This document shows, one piece after another, positions 1-64,000 of a DNA stretch of 64,000 nucleotides. The stretch is from Chloroflexota bacterium. Lineage in GTDB: Bacteria; Chloroflexota; Dehalococcoidia; GIF9; UBA5629. Under the pieces are notes generated by a model that had not been told where the DNA came from, searched no databases, and saw only the letters and a list, made by a program, of their open reading frames with translations. Position numbers and translations under genes: made by a program. The stretch's first letter is position 1; the number at the start of each line of letters is the position of its first letter. The stretch is taken from assembly GCA_016875925.1 (NCBI GenBank), contig VGOO01000002.1:4431-68430 (forward strand), written 5' to 3'.

Positions 1-2605
1 CCCAGAGGCTATTCGCTGCCACATTTAATTCCAGACATCTTTCAAAATGGGGAAGGGCTCTGTCAAATTCACAATTGTGGCCAAGAGCAACCGCCATCCA
101 ATAGTGAGAGAAAAGTAAGGTGACAATATCGGTCAAATCCTCGCCGATCTTCAAGGCCTCTTCCAGGTACTTGAAGGCCGTGGGCATATCCGACTCAATA
201 AAATAGCTATATGTCCCCATTATGTTGTATATCCTACCAATCCCCCTTTTATAATCACGCTTCAAAGCCAGCTCAACTACCGGCTCAACGGCCTCCTTTG
301 CCTCAACCCAATAGTTCATTTCAGTGTGATACAGACCAAGTGTCGCCCGGGTATCTATAAGTTTTTTCTCCACGTCCTCGGTGCGCGGCAGTCTCTCCAG
401 GCAAGACACTCTCTTCTCACCATAGGCAATGGCATCATTAAGAGAAGCAGCTTTCTCACTTTTCCTTGCCGCTAGCCGGCAGTACTCGGCACCCCTCTCG
501 TAGTTCTCACCCGTGATGTAGTGAGCGGTCAACTGCTCGTAATGCTCATCCGGGCTGTCTTTATATATCTCCTCGATGGCATCGCCTATGTCCAGGTGAA
601 GCCTCTTTTTCCTCGCCGCCAGTATCGAGTTGTACACCACCTCGCGGGTCAGGGCATGCCTGAAGATATAGGTCGACTTTGGGTATATCCCTCTCTCGTA
701 AATAAGCTCGGCATCCTTCAACGCCGACAGGTGGGACAGTAATTCGTCTTTGGATATGCCGGTTACCCGCTTTATCAGCTCGAAGCCGAACTCCCGCTCG
801 ATGGCCGAGCCTCTCTGCAGCACCGCCCTAGCGGCATCGGGCAGGGAGTCCACCCTGGCCATGATGACATCCTGAATGGTGCCCGGTATGGTTACATCGT
901 GAATATCTCTAGTTAGGCGGTAGACACCATCCTTCTTCTCGATTATCTTGAGGTCTTTGAGCGACTTTATGAACTCTTCGATGAAGAAGGGTACTCCCTC
1001 AGTCTTCTCCAATACCAGCTCCTGGAGCTGTGCCTCCATCTCCTCTGCGCCCAGGAGATAGGCGAGCATGGCCAGGCTCTCCCGGTTGGACAGCCGGTTC
1101 AGGGTAATCTGGCTATGGTACGACCGGCTGCCCCAGGTGTGCACGAACTCGGGACGGTAGGTGAAGATGAGAAGGATTCTGGCTCCGGGTATGCTCTCCA
1201 GCAGGTACTTCAAAACCTCCTCAGAAGTCCTGTCCGTCCAGTGCAGGTCCTCAATGGCCAGAACCAGCGGCCGTATCTCCGAGCCCTTGAGCGGGATTTG
1301 CTTTACCGCCTCCATCATCCGGTCTCTTTTGCCCTCCGGGCTCATGGGTATCTTATCGATGCCGCTGTCCTTGACACCCAGCAGCTCTAGCAGATAGGGC
1401 AGAGTTGAGGCTTCGTCTACACCTAATTGCCTCAGCCCCTGCTTGACCTTGTCCCTGATTTTGTAGTCCTCGTCGCCCTCCCTGACATCGAAGTTCGACT
1501 TCAACAGGTCTATGACCGGGTGGTAGGCCACGTTCTGGCTATATGACAGGCACCTGCCCTCCAGCAGTGTTACATCCTCGCTTCCTATTGCCTTCCTGAA
1601 CTCGTAGAGCAGCCGGGACTTGCCAACGCCGGCTTCGCCCATTATGGAGAAGGCCTGGCCCCTGCCGGCCCTGGCGCGCTCAAGGCCGTCCAGCAGCAGC
1701 TCAAGCTCTTTCTGCCGGCCGACAAAGGGAGTCAGGCCCCGCTCGGCGCTGACATCAAACCTCGTCCTGCTGGTGCTGGGTGCGATAACACGGTACGCCT
1801 TGACTAATTGCTCCTTCCCCTTGACCTGCCTCTCGCCCAGCGCCTCAAACCGGAAGAAGCCCTCGGTGAGTTTGAAGGTGCCCTCGGTGACACAGACCGT
1901 GCCTGGCTCGGCAATGCCTTCCATCCTCGAGGCCAGGTTGACGGTATCGCCCACGGCGGTGAACTCCACCCGGAGGTCGTTCCCCAGCGTGCCGACGACA
2001 ACCGGTCCGGTGTTGATGCCTATGCGCATCCGTAACAGAGGCAGTTCAGTCTCCTCCTTGAGGGCGCTGGTGAACCTGGCCATCTCGCGCTGGATGGCCA
2101 GGGCGGAACGGATAGCACGTTGTGGCGCATCCTCTAAGGCGATGGGCGTCCCGAACAGCGCCATGATGCCATCGCCAGTACCCTTGTTCACCGTGCCCCC
2201 ATACTCGTGGACCTTGTGTATCATCATCTCGAACAGTTCGTCGATCAGGGAGTATAATTTATCCTCTGCCAGCTTCTCGGAGAGTGGTGTGAACCCCTCA
2301 ACGTCGCAGAACATGACGGTGACCTGCCTGCGCTCGCCTTCTATTTTTCCTCTCTGTGCCAGTATCTTCTCGGTGATGTCTCCGGGAAGGTAGCGCTGTA
2401 TTTTATCCAGTTTCTCGTCAAAGGAGAGGGGTTTGAGCATCGGCTCTGGGGTAACGGACAAGTCATGACCGCACTCGCCGCAGAACCTATCCCCGGGAAC
2501 GTTTTCACATCCGCATTGAGGGCAAGGCAGTGAAAGCTTTGCACCACATTGGCGGCAGAATTTCCTCGTCTCAGGATTTTCCGTCTGGCATTTCGGGCAT
2601 TTCAT
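1..2605 (-). CDS. Double zinc-ribbon / class III adenylate-guanylate cyclase / AAA+ (STAND) ATPase / TPR signalling protein; 3' end runs off the window
   Basis: Hand translation of the minus strand from ATG 2605-2603 gives MKCPKCQTENPETRKFCRQCGAKL..CPQCGCENVPGDRFCGECG (two ribbons). The cyclase core follows: RRQVTVMFCDVEGFTPLSEKL..GDGIMALFG..RMRIGINTGPVVVG..EFTAVGDTVNLASRME. Then Walker A GEAGVGKSRL, LVLAIEDLHWTD and helical TPR-like repeats. The frame stays open to position 1. It is absent from the ORF track because no stop lies in the window. Confidence 0.9.
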   Translation of the reverse strand, partial: MKCPKCQTENPETRKFCRQCGAKLSLPCPQCGCENVPGDRFCGECGHDLSVTPEPMLKPLSFDEKLDKIQRYLPGDITEKILAQRGKIEGERRQVTVMFCDVEGFTPLSEKLAEDKLYSLIDELFEMMIHKVHEYGGTVNKGTGDGIMALFGTPIALEDAPQRAIRSALAIQREMARFTSALKEETELPLLRMRIGINTGPVVVGTLGNDLRVEFTAVGDTVNLASRMEGIAEPGTVCVTEGTFKLTEGFFRFEALGERQVKGKEQLVKAYRVIAPSTSRTRFDVSAERGLTPFVGRQKELELLLDGLERARAGRGQAFSIMGEAGVGKSRLLYEFRKAIGSEDVTLLEGRCLSYSQNVAYHPVIDLLKSNFDVREGDEDYKIRDKVKQGLRQLGVDEASTLPYLLELLGVKDSGIDKIPMSPEGKRDRMMEAVKQIPLKGSEIRPLVLAIEDLHWTDRTSEEVLKYLLESIPGARILLIFTYRPEFVHTWGSRSYHSQITLNRLSNRESLAMLAYLLGAEEMEAQLQELVLEKTEGVPFFIEEFIKSLKDLKIIEKKDGVYRLTRDIHDVTIPGTIQDVIMARVDSLPDAARAVLQRGSAIEREFGFELIKRVTGISKDELLSHLSALKDAELIYERGIYPKSTYIFRHALTREVVYNSILAARKKRLHLDIGDAIEEIYKDSPDEHYEQLTAHYITGENYERGAEYCRLAARKSEKAASLNDAIAYGEKRVSCLERLPRTEDVEKKLIDTRATLGLYHTEMNYWVEAKEAVEPVVELALKRDYKRGIGRIYNIMGTYSYFIESDMPTAFKYLEEALKIGEDLTDIVTLLFSHYWMAVALGHNCEFDRALPHFERCLELNVAANSLW

Positions 2606-2945
2606 CTTACATACCACCCGTCACCTGCTACGGTGAGTGACCAGCAGCGCTCAACTTAAACAAAAAGGGCATCAGCAACCGCCTTCAAACAGCGATTCCG
2701 GTGCCCGCTGATTCATCCCATCGGACCTCCAGCCAATACGCGACTATATTTAGGCTACTAAGGTGATCCCTTATACCTGATTTTGATTCTAGTCCCTATT
2801 TATGCGATTGTCAATACTTCTCGTAGCACCAAGGTTATTGAAATTCTTCTGGTTTGTCAGATGGCGTGGTATTGACAAAAAGCACCAAATCGTTGGAGGT
2901 GCAATGAAATGATTTCTTGTTGGATGAGCGGGATTGAACAAAACC

Positions 2946-2981
2946 GAGGAATGTGAAATTCAGCAGAATTGCACATTCCTC
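2946..2981. repeat. Inverted repeat / stem-loop in a 0.9-kb gene-free gap
   Basis: Read directly: gaggaatgtg-a-aattc agca gaatt-g-cacattcctc. Arms of 10+5 bp with one a/g mismatch and a 4-nt loop. Confidence 0.6.
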
Positions 2982-3120
2982 AGTCTTATTTAGCTGCTAT
3001 CCTGTGCTTCAGAGAGAAAAGCGCTTACATTCGGAGTGGGCTGCCTATCATTGATAGTGGCTGGGGATTTACACTCACTCTGGCCGAGGTTGTCTGGAAG
3101 TAACAATCACGATGAACTTG

Positions 3121-3199
3121 CGATGACGACTTGGGCCACCCTCACCTAGTCCTCTCCCGTCAAGGGAGAGGAAGACTAGAGCAGGATCGTCACGCCTCG
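3121..3199 (+). repeat. Intergenic repeat family B, copy 1 (GC hairpin cctctccc-gtcaa-gggagagg)
   Basis: cgatgacgacttgggccaccctcacctagtcctctcccgtcaagggagaggaag..gtcacgcctcg aligns by eye with 3311-3392. Confidence 0.7.
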
Positions 3200-3310
3200 A
3201 TTGCGTATCGACTGGAGTAGGATTCTTACGACGGGGTAGGGATGAGATTCTTCACTGCGTTCAAGAATGACAGGGCCAATGGGATTGCCACGTCCTTCAG
3301 GAGAACGACC

Positions 3311-3392
3311 CGCAATGACGTTTTGGGCCACCCTCACCTTAATCCCCTCCCGTCAAGGGAGAGAAAACTGGAGCAGGAGTGTCATGCCTCGG
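3311..3392 (+). repeat. Intergenic repeat family B, copy 2
   Basis: cgcaatgacgttttgggccaccctcaccttaatcccctcccgtcaagggagagaaaactggagcaggagtgtcatgcctcgg. Same module order as copy 1. It runs directly into A-repeat copy 1. Confidence 0.7.
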
Positions 3393-3448
3393 CAAATCGG
3401 GATGCCTGCAAGATAAATGGTGGGTTTTTCAAACCCACCCTACGGCAC
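3381..3448 (+). repeat. Hairpin repeat family A, copy 1 (ggtgggt-loop-acccacc-ctacgg)
   Basis: gtcatgcctcggcaaatcgggatgcctgcaagataaatggtgggtttttcaaacccaccctacggcac is about 88-90% identical to 4178-4243 by hand alignment. Confidence 0.75.
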
Positions 3449-3510
3449 TAGTGCTGTGCGCTTGACAAGCTGGATGTGTTTGATGTATTCTTTACCCATA
3501 GGGTGTAAGG

Positions 3511-3807
3511 GTGGAAATAGAGTTTTCCTCAAATCGCCTGGCTGATGCCAGTGTGAACTTCTCAGAGGCGAGTCGGCTCTTCGGTGTTCCACTTGGTCGA
3601 AAATATATTCAGCGGCTGGCAATACTGAGGGCTGTGGACAAGTTCACTGAGCTTTATGGGCATCGGGCGTTGAGGTTGCACCCCTTGAAAGGAAACCGTA
3701 CAGGGCAGTACTCGATAGCTCTTACCGGTAACTATAGGCTTATTATTGAAAAGGTCGACGAAGACAGAGTGCGCATTATGGATGTGGAGGATTATCATGG
3801 TGACTAA
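3511..3807 (+). CDS. higB: HigB-type toxin (plasmid-killer / RelE superfamily)
   Basis: 98 aa with a GTG start; an in-frame stop lies 3 codons upstream. LHPLKGNRTGQYSIALTGNYRLIIEKV..VRIMDVEDYH matches the HigB signature. Toxin-first gene order, with an 11-nt overlap with the antitoxin. Confidence 0.8.
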   Translation: MEIEFSSNRLADASVNFSEASRLFGVPLGRKYIQRLAILRAVDKFTELYGHRALRLHPLKGNRTGQYSIALTGNYRLIIEKVDEDRVRIMDVEDYHGD

Positions 3808-4084
3808 GACTAATGCTTATCCTGATATTGCCATCTCACCTGGCGAATACCTGGCGGAGGAAATCAGGGCACGAGGTATCTCTCAGAAGGAGCTAGCCAG
3901 GCGTATGGGACGGCCATTGAACCCGATAAATGAGATTATCAACGGGAAGAAAGCCATTACCGCTGAAACCGCCTTGCAACTCGAGGAAGTTATGCCGGAG
4001 ATACCGGCACGGTTCTGGTTGAACCTGGAGGCTGACTACCAGCTTACCAAGGTCTTGATAAACAAACGCGCCAAAGTTGCCTAA
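3797..4084 (+). CDS. higA: HigA-type antitoxin, XRE helix-turn-helix
   Basis: The start is taken at ATG 3797, because the ORF-track start 3746 lies inside higB. PGEYLAEEIRARGISQKELARRMGRPLNPINEIINGKKAITAETALQLEEV is the typical HigA HTH. Confidence 0.8.
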   Translation: MVTKTNAYPDIAISPGEYLAEEIRARGISQKELARRMGRPLNPINEIINGKKAITAETALQLEEVMPEIPARFWLNLEADYQLTKVLINKRAKVA

Positions 4085-4088
4085 GCGA

Positions 4089-4158
4089 GATGCAGGTTGC
4101 AGGTTTCGAGCTTTGTCCTCCATCTTGCATCTAGGTTCTTGCCTGTTGCCTCACGGCA
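4089..4158 (-). repeat. Degenerate heptanucleotide tandem array H1 (10 units; reverse complement of H2)
   Basis: The reverse complement reads tgccgtg aggcaac aggcaag aacctag atgcaag atggagg acaaagc tcgaaac ctgcaac ctgcatc, in one 7-nt phase. Confidence 0.75.
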
Positions 4159-4177
4159 ATGATGTGTGAGGGTGGTC

Positions 4178-4243
4178 GTCATGCCCCGGTAAATCGGGAT
4201 GCTTGCAAGATAGATGGTGGGTTTTCAAACCCACCCTACGGTG
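4178..4243 (+). repeat. Hairpin repeat family A, copy 2
   Basis: gtcatgccccggtaaatcgggatgcttgcaagatagatggtgggttttcaaacccaccctacgg. It ends 1 nt before the stop of the convergent gene 4244-4705. Confidence 0.75.
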
Positions 4244-4705
4244 CTATTGCTGTGTCGGTGGTGACCACTGGAGTAGCAATGCTTCGGAGGGGACTATCTG
4301 CGCTTGATATGCTCCCACGTGGCCGTATTTGTTACCGTATTGGAATTTGCCGGTTATGCTGATTTTGCCGTAGCGTTCGGTGGGGCCCATCATCTGCTGC
4401 CGGTAGAGCTGGTCAAAGACGTCACGGGGTATGCCTCCTTCTATCCACATCATCTTGCCCGCCGGCACCAGATGCCCTGGAGCGTGTCCGGAGTATTCCA
4501 GCCTTTCGCACAAAACTATGACCTCGAAGCCGTGGAAGTAGAATCCCTCTATTACGATTTGCTTGCCGTTGTACCTGGCTGGGTCAGCGAACAGTTGGTC
4601 GAAGGTGACTTGTGGCGTTTTGGTCGGCTGCATTCCGCTGCAGCTAATGGCCAGACATGAGAGGGATATTGCTAATATGGAGGCTAGTGCAACATACCTG
4701 TTCAT
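4244..4705 (-). CDS. Hypothetical lipoprotein
   Basis: 153-aa ORF with an N-terminal signal peptide and lipobox (ILAISLSCLAISCSG). I recognise no domain. Confidence 0.6.
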   Translation of the reverse strand: MNRYVALASILAISLSCLAISCSGMQPTKTPQVTFDQLFADPARYNGKQIVIEGFYFHGFEVIVLCERLEYSGHAPGHLVPAGKMMWIEGGIPRDVFDQLYRQQMMGPTERYGKISITGKFQYGNKYGHVGAYQAQIVPSEALLLQWSPPTQQ

Positions 4706-4779
4706 GTGTTCCTCTTCGCTAAAGTGTTTGGCAGCCTATATAACATTACGGCACCGCGCATATGTCCAAAGACATGTCT

Positions 4780-5193
4780 CTACGCCCGATTTTTTGGGGC
4801 GACCAGCAGCTTAAGACCATCGACTTCTAGCACTATCACCTCTATCCCTGCATCAAGATGCTTATCAGCACAGCTCGCCTTCCAGAGCACCCCTTGCACC
4901 TTGACGTAGCCCTCTGGTTTTAGCGGGCTTGTCACTGTTCCCTCGCAGCCGACCAGCGACTCAGCGTATTCCCTGCGCGGCAGGAAAAAAGTGGTACGGC
5001 CCAGTCGATACCTGACGTAAGCCAATGTGGCCAGGGCTACCATCAGAATCGCCAGCACCCAGAGCGGAGCACGGATGCCGAAGTAGGGCAGTACCCAGAT
5101 GACGATAATCACCAGCGCCGTTTCCTCGACGAGGGTGCCTACGACAGCCTGGATGGTGTACCACAGGGGTGGTCTATTACTCACACCGCGCAC
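4780..5193 (-). CDS. NfeD-family membrane protein
   Basis: Hydrophobic N-terminal helices followed by a C-terminal OB-like segment, GCEGTVTSPLKPEGYVKVQGVLWKASC..IEVIVLEVDGLKLLV, typical of NfeD. Confidence 0.7.
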   Translation of the reverse strand: MRGVSNRPPLWYTIQAVVGTLVEETALVIIVIWVLPYFGIRAPLWVLAILMVALATLAYVRYRLGRTTFFLPRREYAESLVGCEGTVTSPLKPEGYVKVQGVLWKASCADKHLDAGIEVIVLEVDGLKLLVAPKNRA

Positions 5194-5196
5194 CTA

Positions 5197-5481
5197 TCAT
5201 GTCAGGGCATCATTGTACCTGCCTTCGCCACAAAGGTAGGCACAATTGGGGCAAAATCTGGAATCGCGAGGTACTACCTCGCCGCAGTTGGGGCAGGTAA
5301 GTTCCAGCTTGGTGCCGCACTGCCCGCAAAACTTGTAGTTGCTGGGGTTCTCGGCCCCGCAGTCGGTACAGGCGGCAGCTTTTCTTTCAGCGGCAGCTAG
5401 CCTGTTCCCGCATTCCGTGCAGAAGCGGTTGGTCAAAGCATTTTCTGTGCCACATTGAGGGCAGAGGAAATTTTTATGCAT
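5197..5481 (-). CDS. Multi zinc-ribbon protein
   Basis: 94 aa made almost entirely of CxxC pairs: CPQCG..CTECG, CTDCG..CGQCG, CPNCG..CPNC. Its stop lies 4 nt upstream of the NfeD start. Confidence 0.7.
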   Translation of the reverse strand: MHKNFLCPQCGTENALTNRFCTECGNRLAAAERKAAACTDCGAENPSNYKFCGQCGTKLELTCPNCGEVVPRDSRFCPNCAYLCGEGRYNDALT

Positions 5482-5577
5482 TCAACAGTCTCAAGTGCCA
5501 GCCATGCAGTATCTCACGCACCGGCAGCCAGGCAAAGATTTTATCCTTTTACAGTGCATATCTCAAGAGGCGAGGTT

Positions 5578-5710
5578 CGTCGCTCGTCGCTGGTCGCTCG
5601 TCTAAAGGCAACAGCCGTGAGGCAATAGGCAAGAACCAAGATGCAAGATGAAAGTGGCAAGAAGCAAGATGGAGGATAAAGCTCGAAACTTGCAACTTGC
5701 AACTAACGAC
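5578..5710 (+). repeat. Degenerate heptanucleotide tandem array H2 (19 units)
   Basis: cgtcgct cgtcgct ggtcgct cgtctaa aggcaac agccgtg aggcaat aggcaag aaccaag atgcaag atgaaag tggcaag aagcaag atggagg ataaagc tcgaaac ttgcaac ttgcaac taacgac, all in one phase. Confidence 0.8.
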
Positions 5711-5791
5711 TTTCTGCTGACGACTACTGCAGACCTGAAAGTGCTATACTACACCCGATTTGTGCAGCACAATGCAGTAAGGGGGGAGACC

Positions 5792-6997
5792 ATGGAGAGC
5801 TACAAGGTCTATGGGTATAGGTGGGTTGTCCTGGCTGTGTACATGTATCTATGTGCCCTGACCCAGCTTTACTGGCTGAATTTTGCGGCCATTGATACTT
5901 ACCTGGAAGCGCGTCTGAATATAACTGCCATGAGCGTCGGCGTGCTCACGCTGGTCTTTCCACTGGTACAGGTCTTGCTCACCATTCCCGCCGGCATGGT
6001 CATCGATAGAAAGGGATTTAAATATGGCGTGGGCATTGGCGCGCTGTTTACCGGCATATTCGCTATGCTCCGCCTGGTGAACCCCGGCTCCTACACCATC
6101 CTGCTGGTATCCCAGATAGGCATTTCAATGGGGCAGCCTTTTGTGCTGAACGGCGTTACCAAGCTGGCCATGACCTGGTTTCCTCAGAAAGAGGAGGCCA
6201 CTGCAGTGGGACTGGGTTCGTTAGCTCTGTTCATAGGCATGATGGTGGCTTTGGGGGCAACGCCTATACTGGTAGAGTCATTCAGCTTTGGGACAATGCT
6301 TATGGTCTATGGCATCCTGGGCATTGTGGGCATATTGCTGTTCTATGCTCTGGTGAAATCCAAGCCTGAGACAGCTCCACGCGAGGTAGTAGAGGAAGAG
6401 GAGATTTCCAATTGGGCAGGAATCAAGACGATTCTTAAGATGAGGGACTTTGTCATCCTGGGCTTTGTGGCCTTGATAGGAATAGGCGTGTTCAATGGCC
6501 TGGCTACCTGGCTGGAGAAGATTTTGAATGAGCTGCACGGAATTTCCATGACCGATGCCGGCACCATAGCTGCTGTATTGATACTCAGCGGCATGCTTGG
6601 CTGCATTATCATTCCTATAGTTTCGGATAAGGTGATGAAGAGAAAACCCTTCCTGTTGTTGGCATCTTCTGTGGGAGCCTTGTCCATCGTCTTTCTGATG
6701 TTAGCCAAGGGTTTTGCGCTTAATATGGTCAATGGCGTTGTACTGGGCTTTTTCCTTATCTCTGCTCTGCCCATAATGTTGACCATGTCTGCCGAAATTA
6801 CGGGAGCCAGGTTTGCTGGAATCTCGGTGGGGTATCTGCAACTCCTGGGGAATGCGGCGGCAGTGGCTATTGTTCCGCTGATGGAAGTAATGCGCGGAGC
6901 TACGCAGCACTATGCCTGGCCTTTGGCCTTCCTGGCGATATTGCTGGGCGTATCTTTTGTACTGGCAACCCAGATAAAAGAAACCATGAGGCGCTAG
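5792..6997 (+). CDS. MFS transporter
   Basis: The start is taken at ATG 5792, preceded by aaggggggag. The ORF-track start 5648 translates the heptamer array. Hydrophobic helices run throughout. MFS motif A-like loop: PAGMVIDRKGFKYG. Confidence 0.85.
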   Translation: MESYKVYGYRWVVLAVYMYLCALTQLYWLNFAAIDTYLEARLNITAMSVGVLTLVFPLVQVLLTIPAGMVIDRKGFKYGVGIGALFTGIFAMLRLVNPGSYTILLVSQIGISMGQPFVLNGVTKLAMTWFPQKEEATAVGLGSLALFIGMMVALGATPILVESFSFGTMLMVYGILGIVGILLFYALVKSKPETAPREVVEEEEISNWAGIKTILKMRDFVILGFVALIGIGVFNGLATWLEKILNELHGISMTDAGTIAAVLILSGMLGCIIIPIVSDKVMKRKPFLLLASSVGALSIVFLMLAKGFALNMVNGVVLGFFLISALPIMLTMSAEITGARFAGISVGYLQLLGNAAAVAIVPLMEVMRGATQHYAWPLAFLAILLGVSFVLATQIKETMRR

Positions 6998-7004
6998 AGG
7001 CAGC

Positions 7005-7074
7005 AGGCGTGAGGCAATAAACTAGATGCAAGATGCAAGTGGCAAGGTGCGTCGCTCGGGGCTCGTCGCTCGTG
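7005..7074 (+). repeat. Degenerate heptanucleotide array H3 (10 units)
   Basis: aggcgtg aggcaat aaactag atgcaag atgcaag tggcaag gtgcgtc gctcggg gctcgtc gctcgtg. Confidence 0.75.
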
Positions 7075-7129
7075 ATGGAATATATGTCCAGGGTCACCTG
7101 GGCAGGCGACACCTAAGATAGGAAAGGCT

Positions 7130-7174
7130 GGTCCTTCACGGGAAGGACTGGTGGGTTTGTGAACCCACCCTACG
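7130..7174 (+). repeat. Hairpin repeat family A, copy 3 (subfamily with a ggtccttc..gaaggac 5' flank)
   Basis: ggtccttcacgggaaggactggtgggtttgtgaacccaccctacg. Confidence 0.7.
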
Positions 7175-7182
7175 CAAATCAC

Positions 7183-7231
7183 TTGAAACCTGCAACTTGT
7201 GACTTGCAACTAGCGAAGAGCGAGGAGCGCC
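7183..7231 (+). repeat. Degenerate heptanucleotide array H4 (7 units)
   Basis: ttgaaac ctgcaac ttgtgac ttgcaac tagcgaa gagcgag gagcgcc. It corresponds to the 3' part of H2. Confidence 0.7.
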
Positions 7232-7285
7232 ATGCCCCGTCCATCGTTGCTGAAGGCACACGTGAAGCATTATAATAGCAACCTT

Positions 7286-9445
7286 ATGAAGATACTGAAG
7301 CAAATCAAATACGAACCAGCCAGAGTTGTTGGTGGATACACAGACCGGATACTGAGGATAGACTTGGGCAAAAGCGACATCCATGTCCAGGAACTGTCGC
7401 CCGATTTCAAGCACAAATACATCGGCGGCCGGGGATATGCCCTCAAGCTAATCTGGGATGGTACCACACGGGAAACCCGCTATGATAGTCCTGACAATAT
7501 CCTGGTAATGGCCAGTGGCCCGCTGGGCAATGAGCCGGGGTTTCCCGGCACCGGTAAATTCATTGTAGGCACTATCTCACCTTTGACGGATACCTTTATC
7601 GATTCCAATGTCGGCGGGCACTTTGGCCCTCTTTTGAAACTTGCCGGCTTTGATGCACTGGCGGTTTCCGGCATATCCCAGAAAGACGTGGTCGTTCTGG
7701 TTGACGGCGATGCCCGTACCATCAGTATTGCTGCTGCATCAGTCTATGATGAAGACACAGATGAGGGGGCACTTTCCTTCGGTCAGCAGCTTTTACAGGA
7801 TGCAAATGGTGGAGAGCTTAGCGATGCCATGGCTGCTGTAACTGCCGGGATAGGTGCGCATAACTCCAGGTTTGGGATTGTCAACAGCCTGTTCTTTGAC
7901 CGGCGGCGGAAGCGCATTCGTTCCAAGCAAGCTGGTAGGGGTGGCACGGGGACTGTAATGCGGGCCAAGGGTCTCCGCGGCATTGTGGTGCGCTCCAGCT
8001 TACCCAGAGCAAACGGCAACAATGCCGTGGATAAGGAAGGTGTGCGCCGGGAAGGCTCCAAGCTAAAAGAGGTTGTCTCCAAATGTGATTCACAGCAACT
8101 CAACCTGGGTGCCTGGGGAACCACGGGCTTATCCGAGTTCATGGACAAATTGCACATTTTCCCGATAAACAACTATCAATACGGGCAGAGCCCGGAGTCA
8201 AAAAATCTGTTTGCGCAGGTCTTCCTGGAAAGGTATTTCAGCAAAAAGATACCTGATGGATGTTACTATGGGTGCAATCTCGCTTGCAGTAAAGGCGCCG
8301 AAAATGTGGAACTGACACGCGGCCCCAGGAAAGGAACAAAAGTCAACATCGACGGGCCTGAGTATGAAACCGTTGGTGCTGTCTCTTGTATGGGCATCTT
8401 CGACCCCCAGTTTGTGATGGAATACAACTGGTACTGCGATGAATATGGCCTGGACACCATTTCCACGGGCGTGACCATCGGCTTTTTTATGGAGTGCTTC
8501 CAGCGCGGATTTCTGACTGCTGATGACGTAGGGTACGAACTGACGTTTGGCAACATAGAGGCTGCGGACAGGTTGTTGCACGAAATAGCCAGGGGTAAGG
8601 GTTTCGGCAAAGTAGCGGGGCAAGGCGTGGCCAGAGGCAAGAAGTGGATGGCACAGAGATATGCCAGCCGAAATGGGGCTTCGGAAGAAGCTGCTCTGGC
8701 TGAAATAAGCAAATTCGGCATGGAAGTTAAGGGTCTGGAATTCTCCATGTACATCAGCAAAGAGTCGCTTGCTCAGCAGGGAGGATATGGTTTCGCCCTG
8801 AAAGGACCGCAGCACGACGAAGCATGGCTCATTTTCATTGACCAGGTTCACAAGGAGCTACCGACACTTGAGCACAAGGCTAATGCCTTGAAGTGGTTTC
8901 CCCTCATTCGGACATGGTTCAACGCCACCGGGCTATGCAAGCTACCCTGGATTGACGTACGAAATCCGGAGGCAGCCAAGACCGCTGAGCCGGTAAAAAA
9001 TCTTCCCACCCTGGCTTATTACGTGGGCTATTTCAATGCCACGACAGGGAGCAATAAGAAGCTGGAGGACCTTCTTGATGATTCGGAGAGGCTGTACGTC
9101 CTGCAGAAGCTGATAAACCTGCGCCAGGGAAAGGGAACACGGCCTCATGATCAGATTCCACTGCGGGCGATGGGCCCCGCCTATTTAAATGAGTACCAGT
9201 TTCGAGCTGAGTATTATGATAACTGGCTGAAGGAACAGCTTGGTGATGGCAAATTGCCTGGCAGTCCTGAGGAGAGGCACAAGCTTCTTCTGGAGAAACG
9301 GGCTGAGGCCTACCAGCAACTCTGCGATATCGTCTATGAAAAGAAGGGGTTCCTGTCCAATGCCATCCCAAAGCGGGAGACGGTAGAGAAATTCGGCCTA
9401 ATGGACGAACAGGCAGACCAGCTATTAAAGAAATTCGGCATGTGA
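7286..9445 (+). CDS. Aldehyde:ferredoxin oxidoreductase family (tungsten/molybdopterin, 4Fe-4S)
   Basis: N-terminus GYTDRILRIDLGK..YIGGRGYALKLIW. Cluster motif DGCYYGCNLAC (CxxCxxxC), plus GPEYETVGA and TGLCKL. The likely start is MKILKQ at 7286; the ORF-track start is 7232. Confidence 0.9.
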   Translation: MKILKQIKYEPARVVGGYTDRILRIDLGKSDIHVQELSPDFKHKYIGGRGYALKLIWDGTTRETRYDSPDNILVMASGPLGNEPGFPGTGKFIVGTISPLTDTFIDSNVGGHFGPLLKLAGFDALAVSGISQKDVVVLVDGDARTISIAAASVYDEDTDEGALSFGQQLLQDANGGELSDAMAAVTAGIGAHNSRFGIVNSLFFDRRRKRIRSKQAGRGGTGTVMRAKGLRGIVVRSSLPRANGNNAVDKEGVRREGSKLKEVVSKCDSQQLNLGAWGTTGLSEFMDKLHIFPINNYQYGQSPESKNLFAQVFLERYFSKKIPDGCYYGCNLACSKGAENVELTRGPRKGTKVNIDGPEYETVGAVSCMGIFDPQFVMEYNWYCDEYGLDTISTGVTIGFFMECFQRGFLTADDVGYELTFGNIEAADRLLHEIARGKGFGKVAGQGVARGKKWMAQRYASRNGASEEAALAEISKFGMEVKGLEFSMYISKESLAQQGGYGFALKGPQHDEAWLIFIDQVHKELPTLEHKANALKWFPLIRTWFNATGLCKLPWIDVRNPEAAKTAEPVKNLPTLAYYVGYFNATTGSNKKLEDLLDDSERLYVLQKLINLRQGKGTRPHDQIPLRAMGPAYLNEYQFRAEYYDNWLKEQLGDGKLPGSPEERHKLLLEKRAEAYQQLCDIVYEKKGFLSNAIPKRETVEKFGLMDEQADQLLKKFGM

Positions 9446-9469
9446 GCAGCAAAGGAGCTTTTTTAGGGG

Positions 9470-9715
9470 ATGGTAGTTTCAATTGAGTTTTTTGGCAGGC
9501 AACGCCTGGTTACGCAAACACACAGTATCAAGATGCCTATAACTGGCGAGACGAGGTTGAATGATGCCCTTGAGTATGTCAGGAATCTCTTTCCTGCTCT
9601 CCATCTGGATGACGGCGCAGTTCTGGTAACGGTCAACCATGAAATGGCGTCTCTGGACAGGGTTTTAAATGCCAACGAGACCGTCTCGTTTCTACCGTTT
9701 ATCGGTGGCGGCTAA
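9470..9715 (+). CDS. MoaD/ThiS-family ubiquitin-like sulfur carrier
   Basis: 81 aa ending ..VSFLPFIGGG with a C-terminal Gly-Gly. It lies 24 nt downstream of the AOR gene. Confidence 0.75.
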   Translation: MVVSIEFFGRQRLVTQTHSIKMPITGETRLNDALEYVRNLFPALHLDDGAVLVTVNHEMASLDRVLNANETVSFLPFIGGG

Positions 9716-9790
9716 CAAAGACTTTGCTTGCACTTAAGGCCAGTCAATGGTTCTATTCGGATTAGGTATAGTCGAATTGCCACAGAGAAT

Positions 9791-10165
9791 TCAGCCCTGA
9801 TACTTTGCCTTGAAAGCCACCGAGGTGATCACTTCAATAAGCAACCCGTAAATCATACCAAGTATTATAGTCCCCAGAAACATTCCCACCTTACTAAACT
9901 CTGGACTTTCTGGAGCCATGAGACCGCTGAATGCTAACGGGAGGCTAAAAATCAACCCCATGAAAGTCCCATGAATCGCCCAATGTCGGAGGGAAATACA
10001 GCTGATACCAATGGCAAAACCCATAAGGGTTCGGCTGACTATCACTTGTACTGCCACCGGCCACGCAAGCTCTCCCGGACTGCTGGAAGCCAGGCCGAAA
10101 CACACAAAACCAAACAGTACTCCAGAGATAGTAGCAACGATGATTCTTTTTGTTTTTTGCATCAT
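9791..10165 (-). CDS. Hypothetical integral membrane protein
   Basis: Four hydrophobic segments. The start is taken at ATG 10165, 6 nt after AGGAGG (10172-10177 on the minus strand). Confidence 0.6.
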   Translation of the reverse strand: MMQKTKRIIVATISGVLFGFVCFGLASSSPGELAWPVAVQVIVSRTLMGFAIGISCISLRHWAIHGTFMGLIFSLPLAFSGLMAPESPEFSKVGMFLGTIILGMIYGLLIEVITSVAFKAKYQG

Positions 10166-10194
10166 GATAAACCTCCTATTAATCAATATCAGGT

Positions 10195-10854
10195 TCAGCT
10201 CTCGCCATAAATAGAAGCAAACACGGCTTTCTCCAGCTCCACCACCTCGGCAGGAAGCTGGTTCACCTTTCCCAGCCTCAGTGCGGAGAGGTATATTTGT
10301 GCCGTGCTCTCCAGCAGCTCGGACATAGCCAGCGCTTCGTGCATATCCCGGCCCGTGCAGAGGGCGCCATGATTCGCCATTATCACACCGTTCCTGGGTC
10401 CCAGAGCCGAGACCACGTTCGCTGCCAGTTCCTTGCTGCCGGGGAGGGCGTAGAGGCTGATTTTTATCTCTCCGCCGAGGTAGGTGACCTGCTCATCGAT
10501 AAGGGGAGGTATCTCCATGCCAGCGACTGCTAGGGCGCTGCAGAAGACGGGGTGGCTGTGCATTATGGCATTTATCTTGGGGCGAGCCTGGTACACCGCA
10601 ATGTGCATCGGTGTCTCTATAGACGCACGTAGCTGTCCCTCGATGCGTTCTCCGGCAAAATCGACGACCACTATGTCATCCACATCCAACGAATCGTAGT
10701 AGCGTCCGCTGGGTGTGATGGCTAAGAGGTTCCGACCGTTTGGGTCTTTGAGCCGCAGGCTAACGTTGCCCGCAGTGCCTGTAACCAGCCCTTTTTGCTC
10801 CATGCGGCGAGCTGCTTCTATAACCTCTATCTTTTCAGAATCCCACATGCCCAT
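10195..10854 (-). CDS. Class II aldolase/adducin-family protein
   Basis: GTAGNVSLRL..AITPSG and IETPMHIAVYQARP..AIMHSHP (metal-binding His motifs). The likely start is MGMWDSE at 10854, because the ORF-track N-terminus translates heptamer array H5. Confidence 0.8.
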   Translation of the reverse strand: MGMWDSEKIEVIEAARRMEQKGLVTGTAGNVSLRLKDPNGRNLLAITPSGRYYDSLDVDDIVVVDFAGERIEGQLRASIETPMHIAVYQARPKINAIMHSHPVFCSALAVAGMEIPPLIDEQVTYLGGEIKISLYALPGSKELAANVVSALGPRNGVIMANHGALCTGRDMHEALAMSELLESTAQIYLSALRLGKVNQLPAEVVELEKAVFASIYGES

Positions 10855-10875
10855 ATTATCGCAAAGTTGACAGCA

Positions 10876-10945
10876 GATAGTCGATAGTCGGCAGTCGATA
10901 GTCACTTGTGGCTCGGGACTCGTTGCTCGTCTGTTGCCTGTTGCC
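10876..10945 (+). repeat. Degenerate heptanucleotide array H5 (10 units)
   Basis: gatagtc gatagtc ggcagtc gatagtc acttgtg gctcggg actcgtt gctcgtc tgttgcc tgttgcc. It sits in a divergent promoter region. Confidence 0.75.
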
Positions 10946-11065
10946 CCGCGCCTGAGTTGACAGGCACTCGTGCCCCGCTTAGAATGTCATCTTGATTGGC
11001 CTATCCACAAGAGTGAAGTGCAGCATTGTCGGAGAACCCCACTTTCAATCGATAGGAGGGAAATT

Positions 11066-12679
11066 ATGAAAAAGCTCGCCAGCATCTCGCTTGCCCTGGT
11101 TATCATTGTTGCATTTGCCTTGTCGTCTTGCGCCACTGCTGGGGGCGATTATGACATTGCCATAAATAACGGCCGTGTCATGGACCCGCTAACCGGCTTC
11201 GATGGAGTGGCCAATGTGGGCATCAAGGATGGGAAGATTGCGGCTGTCGTCCCTGCCAAACAAAAGCTCGGGGGGAAGAGGGTAATAAATGCCAGCGGCC
11301 TGGTGGTGGCGCCGGGATTCATCAATATCCACGGGCATGCCACGGGTGGTGGCATTGATGGCGGATTCCACGTCAGGGACGGCATCACTACCGAAATAAC
11401 AGGCAACTGCGGCCGCACCGGCGTCTTTTTCTACGATATGCCGGGGGCTATTCAGTTCACCCCCTATCCCGTAACTGATTTCTTCAGCGAGGTAGAAAAA
11501 CAGGGCCTCGTTATAAACATCGGCACGTATACCGGCAATATCACTCTCAGGGAGGCTATCGGGCTGAAGGATAAGGATGAGCCAACGCCTGAGCAGATTG
11601 CCAGGATGGTCGAGATGACGGGGCAGGAGATGGAAGCCGGTTCGCTGGGCATATCTTATGGGCCATTCTACGCGCCAGGGACCACTTATCAGGAGATGGT
11701 GGATATAGCCAAGGAAACCTTGAAGCACGGCGGGGGCGCTGCCATACATGTGCGCTACGCTATTCCGCCACCCAGGGATATCGAGGCCTGCGAGGAGGCC
11801 ATCAGCCTGTCCAAAGATTCTGGCATTCCCATTCTCATCTCCCACCGAGGCGGCCAGGTGGTGTTTCCTGAAAGCACAGATAAGCTAATTGACCTTATCA
11901 CTAGAGCCAGGGCAGAGGGCGTGCAGGTGTCCAGCGACCTTCAGCCGTACACCGCCAGCAATACTCCGCTGAAGGCGGCTGTCTTCGATATGCCCCTTGA
12001 ACCGTTCGCCAAGTTATTGGATGTCTCCATATCCGATGTGGGTGTGGGTGCAGCCGTGGTGATTGACGGCAATACTGTCATTAAGCCGGGCGATTCCTTC
12101 GCCAGCTTTGAGCAGTTCTATGACATAAGGGACAGGGTCAAGGCAGGCGAGATACCCGACCCCACCGTTATTATGCATATCTATAAGGCGGAGAAAATAG
12201 CCCTGTATTTCAAGTCGCCTTTTGTCATGGTGGAGAACGATGGACTTATCGTCAAAGACCCCAACACCGGCAGGTATACCGGCCATCCCAGGGGCGCCGG
12301 CGCCTTTGCCAAGTTTTTCAGGGAGTATGTGAGGGAGCAGGGCATCTGTGATTTGATGACCGGCATAGCCAAGTGCTCCACCATGGCGGCAGTCTGGCTG
12401 GGCATGGAGAATAAAGGCAGGGTGCAGGTAGGCTGCGATGCCGACCTGACGCTGTTCGACCCTGAGAAAATCACCGATAAAGCCACATACGTAGAGCCGG
12501 GCCAGCCTTCGGAAGGCATACCCTATGTCATCGTCAACGGCATCTTGGCTGTGGACAAAGGAAAGCTTACAGGGTCTAAATCGGGCAAGGTCATCAAGCG
12601 CAACTGGACGGTGCCTGGCGTGCTGCCTGAGTTGGGCAAAGCGGCAACCACCAATATCAACGTGTTACAGCAGCCCTAA
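11066..12679 (+). CDS. Amidohydrolase-family lipoprotein (N-acyl-D-amino-acid deacylase-like)
   Basis: ATG 11066 follows aggaggg. Signal peptide with lipobox FALSSC. Motifs GFINIHGH, DADLTLFDP and PYVIVNG are typical of D-aminoacylase-type amidohydrolases. Confidence 0.8.
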   Translation: MKKLASISLALVIIVAFALSSCATAGGDYDIAINNGRVMDPLTGFDGVANVGIKDGKIAAVVPAKQKLGGKRVINASGLVVAPGFINIHGHATGGGIDGGFHVRDGITTEITGNCGRTGVFFYDMPGAIQFTPYPVTDFFSEVEKQGLVINIGTYTGNITLREAIGLKDKDEPTPEQIARMVEMTGQEMEAGSLGISYGPFYAPGTTYQEMVDIAKETLKHGGGAAIHVRYAIPPPRDIEACEEAISLSKDSGIPILISHRGGQVVFPESTDKLIDLITRARAEGVQVSSDLQPYTASNTPLKAAVFDMPLEPFAKLLDVSISDVGVGAAVVIDGNTVIKPGDSFASFEQFYDIRDRVKAGEIPDPTVIMHIYKAEKIALYFKSPFVMVENDGLIVKDPNTGRYTGHPRGAGAFAKFFREYVREQGICDLMTGIAKCSTMAAVWLGMENKGRVQVGCDADLTLFDPEKITDKATYVEPGQPSEGIPYVIVNGILAVDKGKLTGSKSGKVIKRNWTVPGVLPELGKAATTNINVLQQP

Positions 12680-12883
12680 GCGAGACTGGCTCTTGCTGTC
12701 ATCTCAAAATGCAAACTAACAGCGCAAAAGTCAGTTAAGGGCCCAACGATAACCTCGTCACACAGAGTACCATTTTGTTCAACGGGGCTGACGTTTTCAT
12801 TCTGTACAGTGGCTGTTTGCCAGACTCTTTCCAAGGAGAGACACTTGGGTGCAGCCGAAGCGACTCTATGACAATTGCGATAG

Positions 12884-13366
12884 CTATTTCTTTCTGACGG
12901 GGAATCTGATTTCGGTGAGGAGGTCTTCGGGCCTGGTTTCGGCTGGGTTGGAGAAATAGACTTCTTCGGGCGGGCCACTCATCTCGTATCCGTTCTGCAT
13001 CACCCACTCAGCCATGGCTTTGTAGGTCTCCTCGACTTTCTCAAATGGCCCTTTGTGCATGGTGGAGGCTACTTGAATTGCTGCTACCTGCTTGACGCCC
13101 AGGCCTTGCTCATCAGGCTCGCTGAGAGCTACATCTCCGGCGATGGGGCTGCGCAGCTCCCAGAGGAGTTGGTCTTCGGGAACCTGCCCAGGGGCATTAA
13201 GGTATAAGCCCAGAGGAGGCCCTGCAGGCACGTAACCCTTCTGTCCAATCCATTGATACAGCTTGCCGAAAGCCTCGGGAATCTGGGTGTAAGGTCCCCA
13301 CATGCCGATAAAAGCTACGGTCATGGGCTCGGTTTGTTTTACAGTGACCTGGATTGAAGAAGCCAT
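12884..13366 (-). CDS. GyrI-like small-molecule-binding domain protein
   Basis: VTVKQTEPMTVAFIGMWGPYTQIPEAFGKLYQWI..EVYFSNP has the GyrI/effector-binding fold pattern. The start is taken at MASSIQ (13366). Confidence 0.7.
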   Translation of the reverse strand: MASSIQVTVKQTEPMTVAFIGMWGPYTQIPEAFGKLYQWIGQKGYVPAGPPLGLYLNAPGQVPEDQLLWELRSPIAGDVALSEPDEQGLGVKQVAAIQVASTMHKGPFEKVEETYKAMAEWVMQNGYEMSGPPEEVYFSNPAETRPEDLLTEIRFPVRKK

Positions 13367-13489
13367 GGCTACCCTCCTTATGCGCCAGTTTAGGGTTGTT
13401 TCTGAGTGTATTGTATCACTCCGTATAATCGGGCGCACCCTTCGCTTTGTTCAAGGGCAGGCTCTGGAGGTACGCATAGGAGATAAACC

Positions 13490-13535
13490 GGTCCTTCCGC
13501 CGAAGTACTGGCGGGTTTGAAAACCCGCCCTAAGT
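13490..13535 (+). repeat. Hairpin repeat family A, copy 4 (compensated stem)
   Basis: ggtccttccgccgaagtactggcgggtttgaaaacccgccctaagtg. The stem is ggcgggt/acccgcc instead of ggtgggt/acccacc. Confidence 0.7.
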
Positions 13536-13597
13536 GACTGTATCGCGTCCAGAAAGGCAAGCTCCTCAGCTTTTAGCAAAGATACAGTATCTCCTTT

Positions 13598-14482
13598 CTA
13601 GTGGTGGCGCGTCTCTTTTTGCACTAGCTCCTTATAGGTTGACATAATCTTTTGAGTGATTGGGCCTGGTTTGCCGCTGCCGATAGGCTTTTCGCTGAGG
13701 TAGGTAATGGGCATTATCTCGAGGATGGAACTGGTGCGGAAGACTTCGTCAGCTTGGGTAAGCTCTTCAGGGTGGACTTCTCTCTCTTCGGCTTTGATTT
13801 GCAGGGACCGGGCAAGTTCCAGCACAGCCTCCCTGGTGATTCCGGGCAAGGCGCCACTTTGTAGGGTCGGCGTGACAAGTGTCCTGTCCTTGACCATGAA
13901 GATGTTGCAGGTGCTGCCTTCGGCCAACATGCCTTTTTCGTTGAGAATAAGAGCCTCGTCAAAGCCAGAAGCCTTAGCTTCCTGTATGGCGAGGACATTC
14001 TCCAGGCAGCAGGTGGATTTAATCTGGGATAACGGGGACTGACTGTTGCGCCTGTGGGACGAGATTACGGCCTTGTAGCCGTTCTGGTAGACCTGTGGTG
14101 GCGGTGGCGTGACCTGCCGGGCTACGATGAACACCGTGGGCTGTTCGCAGGTCTGGGGGTTTGGGGTGATGTCGCCAGCACCGGCTGAGATAGTGAGCCT
14201 GATGCGGGCGTCTGCCAGCTTATTGGCTTTAAGCAGGTTGTAGCAGGCCTTCTCCAGGTCGAGGTGAACCAGCCTGGAAGATAAGCCGAGGGCTTTGGCC
14301 GATTTGTCGAGGCGTTCCAGGTGACGGTCAAGGCGGAAGATGGTGCCGTTGTAGGAGCGCATGGTTTCGTAAAGGCCATAGCCGTAGAGGAAGCCGTGGT
14401 CGAAAGCCGATAGGTGGGCATGGGAGCGGGGGACGATGTTGCCATTGAGATAGATGGTTTCTTCCATTGGTTGTCTAATCAT
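13598..14482 (-). CDS. pabC: Class IV aminotransferase; aminodeoxychorismate lyase by operon context
   Basis: HGFLYGYGLYETMRSYNG..FRLDRHLERL and LPGITR motifs. It overlaps the pabA stop by 8 nt. Confidence 0.8.
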   Translation of the reverse strand: MIRQPMEETIYLNGNIVPRSHAHLSAFDHGFLYGYGLYETMRSYNGTIFRLDRHLERLDKSAKALGLSSRLVHLDLEKACYNLLKANKLADARIRLTISAGAGDITPNPQTCEQPTVFIVARQVTPPPPQVYQNGYKAVISSHRRNSQSPLSQIKSTCCLENVLAIQEAKASGFDEALILNEKGMLAEGSTCNIFMVKDRTLVTPTLQSGALPGITREAVLELARSLQIKAEEREVHPEELTQADEVFRTSSILEIMPITYLSEKPIGSGKPGPITQKIMSTYKELVQKETRHH

Positions 14483-15062
14483 TGGGCCAGACGGGGGTGG
14501 TGAAGCGGAGGAAGTTTGCCAGCAGGTCGTAGCCCACTTCGGTGAGAATGGATTCGGGATGTACCTGGATGCCCTCTACTGCATATTCTTTATGCCGCAC
14601 TCCCATTATCTCTCCTTCCTCAGTGCGGGCGGTGACTTTCAGGCATGATGGCAAGCCCTCAGGCTTAATTACCAGGGAGTGGTAGCGACCTGCCAAAAAT
14701 GGATTCTCAATGTTCTGGTAGATGGTTTTTCTGTCGTGGTAAACGAGCGAAGCCTTGCCATGGACGGGAACACTGGCGCGGCCGACGATGCCACCGTAGG
14801 CATGGCCGATGCACTGGTGACCGAGGCAGACTCCCAGTATGGGGATTATGCCGGCGAAGTGACGAATCACATCGTTGGAGATGCCGGCTTCGAGTGGCGT
14901 GCAGGGGCCGGGGGAGATGACGATGTGGCTGGGGGCAAGCGCTTCGATTTCTGCAAGGGTGATTTTGTCGTTGCGGTAGACCAGAGATTCCCAGCCTAGC
15001 TCGCCCAGCCTTTGAACCAGGTTGTAGGCGAAGGAATCGTAGTTGTCGATGACCAGTATCAT
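14475..15062 (-). CDS. pabA: Glutamine amidotransferase component II (PabA/TrpG)
   Basis: MILVIDNYDSFAYNLVQ..PILGVCLGHQ..HPES, a class I GATase triad. Confidence 0.9.
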   Translation of the reverse strand: MILVIDNYDSFAYNLVQRLGELGWESLVYRNDKITLAEIEALAPSHIVISPGPCTPLEAGISNDVIRHFAGIIPILGVCLGHQCIGHAYGGIVGRASVPVHGKASLVYHDRKTIYQNIENPFLAGRYHSLVIKPEGLPSCLKVTARTEEGEIMGVRHKEYAVEGIQVHPESILTEVGYDLLANFLRFTTPVWPND

Positions 15063-16495
15063 GCCGTTCTCACTGCCACTTTGGGTGACAGGCGTAGTGC
15101 CTGTATCAGCGCCTTAGCCTTGTCCAGTGTCTCCTGATATTCTTCTTCAGGGTCTGAATCATAGACAATGCCACCGCCTACCTGAAAGTAGGCTTGTTTA
15201 CCTTTGGTGAGGAAGGTGCGGATGACGATGTTAATGTCTAGGTTACCGTTGAAGCCGAAGTAGCCGATAGCGCCGGTGTAGACGCTCCTCCGGGTTGGTT
15301 CCACCTCGTCAATAATTTCCATAGCCCTGACCTTGGGGGCACCGGTAATGGAGCCACCGGGGAAGGTAGCCTTGAGCAAATCAAGGCGGTTCTTGTTTGG
15401 TCGCAGCTTGCCCACGACGGTGGAGGTAAGGTGAAAGACGGTGGGGAACGTTTCCAGAATGGCCAGCTCGGTGACTCTCACCGTGCCGAACTGGCAGACC
15501 CTGCCTAAATCGTTCCTCTCTAAATCGACTATCATGATATTCTCAGCGCGGTCTTTAACGCTGGAGGTCAGTTCTTGGGCCAGCCTGGCGTCCTCAGTAG
15601 CATCTTTGCCCCGGGGCCTGGTGCCTTTTATAGGGCGTGTCTCCACCCAATCTCCGTCCAGTCTGAGGAATCTCTCCGGGGAGGCGCTTACTACCACCAC
15701 GTCCTCGAAGTTGAGATAGCTGGCGAAAGGGGCGGGGTTGATTTGCCTGAGTCGGCGGTACAGCTCGTAGGGTGGGATGGTCAACTCTGTTTCAAATCGC
15801 TGGGAGATATTTGCCTGGAAGATATCGCCGGCGATGATGTAGTCCCTGGTCTTGGCTACGGCTTTGAGATAATCCTGGGGGGTGAAGTTGCACTTGAGTA
15901 CGGTTTCGGCCAGTGCTGGTGAATTGGATGGCTCTGGCGCTGAGATTGAGATAGGGTCGGCTAACTGCTCCTTCATTTCTTCGAGGCGTTGTGCTGCCCT
16001 TTTCTGCCTTTGTGCTTCATCCAGCTCCGGGAAACCGGTGGAGACGATATAGGTCTTGCCCAGCAGGTTATCGAAAGCCATGATGGTATCGTAGAAGGCG
16101 AAGTAGCTTTCGGGCAGTTTCAGGTCATCTATGGCAGTGGATGGAAGGCGCTCTATGAAGTGGCACAGGTCGTAGCTGAGGTAGCCGACAGCACCTCCAC
16201 AAAAAGGCAAAGTCTGTTGGCAATCCAGGTGATATTTCTCCAGCAGGCTGTGTAGGATGTCAAAAGGGTTGCCCTGTTCGGTTTTCTGGCTTCCCCCAGA
16301 GAGCAGGTTAACTCTGTCGGCATAGCTTTTCGTGACCAGGAAGGGGTTGCTGCCAATGAAGGAATATCTTCCCAGCCTCTGGGGGTGCATGCCGCTGTCC
16401 AGAAAGAAGCTGTATGGCTTGTCCTTGAATAAGTCAAAAGCCATTGGTGGTTTCAGGGTGGTGGAGATTTCGGCGATCAGTGGTTGACGCGACAC
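15059..16495 (-). CDS. pabB: Aminodeoxychorismate synthase component I (chorismate-binding)
   Basis: SPERFL, GTRPRG, FPGGSITGAPK and GGGIVYDS motifs. It overlaps pabA by 4 nt. Confidence 0.9.
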   Translation of the reverse strand: MSRQPLIAEISTTLKPPMAFDLFKDKPYSFFLDSGMHPQRLGRYSFIGSNPFLVTKSYADRVNLLSGGSQKTEQGNPFDILHSLLEKYHLDCQQTLPFCGGAVGYLSYDLCHFIERLPSTAIDDLKLPESYFAFYDTIMAFDNLLGKTYIVSTGFPELDEAQRQKRAAQRLEEMKEQLADPISISAPEPSNSPALAETVLKCNFTPQDYLKAVAKTRDYIIAGDIFQANISQRFETELTIPPYELYRRLRQINPAPFASYLNFEDVVVVSASPERFLRLDGDWVETRPIKGTRPRGKDATEDARLAQELTSSVKDRAENIMIVDLERNDLGRVCQFGTVRVTELAILETFPTVFHLTSTVVGKLRPNKNRLDLLKATFPGGSITGAPKVRAMEIIDEVEPTRRSVYTGAIGYFGFNGNLDINIVIRTFLTKGKQAYFQVGGGIVYDSDPEEEYQETLDKAKALIQALRLSPKVAVRTA

Positions 16496-16532
16496 TCGTT
16501 TCTCTCTCAGCTATAGCACTTTGTGTTGTTGT

Positions 16533-17219
16533 CTAGGGAGCGACACCCCGCTTTGCCCCTCTGCGTGCCTTTTCCTCTGCTACCAGGCCATTCCAACCAT
16601 CGAGAGTTGTTGCCAAGTTATAGAACTTGTCAAAAGAGGTCAGTATATCGTTGATGGGTAAGTCGTCGAATGTACCATAGTCTGTGATATATTCGATATG
16701 TAGCTTGCCGTCGATGCTTCTAGGGTGGAGTATAGCATCATGCTGACCATCAAATTCTACCGGTATCCACCCGTTCTCCTGGCATGTCTGCAGGTCAAAG
16801 GCTGGCGTGGCTTTAGCCCATTTGTTGCCGGTGTAGAGCTCGGTGTACCCGTGGTAAGCGAATACGTTTGTCCTGAGCACTTCCACTGCTTTATCGGAGG
16901 CCAGATGGTTACGGATGTCGGCATGATGTAATCGCGCCGGTATGCCCGATGCCCGAGCCAGGGCTACCAGGAGCACCGCTTTCTGGATGCAGAATCCCTC
17001 TTTTCTATCCAGAGTTGTACTTGCGCGGTAATGTTCCAATGCGTCCAGATGCACGTACATATTGTATTTGATCTCGTCTCTAACAAAGTAGAAAAGGCTT
17101 ATGGCCTTGTCCACGTTGTTGTCTTTGCCTGCGGTAAGGGCTCTAGCCTTTTCAATTATCGATGGATGGTCGCAATCTATTGCCGGGGTAGGCATGAGAA
17201 ATCTCTCCATTTGTTTCAT
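16533..17219 (-). CDS. Transglutaminase-like cysteine protease fold protein
   Basis: EGFCIQKAVLLVALARASGIPARL..YHGYTELY, a Cys/His core. Confidence 0.75.
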   Translation of the reverse strand: MKQMERFLMPTPAIDCDHPSIIEKARALTAGKDNNVDKAISLFYFVRDEIKYNMYVHLDALEHYRASTTLDRKEGFCIQKAVLLVALARASGIPARLHHADIRNHLASDKAVEVLRTNVFAYHGYTELYTGNKWAKATPAFDLQTCQENGWIPVEFDGQHDAILHPRSIDGKLHIEYITDYGTFDDLPINDILTSFDKFYNLATTLDGWNGLVAEEKARRGAKRGVAP

Positions 17220-17224
17220 AGCTA

Positions 17225-18097
17225 CTACCTCCCTAGCACTTTTTTCACGGTAAGCCCGATTTCTGCCGGATTGGGTGCTATAGTAGCCCCAGCGGCGGCC
17301 AATGCAGCCATCTTATCCTGTGCTCTTCCTGAGCTTCCGCTGATGATGGCGCCGGCATGTCCCATCCTTCTTCCTGGTGGAGCGGTAGCACCAGCCACAA
17401 AAGCAACTACTGGCTTGTTCATTTTGGCTTTGATGAACTCGGCTGCCTGCTGCTCGGCGGTGCCTCCGATTTCGCCGATGAGCACCACTGCCCTGGTATC
17501 TTTATCTTGCTGGAACAGCTCCAGTATGTCAACAAAGGTGCTGCCGGGCAATGGGTCACCACCGATGCCCACGCAGGTGGACTGGCCTATATCAAGGCTG
17601 GTGAGCTGGGCTACTGCTTCATAGGTCAGAGTGCCGCTGCGGGAGACAACTCCCACGCTGCCCTTGAGATGTATTTCGCCAGCCATGATACCTACCTTGC
17701 ACTTGCCTGGTGAGATGAGGCCGGGGCAGTTTGGGCCGATGAGCCTGGTATTCTTTCCCTTAAGAAAGCTATGTACGGTTACCATGTCCAATACCGGGAT
17801 GCCTTCGGTGATGCAGACTATCAGCGGCAAGCCAGAGTCTGTTGCTTCCATGATGGCGTCTGCGGCGAAAGCAGGTGGAACGAAGACCATGCTGGCGTTG
17901 GCTCCGGTTTCCCTAGCAGCGGTTTCAACTGTGTTGAATACAGGAACATCGAATATCCTGGTGCCACCTTTTCCTGGGGTGACGCCGGCTACTACTTTGG
18001 TGCCGTACTCCATGCAACGCTGGGTATGAAAGCTGCCCTCGCCTCCGGTTATTCCCTGAACCAGTAATCTCGTCTTTTCGTCAATCAGGATGCTCAA
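17225..18097 (-). CDS. sucD: Succinyl-CoA synthetase alpha subunit
   Basis: [31 protein letters not shown]. Confidence 0.95.
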
Positions 18098-18117
18098 TTA
18101 TTTCCTCCTGGAGAGAT

Positions 18118-19284
18118 TTAGGAACCCTTGGCGGCTGCCACTGCTTTCTTGGCAGCATCGTAGAAGTCGCTAGCTTCAATTAATTTCAGCCTGGATTCGG
18201 CTAGGATGCGCTTACCCTCAGTAACGTTAGTACCGGCTAACCTGACCACCAGCGGCATATCGATGTCCATGTGTTTATGGGCTTCGACTATACCCTGGGC
18301 TATGATGTCCACGCGGGTCATGCCGCCGAAGATGTTAACCATAATTGCCTTCACATTGGGGTCGGTAGTAAATACCTTAAAAGCGCTGACGACGCGGTCA
18401 ACGTTGTTGACGGTGCCGATATCGAGGAAGTTGGCTGGACGGCCGCCGGCATGGGTAATCAGGTCCATCACTGCCATAGCCAGGCCAGCGCCATTGACAA
18501 GACACCCGATATTGCCGTCCATCTTGATGTAGTTTTTGACCCCTAGCTGGTTGGCTTGGACTTCGAGCGGGTCCTCCTGTTTCAGGTCGTGGAGTTGTTC
18601 AATGTCGGTATGGCGGAAGAGGGCATTGTCTTCGAAATTCACCTTGGCATCGAGGGCCAACAGATTGCCGTCAGCGGTGATGACTAACGGGTTGATTTCC
18701 ACCAGTGAACAGTCCTTGGCTTTGAAGAGCTTGTAGAGGTTGCTCATCAGGCTGCTGGCTGGGCGCATCTGCTCCTGGGACAGGTTCATGCCGTAAGCCA
18801 GCTTGCGACCCTGGAAGGGCTGGAATCCTGCTGCCGGGTCGATGAAAGCCTTCAGTATTCTCTCAGGCGTCTTTTGGGCTATCTCTTCGATATCCATGCC
18901 GCCGGCTTCGCTGGCCATCATCACGGGCATGCGGTTGGCGCCATCCACGATGATGCTGAGGTACAGCTCTCGTTTTATTTCCATTGCCTTTTCCACCAGC
19001 ACCTTGCTCACGGGCACGCCTTCGGCGGTGGTTTGATGAGTCACCAGCCTGGTGCCCAGAATTTGGCCTGCGGCCTTTTCGGCTTCCTCAGGGCTGTTGG
19101 CTGCTTTGATGCCGCCGGCTTTGCCCCGGCCGCCGGCATAGACCTGGGCCTTGATGGCCACCTTGCCACCCAGCTTAGAGGCGATGCTTTTGGCTTCGGC
19201 TGGCGAGTCGGCTACGGCGCCTTCAGGTATGGGGATGCCGTATTCGGCTAATAGCGCCTTAGCCTGGTATTCGTGGATTTTCAT
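18118..19284 (-). CDS. sucC: Succinyl-CoA synthetase beta subunit
   Basis: MKIHEYQAKALLAEYGIPIP..GGRGKAGGIK..NIFGGMTR. Confidence 0.95.
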   Translation of the reverse strand: MKIHEYQAKALLAEYGIPIPEGAVADSPAEAKSIASKLGGKVAIKAQVYAGGRGKAGGIKAANSPEEAEKAAGQILGTRLVTHQTTAEGVPVSKVLVEKAMEIKRELYLSIIVDGANRMPVMMASEAGGMDIEEIAQKTPERILKAFIDPAAGFQPFQGRKLAYGMNLSQEQMRPASSLMSNLYKLFKAKDCSLVEINPLVITADGNLLALDAKVNFEDNALFRHTDIEQLHDLKQEDPLEVQANQLGVKNYIKMDGNIGCLVNGAGLAMAVMDLITHAGGRPANFLDIGTVNNVDRVVSAFKVFTTDPNVKAIMVNIFGGMTRVDIIAQGIVEAHKHMDIDMPLVVRLAGTNVTEGKRILAESRLKLIEASDFYDAAKKAVAAAKGS

Positions 19285-19328
19285 ATATATTCCTCCCTGT
19301 AAAGGTTAACTGCACTGTTGGTCTTTGG

Positions 19329-19419
19329 TGGCGGAGGGGGTGGGATTCGAACCCACGTCCCGATACAATCGGGAAACGGTTTTCAAGACCGTCGCCATCG
19401 TCCACTCGGCCACCCCTCC
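19329..19419 (-). tRNA. tRNA-Ser (anticodon UGA)
   Basis: The reverse complement reads GGAGGGGTGGCCGAGTGGACGATGGCGACGGTCTTGAAAACCGTTTCCCGATTGTATCGGGACGTGGGTTCGAATCCCACCCCCTCCGCCA. 7-bp acceptor stem, anticodon loop CU-UGA-AA, long variable arm, T-loop GGTTCGAATCC, encoded CCA. Confidence 0.9.
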
Positions 19420-19530
19420 CAAAAACCATCCTAGTATAGGGAATCAGCTTCACTTTTAGCAACCTGACACCTGAAACAGCAGTACCAGAACAAATCCAAT
19501 CTATTGTCTAATATTAATGTTGGATTGATA

Positions 19531-19851
19531 TTAGGAGGTCAGAGTATTATTGCCCATATCATTCTGCAGCGCTCCTTTGCCATAGCCTTCTTCTTCCAGC
19601 TTTTCCATGAGTCGGGCAGCCCTGGGGTAGCCGATACGCAAGCGGCGCTGCAAAAAGGAAGCTGAGATGTTTTTATATTCTATGGCTAGCTGTCTGGCGG
19701 CTTGCAGCATGGCATCTTCACCGTTTTTTTCAACTGAATTTAGTTGTTCCATGTCCTCAAGCCTGACCGGTTTAACCTCAGGTTTTCTTTGGTTACTCCA
19801 GAAATCGACTATCCTCTCGATTTCAGCATCGGAGATAAAAGTCCCCTTTTC
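19531..19851 (-). pseudogene. Duplicated 3' fragment of ftsK (gamma/winged-helix domain); possibly a stand-alone 73-aa product from an internal ATG
   Basis: It translates as ..GTFISDAEIERIVDFWSNQRKPEVKPVRLEDMEQLNSVEKNGEDAMLQAARQLAIEYKNISASFLQRRLRIGYPRAARLMEKLEEEGYGKG. 19573-19847 aligns without gaps to 21931-22205, with about 13 mismatches in 275 by hand count. Confidence 0.7.
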
Positions 19852-21567
19852 TTATTCATTCATGGCATATTCCCCGTTTAAGGGAAATACATATTTCTCC
19901 CATACCCGGTTGTACTGTGCCTCGTCTCCCTTGGCATTGAGCAGCATAATATCTTTGCAGTAGGCTCTCTGCGCGTCCGTGGTGTTGTGCAGACCATAGA
20001 TCTGCAGGGCAAAGAGGGCGAAGTCGCGCACCATAAAATCGAAGATCTGGTTTACGATGTCCACGTCAATTTTGTCAAAAGCAACCTGTTCCAAGATAAG
20101 CTGGCCGTAGACAACGATGGAAAACATCTCACCCAGGGGCAGGGAGAATGAGGGATCCATATCCTGTGCCGCATCTGGGCCGGCTTTCTCCAGAAACGCC
20201 TTGAATAGCTCGATCTGATCCATAAAGATGGCGACATTCGGAAGTGTTCGGCTGGCGTCGAAGACAGGGCGATAATCGTGGAACTGCACGGCACCTAAAC
20301 CCTTTGTTGGTCCCTGATTGAACAGGAAGAGATCGCCCTTTGCGGAAAAATCGGGCATCACTGGCGAATAGGTAGCAGGATTGAAGAAGTAGTTTTTCAT
20401 GAACTTGCGGATAAGCTGGATATTGACGTGAACCGTTCCCTCCAGCTTGGATGGGCCACGGATGTCCTGGGCGCCCAGGGCGAAATACGTGTCCTTTTCG
20501 AAACCCTTGGCGGCAATGACGTCCCAGAGCAAATTGATGACTTCCTCGGCCTGTAGGGTGACTTTCATCTTGCTGGTCGGGTTATAGAGCAGGTAGCGTC
20601 GGTCAGTTTCATTGGCGTTGCGGAAATAGTCGGTTGCGCGTCGCTGGTAGAGTTTCATCCCCACGATACGGAGCCAGGCATCCATGAAATTCTTCTTCAC
20701 ATGGGGCATGTTGGTAACGGGCATACCGTAAAGGATGCGGTTGGCCGCGTGAGTGATAGCTTCGTAAAAGCAATGCTCGGAAACGCCGATGGAGGCCGGA
20801 CCGATATTGAACTTACCGATGTTGACCGTGTTGAGCGCCGCATCCCAGGCGGACGAGCCTTTCTCGAGAATATCGTCCTCGCCGATGGGGTAATCGTGGA
20901 GGGCAAAGTTGGCAACATATTCCTGATGGGAGATAACGTTCCTCTTGAGTTCGTAAGCCTTATGCCGGTAATTGGTGACGAAAAAGCAGTAGTCGTCCGT
21001 GCCATCCCTGATCCTGCCTAAGGTGGAGACCATCTCTGCCTCATTGCCGTTCCCGATGTAGTATTTTTCACCGTTGGCCAGCCACCCGCCGTCTTTTTGC
21101 GGCGTCAGGGACAATTCGGTGCCGTAGATGTCGGCGCCATGGTCGCGTTCTGACAGGCCGAAGGCGAAGATCGCTCCTTTTTTGAGGAGGGCTGCCGCCT
21201 TCTGCTTGGCCTTCTCGTTGCCGCTCATCCAGATAGGTCCCAAACCCAGAATGCTTACCTGAAAACAGTACCAGTACCCCAGCCCATAAAAGGCCAGAAG
21301 CTCGCTGTAATCATTATTACGAGCCGTATCCCACCGACAGTCAGGATCGCCGCTTCCATAGCGACTCGGCGTGAGGAGTTTGGCGAAGATCTGCTCTTTT
21401 CCGATAAAATCGACAAATTCACGGTACCAGACTTTTTTATTGAAATCTTCCGTCAGACGGGTTTTTCCCATCGTCTCAAAGAAGGCGATGGTCTTCTCCA
21501 TGATAGCCCGGGTTCCCTCATCCGCCGTGAGGCTTCGGTATTTCTTGGGTTGCAGCAAATAATTCAT
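19852..21567 (-). CDS. Acyl-CoA dehydrogenase family protein (long, about 570 aa)
   Basis: AFGLSERDHGADIY, GEKYYIGNGN, and a helical C-terminal domain with ..IRGPSKLEGTVHVN. Confidence 0.75.
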   Translation of the reverse strand: MNYLLQPKKYRSLTADEGTRAIMEKTIAFFETMGKTRLTEDFNKKVWYREFVDFIGKEQIFAKLLTPSRYGSGDPDCRWDTARNNDYSELLAFYGLGYWYCFQVSILGLGPIWMSGNEKAKQKAAALLKKGAIFAFGLSERDHGADIYGTELSLTPQKDGGWLANGEKYYIGNGNEAEMVSTLGRIRDGTDDYCFFVTNYRHKAYELKRNVISHQEYVANFALHDYPIGEDDILEKGSSAWDAALNTVNIGKFNIGPASIGVSEHCFYEAITHAANRILYGMPVTNMPHVKKNFMDAWLRIVGMKLYQRRATDYFRNANETDRRYLLYNPTSKMKVTLQAEEVINLLWDVIAAKGFEKDTYFALGAQDIRGPSKLEGTVHVNIQLIRKFMKNYFFNPATYSPVMPDFSAKGDLFLFNQGPTKGLGAVQFHDYRPVFDASRTLPNVAIFMDQIELFKAFLEKAGPDAAQDMDPSFSLPLGEMFSIVVYGQLILEQVAFDKIDVDIVNQIFDFMVRDFALFALQIYGLHNTTDAQRAYCKDIMLLNAKGDEAQYNRVWEKYVFPLNGEYAMNE

Positions 21568-21612
21568 AAGCCCTCCTTATTTTATGAAGTCGATAATTTT
21601 CTGATAGATCCT

Positions 21613-21747
21613 TTAAATGTACTCCGCAATCTCGTTTTTCTGGACATTTAGCTCTTCGACGTGCTTGACCGAGTTGAGCAGTCCGATTTCTTCATAATAA
21701 CGAATGGTCCGCTTAGGTTGCCCCTTAAAAGGGTACCACTTTTTAAT
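21613..21747 (-). pseudogene. MerR-family HTH remnant (no start codon, about 44 codons)
   Basis: The minus-strand frame reads IKKWYPFKGQPKRTIRYYEEIGLLNSVKHVEELNVQKNEIAEYI*. RTIRYYEEIGLL is the MerR recognition-helix signature. The first helix and the dimerisation helix are absent. Confidence 0.35.
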
Positions 21748-21906
21748 TTAGAGTCGCCACCAGTACAGCTTCTGGACCCGGTGGTCGGCAGTTGAATGCA
21801 CGATGCGGTCGTGGCTGGAAGCTCCTCTTACCAATTAAACAGCACCCATTCTTGATCTCCAGTCTAAATTGATACTGGACTCGTTTTCGGGTGGTAGGTC
21901 AGATTA

Positions 21907-24543
21907 TCACTCATCATATTTTTCTGCCGTTCCTTTGCCATAGCCCTCTTCCTCTAGCCTTTCCATAATTCGGGCAGCCCTGGGGTAGCCGATACGCAGG
22001 CGACGCTGCAAAAAGGAAGCTGAGATGTTTTTATATTCTATGGCTAGCTGCCTGGCGGCTTGCAGCATGGCATCTTCACCGTTTTTTTCAACTGAATTTA
22101 GTTGTTCCATGTCCTCAAACCTGACCGGTTTAACCTCGGGTCTTCTTTGGTTACTCCAGAAATCGACTATCCTTTCGATTTCAGCATCGGAGATAAAAGT
22201 CCCCTGAAGGCGTTTTGGTTTGCTGGCGTCTGTGGGCATGTACAGCATGTCGCCTCTGCCCAGCAGTTTCTCGGCTCCGGCAGAATCGAGAATGGTCCTT
22301 GAGTCCACCTGGGACGTGAGCGCAAAGCTGATGCGCGTGGGGAAATTGGCCTTGATGAGTCCGGTTACTACGTCAACAGATGGACGCTGGGTAGCTACAA
22401 TGAGGTGGATGCCGGTTGCACGTGCCAGTTGGGCTAAGCGGCACAATGTTTGCTCTACCTCGTCAAAAGCTAACATCATCAGGTCAGCCAGCTCATCGAT
22501 GACCAGCACTATATAGGGCATTGTATCGTCATGCTGTCGATTTGCATTGTAGCTATCGATGTTGCGAGCCCCAGCCTGTGCAAACCTGTGGTAGCGGTTG
22601 TCCATCTCCTGCATTAGCCAGCGCAGCGCCAGTATTGCCTTGTCAGAATCCACAACCACTGGAGCTATGAGGTGGGGCAAACTATTGTAATTGACTAGCT
22701 CTACTCGTTTTGGATCAATCATGATCAACTGCAGGTCATCGGGGGTATTGTGTATGAGGAGGCAGCAAATTATAGAGTTGAGGCAGGCGGTCTTGCCGCT
22801 GCCAGTAGCGCCGGCAATAAGTAGATGGGGCATTCTATCCAGGTGGGCAGCTACTGTTTCTCCTCCTGCTCCTTTGCCCAGGGCCAGAGCCAGCTTTGAC
22901 CTGGCATGTGCCTTCTGAAAAGCGGCGCTCTCGATTACACCACGTAGATTGACAAGACTGAAGGTAGTATTGGGCACCTCAATGCCCACCACTGATTTTC
23001 CCGGCACCGGAGCTTCGATTCTAATGCTTGGCGCGGCCAGCGCCAGGGCAAGGTCGTTAGCCAGGGCACTGATACGGTCTACCTTGACCCTGGTCTTTGA
23101 TATCTCCTCAAGCCGGGTGTGAGCATTGCCAAGTTCGTCTCGCTCTCGGACCCTTTTGTATTTGCGGTCCCAACCTGGCTCGACTCCGAACTGGGTTACT
23201 GTTGGCCCAACGTTAATCTGGACTACTTTAGCCTCAACACCGTAGCTGTTTATGGCCTCTTCGATGAGCTGTGCCCGCTTCTCGATGTCACTCTGGCTTA
23301 GCTCTATTTCCGTGGGCTTATCCAGAATATTTACTGGCGGCAGGTACCAGCCACCGGTGGTAAACACCGACTGGTATTTTATTGGCCCATCTGACTCGGG
23401 AGCAAGTATTTTGTGCGCTGGTGGAGGGGTTATGATGGGGGTTTCTGTAACAGTCTGTTTTTCCCGCTGTGGGGGCGTTTCTGTTTTTGGTGGTGTGGCA
23501 ACTACTTCATTAAAAAGCTGTATTTCTCTGGTAGCAGGGACTGCTGGCGTTTTTGGAGGCATAACACTGATGGCTTTGATAACCGGTTGTATTTCCCTGG
23601 GGGGAGGCATTGTGGGAGTTGTTGGAGGCGTGATGCTGAGAGCTTGTGTAATATGTTGCTTCTCTTCCACAGCAGGCACTTCGGTTGTTTCTTGAGGTGC
23701 TGCGCTGACAGCTTCTATGTCTGGCTGTTTTTCCTCGAGAACAGGTGCTTCTTCTGTTATTGGAGGCGTGGTGTCTACTGGTTGCTGTTCCTCAGGCGTA
23801 GGTTCTTCCGGTTGAGGCATGACAACGGGGGCTTGTAAGTCTGACTCCTTTTCCTCTATGCTAGGGATTTCGTCTTCTGTTGTAGGAATGACACTGGTGG
23901 TTTGCGCAACCGGCTGTTTTCCCTCTGTGGCAGGGGCTTCAGGTGTTTCTGGGGGTGTGATGCTGGCAGCTTCCATGACCGACTGTTCCTCCGGAGCAGG
24001 CACTTCGGCTGTTGGAGGTGTGATATCCGTGGCTTGTGTCACTGGCTGTTTTTCCTCGGGAGTGGACACACCGGTTGAAAAGGGCATAATGACTGTGGTT
24101 TCTGTACCTGTTTCTTCTTCCTCAGAGGAGGTCACTTCAGGTGTTTTTTGAGGTGTGGCGCTGATGGTCTCTGTAACAGGTTTTTGCTTTTCGGGAGCGG
24201 GTGCTCCAGCTGAAAAAGGCATAACAACCTTGGCTTCTGTATCTGCCTTTTTCCTTTCGGTTCTAGCGAATTGGTTGTCTGTTTCTGATTTGGTCGGTCC
24301 AGGTTTGAATTTGGGCTGACGCTGGCTGGTGATGCCTGATGGTGGTGCCAGCGGTGGTGTAGCCGGTGACCTCGCTGTTTGAGGCTTAGGTGGTTTTCCC
24401 TGTGGCGGCATTGCCTGCCGCTTGCTGCCGAAAAGAAAACCACAACTGGGGCAACGACCGGTTGCCTTGTTTATCTTTATCCCGCAACGTGGGCAATTGT
24501 TAGGATTTGTTATAGTTCGTTCTATATTGGATGGTCTTGGCAC
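21907..24543 (-). CDS. ftsK: FtsK/SpoIIIE DNA translocase with an N-terminal zinc ribbon and a repetitive P/T/E-rich linker
   Basis: N-terminus CPRCGIKINKATGRCPSCG. Walker A LIAGATGSGKTACLNS, Walker B YIVLVIDELADLMM, ATQRPSVDV, and gamma domain ISASFLQRRLRIGYPRAARIMERLEEEG. Confidence 0.9.
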   Translation of the reverse strand: MPRPSNIERTITNPNNCPRCGIKINKATGRCPSCGFLFGSKRQAMPPQGKPPKPQTARSPATPPLAPPSGITSQRQPKFKPGPTKSETDNQFARTERKKADTEAKVVMPFSAGAPAPEKQKPVTETISATPQKTPEVTSSEEEETGTETTVIMPFSTGVSTPEEKQPVTQATDITPPTAEVPAPEEQSVMEAASITPPETPEAPATEGKQPVAQTTSVIPTTEDEIPSIEEKESDLQAPVVMPQPEEPTPEEQQPVDTTPPITEEAPVLEEKQPDIEAVSAAPQETTEVPAVEEKQHITQALSITPPTTPTMPPPREIQPVIKAISVMPPKTPAVPATREIQLFNEVVATPPKTETPPQREKQTVTETPIITPPPAHKILAPESDGPIKYQSVFTTGGWYLPPVNILDKPTEIELSQSDIEKRAQLIEEAINSYGVEAKVVQINVGPTVTQFGVEPGWDRKYKRVRERDELGNAHTRLEEISKTRVKVDRISALANDLALALAAPSIRIEAPVPGKSVVGIEVPNTTFSLVNLRGVIESAAFQKAHARSKLALALGKGAGGETVAAHLDRMPHLLIAGATGSGKTACLNSIICCLLIHNTPDDLQLIMIDPKRVELVNYNSLPHLIAPVVVDSDKAILALRWLMQEMDNRYHRFAQAGARNIDSYNANRQHDDTMPYIVLVIDELADLMMLAFDEVEQTLCRLAQLARATGIHLIVATQRPSVDVVTGLIKANFPTRISFALTSQVDSRTILDSAGAEKLLGRGDMLYMPTDASKPKRLQGTFISDAEIERIVDFWSNQRRPEVKPVRFEDMEQLNSVEKNGEDAMLQAARQLAIEYKNISASFLQRRLRIGYPRAARIMERLEEEGYGKGTAEKYDE

Positions 24544-24931
24544 AGTAGTTCACCTGGACTTCGTGCTATTGTCCCAATCAGATTAACCCTCCCCCACCTC
24601 TTGGTGTCTTTATCTGCAACTTGTTCCCTGTTCATCTTCATTAGTTGCTATATATAATAACCTCTTTTGTTATGCTTCGTTTATTGGATGCCTCGGAAAA
24701 TTGCTATCTGGCTTCTTCAGAGCGGCCTTCTCATTCTGATTATCCATAATTTGGGTTATGTGATTCCATTAATTGTACCACTTCTTAAGCTTGAGTTATG
24801 GCGCAATAGCATTAAAGTAGCAGCTCCAAAGTTATATTTTGGGATGAGAGGGTGGTTCGCCGCCTCGCCATTGACAGAATAAGTCAGAAGTAAATGGAGA
24901 GAGTCAAAGATGAAGGCTGCTGTGAATTCGG

Positions 24932-24940
24932 TGGTATAAT
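24932..24940 (+). promoter_or_regulatory. Candidate extended -10 promoter element (TGgTATAAT)
   Basis: tggtataat lies 21 nt upstream of ATG 24961. I saw no good -35, and the leader would be very short. Confidence 0.3.
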
Positions 24941-24960
24941 GGGTGGTCAGGAGGTAGCCG

Positions 24961-25638
24961 ATGCAAATCGATATCTTGGGCATATGCGGCAGCCCTGTTA
25001 AAGGGGGCAACACTGAGGTTTTCCTGAGTGAATGTTTGAAAGCAACTGAGGCTGAGGGCGATGTGAATACGAAGCTGATTTCACTGGCTGGCAAGGATAT
25101 CAAGGATTGCAGGCACTGTAACTGGTGTCTGAGGAAGCAGGAGGAGAACAAGTTCTGTGCGCAGCAGGATGATATGCAGGAGATATATCAGGCGATGGTA
25201 GAAGCAGATGCTGTGCTTTTTGCCAGTCCAGCCTATATCGGCAGGCTTTCTGGATATATGGCTTGCATGATAGACAGGTTGCGTGCTTTTGTGTATGGGA
25301 ACCAATATGGGGGAAAGTTGAAGAATAAGGTTGGTGGCGCCTTGGCGGTAGCCTGGGGCAGAAATTCGGGGCTGGAGACCACGCTGCTTAGTCTGGTATC
25401 TGCTATATTCATACTGGGGATGATACCTGTAATACCACTGGCGAGTCCTGGTTCGCCATTTGGTGCTGCTGGGGTTTCCAGCGAGGGGGGGACGGGGAGA
25501 TTTAATCGCGAGGATAAACTGCTGGTGTTGAGGGATGAGTATGGGCTGGTAGGCGCCAGGGGGCTGGGTAAGAGGCTAGTTGAGGTAACCAGGCTGCTTA
25601 AGGTGGGTGGGGGAGCCCTTTCTGGCCAGGGGAGGTAG
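24961..25638 (+). CDS. Flavodoxin-fold NADPH-dependent FMN reductase / iron-sulfur flavoprotein-like
   Basis: ILGICGSPVKGGNTEVFL, Cys cluster CRHCNWCLRKQEENKFC, and LFASPAYIGRLSG. Confidence 0.8.
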   Translation: MQIDILGICGSPVKGGNTEVFLSECLKATEAEGDVNTKLISLAGKDIKDCRHCNWCLRKQEENKFCAQQDDMQEIYQAMVEADAVLFASPAYIGRLSGYMACMIDRLRAFVYGNQYGGKLKNKVGGALAVAWGRNSGLETTLLSLVSAIFILGMIPVIPLASPGSPFGAAGVSSEGGTGRFNREDKLLVLRDEYGLVGARGLGKRLVEVTRLLKVGGGALSGQGR

Positions 25639-25643
25639 CACGG

Positions 25644-27344
25644 TTATTGAATGGAGTTGATGATTTCCTCGATTTCCTCCAGGCTGTTGAAACGGCCTTG
25701 TTTGATTTTCCTGATGATGCCACTGGTATCAATGAAGTAGGTGGTGGGGAAAGCTTCCGGCTGATATAGCGCATCAGTTTGTCCTTCCAGATCAAGCAAG
25801 GCCGGCAAGGTCAACCTGTTTTTGTTCATGTAATTTCTGACTGTCTGAGGGTCTTCTCTGAAATTAACAAACAACATTGCCAGCTTATCACTTGGCCATT
25901 TGTCGTATAGTGCCTGTAAGTATGGGTTTTCGGCATGGCACGCTCCGCAGTAAGTTAGCCAGAAGTTCACCATAACTATCTTTCCACTAAAGTTGCTCAG
26001 CCTGACAGTAGCACTGTCCAGAGTAGGTAAAGAGAAATCGGGGGCGCGCATACCCACCTTGTTGCCCTCTGGCACAGTCAGCGTCCGAACACTGGCTAGG
26101 ACGAACTCGGACTCATGACCCGCAGCATCCTTTGACTTCAGCGTGATTCTGTATTCGGTACCCGATTTCAGTCCTTTCAAAGTTATGTTGTGGTCGACTG
26201 TAAATCTGTCGCTGGGTGCCTCAATTTTGTTGGGCCACTGGTCTATGGGATATTCGGCATGGCTGGTAGCAGGCTCGTCAGTAGTCCAGGTTATGGTCAG
26301 GCTGGAATCGGTGACGTCAGCAATTTTGACATTTGATATGGCTGGTGGAGAGGTATCAACCAATGTGATAAAGGTGTACTCGCGAGACAGGGAGGGTTTT
26401 TCCCCCTCAGCATCGAAGCTGGCAAATGTCCTGAAGCGGTAGGTGGTTTCTGATTCTAAGTTTGCTATAGTTATGGAGTGGGTGGTGGCTGTGGTATCCT
26501 CGTGCGGCGTTGCGATGAGGTTGGAGGCGTTGCCGGGGTTGGCATTAGCCTTGTAAATCATCAGCCAACCTGTGGCAGGTTTGTCGGTGGCAAAGCTGAC
26601 CTCAGCGCGCTTGTCAGTTACCATTGTGACCTGCACATCCGAAATGGTTGGGCGGGCGCTCTGGATTTTCTGCCTATTCTTGATGTTGCTCAAAATGGTT
26701 TCTATTTCGTACTGGGTCTGAAAAAGTCCGGGTAAGATTAATCTTATTATGCCCTTCTCATCCAGGAATACGTGTGTTGGGTTGTAGATGACACCATAGC
26801 TAGCGGTGGTAGTGTGGGACGGGTCAATTGCTATGGGAAAAGTAACGCCCTTTTCGTTAGCCAACTTCTGGGCTGCTTCTCGGTCTGAATCAGGCACGAT
26901 TGCCAACACCATTACTTCTCTATCTGCCCATCTCAGTTTAATCTTCTGAAGCTGCTCGGCGAGGTATATCTTCTCCCAGTCTGTAGTGGGGTCCCATTCA
27001 GCAGGGCGCCAGAAGCCGATTAAAGCCACATTGCCGCGCAGGTCACTGGAGCTTACGGTCTGACCATCTATGGTCTGGAGGTTGAAGTCCGGAGCTTGAT
27101 TACCCAGTTCATATCCTGCTTCTGGAGCGGCGGCCATTGTCGCCAAGCCCCAAAGTGCCAGCACTATTAAGCATGTTGCAATTCCGCCTGTGATGAAGAT
27201 ATGGCGTCGAGCTAAGTGAGCTACGGATACGAGCGGCGTCAGAAATCGCCGAGCTTTAGAGGCTGGACGCTTGGGAGTTGGTTGCTTCTTTTTTCTGGTC
27301 GTCGGTTTGCGTTTTTTAGTGGCATCTTTTGTCATTCCTGTCAC
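25644..27344 (-). CDS. Membrane-anchored protein: basic N-tail, TM helix, Cys-less thioredoxin-like domain, 2 FN3-like domains, TlpA-like thioredoxin (CGAC)
   Basis: KKRKPTTRKKKQPTPKRP, then TM GGIATCLIVLALWGLA. GNQAPDFNLQTIDG..LIGFWRPAEWDP has no CxxC. FN3-like LTITWTTDEPATSHAEY. C-terminal GMRAPDFSLP..VNFWLTYCGACHAENP. Confidence 0.8.
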   Translation of the reverse strand: MTGMTKDATKKRKPTTRKKKQPTPKRPASKARRFLTPLVSVAHLARRHIFITGGIATCLIVLALWGLATMAAAPEAGYELGNQAPDFNLQTIDGQTVSSSDLRGNVALIGFWRPAEWDPTTDWEKIYLAEQLQKIKLRWADREVMVLAIVPDSDREAAQKLANEKGVTFPIAIDPSHTTTASYGVIYNPTHVFLDEKGIIRLILPGLFQTQYEIETILSNIKNRQKIQSARPTISDVQVTMVTDKRAEVSFATDKPATGWLMIYKANANPGNASNLIATPHEDTTATTHSITIANLESETTYRFRTFASFDAEGEKPSLSREYTFITLVDTSPPAISNVKIADVTDSSLTITWTTDEPATSHAEYPIDQWPNKIEAPSDRFTVDHNITLKGLKSGTEYRITLKSKDAAGHESEFVLASVRTLTVPEGNKVGMRAPDFSLPTLDSATVRLSNFSGKIVMVNFWLTYCGACHAENPYLQALYDKWPSDKLAMLFVNFREDPQTVRNYMNKNRLTLPALLDLEGQTDALYQPEAFPTTYFIDTSGIIRKIKQGRFNSLEEIEEIINSIQ

Positions 27345-27381
27345 CTTTTAGTTCAGAGTGTGGTGTGGTTTGCCGCCAGCG

Positions 27382-29340
27382 CTAGAGAGACCTGATGAGT
27401 TCTTCTATTGCTGCCAGATTTGGGAAACTGCCTTGCTTGGTCTCTCTGATAATGCCCTCTCGGTCTATGAAGAATGTTCTCGGTATGCTGCTAACATCAT
27501 ACCTGCTGCCCACGGCGCCCTCTATATCGAGCAGTATAGTGAAAGTAAAGCGCTCGCCGGCGAGGAAATTTCTCACTGTACTGATGTTTTCCTCGAGGTT
27601 GACTGCCAGCACGACCAGTTCATCTTCCTTCCATGTCCTGGTGATATCCTGGAAATAGGGCATTTCGCCAACACACGGGCTGCACCAGGTAGCCCAGAAG
27701 TTTAGCACCACCTTCTTGCCTCGCAAGCTCTTCAGGCTTATCTCCTCGCCGTTGATGGTTTTAAGGGTGAAATCCGGGGCGCGATTGCCTATTTTGGGGC
27801 CGACGGGCAGAGATGCCTGAGTCCTTAATGTATTGTCCAGTGATGTGGCTTCATTCCCGCTGGCATCTGTGGATTTGACCTTGAAATGATAAAGCGTGTT
27901 CGGCTCCAGACCGGTTAGGATTACGCTGTGGCTAGTGGTCATTTGGTTGTCCAGTGGTGAGGTTTTTCCATAGGTCTCGCTGAGGCCGTATTCTACCTGG
28001 CTAGTAGCTGGCTCGTTGGTAGCCCAGGTGATGGTGACGCTGGTTTCTTCTATCTTGGAAGCGCTCACTTCCGTAAGGATGGGTGGAGTGGTATCGGACT
28101 GCGCTAGCGTGGTGAGTTCTTTTTCCAGCGAGGCTTCTTTGCCATTGGCGTCTTTGGATAGGAGAGTAAGGTGATAAGTGGTACTGGCCTTCAGGTTGTG
28201 TAAGGGTACCCAGTGTTTGGTAACTAACGGTGCCTGGAGCTCAGTCCAGGTGCAAAAGCCGCTGGGGTCGCAGACTATTACCTGGGCGCTGGTGGGTTTG
28301 TCTGTTTCCCAGGTAACGATGGCGCCTGTGTCAGTGATGGAGGATAGCTGGACATTCTTGATTGTTGCGGGCTTTTCTCCAAATGACAACCGCGGGGTGG
28401 ATATGTTCTGTGGAAGGGATATAGCCGGTTTCCAGACCTGGGTGATGATGTAGTATCCGGTGATAAACAGCGTGACGGAAATCAAAAGGGCGAGGAGGGT
28501 TCTGAGCATACCGCCTGTTCTAGGCGCCGGAATAGCATACCCTCTGGCTGCCAGCGACCGGGAATCCCCTTGGAACGCTCTTGATGGCACGGGGTAGTTC
28601 ACGGCTGCCGGCGCGGCGATAGCTGTTCCCATAGCTGGTGCTAGTGGTTGTTGAGCAGATACTCGAGGAGTTGCTGGAGACTGGCTATAGCTGTCGGGCT
28701 TGTTTACAGCATGCGGGATTGGAACAGGAACGGATTGCACTGCGTAGCCCTGTTGTGCTCTGGCGCCGGTAATATATCCTCCGGAATAGGACTGTTGTAT
28801 TGTTCCTAGCACAGCTTGGGGTCTTGGCACCTGTGGTTGTGCTGATGTTGGTGTTGGTGGTGTCATCGGCCTGTATGGGGATGCTTGCGGTGTCATTTGG
28901 TGTGGCATCTGTGGAGTTTGTGGTGGTCCTTCGTGTGGCATGCTTCTGCCTATGAGCAGACCACAGCTAAAGCACTGGGTATTGGCGGCACTTAAACTGG
29001 CACTGCATCTGGGGCAATTACGGTGGGTTGCAGATGTGCGGCTTGGAGTGAGCTGGGGTGTTGCTGGTTGTGGTCTGGATGGTGGTTGATATTGTGGTTG
29101 GGGGGTGTACGGCCTAGGTGGGACAGGAGGCATTTGTGGCTGTTGAACTGCTGTGTATTGCTGGGCTGCCCGAGCCCAGGTATTGCTGCCGCAGAGGAAA
29201 CCGCATGTGGGGCAGAATCTGGATTTGTCAGGAAGGATGGCATGACAACGAGTACACCACCGGGTGCCGCATCTCCAGCAAATTCGCTGCCCCGGGGGGT
29301 TCTGTGCCTGGCACCTGGGACATAAAACTATGTTCTGCAC
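27382..29340 (-). CDS. Zinc-ribbon (x3) / P,Q-rich / TM / 2 FN3-like / TlpA-like thioredoxin (WCSPC) protein
   Basis: CPRCQAQNPPGQRICWRCG, CTRCHAI..CPTCG, CPRCSAS..CFSCG. TM LLALLISVTLFITGYYII. VTITWATNEPATSQVEYG. GNRAPDFTLKT..LNFWATWCSPCVGEMP. Confidence 0.85.
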   Translation of the reverse strand: MQNIVLCPRCQAQNPPGQRICWRCGTRWCTRCHAILPDKSRFCPTCGFLCGSNTWARAAQQYTAVQQPQMPPVPPRPYTPQPQYQPPSRPQPATPQLTPSRTSATHRNCPRCSASLSAANTQCFSCGLLIGRSMPHEGPPQTPQMPHQMTPQASPYRPMTPPTPTSAQPQVPRPQAVLGTIQQSYSGGYITGARAQQGYAVQSVPVPIPHAVNKPDSYSQSPATPRVSAQQPLAPAMGTAIAAPAAVNYPVPSRAFQGDSRSLAARGYAIPAPRTGGMLRTLLALLISVTLFITGYYIITQVWKPAISLPQNISTPRLSFGEKPATIKNVQLSSITDTGAIVTWETDKPTSAQVIVCDPSGFCTWTELQAPLVTKHWVPLHNLKASTTYHLTLLSKDANGKEASLEKELTTLAQSDTTPPILTEVSASKIEETSVTITWATNEPATSQVEYGLSETYGKTSPLDNQMTTSHSVILTGLEPNTLYHFKVKSTDASGNEATSLDNTLRTQASLPVGPKIGNRAPDFTLKTINGEEISLKSLRGKKVVLNFWATWCSPCVGEMPYFQDITRTWKEDELVVLAVNLEENISTVRNFLAGERFTFTILLDIEGAVGSRYDVSSIPRTFFIDREGIIRETKQGSFPNLAAIEELIRSL

Positions 29341-29601
29341 TCTAATACCGTTATTGGAACGTTGCTGAGCTTGTGGTCAGCGTCACCTCCGCACTTTGCC
29401 GCCTCTATTTCTGCGAGATACAGCATAAAGATACATCCCTATTATACAGTCAAGTCAAGATATAGCAAAACGCTCGGGTATGCAATAGCGTGTGAAGACA
29501 GAATGTTTCTTTGTCAGTTGCACTAGCCAGGTTTAGTGTGAGGGGCAATTAGTGAAGCTGATAGATAATGATTACATGTTGGTCGCCTGCGGCTAAGACA
29601 G

Positions 29602-31329
29602 CTATATCGAATCCATTATCTGTTTTATTTGCCCCGGCCTTATGAAGCGCTGCATATCGATTTTCCTTATGATGCCGTCTTCATCGATAAATACGTGCAT
29701 GGGCAATGTCCACACTGGATAGGCTTTCTGGTCCGCTGTCGGTGCATATATAAAAGTGGGCTGGAGGGGTCCCCCTTTCAGGTCTTCGCTGTATTTTTCC
29801 TCCAGGCTTCGGAACCTTCTATTTGTATTCTGAATTCTGTCTTCGCGTGTTGCTAGCCGGTCTTCGTATACGTCGATGCAAACAGTAACTATTTCCCAAT
29901 CTTTGAGATAAGCATATTCTGCCAAGTCGCCTGTCAATCTGGTCGGGTCTGCCTTTTTAACCTCAATGCTCTTTTCATGGACATCTCGAATCCAGGCAAA
30001 CTCGTAAATACAGGCCCCGCAATACGTTGACCAGAAGTCAAGGAATATCTTTCGACCCTCCTGGCCGTCCTTTGGCAAGAATTGGCTCAGTTCGAATTCA
30101 CCGTTGTCGTTCAGATGCAGGTCTTTTATCCAATCTCGATTGCCTCCTTGGTATGGCACAAGGACAAGGTTGCGGGCGCGCGTGCCCACCTGATGACCTT
30201 CGTAAATTTTGGATTGTGTATTGAACATATGAATCTTAGCATCCGCAGGGTTGCCGCACTGATTGGTCGCCTCTATACGCGCATAATACGAAGTGAGAGG
30301 CTTGAGTCCAGGGATTCTAGCAGTGTGTGTTAAATGGTCAGTAGTTCTTGATGGTATGGGCTCGCTGTAAATGTCCGTATGCTCTTGTCTGTATCTGACC
30401 GTGCAGGTTGTCGGCTCGTTGGTCGTCCATTCTATAGTTGCGCTAACGTCGCTGTATTTGCGGGTCTTTACCTGCGATATGATTGGGGCAATTGTGTCTT
30501 CGCATTTGAAGTGGGCTATGACATGTTTGTTTCTATCCATAGTGACATCTATGGCTAAAGACGAAGGGGTGGATGGCTCGTCTAAATCCCCTGTCCATTT
30601 ATCGAATTTGTATCCCGGGGCAGGTTCGGCCGTTAATTTCACTTTAGCATTTTGCCTGTAGCTTGTTTCTTCAGGTTCAATACGCACCATACCCTTCTTT
30701 AAGTCATCTGGTTCTGTGGTCAGGGTGAATGTCGTTTGGATACTTGTTGGTGCTGGTGGTGGTGCTGCTGCTGGTGGTGACGATAGTGATGAGTCACCTC
30801 CAGTATTTCGGAGGTGTGATATTAAGGAACCCATGCCCACTACGATTCCTGCCAGTAGGCCAAACAGCAGCAAGCCGGCCAGTACAGGTCTTAGATATCG
30901 CGCAATAGGTGGGATACGCCACTCCCAGGGTTCGGAGTAGGTTGTCTTAGACTGCTTTACCTTTGGGGTTTTCGGTTCGCGGTATTCTATCTCGTCTAGC
31001 ATAGGACTCCGTGGCATTATATTTCGAGGCTCGCTTTCAAATTGGCGTGGCGTTTTGTCCGTGAATGGCTTTGTGCCTGAGGATGTTGGTGGGGGTGATG
31101 TGGGGTGACCTGGGATAGCTGGTTCTTGTGGTATTTGTTGGGCATGTCTGGGCGCGCTTGTGCCGTGTAGATTGCCGCATCTCGGGCAGCGTCCTGTTTT
31201 TGGGTCGACCTTGCCACCGCATCCCTGTTTCTGGCAAATCTGCTGCACAGGTTGTTCTTTGGGCGGTTGGGAGTGACGGCGCGGGTCAGGTGGTTGGGTG
31301 TACTTGGGGGTGAAATCCATGGGTGACAT
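29602..31329 (-). CDS. Zinc-ribbon / P-rich / TM / beta-sandwich repeats / thioredoxin-like (YCGAC) protein
   Basis: GCGGKVDPKTGRCPRCG. TM LAGLLLFGLLAGIVVGMG. PGYKFDKWTGD (InlB-B-repeat-like). ATIEWTTNEPTTCTVRY. LDFWSTYCGACIYEF. The first ATG is 31329; the ORF-track start 31389 is a TTG. The start is uncertain. Confidence 0.8.
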   Translation of the reverse strand: MSPMDFTPKYTQPPDPRRHSQPPKEQPVQQICQKQGCGGKVDPKTGRCPRCGNLHGTSAPRHAQQIPQEPAIPGHPTSPPPTSSGTKPFTDKTPRQFESEPRNIMPRSPMLDEIEYREPKTPKVKQSKTTYSEPWEWRIPPIARYLRPVLAGLLLFGLLAGIVVGMGSLISHLRNTGGDSSLSSPPAAAPPPAPTSIQTTFTLTTEPDDLKKGMVRIEPEETSYRQNAKVKLTAEPAPGYKFDKWTGDLDEPSTPSSLAIDVTMDRNKHVIAHFKCEDTIAPIISQVKTRKYSDVSATIEWTTNEPTTCTVRYRQEHTDIYSEPIPSRTTDHLTHTARIPGLKPLTSYYARIEATNQCGNPADAKIHMFNTQSKIYEGHQVGTRARNLVLVPYQGGNRDWIKDLHLNDNGEFELSQFLPKDGQEGRKIFLDFWSTYCGACIYEFAWIRDVHEKSIEVKKADPTRLTGDLAEYAYLKDWEIVTVCIDVYEDRLATREDRIQNTNRRFRSLEEKYSEDLKGGPLQPTFIYAPTADQKAYPVWTLPMHVFIDEDGIIRKIDMQRFIRPGQIKQIMDSI

Positions 31330-31428
31330 CTTTCTAATTATACAAATCGGCAGGGTAAATTTAAATTGTGTGGCTTGTTTAAGTAACAATCCGTGTCAAC
31401 TTCATATCATTGGTGTGCTGCCTTGACG

Positions 31429-31764
31429 CTATCTGATGATTTTTGGTTCCATCTTGCCGAAATAACCGCAGGCTTTGTTGTTGGGGCAGCGTCCGTGGGC
31501 GATGTTCGTTGGGTTACCACAGCGGGGGCAGGCGTATTGTGCTGTCTTGCCGGGCAATGTTTCATCTTTTTTTAAGGGAGATTCGAGTTTGCTCTTTGGC
31601 GGAGGAACGGTCACAGTTGCGCCCATGTGGTTAATGGCGCGGAGGCGGATATCACGGTGCTCCATCTGGCCGATATAGCCACAGTGGGGACAATTGCCAG
31701 CGGCAAATCTGATTCTGGCTTCACATTTGGGGCAGGTGTAGCGATATTTGAACTCGTCTTGCAT
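31429..31764 (-). CDS. Small double zinc-ribbon protein
   Basis: 111 aa: CPKCEARIRFAAGNCPHCG and CPRCGNPTNIAHGRCPNNKACG. Confidence 0.65.
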   Translation of the reverse strand: MQDEFKYRYTCPKCEARIRFAAGNCPHCGYIGQMEHRDIRLRAINHMGATVTVPPPKSKLESPLKKDETLPGKTAQYACPRCGNPTNIAHGRCPNNKACGYFGKMEPKIIR

Positions 31765-31778
31765 GTCTTGAGTCGTTA

Positions 31779-33044
31779 TTAGGCTGGCTTGATTACTTCT
31801 ATGCCCATATAGGGCATTAGCACATCCGGGATCGCTATGCTGCCATCGGCTTGCTGATAGTTTTCCATTATGGCGATAACCACTCGTGGGAGCGCAAGCC
31901 CTGAGCCGTTCAAGGTGTGGACGAATGCAGGTTTGGCTTCTGGCGCTGGACGATAGCGGATGTTAGCACGCCTGGCCTGAAAGTCAGTACAGTTGCTGCA
32001 AGAGCTGACCTCCAGCCATTCGTTGCAGCCTGGAGCCCACATTTCGATATCGAATGACTTGGCGGAGGCGAAACCCAGGTCTGCGGTGCAAAGTTGCAGC
32101 ACGCGATAGGGTATGTTCAACCTGCGGCAGACCTCCTCGGCATTGTCCAGCATCTTCTGGAGTTCATGGTCGGACATTTGGGGCTCGGTGAATTTGTATA
32201 GCTCTACCTTGTCAAACTGGTGGCCCCTCTTGATGCCGCGGGTATCTTTGCCGGCTGCCATTTTCTCGCGCCGGAAGCAGGCGGTGTGCGAGACGTAGTA
32301 AACTGGCAAAGTGCCCTGCGGAAGGATTTCATCGCGGTGCAAATTGGTCAAGGGCACTTCCGCTGTGGGCACAAACCAATAGTCGTCCTCTTCGTCGTGA
32401 TACAGGTTGTCGGCGAATTTGGGCAGATTTCCCGAGCCTATTACACATTCCCGTTTCACCATAAAGGGAGGGTATATCTCAGTATAGCCATGCCCTTTTA
32501 CATGTAGGTCCAGCATGAAGGAGATGAGCGAGCGCTGGAGAAGAGAGCCTGTGCCTCTGAGAACGTAGAAGCGGGTGCCTGACAGTTTCACACCTCGTTG
32601 GAAATCGATGATGCCCAGCTTTTCTCCCAGTTCCCAGTGGGGCAAGGGCTTGAAAGAAAACTCTCGTGGCTTGCCCCAGGAGCGGACCACTACATTGTCT
32701 TCCGCATCTTTGCCGAGGGGGACATCATCTGTCGGGATATTTGGCAATCGCAGGAGGTGGTCTTCAAGCTGAGCTGCCAGTTGAGCTATTTCTACCTCCA
32801 GGGAGTCTATCTTGTGCCCGATTTGGCGCATGTCGGCGATAAGCTCTGGCGGCTTCTCTGCCATTTTGCTGATTTGCTTACTTACTTCATTGCGTTTGGC
32901 TCTGAGGCTCTCCATCTCGTGGAGAAGCTGGCGGTGTTGCTTATCCAATGCTATGATTTGGTCAAGTGGAGCTTTATCGCCTCGCTTTTCCAGAGCTTGG
33001 CGGATGATATCAGGATTTTCGCGGACCAGTTTTATATCCAGCAT
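31779..33044 (-). CDS. serS: Seryl-tRNA synthetase
   Basis: MLDIKLVRENPD.., a coiled-coil N-arm, and class II motifs FRRE.. and GSGLALPR. Confidence 0.95.
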   Translation of the reverse strand: MLDIKLVRENPDIIRQALEKRGDKAPLDQIIALDKQHRQLLHEMESLRAKRNEVSKQISKMAEKPPELIADMRQIGHKIDSLEVEIAQLAAQLEDHLLRLPNIPTDDVPLGKDAEDNVVVRSWGKPREFSFKPLPHWELGEKLGIIDFQRGVKLSGTRFYVLRGTGSLLQRSLISFMLDLHVKGHGYTEIYPPFMVKRECVIGSGNLPKFADNLYHDEEDDYWFVPTAEVPLTNLHRDEILPQGTLPVYYVSHTACFRREKMAAGKDTRGIKRGHQFDKVELYKFTEPQMSDHELQKMLDNAEEVCRRLNIPYRVLQLCTADLGFASAKSFDIEMWAPGCNEWLEVSSCSNCTDFQARRANIRYRPAPEAKPAFVHTLNGSGLALPRVVIAIMENYQQADGSIAIPDVLMPYMGIEVIKPA

Positions 33045-33065
33045 GGTTAGTGTAGTGCCTCTTGA

Positions 33066-34556
33066 TTACTTTGTCTTCAACTGTGGGAACAGGATAACCT
33101 CGCGAATGGATTGTTTGTCTGCTAGCAGCATTACCAATCTGTCAATCCCTATTCCCAGTCCACCGGTTGGTGGCATTCCATATTCTAAGGCTAAAAGGAA
33201 GTCTTCGTCTATAATGTCGATTTCTAGAGCTTCACCTTTGGTTGTTTTCGGTGCTTTTGCTTTTGCTTGCTTGTGAAATCGTTCTCTTTGCTCTAGGGGG
33301 TCGTTGAGTTCGGTGAAGGCATTGGCGATTTCCATGCCGGCGATGAACCCTTCAAAACGTTCCACTAATTGGCTTCCGTCTCGTTTTCTCTTTGCCAGTG
33401 GCGACATATCGATAGGGTAATCTACAAGGAATGTTGGTTGTATCAAGTGTGGTTCAACAAAGGTGGAGATGAGTTCGTCAATCAGTCTTCCTCTGTCCTT
33501 TGTGGAGTCGACATCCATACCTAGCTCTCGCATCTTGGCTTGCATTGATTTTGTATCTGGATATTCTTCGAAGTCGATTTTGCATCGTTCCTTGATGGCC
33601 TGGCGCAGGGAGAGACGTTTCCAGGGTGGAGCCAGGTTGATGTGCTTTCCATCGAATGTAATCTCGGTGTTGCCGGTAGTCTCCTTGGCGATGTGGCAGA
33701 CCATGTCTTCAACCATAACCATGACATCGTTGTAGTCGGCGTAAGCCTGGTAGCTTTCTAGCATGGTGAACTCGGGATTGTGTCTGGTGGAGACTCCTTC
33801 GTTGCGAAACACGCGGCCGATTTCATAGACTTTGTCGAGGCCACCTATGATCAGCCGTTTGAGATGAAGCTCTAGGGCTATGCGAAGGTATAGGTCTTCG
33901 TCGAGGGCATGATGGTGAGTTTGAAAGCGGCGTGCCAGTGCCCCACCTGCTACAGGTTGCAATACTGGCGTTTCCACTTCGATGAACCCGTGTTCGTTGA
34001 GGTATTTTCGAATGGAATTGATGACGCGGCTGCGAAGCAAGAATATGGGCTTTACTTCTTCGTTGGATATCAGGTCGAGATAGCGCTGACGGTAGCGCTT
34101 CTCCACATCAGCCAGGCCATGCCATTTCTCAGGCAATGGTTGAAGGGACTTAGCCAGGAGGGTGTAATCTGTCACGTCCAGGGTGATTTGTCCTGTTTTG
34201 GTTTTGAAAAGCTTTCCTTTGGCTCCGACGAAATCGCCGATGTCTAGCTCGTGTAGAAACTGGAATTTGTCCTCGCCCAGGTGGTCATGGCTAAAATAAA
34301 GCTGGATTTTGCCAGAACAGTCGCGGATGTCCAGGAACGCTATTTTGCCCATGAGGCGCATGGCGGTGATGCGACCTGCCAGGCTCAACTCATCCGCTGT
34401 GATATCTGTTTTTTTATCTTGGGATTCGAAGAGAGCTATTGCCTCCTGGGTAGTGTGGGTGCGATCGTAGGAATGTGGGTACGGGTCTTTTCCTTGGCTG
34501 CGGATTCTTGCCAGCTTGTCCAGACGTTGCTGGGCAATTTGTTCCAATCTAGCCAT
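33066..34556 (-). CDS. lysS: Lysyl-tRNA synthetase, class II
   Basis: OB anticodon domain ..GRITAMRLMGKIAFLDIRD. Motifs FRNEG and GGLGIGIDRLVMLL. Confidence 0.95.
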   Translation of the reverse strand: MARLEQIAQQRLDKLARIRSQGKDPYPHSYDRTHTTQEAIALFESQDKKTDITADELSLAGRITAMRLMGKIAFLDIRDCSGKIQLYFSHDHLGEDKFQFLHELDIGDFVGAKGKLFKTKTGQITLDVTDYTLLAKSLQPLPEKWHGLADVEKRYRQRYLDLISNEEVKPIFLLRSRVINSIRKYLNEHGFIEVETPVLQPVAGGALARRFQTHHHALDEDLYLRIALELHLKRLIIGGLDKVYEIGRVFRNEGVSTRHNPEFTMLESYQAYADYNDVMVMVEDMVCHIAKETTGNTEITFDGKHINLAPPWKRLSLRQAIKERCKIDFEEYPDTKSMQAKMRELGMDVDSTKDRGRLIDELISTFVEPHLIQPTFLVDYPIDMSPLAKRKRDGSQLVERFEGFIAGMEIANAFTELNDPLEQRERFHKQAKAKAPKTTKGEALEIDIIDEDFLLALEYGMPPTGGLGIGIDRLVMLLADKQSIREVILFPQLKTK

Positions 34557-34561
34557 GATAC

Positions 34562-35029
34562 TCAGCTAACTTCGATTATTAGTAGCTTGAGCTTTCCGGC
34601 AGGAGTTTGCACTTCAACCTCGTCGCCCACCTTCTTGCCCAAGAGCGCTCGTCCTACAGGGGATTCATTTGAGATCTTGCCGTTAGCGGGATTCGATTCG
34701 GCGCTGCCCACTATGGTGAACTGGTCAATTTTACCATCCTGGTTCTGGATTAGCACTTTGTCACCAAGCTCGACCACTCCGGGCACTGCTGCTGCCTCTA
34801 TAACGATGGCATTTCTGAGGGTGTTCTCAAGCATGAGGATTCTGCCCTCTATAAAAGCCTGTTCATTCTTGGCATCCTCGTACTCGGCATTGTTTTCAGT
34901 TCCGCCCATTTCTCGGGCGCGCTTAATCTTAGCAGCGACCTCTTCCCTTTTAACAGAAACCAGGTGCTCCAGCTCAGCCTTGAGTTTGCTTAGACCCTCT
35001 TCGGTAACGAGAATTTTCTTCTGGCTCAT
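34562..35029 (-). CDS. greA: Transcription elongation factor GreA
   Basis: LVTEEGLSKLKAELEHL..EDAKNEQAFIEGRI..SPVGRALLGKKVGDEVEV. Confidence 0.95.
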   Translation of the reverse strand: MSQKKILVTEEGLSKLKAELEHLVSVKREEVAAKIKRAREMGGTENNAEYEDAKNEQAFIEGRILMLENTLRNAIVIEAAAVPGVVELGDKVLIQNQDGKIDQFTIVGSAESNPANGKISNESPVGRALLGKKVGDEVEVQTPAGKLKLLIIEVS

Positions 35030-35187
35030 TTGACTTCCCCTGCTTCCAAATTAGAAAAACTGAGAGCCTGGGGGGCTCTCAGTGGGCTGTTGAAGCTTGA
35101 GAGACATTATATTCCGCTGCGAGCCAGTTGTAAAGTGCACGCAAAAACTAATATAATAGCGAAGCTTCGGATGACCAGGAGGAAATC

Positions 35188-36225
35188 ATGGTTGCTTTGT
35201 ATGTCACTTCTGTTGAGGCAGCGGGCAAAACTGCTCTTTGTGCTGGCATCGGCAAAAAACTTGTTGCCCAGGGCAAGAAAGTAGGCTACTTCAAGCCTGT
35301 TCAGCTTTCTGAACCGGGTGGAAGTGACGGCAGAGATATAGCCTTTGTGAAAGAGGCTTTGGGATTAACCGAATCTACTGATGTTATTTGTCCTTTGCAT
35401 TTGTCTCGTAAAGAGTTATGGCAGGGCTTGACCGGCGATGAGGCAGATTTTGTGCAAGGGCTAAAGCGTGCCTATGGCAAGGTGTCCAAGGGGAAAGACA
35501 TTGTGTTGGTTGAGGGCCTGAGTGAAGTGGGCAAGGACAAGGTATCCACACTGGCTTGTCAGAATATATCCGAAGCCCTGGATACCAGGGTGGTAATAGT
35601 GCTACGTTATTTCCCGTTCATGGAGGTGGGAGAGCTCACGAAAGTTGCCAGGAAATTAGGGCAACGGCTTTTGGGAGTCATCATAAACTTTGCGCCTGAA
35701 TCCAGTGTGGAGGCTGTAAGGCAACATCTTACCGAGTCATTCAAGAAGAGTGGTGTGAGGGTGTTGGGCGTTATTCCAGAAGTGCGTAGTTTGCTCGGGG
35801 TAAGCGTGAAGGAGTTAGCCGATGCTCTGGAAGGGGAGATTGTTACATGTAAGGATAAAGCCGATGCCTTGGTAGAGAACGTTATGTTGGGGGCTATGAC
35901 ACCTGATTCGGGGATAGACTACTTCAGCCGTAAGGCGAACAAAGCGGCTATTGTTCGGGGTGACCGGCCTGATATACAGTTGGCAGCGCTGGAGACGTCA
36001 ACCAGGTGTTTGGTTTTGACCGGTAACGCGAAGCCGTTGCCGGCAGTGGCGGTTCAGGCTGAGGACAAATGTGTGCCTCTGGTGCTGGTGAGACAGGGTG
36101 TTTCTGAGGTTGTTTCCGGTGTCGAGAAGGCTCTGGTCAGAGCTAGTTTTGACACATCACAGAAGCTGATGAAATTTGAGAGCGCACTCGAGAAAAGCCT
36201 CGACTTGAAGGTGCTCTTTTCCTAG
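35188..36225 (+). CDS. Phosphotransacetylase N-terminal-like protein (BioD/CobQ-like P-loop + DRTGG domain), no catalytic PTA domain
   Basis: LYVTSVEAAGKTALCAGIGKKL..GYFKP, and later ..AAIVRGDRPDIQLAAL..CLVLTGN (DRTGG-like). Confidence 0.65.
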   Translation: MVALYVTSVEAAGKTALCAGIGKKLVAQGKKVGYFKPVQLSEPGGSDGRDIAFVKEALGLTESTDVICPLHLSRKELWQGLTGDEADFVQGLKRAYGKVSKGKDIVLVEGLSEVGKDKVSTLACQNISEALDTRVVIVLRYFPFMEVGELTKVARKLGQRLLGVIINFAPESSVEAVRQHLTESFKKSGVRVLGVIPEVRSLLGVSVKELADALEGEIVTCKDKADALVENVMLGAMTPDSGIDYFSRKANKAAIVRGDRPDIQLAALETSTRCLVLTGNAKPLPAVAVQAEDKCVPLVLVRQGVSEVVSGVEKALVRASFDTSQKLMKFESALEKSLDLKVLFS

Positions 36226-36239
36226 TTGGGTCTTTAGAG

Positions 36240-36458
36240 CTATTCTTTGTTATCCATTCCCAGGAGAGCCTTGGCTTTTTGTGCCATATCTGCTGGTACC
36301 TGGACTTCCACCTGGCCTAGACCATCGATTATTAGACCGAACACAATACCTGCGCTCTCGTATTTGAGCACTGCTTGAATACCGTTGCTCTCCAGTCTGC
36401 CTTTTATTATCTCGGCTTCCGGCTGTCCACTGGCTGTGTAAACAGTGACCATTTTCAT
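36240..36458 (-). CDS. DUF2007-like small protein
   Basis: MKMVTVYTASGQPEAEIIKGRLESNGIQAVL..VEVQVPADMAQKAKALL. The start is taken at the internal ATG 36458, which keeps it clear of the hairpin. Confidence 0.55.
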   Translation of the reverse strand: MKMVTVYTASGQPEAEIIKGRLESNGIQAVLKYESAGIVFGLIIDGLGQVEVQVPADMAQKAKALLGMDNKE

Positions 36459-36474
36459 GTTGACGAGACAAAGC

Positions 36475-36516
36475 AAATCCTAGCTTGAGAGCCGCTTGGC
36501 TTCCAAGCTAGGATTT
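36475..36516 (-). other. Intercistronic stem-loop (13-bp stem, terminator-like, weak U tract)
   Basis: aaatcctagcttg..(loop with inner stem agcc/ggct)..caagctaggattt. It lies between the Cys-rich gene's stop (36550) and the DUF2007 start. It is followed by ttttt-gg on the plus strand and gctttgtct on the minus strand. Confidence 0.4.
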
Positions 36517-36549
36517 TTGGCGACTTATATTATGGTGCTGTGGTAAATT

Positions 36550-37230
36550 TTAATTGTTTACGCCAGGGTTGGCGCAGAGGTTATCCTGTAAGCAGTATGT
36601 CTGGGCACAGTGCTCAGTATGTGGACATCCTGAAGTGCCCCAGTCACCGCCGGTGCCACCGCCGTAGCAAGCGCTGGTTCCGAAGTGGGAAGGATGGTCA
36701 TTATTGACCCTGGCATGATTGCCGATGTCGCATCCAGCCCAGGATTTGTTGGCGAATGCGAGGCTGACGCCCCAGCAGCAGCAGCATGTTGCTTGCTTGT
36801 AGATAGCTTTTTCGGGACAGTCTTGCCGACAGTCAGGAACCAAGCCGCATGATTGAGCAGTCAGCGATTTCTCGCATGCAGCAGGATCTGAACATGTTGC
36901 GCAATGGCCAGAATCCTCTGTTCGACATGCTGGGCAGCCGCAATAGCAGGCATTGGGTCCGATAGTGTTGCAGTCGATATACGTGCCGATGTTTGGTCCG
37001 GCAAGCCCTGCCAGGCGCGACATAGCCTGGATTGGAGTCCTGCCCCAGTGTTTCAGGTAGAGGTTTCTCGAGTTCTCGTTGTCCCACCACTTGGGATGGG
37101 GGTCAAACTCGCCTACAGCAAGTCCTCCTGTGCATTCTCCAGGCGGTGCATCCGCCAACACTGGAAGCGGTATCAGCACCAATGAGACTGCCAGCATGAG
37201 GCCAAATAAAGCACCCAAAATTCTCCTCAA
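36550..37230 (-). CDS. Secreted cysteine-rich protein of unknown function (22 Cys)
   Basis: Signal peptide MRRILGALFGLMLAVSLVLIPLPVLA. Cys clusters NACYCGCPACR, GHCATCSD, PDCRQDCPE, ATCCCCWG and EHCAQTYCLQDNLC. Confidence 0.65.
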   Translation of the reverse strand: MRRILGALFGLMLAVSLVLIPLPVLADAPPGECTGGLAVGEFDPHPKWWDNENSRNLYLKHWGRTPIQAMSRLAGLAGPNIGTYIDCNTIGPNACYCGCPACRTEDSGHCATCSDPAACEKSLTAQSCGLVPDCRQDCPEKAIYKQATCCCCWGVSLAFANKSWAGCDIGNHARVNNDHPSHFGTSACYGGGTGGDWGTSGCPHTEHCAQTYCLQDNLCANPGVNN

Positions 37231-37308
37231 ATTTCACCTCCGTTTTGAGTTTTGCCATGATTTTACAAGGTGAAAAGGCCTTTGTCAATAGGCAAAAGAG
37301 AAAGATGC

Positions 37309-37337
37309 TTGAAAATCGTCCTGGCAATATATACAAT
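37309..37337 (+). promoter_or_regulatory. Candidate sigma-70-type promoter of speH-speE (TTGAAA-17 nt-TACAAT)
   Basis: ttgaaa at 37309-37314, a 17-nt spacer, tacaat at 37332-37337, about 83 nt upstream of the TTG start. Confidence 0.4.
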
Positions 37338-37419
37338 TACGCCTTGTTGCCATCGAAAACGGCACGATTGGAGGTGAGATCTTCGGCAACTAAAAAATCT
37401 TAAAAGGAGGGACGGTGAT

Positions 37420-37791
37420 TTGAATGCTCTCGGAAGACACTTGTTGCTGGAACTGAAAGACTGCAACCCGGAGGTGCTCAATGACCTGGAGTTTCTCAAA
37501 AGTAGTCTTACCGAAACCGCTGTCCAGATTGGAGCTACCGTAATTGGCGATTCGTTCCATCAGTTTAGCCCCCAGGGCGTGAGCGGTGTGGTGATTATCT
37601 CTGAGTCTCATCTGTTCATCCATACCTGGCCAGAGTATAGCTATGCCGCAGTGGATGTGTTCACCTGCGGGGAAAAGGTCGACCCGATGCTAGCAGTGAA
37701 ACCGCTAGTTGAGAAGCTGGGGTCGAAGTCCTCCTCGGTCATAGAATTGAAGAGGGGGATTTTACAGGATATCGAGCTTGCTGTGAGTTGA
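37420..37791 (+). CDS. speH: S-adenosylmethionine decarboxylase proenzyme (small prokaryotic class)
   Basis: GRHLLLELKDC.., the self-cleavage motif VVIISESHLFIHTWPE, and AVDVFTCG. TTG start 9 nt after aaggagg. Confidence 0.9.
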   Translation: MNALGRHLLLELKDCNPEVLNDLEFLKSSLTETAVQIGATVIGDSFHQFSPQGVSGVVIISESHLFIHTWPEYSYAAVDVFTCGEKVDPMLAVKPLVEKLGSKSSSVIELKRGILQDIELAVS

Positions 37792-37792
37792 C

Positions 37793-38758
37793 ATGAATGA
37801 CCCTGATAACCCTGACAAACGTAAATGGCTGCGTGATGCGGTTAGCCCTGACCTAGTCCAGTTTCACAGCATCAAGCAGATAATATATTCAGGGCGAACT
37901 GAATTCCAGAAAGTCGACGTTGTCGATACTGGAAGCTTTGGCGTTTGCCTGGTACTTGATGGCAGGATACAGTCCAGCGAGAGAGATGAGTTCATTTATC
38001 ATGAGACGCTGGTGCATCCTGCAATGTTAAGCCATCCAAATCCAGAGACTGTGTTAATTGCTGGTGGGGGTGAGGGCGCTACACTGCGCGAGGTGCTGGC
38101 ACATAAGACGGTGAAAAAAGCAGTGATGGTAGATATCGATAAGCAGGTAATAGATATCTGCCGTCGCTTTCTTGTTGATTTTCATCAGGGTTCCTTTGAT
38201 GACCCTCGAACGGAACTCGTGATTGCAGATGCACGGAAATACCTGGAGGAAACAAAAGGCGAGTTCGATGTGGCCATTATTGACCTTGTGGAGCCATTGG
38301 AAGCAGGCCCGGCCTGTCTGCTGTACACAAGAGAGTTTTATCAGCTCGTGAGGGGGAGCTTGAAGCCAGGTGGTATCATGAGCGTTCAGTCGGGGGCTTC
38401 TGGCTGGACAAGCCCGGATAATTTCGCTGCCATCATCAGCACCCTGAGGAGCGTTTTCCCCATAGTTTGTCCCTATCAGGTATATGTGCCTTCTTTTGTG
38501 GAGCTGTGGGGATTTGCCGCTTGTTCGGATAGCCTGAATTCCACATCGCTATCTGCCGAGGAAATCGACCGCAGGATTGCTACCAGGCTGAACAGGGAGT
38601 TGAAGTTCTTCGATGGGACGATTTGTCCTACTCTGTTTGCCTTGCCCAAATATCTGCGCCAACAATTGGCTACTAACAGCAGGATTATAACCGATAGTGA
38701 GCCTATAATTACCTATTCAGAGCGCGATGGTATCTCGTCTTTTCTGCCACGAACCTAG
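37793..38758 (+). CDS. speE: Spermidine synthase
   Basis: LVLDGRIQSSERDEFIYHE, GGGEGATLREVL, VMVDID and IIDLVEP. Confidence 0.9.
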   Translation: MNDPDNPDKRKWLRDAVSPDLVQFHSIKQIIYSGRTEFQKVDVVDTGSFGVCLVLDGRIQSSERDEFIYHETLVHPAMLSHPNPETVLIAGGGEGATLREVLAHKTVKKAVMVDIDKQVIDICRRFLVDFHQGSFDDPRTELVIADARKYLEETKGEFDVAIIDLVEPLEAGPACLLYTREFYQLVRGSLKPGGIMSVQSGASGWTSPDNFAAIISTLRSVFPIVCPYQVYVPSFVELWGFAACSDSLNSTSLSAEEIDRRIATRLNRELKFFDGTICPTLFALPKYLRQQLATNSRIITDSEPIITYSERDGISSFLPRT

Positions 38759-38779
38759 CCGGTAGAGACCGGCCAGGTT

Positions 38780-39397
38780 CTACATCGGTCCGCAATCAAA
38801 ATTTTTGTGATCTTCTTGTTGTCTATGGCGGCTGATCTCCATGATAATAAAGTTGCAGCCATTGTAATGGAGCGTTCCTTTGCGGATGAAGCCACATTTC
38901 TCGAAGCACTTGTGTGCTCTGGTATTCCAGTCCAGCGTCTTGAGGAACATGCTTTGCCATGGAGTCTGTGTGAATACGTAGTCTATAACTGTTGTTACAG
39001 CGTCTGTGCCGTAACCCTGGTTCCAGCAGGACTTTTCGCCTATCATAATTCCCAGTTCAGCTTCGTTCTTGCTGTTATCGCAGTTGAACAGGCTTAAGTT
39101 GCCGATATGCTTTCCATCCTGCGTTTCTATAGCAAATCGTAAACCTGGCGCCGGATAGCGTAATTGCTCGGTGTAATCGTTGAGAAATTCCTCGAATGAG
39201 TTTTTCATTGTGGGAGCGGCATCCAGATGGCATAGTTCAGCGTCTGTGCGCCAGACATAATCGGCGGCTGCATCCTGCAGACGTTTTGGGCGCAGCTTTA
39301 CCTTCTTGCCTACGAGTGTAGTTGTGGTTATATTTCCTGTGAAAGAGGGTCCTCGCAAAGCAAGAGCTCCTTCAAAGCGGCTGTGGCTGCCTCGCAA
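38780..39397 (-). CDS. GNAT-family N-acetyltransferase (RimJ/RimL-like)
   Basis: VKLRPKRLQDAAADYVW..AELGIMIGEKSCWNQGYGTDAV..KCGF. The ATG at 39397 overlaps the upstream gene by 70 nt, so the true start is uncertain. Confidence 0.7.
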   Translation of the reverse strand: MRGSHSRFEGALALRGPSFTGNITTTTLVGKKVKLRPKRLQDAAADYVWRTDAELCHLDAAPTMKNSFEEFLNDYTEQLRYPAPGLRFAIETQDGKHIGNLSLFNCDNSKNEAELGIMIGEKSCWNQGYGTDAVTTVIDYVFTQTPWQSMFLKTLDWNTRAHKCFEKCGFIRKGTLHYNGCNFIIMEISRHRQQEDHKNFDCGPM

Positions 39398-40260
39398 ATT
39401 CGTACATTCTGGGTTTTTGTTAACCTCTTCAGTATTTTCTTGGCTTGGTCGCCACCTATTTCGCCTATGGCTTTTATAGCTGCCTCTTGAACTTCTACGT
39501 CTTCATCCGTAGTCAATTTGCTGAGTTGTGGCACTGCTTCTTCAGCACCAAGCTCTCCAAGGGCGGCGGCAGCATTGTAGCGCATTTCTGGCTTGCTATT
39601 GCTCAGTTCCGACAGCAGGGGTTCTAGCCAAGCTCGGTCGCAGTTGCGTCCCATTGCGTATATGGCACTAGCTTTGAGCTTCAAATCTTTGCTGTGATAA
39701 GCATGCTCTATGAGTTCTTTAACACGAGGCTTGCTCAGAGGAGCTATTGCCTCCAGTGCTTGCCGTTTAACTTCAGTGTTCTCTGCCTGGTTATCCAGAA
39801 CCTGGAGCAAAGTTGAATATATCTTGTCTGTATGTACAGTGGCAAGCTTGCCTAACTCGGCAAGCAGGGAGAAGTTGCTCAAGGAAGTGGCTGCGGCGGC
39901 ACGTACACTCGCTGACCTGTCCTCTTTTAGCACTTTGGTCAGTGGCGCGATGACGGCCTCGTCCTCCTCTATTTCCAGTCCTATCACAGCCTGTCTTCGA
40001 ATTTGCTCGTCGGGGTCGCCGAGGCAGAAAAGGAAAATGTTTGTGAAATTGAGGCGAAAGTCGGTCTCACTCAGGTGGACTAGTCCGGAGATGACCTGCT
40101 GCTGTCTTTCTGTGCCTGAATTAGCCCAGGCTAATTTCAAGACTTGGAGGTCATTGTTGCTAAGGTCCGACAGGAGGGCTAACTTCGAGGCTTTCAGGTG
40201 CTTGTTTGGGTCGAGAATATCTGCGATAAGCAGGCTTTTGGGAGATGCTTCTGCTGTCAT
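39328..40260 (-). CDS. HEAT-repeat (PBS-lyase-like) protein
   Basis: Repeated ..VRAAAATSLSNF.., ..MRYNAAAALGELGAEEAVPQL.. and ..VQEAAIKAIGEIGG... Confidence 0.75.
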   Translation of the reverse strand: MTAEASPKSLLIADILDPNKHLKASKLALLSDLSNNDLQVLKLAWANSGTERQQQVISGLVHLSETDFRLNFTNIFLFCLGDPDEQIRRQAVIGLEIEEDEAVIAPLTKVLKEDRSASVRAAAATSLSNFSLLAELGKLATVHTDKIYSTLLQVLDNQAENTEVKRQALEAIAPLSKPRVKELIEHAYHSKDLKLKASAIYAMGRNCDRAWLEPLLSELSNSKPEMRYNAAAALGELGAEEAVPQLSKLTTDEDVEVQEAAIKAIGEIGGDQAKKILKRLTKTQNVRICEAATAALKELLLCEDPLSQEI

Positions 40261-41076
40261 TTAATCTCCGTTGTCCTCCTCTTCTTCCTCCTCCAGGTCT
40301 TCCTCTTCCTCAGGCGGCCATACCGGCTTGGTGTAGCGGTCTATGAATTCTCCCATAGCTTCAGCAGCGAGCTTTTTCATCTCCTCTTCAGATTCCTTAG
40401 CCACTGTTGTAAGCTCGCTTAAATCGACATCTATATTCAAGACTTTGGCCAGCGCGTCGGCAACTGCTAGGGCAGCCTTGGGGTTAGGTATTCGCGTGGC
40501 ATACATAGGCACTTCGCCAAGCAGGCAGACACCCTCCATTTTCCTTTCCTTGGAAACTCCCAGGAAAAGGCCGTTTAGGCCAGCAATCTGAAGGTTGCCC
40601 CGCAGAACCAGATTGAATTTCTTCAACTCGTCGATTGCATTCTGGCTGGTGGCTGCTAGCCAAACCCTTGGTTGCTCTGTGTGGTGGATTCTGGCAATAG
40701 CGGCGGCGCAGGTATATACTCGTTTAGCCTTGAACTGCTGGGCAACATCGAGCACGCAGTGAGCTAACTCATAGCCTTTGATGCCTGGTTGCTCATCTCC
40801 GATGAATAGGAGCAAGTCTCTTTCCGATTTGGTGTTGTGCCAGTAATAGAACTTGCTCTCTGGGAATTGGGGTGTCTCGATTATGTTGTTCTTGACCATG
40901 ACACCGATGGGGTCGAAGAAGTCAAAAGGCTCGATTTCGCCTATCTCCTCGGCACCGAGTTTGTCTTTTATGTACCTGGCGATTATGAGCGCCACATTGC
41001 CGATACCAGGCCAGGCTGCTAGAAGGTCACAGGACTTGATATGTGGCTCTTTATAGATTATCACCGGACCTTCCAT
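40261..41076 (-). CDS. PAC2 (proteasome-assembly-chaperone-2-like) family protein with an acidic tail
   Basis: LLAAWPGIGNVALIIARYI.., LLLFIGDEQP, and a C-terminus PPEEEEDLEEEEEEDNGD. Confidence 0.7.
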   Translation of the reverse strand: MEGPVIIYKEPHIKSCDLLAAWPGIGNVALIIARYIKDKLGAEEIGEIEPFDFFDPIGVMVKNNIIETPQFPESKFYYWHNTKSERDLLLFIGDEQPGIKGYELAHCVLDVAQQFKAKRVYTCAAAIARIHHTEQPRVWLAATSQNAIDELKKFNLVLRGNLQIAGLNGLFLGVSKERKMEGVCLLGEVPMYATRIPNPKAALAVADALAKVLNIDVDLSELTTVAKESEEEMKKLAAEAMGEFIDRYTKPVWPPEEEEDLEEEEEEDNGD

Positions 41077-41085
41077 GTCTATTCC

Positions 41086-42390
41086 TCAGCCATTCTTTGT
41101 TGTAACCGAGAGTTCAAGGCAATAGAGATGGGGTGTATAGAGAAAGCCGCCAACCCATCTGGCATCCTTGCCTATCCCCCCCAGTTTTTTCAGGACATCG
41201 AACGCATTGCCTGAGACCATGGTATTTTTGACTCGACCGGTTATCTCGCCTCTCTCAATTTTATAGCCAAGCAACACGTTGCCGCTGAAGTCTCCATTCA
41301 GGATGTTACCTTGTTCGGCACCCATCAAGAAGTCTATGACCAGTCCCTCTTTTATGTCCTTGACCATGTCTTTGTAGGAGAGGTTGCCCGGGGTTGCTAC
41401 CAGCGAGTTTGGCGATGGTGTGGGCATGCCCCCTGCCCTGGTTCCGTTACCTGTGCTTTTCTTGCCGGCAAGTGCGGCTGTTTGCAGGTCATAATAGAAA
41501 TTTGAGATTACTCCGCTTTCGACAAGTGGTGTGCGCTGGCCAGGCACGCCTTCATCGTCGCAGGGGCAACTGGCTACCTGGTAGGGAAGAGTAGCATCGT
41601 CCCAAAGCGAGAAGGATTTATCAAAGACCTGTTTGCCTACTTTATCTTTCAATGGTGAGGCGCCCTCGAGCACGGTTTTCCCGTTGAATGCTGCTACCAG
41701 TGGTGACAGAAGGGCGCTGGCTACTCCCAGCGGCGTGAAGACGACAGGCATTGGCCCAGGGGATATGTCGGTATTTATCCTGGCTAATTCCAGTTGCCTG
41801 GTGACTTCTGCCACAACTATCTCTGGGCTGCGTATGGGATGGCACGAGCTCTGGCTATCGCCGACGAAGAGCATATCATCATTCCGTACCAGCACACCTT
41901 CGAGGCTGATATTGAAGAAGCTCTTTTGATATTCGGCTCTGTTGCCCTGTGAGTTGGCGATGTGTACCGATGTGATGCCTTTACTCACTGCTGCTTCACA
42001 TACCAACTCGGGAGTGTGTTTGAGAAGGGTATCAATCATCTGCTGTCCTATCTGCACCATGTCTTCTATGGCTAGTCTGTCCACCTGTGGGTCTAAAACT
42101 TGGACTGCGGGATAGGACTGGCTACCTGGGAAATCGAATCTAGCCTCGGCGCCGAATGTACAGGTTTCCAACGCCATATCAACCATTTTCTCTGGTTTAG
42201 CAAAGCCGTTGACCTGGGCAAACCCAATCCTGCCGTTTTTAATCAGCCGCAACGCTGTGGTGGTACTTTCTTTGGTATGGATTTGCTTTAGGCGATTGCC
42301 TTCGAAGCGGACTGGCGTTGTCTTTGTTGTGGCATGGAAGACCTCGGCCTGTTCGGCAACTTTTTTAGCTTGAGATAGAATGTCTTCCAT
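41086..42390 (-). CDS. pmbA: TldE/PmbA metalloprotease subunit
   Basis: TldD/PmbA-fold family by length and motifs (..GNGTRAGG..PSPNSL..). The start is taken at MEDILSQ (42390), 4 nt after the tldD stop. Confidence 0.8.
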   Translation of the reverse strand: MEDILSQAKKVAEQAEVFHATTKTTPVRFEGNRLKQIHTKESTTTALRLIKNGRIGFAQVNGFAKPEKMVDMALETCTFGAEARFDFPGSQSYPAVQVLDPQVDRLAIEDMVQIGQQMIDTLLKHTPELVCEAAVSKGITSVHIANSQGNRAEYQKSFFNISLEGVLVRNDDMLFVGDSQSSCHPIRSPEIVVAEVTRQLELARINTDISPGPMPVVFTPLGVASALLSPLVAAFNGKTVLEGASPLKDKVGKQVFDKSFSLWDDATLPYQVASCPCDDEGVPGQRTPLVESGVISNFYYDLQTAALAGKKSTGNGTRAGGMPTPSPNSLVATPGNLSYKDMVKDIKEGLVIDFLMGAEQGNILNGDFSGNVLLGYKIERGEITGRVKNTMVSGNAFDVLKKLGGIGKDARWVGGFLYTPHLYCLELSVTTKNG

Positions 42391-42394
42391 TTTG

Positions 42395-43768
42395 TTAGCT
42401 ACCCCCGACCAGGCAATGGCGAATTCTGATATGTGGGCTGCCGTTGGAAACTGGCAGTGGTGATTGTCCTGCTTTGCCACAGCCGCCTCCCTGGTTCATA
42501 TCCAGGTCATTTCCGATGGCGTCGATATTGGCCAATGTAGTGAAGACATTGCCGCTTAGCACCACTGGGCGAAGCAGTTCTGCGATTTTGCCATTGCGTA
42601 CCATGTAGGCTTCGCCTGCGGAGAAAGTGAACATCTCAAGGCTGGTGGTACCCCCATACCAGTCCTTGGCGTAAATGCCTTCTTTTATCTCACTGAGCAT
42701 ATCCTCGAGAGCGACTTCACCTGGCTCGATAAATGTGTTGGTCATACGCACTATGGGGGGATAGCGGTAGTTTATGGCGCGGGCGTTGCCTGTGGGCTTT
42801 TCTCCCATCATGGCTGCTGTTTCGCGTGAATGGAGTCTGCTTTCCAGGACTCCTTCCCTGATTAGATAGGTCTTTGTGGCTGGGACACCCTCGTCGTCAT
42901 ATTTGTAGCTGCCTCGTAGTCCCGGGACAGCAGCGCCATCGACGATATTGAGATGCTTGCTGCCGAATTTGCGCCCCAGAACCATAAGTTCCTGCAATCT
43001 CTTGTTTTCGTGGACATGGTCAGCTTCTGAGAGGTGGCCGAAGGCTTCATGGGCGAATACACCAGCCAGTACAGGGTCCAGAATGACGGTATATTCCCCA
43101 CCTTTAGCTTGTGGGGCTGAAAGTAGATTGACTGCTCGCTGTGCCATGTCCTTTACTTTTGGTTGTAGACCCTCGATGGCTGAGAAATCACCGAGACTGC
43201 CTATGCTCAGGCCGACCTGCTGCACCTGTCCATCTGCTGTGGCGATGGCTGCCAGGCGCAAGCCTACGTCTATCCTTTCCTGTTCGATATAGGTGCCTTC
43301 GGAATTGGCAAAGCAGACCTTCTTCTGGCTATCGTGATATCCGATGGTTGATGTCTGTATCTTTGGTGTGCTCAGGATGAGGTCGTTGTATTCGTCTAGC
43401 AGCTCCTTTTTGGGAGCTAAGGGTACATCCAGTGGAGACTTCTTGGATTTGGCGGTTACCTTATCTAGCATCGGCGGCATCGGGCTGAATTTGCTTTCTT
43501 CTTTGTCTACTAACTTAGCTTGCTTCACAGCCAACTTGACTTTGTCACTCAGCTCTTTGGTGTCATTGAAACTAACGAAGCCCCAGCCGCCTTTCACCAG
43601 GGCGCGGACGTTGCCTCCCAAGCTAGAGGTCTTGCCGATCTCCTCGAGACGCTTGCCCCGATATACGATTCGGGTCAGCGAGCTCTCTTCCAGCCGAATC
43701 TCCAGGTACTCAGCATCGTGCTCCTTCAGGGCGCTGGTGAGCAGGTCTTGTGTTCTGCCGTTTGGCAA
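42395..43768 (-). CDS. tldD: TldD metalloprotease
   Basis: The HEAFGHLSEAD metal-binding motif (HExxxH-type of TldD), and GGGCGKAGQ near the C-terminus. Confidence 0.9.
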   Translation of the reverse strand: MPNGRTQDLLTSALKEHDAEYLEIRLEESSLTRIVYRGKRLEEIGKTSSLGGNVRALVKGGWGFVSFNDTKELSDKVKLAVKQAKLVDKEESKFSPMPPMLDKVTAKSKKSPLDVPLAPKKELLDEYNDLILSTPKIQTSTIGYHDSQKKVCFANSEGTYIEQERIDVGLRLAAIATADGQVQQVGLSIGSLGDFSAIEGLQPKVKDMAQRAVNLLSAPQAKGGEYTVILDPVLAGVFAHEAFGHLSEADHVHENKRLQELMVLGRKFGSKHLNIVDGAAVPGLRGSYKYDDEGVPATKTYLIREGVLESRLHSRETAAMMGEKPTGNARAINYRYPPIVRMTNTFIEPGEVALEDMLSEIKEGIYAKDWYGGTTSLEMFTFSAGEAYMVRNGKIAELLRPVVLSGNVFTTLANIDAIGNDLDMNQGGGCGKAGQSPLPVSNGSPHIRIRHCLVGGS

Positions 43769-43872
43769 GTTTATCCTTTTATACCGGGCGTGTTGTTGTC
43801 CGGCTTTTCTTTATGCCGTTGAATATGCCTAATTATATGGATAGATGGTGTAAAGAGACAACTTCTGTCACT

Positions 43873-45222
43873 CTAAGGCTGCGCCGGGAGGCGATTCTTG
43901 CTGTGAAAATAATCTATGGCTTCAGCTACAACGAACAAGGAGCCCGTGACCAGGATAAGGTCGGCTTTGTCTGACCTGGAAAGGGATTGGGATAGGGCTT
44001 TGTTGACGGTTCTGGCCGTGTTTGGATTTACACCTTGTTTGGTGAATTCTTGTACCACCAATGCGGATACAGCAGCCCGTGGGTGGGTGGAAGTGGTAAC
44101 GGTTACGTGGTCGGCTATGCGCTTTAGCTCTGAGACCATCCCTTGAGTGTCCTTATCGCAAGATGTGCCGAAGACAACGTGGCATTTCCCAAAGCTAAAG
44201 CAGTCTTTTATAGCTTCTGCTAGCCTTTTCATAGAGTGAGCGTTGTGGGCTCCGTCTACCACCACAGTTGGCTCATGTTGCAGGATTTGCAGCCTGCCTG
44301 GCCAGCTTACCTGTCTAAAACCTTTAGTGATGGCTACGGCTGGGATGCTCATTCCTAGCTCGCAGAGCGCCTCAAGAGCAGCTACGGCTGTAGCTGCATT
44401 TTCCATCTGGTGTGCGCCTATTAGAGGAATGGTCAGTTCATATTTCCCATTTCTGCCAAAAACCGTTAGCGATTGGCATTTCAAGTTGCATCCCGTGCTA
44501 TTCCAGGTTACGTCTTTGCCTACTTGAATCAGTTTTGCCCTTTGCTGTCGGCAGGTTCGCTTGATTATTTTGGCTGCCTCTTCAGTTTGAGGTGAGCTGA
44601 CAACAATGCAGCCGGACTTGATGATGCCTGCTTTCTCAGCTGCTATCTGGGCTATGGTGTTTCCTAGGACCTCAGTATGGTCCAGGCTAAGTGAGGTGAT
44701 GATACAGACATCACCCTTTGCCACGTTGGTGGCATCCAGGCGTCCTCCCAAGCCGACCTCTAGCACCTGGAAGTCAACGCGGTTTTTCTTGAAATAGGCA
44801 AAGACCAGTGCGGTCAGAATTTCGAAAGTGGTCAATTGGCCGAAGGCGGCCTCGTGATTTATCCTGTCAACTATCGGCTGAAGCTCTGTGGTGAAGGCGG
44901 CGAAGTCTGCCTCGGATATCAAGCGGCTATTTATTCTGACGCGTTCTCTAATGGTATGGAGATGGGGCGAGGTGAATAATCCTGTCTTGTAGCCTGAAGC
45001 TATGAGTGCCTGGGCAACCATGGCTGCGGTGCTGCCTTTTCCTTTGGTACCGGCGATGTGAACGGTTTTTGTCCCCAGGTGGGGGTTGCCTAAAGGTTGT
45101 AGTAGCTTTTCCATTCGCCGCAGGTCATAGTTGGCTGCAGTGTAGGCGATACCTGGAATCTTCTCGTAGTCGGTGAAGCTCAGGATGTAGTCTTGGGCCT
45201 GGCGGTAATTCATTTGAGTCAC
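43873..45222 (-). CDS. folC: Folylpolyglutamate synthase / dihydrofolate synthase
   Basis: HIAGTKGKGST (Mur-ligase P-loop), ..LEVGLGGRLDATN.., and DGAHN. Confidence 0.9.
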   Translation of the reverse strand: MTQMNYRQAQDYILSFTDYEKIPGIAYTAANYDLRRMEKLLQPLGNPHLGTKTVHIAGTKGKGSTAAMVAQALIASGYKTGLFTSPHLHTIRERVRINSRLISEADFAAFTTELQPIVDRINHEAAFGQLTTFEILTALVFAYFKKNRVDFQVLEVGLGGRLDATNVAKGDVCIITSLSLDHTEVLGNTIAQIAAEKAGIIKSGCIVVSSPQTEEAAKIIKRTCRQQRAKLIQVGKDVTWNSTGCNLKCQSLTVFGRNGKYELTIPLIGAHQMENAATAVAALEALCELGMSIPAVAITKGFRQVSWPGRLQILQHEPTVVVDGAHNAHSMKRLAEAIKDCFSFGKCHVVFGTSCDKDTQGMVSELKRIADHVTVTTSTHPRAAVSALVVQEFTKQGVNPNTARTVNKALSQSLSRSDKADLILVTGSLFVVAEAIDYFHSKNRLPAQP

Positions 45223-45302
45223 TATTATAGCATCGGTGCCTTGGGCTTATGTAGCACAAGGGCTTGGTTATCTTGGCTTCATAGTATATAATCCTACTGA
45301 AG

Positions 45303-46109
45303 ATGACCTTCGTTGACAAGCTGCTGGCTGCCAGCAGGAAGAACAAGAGCCTGCTCTGTATTGGGCTTGACCCTGACCCCCAGCTTATGCCCAAGGTAAG
45401 CCTTATTGATTTCAACAAAGCGATCATCGATGCTACTGCTGACATGGTCTGTGCTTACAAGCCCAACCTGGCTTTTTACGAGGCATTGGGTATTGATGGC
45501 ATCAAGGCTTTGCACAAAACGGTTGAGCATGTACCGAGCCATATCCCTATAATCGGTGATGGCAAGCGAGGCGATATCGGAAATACAGCTAAAGCCTATG
45601 CCCAGGCATTGTTTGAGGTTTTTGATTTTGATGCGGCAACTGTCAACCCTTATCTTGGATTTGACTCTATCGAGCCTTTCATCGTGTATGTAGACAAGGG
45701 GGTTTTCTTGCTGTGTCGGACTTCAAATCGCGGGGCAACAGATTTTCAGAGTATTGCTGATGCCGACGGCATCCCGCTATACGAAAGCGTGGCGCGCAAG
45801 GCGGAAGAGTGGAATGTGAAAGGCAATATTGGCCTGGTGGTAGGGGCTACCTATCCTGAAGAGTTGAAGCAGGTGCGCAAGCTATGCCCAGAGATGCCGC
45901 TGCTTATTCCCGGGATAGGAGCACAGAGTGGTGATCTGGCCGCGGCGGTGGGATATGGGGTCAATTGTAAAGGGGAGAAGGCTATTATAGCCGTCTCGCG
46001 GCAGATCCTATATGCCTCGCAAGGTAAAGACTTTGCCGAAGGCGCACGGCGTATCGCTCAAGAGCTACGTGACAAAATTAACGATTTAGCAAGGCGAGCT
46101 GTTCACTAG
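45303..46109 (+). CDS. pyrF: Orotidine-5'-phosphate decarboxylase (type 2)
   Basis: LLCIGLDPD, ..YKPNLAFYE.., IIGDGKRGDIGNT and LCRTSN. Confidence 0.9.
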   Translation: MTFVDKLLAASRKNKSLLCIGLDPDPQLMPKVSLIDFNKAIIDATADMVCAYKPNLAFYEALGIDGIKALHKTVEHVPSHIPIIGDGKRGDIGNTAKAYAQALFEVFDFDAATVNPYLGFDSIEPFIVYVDKGVFLLCRTSNRGATDFQSIADADGIPLYESVARKAEEWNVKGNIGLVVGATYPEELKQVRKLCPEMPLLIPGIGAQSGDLAAAVGYGVNCKGEKAIIAVSRQILYASQGKDFAEGARRIAQELRDKINDLARRAVH

Positions 46110-46119
46110 CGTTGTCCAG

Positions 46120-46329
46120 ATGGAAATTAGAATTGGCGATATAGTTCGCCTACGCAAGAAACATCCGTGTGGGGGTGACCAGTGGCAGGTATTGTCGTTT
46201 GGTGTTGATGTCAAAATCAAGTGCTTTACTTGTCAGCGACTGGTTCTCCTGGACAGGGGAGTCTTCGAGCGGCGCGTCAAGGATGCTGTTTTGAGGGGTG
46301 ATGCTTCCGCCAGTCCTGCGGCTGATTGA
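46120..46329 (+). CDS. DUF951-family small protein
   Basis: IGDIVRLRKKHPCGGDQWQVLSFGVDVKIKCFTCQRLVLLDRGVFERRVK. Confidence 0.7.
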   Translation: MEIRIGDIVRLRKKHPCGGDQWQVLSFGVDVKIKCFTCQRLVLLDRGVFERRVKDAVLRGDASASPAAD

Positions 46330-46627
46330 TGGTCTGTACCTAAATATGCGTATTTCTTGATTTCAATGGTTTTCCTTTTTAGGGCATGTCTTGACAAAAA
46401 AGCAGATTCTGTATAGTCTTAAACTAATAGAACTTCCCAGTTATCCTCGCTGAATTTCCAGATGGCTTAGAGGCAATGTGGGGGGATAATAGCATCTTTT
46501 TGGTGAATGTCAGCTATTTTTGTTTTGTCACTCTAAGTTCTGTTAGTTGTTTGTACTGTTTCTTCAGATGGCGAAATAGAGGTCAAGAGGCAGTTGCAGA
46601 ATAGGCAAAGTGAGGTAGTACGGGCGG

Positions 46628-47818
46628 ATGAAAGCGGTACAACGCTATAAAATACTGTATGACATAGCGCAGAAGCTGAACTCCGATTTGGCATCGGAAG
46701 CAGTGCTACATACCATCGTGGAGAATATGTGCGCTGCAGCAGGAGCTAAGGGCTGTTCTTTGATGTTGATGGCGCCTGATCGGCAGCAGTTGATTCATAC
46801 CGTGGCCCACGGGCTGAGCGACTGGTACGTTCGTAAGGGGCCGGTCAGGGTGGATGACGCTATTGCACAGTCACTTGCTGGCAAGCCTGTGGCTATTCTT
46901 GACGCAACCACAGACCCTCGTGTTCAGTACCGGGAGCAAGCGAAGAAGGAAGGTATAGTGTCAATACTCTCCTTGCCTTTGATGCGACGCGGTAAGGTAA
47001 TTGGGCTGGTGCGTATCTATACTGCGGAGCCGCGTAGATTTACTGCTGGTGACGTGGAGTTTTTCAGTGCTTTAGCTGACCTGGGTGCTGTGGCGTTAGA
47101 GAGGGTTGAATTGTTGGAGGATGAAAAGAAGCAGTTTCTTCGCTTTGTCAGTACGGCTGCTCATGACCTTAAAGCCCCTCTTGCCGCCATACAGAGTTTT
47201 CTGGGAGTAATGCTTGCTGGCTATGCGGGAGAGCTGAACGAGAAACAGAAGCATATGATGCAGAGGGCTAGCCAGAGAATTGCGGAGTTGCTTAACCTTA
47301 TCAGTAATCTCCTGGATATTCCACGCATTGAGATGGGGCAGATAGTCCACGAGATGACCGAAGTCTCGCTGGCACAGGTGATTGAGAGTTTTGCCGAGGA
47401 AGCTTCCAGCCTGGCGAAACAGAAAGGACTACTGTTTTCTTTGCAGGTTTCCCCAGACTTGCCCTGTGTGTACGGTTCTCAACCCAGGCTGCAGCAGGTT
47501 GTAACCAACCTAGTTAACAATGCCGTTAACTACACCGCCGAAGGCGAAGTGGAGATAAGGGCGATGGCTATTGACAGTGAAGTGCTGGTGGAAGTTGTTG
47601 ATACAGGCTGTGGCATTCCACAAGATGACTTGCCCAAGGTGTTTCAGGATTTCTTCCGTGGCAGCAACGTAGAATACAAAGGGACAGGTCTGGGACTTTC
47701 TATCTGCCGAAGAATTGTGGAGGCGCACGGTGGCAGGATATGGGCAGAGAGCCCTTGCCTGGAGACAGGCAAAGGCAGTAAATTTTGCTTTACTATTCCC
47801 AGGAAGGTGAAGGTATAG
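46628..47818 (+). CDS. GAF-domain sensor histidine kinase
   Basis: GAF-like N-terminal half. H-box FVSTAAHDLKAPL. N/G boxes LVNNAVNYT and DTGCGIP..GTGLGLSI. Confidence 0.9.
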   Translation: MKAVQRYKILYDIAQKLNSDLASEAVLHTIVENMCAAAGAKGCSLMLMAPDRQQLIHTVAHGLSDWYVRKGPVRVDDAIAQSLAGKPVAILDATTDPRVQYREQAKKEGIVSILSLPLMRRGKVIGLVRIYTAEPRRFTAGDVEFFSALADLGAVALERVELLEDEKKQFLRFVSTAAHDLKAPLAAIQSFLGVMLAGYAGELNEKQKHMMQRASQRIAELLNLISNLLDIPRIEMGQIVHEMTEVSLAQVIESFAEEASSLAKQKGLLFSLQVSPDLPCVYGSQPRLQQVVTNLVNNAVNYTAEGEVEIRAMAIDSEVLVEVVDTGCGIPQDDLPKVFQDFFRGSNVEYKGTGLGLSICRRIVEAHGGRIWAESPCLETGKGSKFCFTIPRKVKV

Positions 47819-47899
47819 GTGTAGCATCATAAAGGCTGTGTATTGTTTTTCAAAATAGTATTTGGATGTCTGATATAATCTTGTTAGGTAGCAACGGAA

Positions 47900-48304
47900 A
47901 TGGGTACAAAGAAGATATTAGTAGCCGATGACGACCCTGATATCCTTGATGTGGTCGGCATGATACTCGAAACTCAAGGGTATACGGTTATACTTGCTCA
48001 TGGTGGGGTGGAGTGTCTGGATAAGCTCCGCGCTGAGAAGCCAGACCTGATGATACTCGACCTTCTTATGCCCAAGATGGATGGCTTTGCGGTGTACAAA
48101 GAGCTTCAATTGCCTTCTTGGTCCGAGTATCGGGGCGTGCCTATCATCATACTGAGTTCGGTGCGCGAAGAAGCCAGTCGCCGTCGTTACGAGTTGGAAA
48201 CAGGCAGAAAACTCAGTCCCGACGAGTATCTGGAGAAGCCGGTTATGCCGGATGTCTTGCTCAGCAGGGTAGAGAAGGTACTTGAGCGCAAGCAACAGGT
48301 TTAA
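47900..48304 (+). CDS. Stand-alone response-regulator receiver protein
   Basis: KILVADDDPD..PDLMILDLLMPKMDG..EKP. No output domain. Confidence 0.9.
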   Translation: MGTKKILVADDDPDILDVVGMILETQGYTVILAHGGVECLDKLRAEKPDLMILDLLMPKMDGFAVYKELQLPSWSEYRGVPIIILSSVREEASRRRYELETGRKLSPDEYLEKPVMPDVLLSRVEKVLERKQQV

Positions 48305-48331
48305 GAGAAAAGATATCGAGGAGGTGATGAA

Positions 48332-48721
48332 ATGACACAGAAGGCCAAGGTGCTACTTGTCGATGACGATAAAGACTTCGTCGAGGCGACCAAGATGGTT
48401 TTGGAGAGCAAGCCTTATGAAGTCCTTGTTGCCTATAATGGTGACGAGGGCCTAGTGAAGGCGCGGAAAGAGAAACCCGACCTGATTATTCTAGACATTA
48501 TCATGCCGGTCAAGGACGGCTTCACTGCCGCTGAGCAGTTTAAGAAAGACCCGGAGCTTAAGAAGATACCTATCATAATGCTGACCAGTTTTGCTCAAAA
48601 GGTTGGCGAAACTTCTCTTAGCATGAGCCAAGGCCTGACGCTGGATACTGAGGACTATGTAGATAAGCCGGTATCACCGGAGGAGTTGCTGAAAAGGGTA
48701 GAGAGACTGCTAAAAAAATAG
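48332..48721 (+). CDS. Stand-alone response-regulator receiver protein
   Basis: KVLLVDDDKD..PDLIILDIIMPVKDG..DKP. No output domain. Confidence 0.9.
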   Translation: MTQKAKVLLVDDDKDFVEATKMVLESKPYEVLVAYNGDEGLVKARKEKPDLIILDIIMPVKDGFTAAEQFKKDPELKKIPIIMLTSFAQKVGETSLSMSQGLTLDTEDYVDKPVSPEELLKRVERLLKK

Positions 48722-48728
48722 CCTTGGC

Positions 48729-49265
48729 CTAGCGGTGGGTTTCTCTTGTTTTGTCCTCATTAGCGAACCGGCGGCGAAGGTCCCTGAATCTGGCACCGAT
48801 TACGCGTACCAGTCCTTTCATGACCTCGTAGCCAATGGCCGGATTGCAATCGAGCAGTCCGACTAGCTCTGTGCCAGACACGATTAGCACGGTTGATGGT
48901 TTGATGCATAATGCGGACATGGTCAGAGAGTGTGGGGCTACTAAGGAGGACCAGCCAAAAATGTCTCCGGTGGTGACGGTATCCACCGGCACGTCTTTTA
49001 TGCTATCCGGGGGATCATCTGTCTGGATAGTTACCAGGAGACTTATTTCACCCTCTTCGAGGACATAAAAGCAATTAGCTGTGGCGTCCTGGCGGAAAAC
49101 GTAATCACCTGGTTTGTAGGTATTTCTTTGCCATGAAGACAAGCTGGCTATTTTTTGTACGTCACTATCGTCAAGGCCTACGAAGACCTCACATCTTTTT
49201 AAGACAGGGGCAACGTTTATCATGTTATGGCTATGGTATGGCTCTAAAAAGGATGATTGATTCAT
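48729..49265 (-). CDS. Cyclic-nucleotide-binding domain protein
   Basis: YKPGDYVFRQDATANCFYVLEEGEISL..GDIFGWSSLV has the cNMP beta-roll pattern. Confidence 0.75.
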   Translation of the reverse strand: MNQSSFLEPYHSHNMINVAPVLKRCEVFVGLDDSDVQKIASLSSWQRNTYKPGDYVFRQDATANCFYVLEEGEISLLVTIQTDDPPDSIKDVPVDTVTTGDIFGWSSLVAPHSLTMSALCIKPSTVLIVSGTELVGLLDCNPAIGYEVMKGLVRVIGARFRDLRRRFANEDKTRETHR

Positions 49266-49339
49266 TATACCCAGACCTGGCTATGGGGTAAAGCTGACTT
49301 GGTGCGAAGAGGTGCGAGAGATTGGGCGTGGAGAGACCT

Positions 49340-49368
49340 TTGACAGGTGATAAATGTTGTAGTAAACT
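49340..49368 (+). promoter_or_regulatory. Candidate sigma-70-type promoter (TTGACA-17 nt-TAAACT) upstream of the fdhA-like operon
   Basis: ttgaca at 49340-49345, a 17-nt spacer, taaact at 49363-49368, about 170 nt upstream of the TTG start at 49539. Confidence 0.4.
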
Positions 49369-49538
49369 GTGTGGTCAATTGGGAGGTAGAGGCAGCAACC
49401 ACTACAAAAACATCTCTATTTCTTCCTTGAGGGTGCTGTTGTAAATCCTTCTTTGTTTTGCGTTTAGCACGTAATAGCACTGTGGTGGGGGTGATATCAG
49501 GAGGCCGAACGGAAAATCGTTAATGTGGGAGGGCGGAA

Positions 49539-52157
49539 TTGGAGACTGTTACCATCACCCTTAATGGGCGAGAGGTAAGTGGTCAACAGGGAATGACTAT
49601 CCTGGACCTGGCCAAGGAATCTGGCCTGGTTATTCCTACGTTGTGCCATGACCCAAATCTTGCCTCCTACGGCGCCTGTCGTATTTGCATTGTGGAAGAT
49701 GAACGTTCAGGCGCTTTGATGGCATCCTGTGTTACGCCGATAGCCCCCGGGATGGTAATCAATACCCAGTCTCCGCGGGTGCTGGAACGCCGTGCTATCC
49801 TCGTTGAGCTCATGCTGGCCAGTCATCCTGACTCCTGTCTGGTATGCGATAAAGGCAACCGTTGCCAACTGCGCAATATAGCCTCTGGCCTCGGTGTAGG
49901 GCTAGTCAGGCTGCAGAGGATTCCCCAATTTGCCAGCATTGAAGAAGTCAATCCTTTCATCGAAAGGGATTTAAGCAAGTGTATCCTCTGTGCCAAGTGT
50001 ATACGTGCCTGTGAAGACCTGGTATGTGAGGGAGCTCTAGACTATCTCGGTCGTGGCTTTGCCTCAAAACCTGCTACATTAGGCGACCAGCCATTAGAAA
50101 AGTCCGAGTGCACTTTCTGTGGCACGTGTGTGGCGATGTGTCCCACCGGCGCTATTATGGAGAAGGAGAAGAGCTACAGGGGCACCAGTGCCACACGGGT
50201 GCGTACGGTCTGTCCTGCTTGTAGCTGTGGTTGTGGGATCTCTTTTGATGTGAATGGTGAGCGTCTGGTGCGTGCTGTGCCTGATGAAGATAGCCCCATA
50301 AATAAAGGCACGCTTTGTATCAGAGGAAGCTATGGCTATGATTTCGTTCATAGTCCGGAGAGGCTGACCACTCCACTGGTTAAAGTCAACGGTAACTTTG
50401 AGGTTGTATCATGGGAAGAGGCTTTGAGGCTGGTGGCGGATGGGTTCAAGCGAATTAAAGAGACCGGCGGCCCCGGTAGCCTGGCGGTTTTCGGCTCTTC
50501 TAAGTGTACTAATGAGGATAATTATTTATTGCAGCGGTTTGCCCGCTGCGTGCTGGGGACAAACAATATAGACAACGGTAGCCGACTGGATGGGTTTACC
50601 AGCTTTGTTGGCAGCACCAAGCCGATTGGTGATATAGAAGAGTCACAGGTCATCCTGGTCATCGGGACTGACCCCGCTTCTTCAGCCCCTTTGGTAGGCT
50701 ATGCCATAAGGCGCGCTGTTAGACAAAAAGGCGCCAGGTTGCTTGTTGTAGGCCCTTGCCAGACAGTGCTTAATTCCTGGGCACATCTGCGGCTGCAACC
50801 TAGGGCTGGCACTGATGTGGCTCTGGTAAACGGAATGGTCAAGACCATCATCGAAGAGAAGCTGTTTGACAAAGATAGCGTAATAAAGCGAGTGGACAAT
50901 TTCGAGGCATTGGCCAAGGCGTTACAGGATTTCACTGCGGAGAATACTGAAGATGTTACGGGTGTAAGTTGGGGCGATATAGTCCAGGCTGCAAAAATAT
51001 TTGCTGGAGCTAGAAAGGCATCTATTGTATATGACAATGGGATTGGTCAGCAGGGCAATGTGATGGCTGCCTTGACAAATTTAGCCTTGTTGACAGATAT
51101 GGGTGATGGTGCTCGATGCTTATATATGCTTCGGCGAGATAGCAATGGGCAAGGCGCTTGTGATATGGGGAGTCTGCCCGATTGTCTTCCTGGCTATCAG
51201 TCCTTGACAGATGCCATGATAAGGGAAAAGTTCGAAGCTCGCTGGGGATGCCGGCTGCCGACCGAAGCTGGCCTGGCTGCTTTTGAAATGGTTAAGGCGG
51301 CAGAGGCGGGCAGCATCAGGGGCATGTATATAGTTGGAGAGAACCCGGCAGTTAGCTTCCCCAATTCTGATGTGGTAAGACAGGCGCTTGAATCGTTAGA
51401 TTTCCTGGTGGTACAGGATATGTTCCTAACCAAGACTGCCAAGTTGGCAAAAGTAGTTCTGCCTGCAGCTAGCTTTGTTGAAAAAGAGGGGACATTTACC
51501 AACTTTGAGGGCAGAGTGCAGCGGCTCAGAAAAGCCTTTAACCCATTAGGTGATAGTTTGCCAGACTGGGAGATCGTACTTCGGCTGGCTAATAAAATGG
51601 ACTATCCCATGGCTTATCTTGCTCCTAAGGAGGTCATGGATGAGATAGCGGAGTTGGTTCCTTTGTATAGTGGCGTGAGCTATACAAGGCTCGATGTTAA
51701 AGGCCCGCGGGATGTGCGTGTCAATTACAGGCAGTCTGAACATAAGCAGTTTTTGTTGTTAGAGCAAGTTCCACAGCCTATCGAGTCAGGCGATGTTTTT
51801 CCCTTCACGCTTTTAGTGGGAAACGTGCTTTACCAGTTTGGAACAGGCACCCGAAGCTCCAGGTCGGCTCGATTGAAGAAATTCGTGCCTGAGGCGTTTG
51901 TGGAGATTAATCCGGCTGATGCCAGGAAACTAAAGGTCAAAGATGGCAATAAGGTCAGAGTGTCGTCTCTCGTAGGTCAAGTGACTGTAGCAGCCAGAAT
52001 AACAGAGTCGGTGGGCAAGGGTAGTTTGTTCATGCCAGCTTCTTGGCCGGAGTCTCCCGTATTTGGTCTATTCGATTTTGTTACAGACAACCAAACAAGG
52101 ACTTTGGCTGTGAAGTCATGTTCAGTGAAACTAGAGAGGGTAAGTGCTGATGGCTAA
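49539..52157 (+). CDS. NuoG/FdhA-like Fe-S molybdopterin-oxidoreductase-fold subunit lacking the formate-dehydrogenase catalytic Sec/Cys-His
   Basis: 2Fe-2S N-terminus (CHDPNLASYGACRIC). 4Fe-4S motifs CILCAKCIRAC and CTFCGTCVAMCP. MopB cluster CPACSCGC..LCIRG. The active-site region reads GTNNIDNGSRLDGFTSF instead of ..CARxU/CHxPS... TTG start after gggaggg. Confidence 0.85.
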   Translation: METVTITLNGREVSGQQGMTILDLAKESGLVIPTLCHDPNLASYGACRICIVEDERSGALMASCVTPIAPGMVINTQSPRVLERRAILVELMLASHPDSCLVCDKGNRCQLRNIASGLGVGLVRLQRIPQFASIEEVNPFIERDLSKCILCAKCIRACEDLVCEGALDYLGRGFASKPATLGDQPLEKSECTFCGTCVAMCPTGAIMEKEKSYRGTSATRVRTVCPACSCGCGISFDVNGERLVRAVPDEDSPINKGTLCIRGSYGYDFVHSPERLTTPLVKVNGNFEVVSWEEALRLVADGFKRIKETGGPGSLAVFGSSKCTNEDNYLLQRFARCVLGTNNIDNGSRLDGFTSFVGSTKPIGDIEESQVILVIGTDPASSAPLVGYAIRRAVRQKGARLLVVGPCQTVLNSWAHLRLQPRAGTDVALVNGMVKTIIEEKLFDKDSVIKRVDNFEALAKALQDFTAENTEDVTGVSWGDIVQAAKIFAGARKASIVYDNGIGQQGNVMAALTNLALLTDMGDGARCLYMLRRDSNGQGACDMGSLPDCLPGYQSLTDAMIREKFEARWGCRLPTEAGLAAFEMVKAAEAGSIRGMYIVGENPAVSFPNSDVVRQALESLDFLVVQDMFLTKTAKLAKVVLPAASFVEKEGTFTNFEGRVQRLRKAFNPLGDSLPDWEIVLRLANKMDYPMAYLAPKEVMDEIAELVPLYSGVSYTRLDVKGPRDVRVNYRQSEHKQFLLLEQVPQPIESGDVFPFTLLVGNVLYQFGTGTRSSRSARLKKFVPEAFVEINPADARKLKVKDGNKVRVSSLVGQVTVAARITESVGKGSLFMPASWPESPVFGLFDFVTDNQTRTLAVKSCSVKLERVSADG

Positions 52158-52638
52158 GTCGGCAAAGAAACAAGGTGTTGACCTGGGGCGAATAGATGAG
52201 CTGATAAAAGAATGCCTGCGGCAAAAGTGGGCTCTGATTCCTCTGCTTCAGAGGATACAGGGAGAGTTTGGTTATATACCACCAGAGGCTACATTGCGCA
52301 TAGCCAATGCTTTGGGGTTGTATCCTGTGCAGGTGCAGGGTGTGATTTCCTTTTATTCTCAGCTCTATACAAAACCACAGGGAAGGAACGTGGTCAGAGT
52401 GTGTCGGGGTACTGCCTGTCATGTGCGTGGAGGCAAGACTATCCTTAAGCTGGTGAAGCAGTATCTGGGGATTGAGGAGGGAGAAACCACGCCTGATTAT
52501 GAATATACACTGGAGACGGTCGCCTGCATTGGCGTGTGTGCTCTGGCGCCGAATCTGGTTATCGGTACCACCACCTATGGGCATGTGAATCCCAGGAAAG
52601 TGGCTCAGATATTTGAGGGTAGGAAGGGTGGGGAATAG
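52144..52638 (+). CDS. NuoE/HydC-like 2Fe-2S thioredoxin-fold subunit
   Basis: LIPLLQRIQGEFGYIP.., VRVCRGTACHVRGG and ETVACIGVCALAP. It overlaps the upstream stop. Confidence 0.9.
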   Translation: MLMAKSAKKQGVDLGRIDELIKECLRQKWALIPLLQRIQGEFGYIPPEATLRIANALGLYPVQVQGVISFYSQLYTKPQGRNVVRVCRGTACHVRGGKTILKLVKQYLGIEEGETTPDYEYTLETVACIGVCALAPNLVIGTTTYGHVNPRKVAQIFEGRKGGE

Positions 52639-52639
52639 C

Positions 52640-55600
52640 ATGGCAACTCACAGAACTGTTTTTGTTTGCCAGGGCACGGGCTGTGTTTCTGGTGGTGGCG
52701 ATGCCGTCTACGAGGCGCTTAAAGCTGAGGTTGAACGTCATAAAGTGGCGGGAGTGGAAGTTGATTTCACTGGTTGCCACGGCTTCTGTGAACAAGGACC
52801 CAATGTAGTTATTGAACCTGAAGGCATCTTCTATACACGCGTGCAACCAGAAGACGCCGCGGAAATCGTCGCATCCCACTTTCGTGATAATAAACCCGTG
52901 GAGCGCCTCTTCTATTGTGATCCTGTCACAGGGCAAAGGATACCTTACTATGCAGAGATAAATTTCTATAAGAAGCAACAGCGCGTCATCCTACGCAACT
53001 GTGGGCGCATTAATCCAGAGAAGATAGACCATTACATTGAAGCTGGTGGTTATAGGGCGTTGCGGAAGGTGCTGTTGATGAAACCTGAAGAAGTAATTGA
53101 GGAAATCAAAAAGTCGGGGCTGCGGGGCAGGGGAGGTGCTGGCTTCCCCACTGGGCGAAAGTGGGAATTCTGCAGAGCTAGTCCTGGGTCAATTAAATAT
53201 GTCATCTGTAATGCAGATGAAGGTGACCCGGGCGCCTTTATGGACCGCTCCATCCTGGAGGCAGACCCTCATGCTGTTATCGAAGGTCTGGCTATTGCCG
53301 GATATGCAATAGGTGCCAGAGAAGGTTATATATATGTGCGTGCCGAATATCCGCTGGCGGTGAAGCGTTTCCGCATTGCGCTAGAGCAAGCGCAGCAGAG
53401 GGGCTTTTTGGGCATCGGTATCCTTGGCTCGAACTTTAGTTTTGTCATCCACGTTAAGGAGGGCGCTGGTGCTTTTGTCTGCGGCGAAGAAACGGCACTA
53501 ATTGCTTCTATTGAGAGCAAACGTGGTATGCCACGTCCCCGTCCACCCTTCCCGGCGCAATCCGGACTGGATGGCAAGCCCAGCAATATCAACAATGTGA
53601 AGACGTTGGCCTCAGTGTCTGTGATTATAGATAAGGGAGCAGAATGGTTCGCCAGTTTAGGTACGGAGAAAAGCAAGGGGACTGCAGTCTTTGCTCTGAC
53701 TGGCAAGATAGCCAATAGTGGCCTGGTGGAAGTGCCAATGGGCACGCCTTTGTCTACGGTTATCTTCGACATCGGAGGCGGAATCCCTCGTGGCAAGCGC
53801 TTCAAAGCGGTGCAGACTGGTGGTCCTTCGGGCGGTTGTATTTCCACCAGATTTATTGATACGCCAGTGGACTACGACTCGCTGGCTCAGCTTGGCTCAA
53901 TAATGGGCTCTGGTGGCATGGTAGTTATGGATGAGGCCACCTGTATGGTGGAGGTTGCCAGATATTTTCTGAGTTTCACCCAAGATGAATCATGTGGCAA
54001 GTGTGTACCCTGTAGACTGGGAACCAGGCAAATGCTGGAGATATTGACCAGGATTACGCAGGGTAAAGGACAAGATAGCGATATAGCAACATTGCTTAGT
54101 ATTGCCAAGACAGTGAAGGAAAGCTCGCTGTGTGGCTTGGGGCAGACCTGTCCTAACCCGGTGCTGACCACCATAAACTATTTTCGTGACGAATACGAAA
54201 CCCACATAAAAGAAAAGAGGTGTCCGGCTGCTGTCTGCGATTCTCTGATGATATCGCCCTGTCAGCATACCTGTCCAGTGGGCATCAATATTCCCAAATA
54301 TGTTGCTCATATTGCTAGTGGCGAACCCCTGGAGTCTGTGGAAACCATCCGGGAGAGGAACCCATTCCCGGCTATATGCGGTCGTATCTGCCATCATCCC
54401 TGCGAGGGCAGATGTCGTCGTGGTGAGCTGGATGAACCGGTGGCCATCAGGTCACTAAAGCGCTTTGCTTCCGATTGGTATTTCGATAACATTTCTAAGT
54501 TGCCTCCGCCCGAACCATTTCCCAGGACTAGACCTCAAAAGGTGGCAGTCATAGGGGCAGGGCCGACGGGACTCAGTTGTGCCTATTATCTTGCCCAGAT
54601 GGGATATGGTGTTACCGTCTTCGAGGCCTTGCCGGTAGGCGGTGGAATGCTTTCTGTGGCTATTCCTGATTTCCGGTTGCCTCGTAAAGTTATCGAACAG
54701 GAGATAGAGTACATCGCCAGGCGTGGTGTTGACATAAGATATAATACTCCTATAGGTGCTAATCTTACCGTCGATGATTTGAAGAAAGATGGCTTTGCTG
54801 CCGTGTTTGTAGCTGCTGGTGCTCAGCGCAGCCAGCGCGTGGGAATACCTGGTGAGCTGGAAGATGTGGAGGGTTTTCACTATGGGCTGCGATTCCTGCG
54901 AGATGTGAAGGTAGGTAAGCAGGTTAGGGTCGGGAAGAAGGTGGCTGTCATCGGTGGTGGCAATGTGGCGTTAGATGCAGCGCGAACCTCGCTGCGGCTT
55001 GGTGCAGATGAGGTTAGCATTTTTTACAGGAGGTCTCGTGAGGAAATGCCAGTGACAGAGGTGGAATATGAGGAGGCGGTGACCGAGGGAATACAAATCA
55101 GTTTCCTGGTCAGCCCAACTCGCATCGTTAATGATAACTGGAAAGTTACTGGCTTACAGTGTATCCGCATGCAGTTGGGAGAGATGGACGCCAGCGGTCG
55201 ACGCCGGCCACTGCCAATTCCTGGGTCCGAGTTCTTTGCGGAGGCGGACACAGTAATAGCCGCTGTTGGCCAAGCGCCTGACCTATCTTTTTTGCCTCCC
55301 GATAGTGCTTTGGAGCGGACCAGGTGGGAGACTCTGGCGGTTGATAGCAATACACTGGCTACCAATGTCCCTGGTGTCTTTGCCGGTGGAGATTTTGTGA
55401 CTGGTCCTGGTATGGTGATAGAGGCTATTGCTGCTGGCAGGAGGGGGGCGCTGGCTATAGATAAATACCTCAAGGCCGATACGTCAAGGGTGGAGATGTA
55501 TGACATGAAGACGGAGGTTATCCTGGAAGCTGCTACTAAGCCTGAAGAGGAGGCGTGGGAGTCACAAAAGAGGTTGGAGGTGCCCAGGTTGCCTACAGAG

Positions 55601-55699
55601 GAAAGGAAGAGCGGCTTTGAAGAAATAGAGCTCAGTTTCTCGGAGGAGATAGCTGTGCAAGAGGCCAAGCGATGCCTCAGGTGTGACCTGGAGAGATGA
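52640..55699 (+). CDS. Fusion protein: 2Fe-2S domain + NuoF/HydB-like (FMN, NAD(H), 4Fe-4S) + GltD/NfnB-like FAD/NAD(P)H oxidoreductase
   Basis: CQGTGC..GCHGFC. GLRGRGGAGFPTGRKW. NADEGDPGAFMDR. SCGKCVPCR. CGLGQ. Then ICGRICHHPCEGRCRRG, VAVIGAGPTGLSCAYYL and VAVIGGGNVALDAART. ATG 52640 is 1 nt after the nuoE-like stop. Confidence 0.9.
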   Translation: MATHRTVFVCQGTGCVSGGGDAVYEALKAEVERHKVAGVEVDFTGCHGFCEQGPNVVIEPEGIFYTRVQPEDAAEIVASHFRDNKPVERLFYCDPVTGQRIPYYAEINFYKKQQRVILRNCGRINPEKIDHYIEAGGYRALRKVLLMKPEEVIEEIKKSGLRGRGGAGFPTGRKWEFCRASPGSIKYVICNADEGDPGAFMDRSILEADPHAVIEGLAIAGYAIGAREGYIYVRAEYPLAVKRFRIALEQAQQRGFLGIGILGSNFSFVIHVKEGAGAFVCGEETALIASIESKRGMPRPRPPFPAQSGLDGKPSNINNVKTLASVSVIIDKGAEWFASLGTEKSKGTAVFALTGKIANSGLVEVPMGTPLSTVIFDIGGGIPRGKRFKAVQTGGPSGGCISTRFIDTPVDYDSLAQLGSIMGSGGMVVMDEATCMVEVARYFLSFTQDESCGKCVPCRLGTRQMLEILTRITQGKGQDSDIATLLSIAKTVKESSLCGLGQTCPNPVLTTINYFRDEYETHIKEKRCPAAVCDSLMISPCQHTCPVGINIPKYVAHIASGEPLESVETIRERNPFPAICGRICHHPCEGRCRRGELDEPVAIRSLKRFASDWYFDNISKLPPPEPFPRTRPQKVAVIGAGPTGLSCAYYLAQMGYGVTVFEALPVGGGMLSVAIPDFRLPRKVIEQEIEYIARRGVDIRYNTPIGANLTVDDLKKDGFAAVFVAAGAQRSQRVGIPGELEDVEGFHYGLRFLRDVKVGKQVRVGKKVAVIGGGNVALDAARTSLRLGADEVSIFYRRSREEMPVTEVEYEEAVTEGIQISFLVSPTRIVNDNWKVTGLQCIRMQLGEMDASGRRRPLPIPGSEFFAEADTVIAAVGQAPDLSFLPPDSALERTRWETLAVDSNTLATNVPGVFAGGDFVTGPGMVIEAIAAGRRGALAIDKYLKADTSRVEMYDMKTEVILEAATKPEEEAWESQKRLEVPRLPTEERKSGFEEIELSFSEEIAVQEAKRCLRCDLER

Positions 55700-55738
55700 T
55701 GGGCTTTGCTTTGAGGCGAAGCGGTGCTTTAGGAGAGT

Positions 55739-56389
55739 GTGACTATGAAATCTATAACTAAACAAAAACCGTTTGAGGAGACCAAGGGACAACTGGATGG
55801 ACTGGATAGGGTTTTTATTATAGGCTGTGGCACCTGCACTACCATGACCAAGACTGGTGGTCGGGACGAAGTGCTGGCTATGAAAGAAAAGCTGCAAGAG
55901 CTAGGCAAGATAGTTACCGGTTGGACGGTTATTCCCACTGCTTGTGACGAGATGACTGAGGTTGCCGTTAAGGAGAATAACGAAGCTATTGGCAATTCTG
56001 GCTGCCTGCTGGTGATGTCCTGTGCATTAGGGGTGCACAAGGTAAGTTCGTATCTTGACAAACCGGTAATACCCGGGGTGGATACGCTATTCATTGGCCT
56101 GGAAGATGAACCGGGAAATTTCCACGAGGTCTGTGCCCAGTGTGGCCAGTGCGTTTTGGGAGAGACAGCGGGAATTTGCCCTATAACCGCCTGTCACAAA
56201 GGTTTGGTTAATGGCCCCTGTGGAGGCACCAATAGGGGCAAGTGTGAGGTGGACAAGGAAAAGGATTGCGCCTGGACTTTGATATATCAGCGGCTAAATG
56301 CGCAGGGTCGGCTTGAACTGATGCGTAAACAGCAGCCGCCGAAGAATTTCCAAGCGGCACCCAGACCGCGGACGGTCAAGATTGTCTGA
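55739..56389 (+). CDS. metV: MetV (methylene-THF reductase C-terminal-domain-type Cys-rich subunit)
   Basis: IIGCGTCTT.., CAQCGQCVLGETAGICPITACHKGLVNGPCGGTNRGKCEVDKEKDCAW. GTG 55739 or ATG 55745. Confidence 0.85.
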   Translation: MTMKSITKQKPFEETKGQLDGLDRVFIIGCGTCTTMTKTGGRDEVLAMKEKLQELGKIVTGWTVIPTACDEMTEVAVKENNEAIGNSGCLLVMSCALGVHKVSSYLDKPVIPGVDTLFIGLEDEPGNFHEVCAQCGQCVLGETAGICPITACHKGLVNGPCGGTNRGKCEVDKEKDCAWTLIYQRLNAQGRLELMRKQQPPKNFQAAPRPRTVKIV

Positions 56390-56396
56390 GTGAGGG

Positions 56397-57287
56397 ATGG
56401 CTATGGTGACTAAATTTAAGGAAGCGCTTAATTCTGGGAAGTTTGTGGTAACCAGCGAGATTGGGCCGCCCAAAGGCACAAACATTGAAAACATGTTGCA
56501 TCATATTGACCTGCTTAAGGACAAGGTAGATGCCATGAATGTTACTGACCATCAAAGCTCGGTGATGCGGTTTCCGTCTATCGGCGGTTGCCTATCTGTC
56601 AGGGAACGTGGCGGCGAACCTATATTGCAGATGACCTGCCGCGACCGTAATCGTTTGGCTCTTCAAGCTGAGCTTCTTTTTGCCTATACCAGGGGTGTCC
56701 GAAATGTGCTCTGCCTGACTGGAGACGCTGTGCCTGTCGGCGACCATAAGGAAGCTAAAGGCGTTTTTGACCTTGATTCATCTCAGTTGCTGAGGGCTAT
56801 ACGTCAACTTGAATCGGGTAAAGATTTGGGAGGTAATGACCTGGACGGCGCTGTCGAGTTCTGCGCTGGCGCCATAGTGACGCCGGAGGCCAATCCCATA
56901 GAACCTCAGTTGATCAAATTTGAGAAGAAGGTGGAAGCCGGAGCCGAGTTTTTTCAGACGCAGGCTATTTACGACCTGGATAATTTCGCCAAATTTATGA
57001 AGTATGCTCGGAAATTCCCGGTGAAGATACTGGCTGGAATAGTGCTGTTGACCTCAGCGAGGATGGCCAAGTATATGACAGACAATGTCCCTGGCATTTT
57101 TGTGCCGCAAAACTTGATTGATGAGCTGGCAGCAGCACCTAAGGGTGAGGCGCTGAAGAAGGGCATTGAGATCGCCGGCAGGATGATTGCGGCGTTGAAG
57201 AAAGACTCTGTTTGCGATGGTGTCCATGTCATGGCCATAGGTAAGGAAGAGGTGGTTCCTGAGATTTTGGCTGAGGCTGGGCTATGA
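56397..57287 (+). CDS. metF: Methylenetetrahydrofolate reductase
   Basis: FVVTSEIGPPKG, NVTDHQSS, LQMTCRDRNR, LCLTGD and FQTQAIYD. Confidence 0.9.
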   Translation: MAMVTKFKEALNSGKFVVTSEIGPPKGTNIENMLHHIDLLKDKVDAMNVTDHQSSVMRFPSIGGCLSVRERGGEPILQMTCRDRNRLALQAELLFAYTRGVRNVLCLTGDAVPVGDHKEAKGVFDLDSSQLLRAIRQLESGKDLGGNDLDGAVEFCAGAIVTPEANPIEPQLIKFEKKVEAGAEFFQTQAIYDLDNFAKFMKYARKFPVKILAGIVLLTSARMAKYMTDNVPGIFVPQNLIDELAAAPKGEALKKGIEIAGRMIAALKKDSVCDGVHVMAIGKEEVVPEILAEAGL

Positions 57288-57395
57288 TTTGAACGCCAGT
57301 CCTTTACCCCTCCTGCTCAATATCCTACAATGTGACCTCTAGCGGGTCAGTCGAATTTCTATTAGGTAACTGTCTGTTCCAGAGGAGGTATCGCT

Positions 57396-58175
57396 ATGGC
57401 CAAAATTGAGATTGAGAGCAAAGGGCGTGCTTTCATCGTGACCATTAACAGGCCCGAAGTACGCAATGCGGTAGATGGGGAAACTGCGGAACTGCTGTGC
57501 AAGGCAGTGGATACCTTTCGGAAAGATGATGGTCTCGATGTCTTGATACTTACCGGAGCTGGTGATGTGTCCTTCTGCGCAGGGGCTGACCTGAGGAAGG
57601 TGGAGAGCCTGATATCCTGGAAATATTCTGAAACGTGCGGGCCCATGGGCATTAGCCGTATTACCGATGTCCGCAAGCCGACCATAGCTGCTGTGAACGG
57701 CTATTGCCTGGCTGGGGGGTTGGAGCTGGCCTGCTGGTGTGATTTTCGTATTGCCAGTCGCAATGCCAGCTTTGGCGTGGTTAACCGCCGCTGGGGAGTA
57801 CCCCTGATTGATGGCGGCACCCAGCGTTTGTGGCGGGTAGTGGGTCTGGGAAATGCGCTTTACATGATAGAGACCGGCGTGCAGATAGATGCTGAACATG
57901 CGCTGCGAATTGGCCTGGTTCAGGAGATCGTGTCGCAAGGACAAGCTCTTTCAAGGTCTTTGGAATTGGCCAAGTCTATTTCTAGCTATCCCCAGGTGAG
58001 CCTGCGCAATGACCGCCGCAGCGTGTACGAGGGCTTGTCGTTACCATTGCCTGAGGGGTTAAGACTGGAGAAGCGCTTGCATAAAGACAGCATAAAAGAC
58101 CCTGGCATGGCCGAGGGCATCCGCCGCTACTCTGATGGTCGGCGTCCCCAGCCACCTCGTCCGGAATCTCGCTGA
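57396..58175 (+). CDS. Enoyl-CoA hydratase/isomerase (crotonase) family
   Basis: FIVTINRPEVRNA.., LTGAGDVSFCAGADL and AAVNGYCLAGGLELA. Confidence 0.9.
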   Translation: MAKIEIESKGRAFIVTINRPEVRNAVDGETAELLCKAVDTFRKDDGLDVLILTGAGDVSFCAGADLRKVESLISWKYSETCGPMGISRITDVRKPTIAAVNGYCLAGGLELACWCDFRIASRNASFGVVNRRWGVPLIDGGTQRLWRVVGLGNALYMIETGVQIDAEHALRIGLVQEIVSQGQALSRSLELAKSISSYPQVSLRNDRRSVYEGLSLPLPEGLRLEKRLHKDSIKDPGMAEGIRRYSDGRRPQPPRPESR

Positions 58176-58184
58176 CAAGGTATT

Positions 58185-59960
58185 TTAGGGCACCAGTGTT
58201 TTGCCCTTGCTGTTGCGGAACAGGAAATCTAATAGGGGCTTAAAGACCAGGTTTTCACGGTGTCCGGGACGGTCTACGGCAGCACAGGCTATGTCGAGAT
58301 GGTTATAGCCCGGAGCCATAATGGTCACAAATTCGGTGGAGGCGATGCTGCTCTTGTATTCGTCCCAGCCGGAAATATGGGGAACATCGCCATGTGGTGC
58401 GCCGAAGGCAATTACGGGCACGTCTACCTTGGGGTTATGGAAAAAGGTCAACCCAACGTCTTTATTGAATGGTGTCCCAGCAGCTCCGATGTCCAACCTA
58501 AGACGCGATGGGAAATACCATTCGGTGTAGTTGGACGGGCCACGGTAGAGCACGCGGGCGAAGTCCTGGATGTCGGTCATTTCTTCGATTATGGTAGTGT
58601 AGATGACCTTGCCGTTTGTGCTGCGATAGTCAGGGTCATTAGCGTTGCCTATTTCATCGAAATTCACCCAGGAGTAGAGAGGGCCTTTTCCTAGTTCATT
58701 TCGCGGGCCAGCATCCCAGGGGATGAACAGGTTATCGAGGTCTATTCCGCGTATACCTAACAGCTTGGACAGCGAGCCGGGGAAGCTCTTCTTGACCACG
58801 GGGCCACCCTGAAGGAATCCCATGCTAACTTGTAGCATCTTGACCGGCTGGAAGTTGTCATCCATGAATACCCCCAGCAATGCCTCGTTGGTGTATCTGA
58901 AATCGGAGACTGCAGGCTTGCCGGATATGAAGTGAATCAAATCCCTGGAATGGAGTAGCTGTAGTAGCGCAGCCACCTCTTGAGAATAGGGGACATTTTT
59001 GAACAAGGTGGATTCTTCGTCTGGATGGGCAGCCGCCGACATGGCCATTATCTCCAGCAAAGCCATGGCTTCAGGGGAAACGCCCTGGAAGAAATCGAGC
59101 CGTGGTGCTATGCCGGCACGGATATCCTGTAGTCGCTGATTGTAGTCTTCTTGGCTGATGTTGCTAAAGCCTTTGATGTCCCAGTAGAATACGGGACCAT
59201 CCAGCAGAACTAAGCCGGCGCAGTTACGGTATCCGGCGTCTTCGAGTGTGTTTGGGTTTCCATCAAAGTCCCAGCCGGCGAATAGTGCTGTGAGTGGAGT
59301 GCCCAGGGAATGCCCACCGATGAACACTGTCTTCCGGCGCTCCCCCGGGTCTGGTATTTTGCTGGTGATAATCTGGTAAATATCCTCCATGGCTAGCTTC
59401 AGGCCGAACTCAGAAAGATAAGGAACGTCTTGCTCCTTGAGGAAGCCCTGGAATGTCTTGTCTTTGATGGTGCTGCCTCGATAGTAGTAGTCAATGGCTA
59501 TCTTTGGGTCAGGGAGTTCACCGGATTCTTCGGCGGCGTTCATGCCGGTGAGGTCCTCCAGGCAGTTTGGCCTGCGGTCGATAGCCCAAACCTCAAGACT
59601 TTCCTTGCCTTGGGCTTCTGACATGGAGACCAGTTGCCTGCCCATATACTCGAACTCGTTGGCGCCGCCCATGTAACCCGGCATCAGCACTAGGATGGCA
59701 TTTACTTCCTTGGGCTTGCCGTCAGACGTGGCTGGCCTGTATCTAATAAAGTGGATGTAATCGCAGGAGTCGGGTGGCACACCGTTATCTCTGGGTGCAG
59801 GGGAATAGATTGTCTCCTCTTCTACGATTACCTTCTGTGGGATGGATTGTCGTGCTGCCGGGGATTTGGGGTTCTCTGGTACTGGCCCCCCAGGGCTGTA
59901 GCAGCCGCTAAGTAGAATTAGACAGGCTAGAACGAGCCATAGGATGTGCGTTTTATTCAT
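58185..59960 (-). CDS. Large alpha/beta-hydrolase-like lipoprotein (lipase/esterase nucleophile motif)
   Basis: Lipobox LILLSGC. GxSxG motif FIGGHSLGTP. 591 aa. Confidence 0.65.
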   Translation of the reverse strand: MNKTHILWLVLACLILLSGCYSPGGPVPENPKSPAARQSIPQKVIVEEETIYSPAPRDNGVPPDSCDYIHFIRYRPATSDGKPKEVNAILVLMPGYMGGANEFEYMGRQLVSMSEAQGKESLEVWAIDRRPNCLEDLTGMNAAEESGELPDPKIAIDYYYRGSTIKDKTFQGFLKEQDVPYLSEFGLKLAMEDIYQIITSKIPDPGERRKTVFIGGHSLGTPLTALFAGWDFDGNPNTLEDAGYRNCAGLVLLDGPVFYWDIKGFSNISQEDYNQRLQDIRAGIAPRLDFFQGVSPEAMALLEIMAMSAAAHPDEESTLFKNVPYSQEVAALLQLLHSRDLIHFISGKPAVSDFRYTNEALLGVFMDDNFQPVKMLQVSMGFLQGGPVVKKSFPGSLSKLLGIRGIDLDNLFIPWDAGPRNELGKGPLYSWVNFDEIGNANDPDYRSTNGKVIYTTIIEEMTDIQDFARVLYRGPSNYTEWYFPSRLRLDIGAAGTPFNKDVGLTFFHNPKVDVPVIAFGAPHGDVPHISGWDEYKSSIASTEFVTIMAPGYNHLDIACAAVDRPGHRENLVFKPLLDFLFRNSKGKTLVP

Positions 59961-60058
59961 CTTCTTACCTCCTTATGTGCCTGAATAGTCCGGTGAATCT
60001 ATCATATATTCAAGCGGGGCTGAAGCCCCATGCCATGGATTATCTGAAGGACTGTCCG

Positions 60059-61315
60059 TCAAGCTTCGGCGTCTTTCTGAAGGATATAGCTGCGGGCGAT
60101 TTTGAGAGTTGCTTCTACTACTTCAGGCTCGATGTATTTTGTCAGGTCATTCTTGGTGTGGTACACCATGTCTTTCCCAAAGGCGTTGACATCGAAGCTC
60201 ATAGCAGCCATGTTGGTGGCTTCTACGCCGATTTCTCCAAAAGCTGCTGCGTCGGTGCTGCCGCCACCGAAGGGCATGCCGGAGACTACGGCTGGATAGC
60301 CCAGTGCGTGGGCGATATCAACGCAATCCTGAGCCACCTGACGGGAGAGCTTGACCGTGGTGTTCAGGTCGTGGGCGAGGAAATTGATGTCCTTGACCTT
60401 GTAGAGAGTATCAATGTTAAAGACGTAGGTCTTAGTGCCCAGCAGCTCATCCCTGTGTTTCCTGCAGAAGGCTCTGGCGCCGCGCAATCCTGCTTCCTCG
60501 GCGTCGAAGGATACTATCATCAGACGGGTGTGCTGCAGGATGTTTTTGCCTGTTTTTTTGGCTTCCTGGAATATCCTGGCTACCTCGTTGGTGGTTGCTA
60601 CTGCAATCATGTTGTCCCCTGCCCCTGGTGACACCTGACCAGTGGTGAAAAAGGCTAGCGGTAGCACCAGGATGCTGCAGATGACCAGAGCCAGTGGTAT
60701 AGATGGGTGTGCCCAGGCGGGAGGTGGGACATCGAACAGCATCAGGACTGTCCATATCAGGGATACCAGAAATCCCACGATGAGAAACAGGATACCCCCT
60801 TGCATGAAAGTGGAGTAGAACTTGGGCATGTGGGCAATTAACTGGAAGACGTAGGCGGCGTCATGATGGGCGCTCAGTATAACTTGCTGTTTTACCTTGC
60901 CTTCGGGCTCGATTTTGCCATAGACATTGTATCCTCTAGCCCTGGGGAAAAGCGGGTCGAGCAAGTGCCAGTAGCGCACAAACTGTCCGTAAAAGGCAAA
61001 GATGACCACGGCGAAGCCGATGAGTGCTGGCACCGGATACCGGAACAGCAGCAGGAAGGAGCAGATTATCCCGATAATCACAATGGCTGGGATGTATTTC
61101 AGGAAGCTTTTTGGGTGGCAAGTAAATTCTTCAATATCTACGGAGCCTTGGTCACAGTTCCTGGAGAACTCCTCTTTCAATCGCATTGCAGTCTCAAGAC
61201 ATGCCCTTGTTCCTGTCAGCCTGCTGGGGTAGCGCTCTACGATTTTGTCGGTTAGATTGAAAACATGTTTCACGTTGTCTCTGGTTATTTCCGACTTGCC
61301 GTTGTTTTTGCCCAT
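60059..61315 (-). CDS. Membrane-embedded M28-family metallopeptidase
   Basis: ILSAHHDAAY, SFDAEEAGLRGARAF and GGGSTDAAAF, with several TM helices in the middle. Confidence 0.75.
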   Translation of the reverse strand: MGKNNGKSEITRDNVKHVFNLTDKIVERYPSRLTGTRACLETAMRLKEEFSRNCDQGSVDIEEFTCHPKSFLKYIPAIVIIGIICSFLLLFRYPVPALIGFAVVIFAFYGQFVRYWHLLDPLFPRARGYNVYGKIEPEGKVKQQVILSAHHDAAYVFQLIAHMPKFYSTFMQGGILFLIVGFLVSLIWTVLMLFDVPPPAWAHPSIPLALVICSILVLPLAFFTTGQVSPGAGDNMIAVATTNEVARIFQEAKKTGKNILQHTRLMIVSFDAEEAGLRGARAFCRKHRDELLGTKTYVFNIDTLYKVKDINFLAHDLNTTVKLSRQVAQDCVDIAHALGYPAVVSGMPFGGGSTDAAAFGEIGVEATNMAAMSFDVNAFGKDMVYHTKNDLTKYIEPEVVEATLKIARSYILQKDAEA

Positions 61316-61487
61316 CGTTCACCTCTACGCAGTTGCTTGTTGCAGATTGGTTGTGCTGTTACCTGCATATGATACCAGTCTTTGGTTCAAATGCAAGTGT
61401 TATTTCCCTGTTTAAAAATGGCATGTGTATTTTACCTTTTTGATGAAAAATATGGACATTAAGAAGGCCGGGGGCTAAACTTTTGTC

Positions 61488-62264
61488 ATGGCTAGCAGAG
61501 GCCGTCCACGGCTGGTGATGGTTACGCAGGGCGAGGTAGCCCTTGATGGGCGGACGGTTTCCTATGTTGTGAAGCGCAGCGCCAGGGCGCGGAATATAAG
61601 GCTTGAGATAAGGAGAGGGCAGGGCCTTGTAGTAGTTATCCCGCGGGTGTGTCCGGTGGGGCGGGTAGCCGAAGTATTGAAGGCAAAGAAGCGTTGGATT
61701 TTGCGTAACTTGGCCAGGCAAAGTCAACTGCTTCCACAACTGTGTGGACGGGGGATAAAGTTTGGCGATGTTGTCTCCTATCTTGGTCGGCCGTTGATGG
61801 TGGTGGCGGGGAAGAACCGCGGTGTGGCGTGTGCCAGACTGGAACGGAACCGGCTGGTAGTGAATGGCGTGTCATCTGGGGGAGAAATAGGCCCAGTGCT
61901 GGAGCAATGGTATCGAGTACAGGCTGCCAGTCTGATACTGGAAAGGGTAGGGAAATGGGGCACTGAGCTTGGTGTAAATCCCGGCAAAGTGACCATTCGA
62001 GGGCAGAGGACAAGGTGGGGAAGCTGCTCTCGAAAAGGGAATCTCAGCTTCAATTGGAAGCTGGTAATGGCACCGGAGGCAGTTATTGACTATGTGGTCA
62101 TTCATGAACTTGCTCATCTAAAGGAAATGAACCACTCTAAGAGGTTCTGGCGGCTGGTAGCCCAACATTGTCCGGAGTGCCGCTATTGTAGAAAATGGCT
62201 CAGGACGCATGAAGCCGAGCTTAGCAGCGGATTGTTTGCTCGTCAGATGCCACTCAGCATATAG
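61488..62264 (+). CDS. YgjP/DUF45 (M48-like, HExxH) metal-dependent hydrolase
   Basis: VVIHELAHLKEMNHSKRFW, TRWGSCS. The true start may be downstream. Confidence 0.75.
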   Translation: MASRGRPRLVMVTQGEVALDGRTVSYVVKRSARARNIRLEIRRGQGLVVVIPRVCPVGRVAEVLKAKKRWILRNLARQSQLLPQLCGRGIKFGDVVSYLGRPLMVVAGKNRGVACARLERNRLVVNGVSSGGEIGPVLEQWYRVQAASLILERVGKWGTELGVNPGKVTIRGQRTRWGSCSRKGNLSFNWKLVMAPEAVIDYVVIHELAHLKEMNHSKRFWRLVAQHCPECRYCRKWLRTHEAELSSGLFARQMPLSI

Positions 62265-62411
62265 CGGTCTGTCATATATCTCGACTTGCGAGCCGCTTAT
62301 CCCCTTACATTCCGTGCGAACATTGGCATTATGGGTGTTGCCTTCTATAATATAGGCAATGGATGAAGTGGCATATTTGGCAACAGGTCACAGAAAGCCA
62401 GGGTAATCGTT

Positions 62412-63116
62412 ATGAAGCCCAGCATAAAGCTAGACGGTGTCTCCAAAATCTACACCATGGGGGAAATCGATGTGGTGGCACTCAATAACGTTTCCTTCGA
62501 AATCTCTCCTGGTGAATTTCTGGTGCTCCTGGGCCCGAGCGGGTCGGGCAAGACCACACTGCTCAACTTGATAGGCGGGTTGGATAAACCAAGCTCCGGG
62601 CTGATTGAGGTCAATGGCTTTAAGGTCTCCAGGATGAATAGGAGCCAGTTGACGCACTACCGTCGAACACAGGTAGGGTTTATTTTCCAGACTTTTAACT
62701 TGATTCCTACGCTAACAGCCAAGGAGAACGTTGAATTTGCTGCCGATTTGGTGACGAATCACCCCTCTGCAGAACAGCTTATGGAGAGCGTCGGTCTGGG
62801 GCACAGGTTAAACCACTTTCCCAGCGAACTATCCGGTGGCGAGAACCAGCGTGTGGCTATTGCGCGAGCACTTGCCACCGACCCTGCGATAATGCTTTGT
62901 GATGAGCCTACAGGCAGCCTGGATTTCGAGACAGGCAAGCGGATTTTCAAGCTTCTTCGGGAGCTAAACAAAACACAGCAAAAGACTGTGGTGGTGGTGA
63001 CGCATAATGCGACTGTAGGTGAGATAGCAGACCGTGTGCTGAAGATGCGGGATGGGCGTATTGCCAAGACTATTATCAATGAGCATCCCCTTGACCCGGA
63101 TAAACTGGAATGGTAG
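62412..63116 (+). CDS. ABC transporter ATP-binding protein (MacB/LolD/FtsE-like)
   Basis: GPSGSGKTTLLN, LSGGENQRVAIARAL and MLCDEPTGSLD. Confidence 0.95.
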   Translation: MKPSIKLDGVSKIYTMGEIDVVALNNVSFEISPGEFLVLLGPSGSGKTTLLNLIGGLDKPSSGLIEVNGFKVSRMNRSQLTHYRRTQVGFIFQTFNLIPTLTAKENVEFAADLVTNHPSAEQLMESVGLGHRLNHFPSELSGGENQRVAIARALATDPAIMLCDEPTGSLDFETGKRIFKLLRELNKTQQKTVVVVTHNATVGEIADRVLKMRDGRIAKTIINEHPLDPDKLEW

Positions 63117-64000
63117 CTGTGCCAAAGCTGCACCTAAAGCTCCTGCGCGATATCAAGTCGGCAAAAATACAATATGGGGCTGTAGCCTTCATCATTTTTC
63201 TTGGCATTACTATATTCATTTGTGGCTACGAGGCATACCTGAACCTCGATATCTCCTACAACTCATATTTTGACCGACTCAATATGGGAGATTACTGGAT
63301 ATCCGTTGACGAGATAGATAACAGGGCAGTGCGGCAGTTGAACGAGATTCCAGGGGTGGCAGCGATTGGTCGGATTAGAGGCGATGTGAATGTGGACATG
63401 GGAGGGGAAACTGGTGAGAAGGTGGCAGGGCATGTGATTTCGCTGCCATCGCTTCATTTGCCCGATGTGAATTTGGTGCAAATAGAATCGGGTGGATACT
63501 TTAGCCCTGAATTCGGACGAGAAATCCTGGTTGAGAACCATTTTGCCGATTACCACAAGATACAGCCTGGCGATTGGCTTACTCTGGAATATCAGGGAGT
63601 GAAGGCCAAGTTCCGGGTCATGGGCATAGTGGTCAGCCCCGAATATCTCTGGGTGACCAAGAGTGCCCAGGATGCTATGCCTTCCCCGCGTACCTTTGGG
63701 GTCTTTTTTATGCCAGAATCCACCGCCGAGCAAATCTTCGGTATGGATGGCAAGAGTAGTGAGCTTGTTCTCAGGGTGGCACCGGGAGTAGACAGAGGAA
63801 AAGTGCTGGACAGGGTAAAGGGGATTCTGCGGCGGCACGACATCGGGCGGATAACCTCGAAGGATGACCCTGTCAAAGTACGTGCCAGGGAAATTGATAT
63901 TATAAGAGGTGTACGCACTGCCTATATGACGGCGCGGAAGGACCTGCCCAGCGTTCAGCTCTTAAGACAGGACCTGGAGGGTTTTGCCATGCTCGCCTTC
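63110..64000 (+). CDS. FtsX-like ABC permease (MacB-type large periplasmic loop), 3' end runs off the window
   Basis: Hand translation from ATG 63110 (ATGGTAG overlap with the ATPase stop) gives MVAVPKLHLKLLRDIKSAKIQYGAVAFIIFLGITIF..GDYWISVDE..VSPEYLWV... The frame stays open to 64000. It is absent from the ORF track because no stop lies in the window. Confidence 0.85.
   Translation, partial: MVAVPKLHLKLLRDIKSAKIQYGAVAFIIFLGITIFICGYEAYLNLDISYNSYFDRLNMGDYWISVDEIDNRAVRQLNEIPGVAAIGRIRGDVNVDMGGETGEKVAGHVISLPSLHLPDVNLVQIESGGYFSPEFGREILVENHFADYHKIQPGDWLTLEYQGVKAKFRVMGIVVSPEYLWVTKSAQDAMPSPRTFGVFFMPESTAEQIFGMDGKSSELVLRVAPGVDRGKVLDRVKGILRRHDIGRITSKDDPVKVRAREIDIIRGVRTAYMTARKDLPSVQLLRQDLEGFAMLAF

Follow-up and report, generated by a model that had tools for sequence, protein, structure and literature searches.

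Gene clusters in which a NuoEFG homologue accompanies metFV have been reported from Desulfobacterales and Chloroflexi by Yi et al. 2021 (Microbiol Spectr, PMC8515935), who named the arrangement the 'X type' of methylene-THF reductase (MTHFR), with Dethiosulfatarculus sandiegensis as its representative, and regarded it as unstudied and possibly bifurcating. X-type MetFV form a phylogenetic group of their own in that study, which gives the type one paragraph, without biochemistry, and does not mention a GltD fusion, a missing ferredoxin-like domain or a dead formate dehydrogenase (FDH) site. The cluster described here, from an uncultured Dehalococcoidia bacterium, lies within a 64,000-nt stretch of DNA that was analysed as a whole (the window) and is a member of the X type, with nothing different in kind. 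In both, NuoEFG-like genes lie directly 5' of metV-metF, and the distributions agree; the Desulfobacterota versions differ in having an additional MetF paralog, which the window lacks. The initial annotation presented the cluster as a candidate novel complex, but its arrangement, its name and the speculation on bifurcation were already published by Yi et al. New here are the bifurcating-type NuoF half, GltD in place of the B3/B4 domain and the retention of a dead FdhA, as well as the placement of distant relatives with intact FDH in Wood-Ljungdahl clusters.

Operon organization and upstream region

All five open reading frames were confirmed on the + strand, tightly packed in the order FdhA-like, NuoE-like, NuoF-GltD fusion, MetV and MetF (Table 1), and Pfam and NCBIfam profiles agree with the gene content and domains first assigned to them. 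Start codons were revised on the basis of ribosome-binding-site (RBS) spacing and JGI gene calls on the source contig. This changes the junctions originally given as -14, +1, +39 and +7 nt to -8, +1, +45 and +13 nt and leaves the tight packing intact; translational coupling of the operon genes is likewise unaffected. The NuoE-like frame begins 8 nt inside the end of the FdhA-like gene, overlapping its stop codon, an AGGAG RBS lies 8 nt 5' of the MetV ATG, and the TTG start of the FdhA-like gene is conserved.

Table 1 Features of the operon and its upstream region, in window positions
Feature	Position	Strand	Likeliest start	Basis
GAF histidine kinase	46628-47818	+		Pfam
Response regulator, single-domain, first of two	47900-48304	+		Pfam
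Response regulator, single-domain, second of two	48332-48721	+		Pfam
cNMP-binding protein, divergently transcribed	48729-49265	-		Pfam
Promoter-like element, TTGACA-17 nt-TAAACT	49340-49368	+		Consensus scan; ~170 nt 5' of first-gene TTG
FdhA-like/BfuA-like Fe-S subunit, 872 aa	49539-52157	+	TTG	Pfam, NCBIfam
NuoE/HydC/BfuC-like [2Fe-2S] subunit, 162 aa	52150-52638	+	ATG	PF01257, NF005722
NuoF/HydB/BfuB-like + NfnA/StnC-type GltD fusion, residues 1-1019	52640-55699	+	ATG	PDB matches
MetV, Fe-S/Zn subunit of MetFV-type methylene-THF reductase, 214 aa	55745-56389	+	ATG	PF12225
MetF, catalytic flavoprotein of methylene-THF reductase, 294 aa	56403-57287	+	ATG	PF02219

The single promoter proposed for the operon is not significant on its own, as a consensus scan of the region found 10 sites against 9.6 +/- 3.1 expected, no more than chance would give; six related loci (L004, L007, L008, L009, L010 and L035) nevertheless keep its -35 and -10 boxes amid intergenic sequence that varies. 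No Rfam element was found in the operon leader. The upstream regulatory genes are 45-88% identical in the nearest relatives, and in most Dehalococcoidia loci, as in Desulfobacterota clusters, the FdhA-like gene is directly preceded by a response-regulator gene. Their association with the operon is possible.

Cofactor modules of the five subunits

The FdhA-like subunit has the domain series Fer2_4, NADH-G_4Fe-4S_3, two Fer4, Molybdop_Fe4S4, Molybdopterin and Molydop_binding, with motifs for an N-terminal [2Fe-2S], a His-ligated [4Fe-4S], two further [4Fe-4S] and a Mo-domain [4Fe-4S] cluster. Genuine FDHs align with it along the whole length (8rqz_C, 4e-164; 6tg9_A, 6e-153), and it scores 592.8 bits against TIGR01591, below the cutoff of 666. 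Its molybdopterin-type domain is complete in fold and catalytically dead. The degeneracy noted in the initial annotation is borne out by these alignments: the catalytic Cys/Sec-His loop is absent from the window copy, which also has a 9-residue deletion in the active-site loop and lacks the Tyr found in most orthologs. Cys/Sec and His are replaced in every X-type member, with Cys to Tyr and His to Asn or Ser in 57/63 orthologs and Arg to Gln in 53/63, and the Desulfobacterota copies have degenerated still further. The protein is full length in 63 genomes and is under purifying selection (dN/dS 0.12-0.17). Its Fe-S Cys and His ligands are 100% conserved except for C36 (98%) and C158 (Cys or Asp).

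The NuoE-like subunit is a 2Fe-2S_thioredx protein (PF01257, 1.9e-45; NF005722 NuoE, 148.7 bits against a cutoff of 141) whose C85, C90, C126 and C130 are invariant in 66 orthologs. The fusion encodes Complex1_51K, NADH_4Fe-4S, Fer4_20 and Pyr_redox_2 domains, and the two nicotinamide sites attributed to it are supported. Residues 1-537 form a NuoF/HydB/BfuB-like NADH-FMN module (7t2r_B over 6-537, 2e-234) and residues 538-1019 an NfnA/StnC-type GltD module for NADP(H) and FAD (9bov_A over 539-1016, 1e-124, against NfnA 102-567). Counterparts of the B2 ligands (C435, T473, H522, C528 and C533) are conserved in 68 orthologs, as are the Cys residues of B1 and of the N-terminal [2Fe-2S], and the presence of the B2 His/Cys ligands marks the NuoF half, by its motifs, as the bifurcating HydB/BfuB type. 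The GltD module occupies the site of the C-terminal 2x[4Fe-4S] ferredoxin-like domain (B3/B4) of BfuB, which is gone; the CxxCxxCxxxCP pair is absent from the fusion in a comparison of 68 orthologs. This module contains eight Cys, two of which (C1012 and C1015) lie at the very C-terminal end, and the NADPH motif of NfnA (GGGNVALDAAR...YRRSREEMP); an 8-residue linker suggests its placement relative to the B2 cluster. In NfnABC the ferredoxin site is formed by B3/B4 of BfuB (PMC12018979). With that domain absent and GltD in its stead, the trio encoded by the first three genes cannot act in the manner of a canonical Stn/NfnABC, and its third port has to be a different one.

MetV (PF12225, 7.9e-36) has an NGPCGG motif and 12 conserved Cys, and no homolog of it was found in the PDB. 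No protein of the cluster is better conserved than MetF (PF02219, 6e-43), which is 78-93% identical between loci and has a dN/dS of 0.03-0.12. None of the three upstream proteins was found to contain a MetV-like docking domain such as that of RnfC2.

Conserved linkage and predicted function

Five-gene synteny in related genomes, put forward at the outset as a check, proved strongly positive. In species-level Dehalococcoidia genomes with fusion identities of 69-97%, the order FdhA*-NuoE-fusion-MetV-MetF (FdhA* being the catalytically dead FdhA) is kept in 54/58 loci testable downstream and 57/60 testable upstream, with median gaps of 51 nt and 13 nt. Four loci have no metVF immediately downstream, and precisely these four encode an intact FDH (Cys-His and Arg in L065, L072 and L077; an in-frame TGA, for Sec, in L079), so loss of FDH chemistry coincides with fixation of the MetVF linkage. 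In relatives at 56-61% fusion identity the active site is still intact, with Cys or Sec, and such distant relatives are located in Wood-Ljungdahl clusters. MetVF lies nearby in two intact-FDH loci, adjoining other candidate partners: a NiFe hydrogenase (L065) and Hdr genes (L079, a distant relative in which hdrA-metV-metF-hdrBC adjoins NuoE-fusion-FdhA). Desulfobacterota carry the same cluster, in which metV overlaps the fusion stop codon and the extra MetF paralog lies 5' of FdhA*, and all five proteins are common to the window and to the Desulfatiglans and Desulfobacterales clusters.

From these features we infer, with a probability of about 0.5, a single functional unit, a MetVF complex that draws electrons from an NADH/NADPH core by way of the dead FdhA wire. 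MetF would carry out the folate chemistry and MetV would be the Fe-S entry to MetF, while the FdhA-derived subunit, with no formate turnover, would take the role of BfuA, providing a docking platform and an electron wire of five clusters. The NuoE-like subunit and the NuoF half would make up a HydBC/BfuBC-type NADH-FMN 'flavobicluster' core, and the Nfn-type GltD module an NADP(H)-FAD port at the place of the BfuB ferredoxin-binding domain, allowing electron exchange among NAD(H), NADP(H) and methylene-/methyl-THF. Since the core has bifurcating-type hallmarks, the exergonic NADH-to-methylene-THF step would be expected to be coupled to an uphill reaction. The simplest candidate for this is the reduction of NADP+; the alternative is that of ferredoxin, should a site for it still exist. 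Users of the oxidative pathway would reverse the direction of electrons. A maintained FdhA* wire should lead somewhere, which argues for one complex, as does the separate phylogenetic grouping of X-type MetFV. MetVF with added redox modules has precedents in RnfC2 and the GltD of Moorella HdrA, and an FDH-like connector without FDH activity has one in Dehalococcoides. Adjacency alone is weak evidence, because stnABC of S. ovata adjoins metVF yet purifies alone. Counting against a single complex are the lack of an upstream docking domain, locus L012, where NuoE and the fusion occur without metVF but the flanks are truncated, and the finding of no other Wood-Ljungdahl genes within the window.

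The main rival, less probable than the five-protein complex yet a serious contender, is that two enzymes share one operon: a domain-shuffled Stn/Nfn-Bfu-type transhydrogenase from the first three genes, linking NADH, NADPH and possibly ferredoxin, and an ordinary MetVF dependent on reduced ferredoxin. The reason for their co-expression would be that the transhydrogenase keeps in balance the pools of reductant on which the folate pathway draws. Most Stn modules are indeed present (a NuoE-like subunit, a BfuB-like half with B1, B2 and N-terminal [2Fe-2S], an NfnA-type GltD and a NuoG/Fdh-like Fe-S subunit), known two-subunit MetFV enzymes take reduced ferredoxin in vitro, and S. ovata stnABC, directly 3' of metVF, has been purified as a stand-alone NADH-dependent Fd:NADP+ oxidoreductase. 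The S. ovata precedent carries less weight here, where GltD has a different wiring and no ferredoxin-binding domain is present: GltD is joined to BfuB instead of being inserted in BfuA, so that the Stn path FAD-A7-A6-A3...B1 has no equivalent, and B3/B4, the ferredoxin-binding domain of NfnABC, is missing. A plain transhydrogenase whose two nicotinamide sites share a single polypeptide would also have no use for the 872-aa FdhA*, yet this subunit is conserved under purifying selection, and the linkage to metVF persists through inter-phylum transfer, with Desulfobacterota gaining a MetF paralog.

An unlikely variant of the single complex is a non-bifurcating NAD(P)H:methylene-THF oxidoreductase, in which the NuoF site, the GltD site or both pass hydride electrons along the Fe-S chain to MetVF with no energetic coupling, as in the A. 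woodii RnfC2-MetVF enzyme. Methylene-THF reduction by NAD(P)H is exergonic (E0' -200 versus -320 mV), and the three-subunit A. woodii enzyme is NADH-dependent through the RnfC-type domain of RnfC2; however, the B2 His/Cys set and N-terminal [2Fe-2S] that distinguish bifurcating BfuB from non-bifurcating NuoF homologs are conserved (n = 68), and two distinct nicotinamide sites with about 10 Fe-S clusters are too many for a simple reductase. That the FdhA-like subunit instead retains activity as a molybdo- or tungsto-enzyme through an unusual ligand (Tyr in most orthologs), passing electrons from formate or another substrate to MetVF and NAD(P)+, is highly improbable: the entire Mo-bisPGD-type fold is kept under selection (dN/dS 0.13-0.17), the ligand-position Tyr is conserved and the intact relatives show that the trio was ancestrally a true FDH, but the Cys/Sec, His and mostly the Arg are replaced, the window copy has the loop deletion and lacks the Tyr, Desulfobacterota copies are more degenerate and the TIGR01591 score is below cutoff.

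Comparison with known systems

The five-protein complex favoured here would share with MetF-MetV-RnfC2 of Acetobacterium woodii a MetFV core joined to an NADH-binding flavoprotein, RnfC-type there and NuoF-type here. RnfC2 has an N-terminal MetV-like domain, not found in the three upstream proteins, and, unlike the window cluster, has no NuoE partner, GltD/NADPH module or FdhA-like subunit. The six-subunit HdrABC-MvhD-MetVF system of Moorella thermoacetica and Sporomusa ovata likewise combines MetVF with a large flavin/Fe-S module and suspected bifurcation or confurcation, and the Moorella HdrA contains a GltD-type NAD(P)H/FAD domain. The flavin core there is of the HdrA type, against HydBC/Bfu here, and Hdr/MvhD genes are absent from the window and from every X-type locus.

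Among FDH-type scaffolds, FdsA of FdsABG (PDB 6tg9) aligns over the full length of the FdhA-like subunit, and both the NAD-dependent or Bfu-type FDHs (FdsABG, Fdh-Bfu) and the window family have NuoE/NuoF-type partners; in the window family the catalytic Cys/Sec and His are gone and NuoF carries an additional GltD module. DET0187 of Dehalococcoides, which belongs to the same bacterial class as the window, is a 'formate-dehydrogenase-like' CISM protein of the organohalide respiration complex, an FDH-type molybdoenzyme scaffold without FDH activity that is thought to connect two redox modules. Its likeness to FdhA* is one of analogy only, as it belongs to another lineage (periplasmic FdnG type) and partners a hydrogenase and a reductive dehalogenase.

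The electron-bifurcating transhydrogenase Stn/NfnABC (PDB 8oh5, 9bov, 9n5u) has most cofactor modules in common with the window cluster. The NfnA insertion aligns end to end with the GltD module (424 bits) and shares its permuted 'RCLxC' terminus, a match at 5e-206 was obtained for the BfuB-like half, and the NuoG/Fdh-like domain and the FdhA-like subunit both lack a catalytic site. GltD lies inside BfuA in Stn/NfnABC and on the C-terminus of BfuB in the window, replacing B3/B4, and the window has a complete FDH fold where Stn/NfnABC has a truncated NuoG-like domain. Unlike in Stn/NfnABC, linkage to metVF is invariant in X-type clusters.

Organization and conservation of the five-gene cluster

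The five co-directional genes reported in the initial annotation are all present as plus-strand ORFs within 49539-57287, and Pfam and NCBIfam searches recover the families assigned to them, the FdhA-like protein scoring 593 bits against TIGR01591, below the 666 cutoff. MetF (PF02219) has MetV (PF12225) encoded immediately upstream, the arrangement of MetFV-type methylene-THF reductases (MTHFRs), and MetV keeps its NGPCGG motif and 12 Cys in 67 orthologs. The NuoF-GltD fusion has an exact-sequence match on a JGI metagenome contig (3300020074, Ga0194113_10001483), on which independent gene calls delimit the same five genes. Start codons preferred on the basis of sequence and these gene calls give junctions of -8, +1, +45 and +13 nt, a small revision of the -14, +1, +39 and +7 nt first proposed. 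The single promoter proposed upstream fared less evenly: TTGACA-17-TAAACT (49340-49368) is promoter-like and statistically unremarkable by count, but its boxes are kept in six related loci despite divergence of the surrounding intergenic DNA, and the TTG start codon of the first gene is likewise conserved in these six. Inside the cluster, terminator-like and promoter-like signals do not exceed the number expected by chance. A leader of ~170 nt (49369-49538) lies between the promoter-like boxes and the TTG start; no riboswitch or RNA leader matched Rfam at gathering thresholds across the whole window, or at permissive thresholds within 49150-49650, which includes this leader. The leaders of related loci L007-L010 and L035 share conserved blocks that are absent from the window copy.

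A fusion scan of one genome per species (GTDB) found 451 encoded relatives, MAGs throughout, and the best 80 of the 451 belong almost entirely to Dehalococcoidia/Dehalococcoidales from lakes, aquifers, sediments and peat. Two protein searches with at least 8000 candidates each returned at least 120 near-full-length fusions apiece (77-100% identity among the matches listed). When the five window proteins were searched by tblastn against the best 80 of 451 loci, counting only sufficiently long contigs, MetV-MetF lay immediately 3' of the fusion in 54/58 testable loci and the FdhA-like and NuoE genes immediately 5' in 57/60, bearing out the five-gene order. Median gaps in related loci are 51 nt (fusion-metV) and 13 nt (metV-metF, as in the window), and identity to the window proteins is 78-93% for MetF, 69-97% for the fusion, 64-83% for MetV, 62-81% for NuoE and 47-68% for the FdhA-like protein. 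Desulfobacterota also carry this cluster (in Desulfatiglans LR026961.1 and in a genome of 7.4 Mb). Their metV overlaps the stop codon of the fusion, and 5' of the FdhA-like gene they encode an additional MetF paralog that shares 29% identity with the MetF of the cluster itself. The only exception among loci without a formate dehydrogenase (FDH) active site is L012 (CP070642.1, 5760-11060), which comprises the last 272 aa of the FdhA-like protein, NuoE and a fusion with ~40 divergent C-terminal residues, with no metVF following; this locus is the product of either rearrangement or misassembly. The cluster is confirmed as a real, strongly conserved unit that is abundant in uncultured Dehalococcoidia and in Desulfobacterota.

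No other Wood-Ljungdahl genes occur within the 64-kb window, where the cluster is surrounded by genes for housekeeping functions, regulation and folate biosynthesis; in S. ovata, pabAB likewise adjoins stn and metVF. The aldehyde:ferredoxin oxidoreductase gene indicates that the anaerobic metabolism of this organism is based on ferredoxin. The regulatory set just 5' of the operon is conserved in the nearest relatives, and most Dehalococcoidia and Desulfobacterota loci have a receiver-domain gene 5' of the cluster.

Genes of the cluster, related genes and neighbouring features (window positions, or positions in a locus of a related genome where an L handle precedes them)
Feature	Position	Strand	Families, domains or context
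FdhA/NuoG-like, 872 aa	first gene	+	Fer2_4, NADH-G_4Fe-4S_3, two Fer4, Molybdop_Fe4S4, Molybdopterin, Molydop_binding
NuoE-like, thioredoxin-fold [2Fe-2S] protein	ATG 52150	+	Pfam/NCBIfam
NuoF-GltD fusion, 1019 aa	ATG 52640	+	Complex1_51K, NADH_4Fe-4S, then Fer4_20, Pyr_redox_2
MetV	ATG 55745	+	PF12225, 8e-36
MetF	ATG 56403	+	PF02219, 6e-43
Extra MetF paralog (Desulfobacterota)	L082:5307-6185, L084:5850-6725		between response regulator (HTH_17 + Response_reg) and dead FdhA gene
NuoE + fusion + intact FDH	L079:7447-13709 (Ca. Geothermocultor MAG), L065:6379-12738		TGA in L079, Cys-His in L065
FolC-like folylpolyglutamate synthase	43873-45222	-	
PabB-like chorismate-binding enzyme	15059-16495	-	
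Class IV aminotransferase (PabC-like)	13598-14482	-	
Regulatory set	46628-49265		GAF histidine kinase, two stand-alone receiver-domain proteins, divergent cNMP-binding protein
Tungsten-type aldehyde:ferredoxin oxidoreductase	7232-9445	+	AFOR_N + AFOR_C
Tandem paralogous large proteins	25644-27344, 27382-29340	-	fn3 + purple-acid-phosphatase-N, C-terminal AhpC/TSA-redoxin; second paralog adds N-terminal double zinc ribbon; unusual architecture
591-aa ORF	58185-59960	-	gene call on source contig; no Pfam family recorded

Modules of the fusion and the FdhA-like subunit

Over residues 6-537, the fusion has high sequence identity to the B subunits of bifurcating enzymes of known structure, including A. 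mobile NiFe-HydB (7t2r_B, 2e-234), HydB 7q4v_B, NfnB 9bov_B and 9n5u_B, and Stn 8oh5_B. The B2 cluster of the A. mobile enzyme is ligated by C438, C476 or Thr, H525, C531 and C536, and its His is missing in non-bifurcating homologs (Schut et al. 2022); the counterparts in the fusion are C435, T473, H522, C528 and C533. B1 corresponds to C452/455/458/498, the N-terminal [2Fe-2S] cluster to C10/15/46/50, and the C1 [2Fe-2S] cluster to C85/90/126/130 of the NuoE-like protein. All of these ligands are 91-100% conserved (68 orthologs for the fusion), and the core of the bifurcating Bfu family is present, comprising the FMN/NADH site, B1, B2 with its His, the N-terminal [2Fe-2S] and C1 of BfuC.

The HydB/NfnB-type alignment ends at HIKEKRCPAAVCDSLM (residue ~537), and the Fer4_20 region of GltD begins at 539. 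Other BfuB proteins continue past this region into a 2x[4Fe-4S] ferredoxin-like domain (B3/B4); the fusion has no CxxCxxCxxxCP motif and lacks this C-terminal domain. Residues 539-1016 match the GltD insertion of NfnA over its whole length (9bov_A 102-567, about 1e-125), including the NADPH-site motif and the terminal 'EA-RCLxC'. GltD has eight fully conserved cluster Cys, the last two of them in RCLxC. The fusion thereby contains the NfnA/StnC-type GltD/FAD NADPH module of Stn/Nfn-Bfu transhydrogenases, placed at the C-terminus of a BfuB-like protein instead of being inserted in BfuA; a GltD insertion between the [2Fe-2S] and His-cluster domains of the FdhA-like protein is absent. Judged by these alignments, most Stn/Nfn-Bfu modules are present, with the NADP(H) module moved from BfuA to the position of the ferredoxin-binding domain. 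The structure of archaeal NfnABC has a mid-potential path of NADPH-FAD-A7-A6-A3-A2-A1-B1-FMN and a low-potential path of C1-B3/B4-ferredoxin, with ferredoxin docking at the B3/B4 domain (PMC12018979). The 8-residue spacing between C533 and C541 suggests that the GltD clusters of the fusion lie adjacent to B2.

The FdhA-like protein has the fold and Fe-S chain of NAD-linked FdhA, aligning over its full length with B. subtilis YjgC (8rqz_C, 4e-164), R. capsulatus-type FdsA (6tg9_A, 6e-153) and 9wxb_B (~1e-153). The initial annotation described it as catalytically degenerate, and an alignment of 63 orthologs agrees: the Cys/Sec-His pair is lost, with Tyr at the Cys/Sec position in 57 of 63 and Asn or Ser in place of the next His, and Gln has replaced the active-site Arg in 53/63 (the window copy retains Arg). 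Where FDHs have CARVCHSPTGYG or 'IDHCARLCHAS', the window reads NNIDNGSRLDGFTS--FVGS, with an additional 9-residue deletion, and the Desulfobacterota copies are even more degenerate. Positive controls in the same alignment were L065 and L077 (Cys-His) and L079 (TGA-His). The ligands of the [2Fe-2S], the His-ligated [4Fe-4S], two [4Fe-4S] and the Mo-domain [4Fe-4S] clusters are essentially invariant across the 63 orthologs, except for C36 (98%) and one position that is Cys or Asp. Pairwise dN/dS is 0.12-0.17 for the whole FdhA-like protein and 0.13-0.17 for its dead molybdopterin-like part, alongside 0.04-0.10 for the fusion and 0.03-0.12 for MetF. Given its invariant ligands, low dN/dS and lost active site, the FdhA-like subunit is maintained, but not as a formate dehydrogenase.

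Relatives with an intact formate dehydrogenase site

Synteny is broken in four loci, the most divergent ones (56-61% fusion identity) and exactly those with an intact FDH site. L065, L072 and L077 encode 'IDHCARLCHAS' and 'PLRGQNNVQG', and L079 has an in-frame TGA at the selenocysteine codon position, 'CARL*HS', probably encoding selenocysteine. Gene order in these loci is NuoE-fusion-FdhA. The gene sets of L079 and L065 would specify an FDH with both NADH and NADPH modules, a type for which we found no description in the literature searched. Both have Wood-Ljungdahl-like contexts: hdrA-metV-metF-hdrBC-cooC-acsE immediately upstream in L079, and NiFe hydrogenase, MetV-like and MetF genes upstream in L065. 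In the latter (150-6166), genes for the NiFe hydrogenase small and large subunits and HycI protease lie immediately 5' of a tandem MetV-like pair, MetF and DUF3786, possibly encoding a hydrogenase-linked MetVF; a similar MetF-NiFe hydrogenase adjacency has been noted for 'Ca. S. acetioxidans' (PMC6295475). The metVF genes of the five-gene cluster have no Hdr or hydrogenase partners. A parsimonious scenario has two steps, in which an NAD(P)-linked FDH that included a NuoF-GltD subunit would already have been near metVF, and in the lineage of the five-gene cluster formate chemistry would then have been lost while the FDH-derived genes became fixed directly 5' of metVF.

Proposed electron transfer and relation to known enzymes

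BfuBC-type bifurcating cores usually have three ports: FMN serves NAD(H), B3/B4 serves ferredoxin, and BfuA serves a third substrate. In the enzyme predicted here, the first port would be intact, the second would be taken by the NADP(H)-FAD (GltD) module, and the third would be the conserved Fe-S chain of the FdhA-like subunit, ending without a catalytic site. Since MetV and MetF are the only invariant neighbours of the three upstream genes, and neither MetV nor MetF has its own NAD(P)H site in any characterised system, the most likely reading (probability about 0.5) is that MetVF docks on the complex, with methylene-/methyl-THF as third substrate. BLASTP and a MetV profile HMM detected no RnfC2-style MetV-like docking domain in the upstream proteins; MetV has no relative in the PDB, where MetF matches only single-subunit MTHFRs.

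As the main rival reading, the upstream genes could instead encode a stand-alone transhydrogenase that is co-transcribed with a ferredoxin-dependent MetFV. In S. ovata, stnABC lies immediately 3' of metVF, yet the Stn enzyme is purified without MetVF and works as an NADH-dependent Fd:NADP+ oxidoreductase. A stand-alone enzyme is a serious possibility because most Stn modules also occur in the upstream proteins, and an identification of the three genes as Stn, adopted first, was downgraded when alignments placed GltD where BfuB has its B3/B4 domain. However, the GltD module is wired differently, the ferredoxin domain is missing, the linkage persists across phyla, and a large FdhA-like subunit is retained that would be unneeded if the fusion has both nicotinamide sites; we consider this reading somewhat unlikely.

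A docked MetVF could take part in a ferredoxin-independent three-port bifurcating or confurcating enzyme, with NADP(H) in the low-potential branch that is used elsewhere in the Bfu family for ferredoxin, a specific scheme that we advance as speculative and improbable as it stands. The reaction would be 2 NADH + methylene-THF + NADP+ <-> 2 NAD+ + methyl-THF + NADPH, with exergonic folate reduction covering the cost of transhydrogenation uphill from NADH to NADPH. Running backwards, it would let NADPH drive methyl-THF oxidation by NAD+, a step that is endergonic on its own, as envisaged for Desulfobacterota and Dehalococcoidia running the Wood-Ljungdahl pathway oxidatively. We put this variant forward because, by our own arithmetic with quoted physiological potentials, NADP+ co-reduction is near equilibrium at physiological ratios (~ +4 kJ/mol) and would therefore be freely reversible, whereas NADH-driven co-reduction of methylene-THF and ferredoxin at -500 mV is not. 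A simple NAD(P)H-dependent complex that does not bifurcate is a still more doubtful option. A still-active molybdoenzyme is very unlikely, and an active FDH with an alternative ligand was rejected as unlikely on the active-site alignments.

Energetic coupling of methylene-THF reduction or methyl-THF oxidation (E0' ~ -200 mV) is a long-standing bioenergetic gap in acetogens, syntrophic acetate oxidisers and complete-oxidising sulfate reducers, and to our knowledge no MTHFR has so far been demonstrated to bifurcate. The arrangement, presented as a novel candidate in the initial annotation, had already been predicted and named X-type by Yi et al. 2021 (PMC8515935), who defined it by NuoE/NuoF/NuoG-homolog genes directly 5' of metFV in Chloroflexi and Desulfobacterales, placed its MetFV in a separate phylogenetic group and speculated that it forms one electron-bifurcating enzyme. 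The window, related loci, Desulfatiglans and another Desulfobacterota genome all show this gene arrangement, and the idea is thus a rediscovery of a published prediction; the cluster is a member of a named, unstudied kind and is not new as a discovery. We found no later characterisation of the X-type in the literature searched, although the wider literature may hold some. The fusion topology would extend the Bfu family; the 2022 survey does not include it in its main text, which makes no mention of MetF, methylene-THF or GltD.

Because the X-type cluster joins MetVF to a flavin core that is of the bifurcating type and has two nicotinamide sites, it offers a concrete and testable candidate for the coupling still missing, and GltD at the ferredoxin-domain position together with a dead FDH connector sharpens the predictions. 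For the question of energy coupling at the methylene-THF reductase step, the cluster is still well worth experimental study; Dethiosulfatarculus sandiegensis is a cultured host named in the literature, and Desulfatiglans species also carry the cluster. Docking of MetVF on such a complex is plausible in light of three precedents: the NADH-binding RnfC2 subunit (RnfC-type domain) of the A. woodii MTHFR, the GltD domain inside HdrA of the Moorella Hdr-MetVF complex, and the FDH-like protein without FDH activity that serves as a connector in Dehalococcoides.
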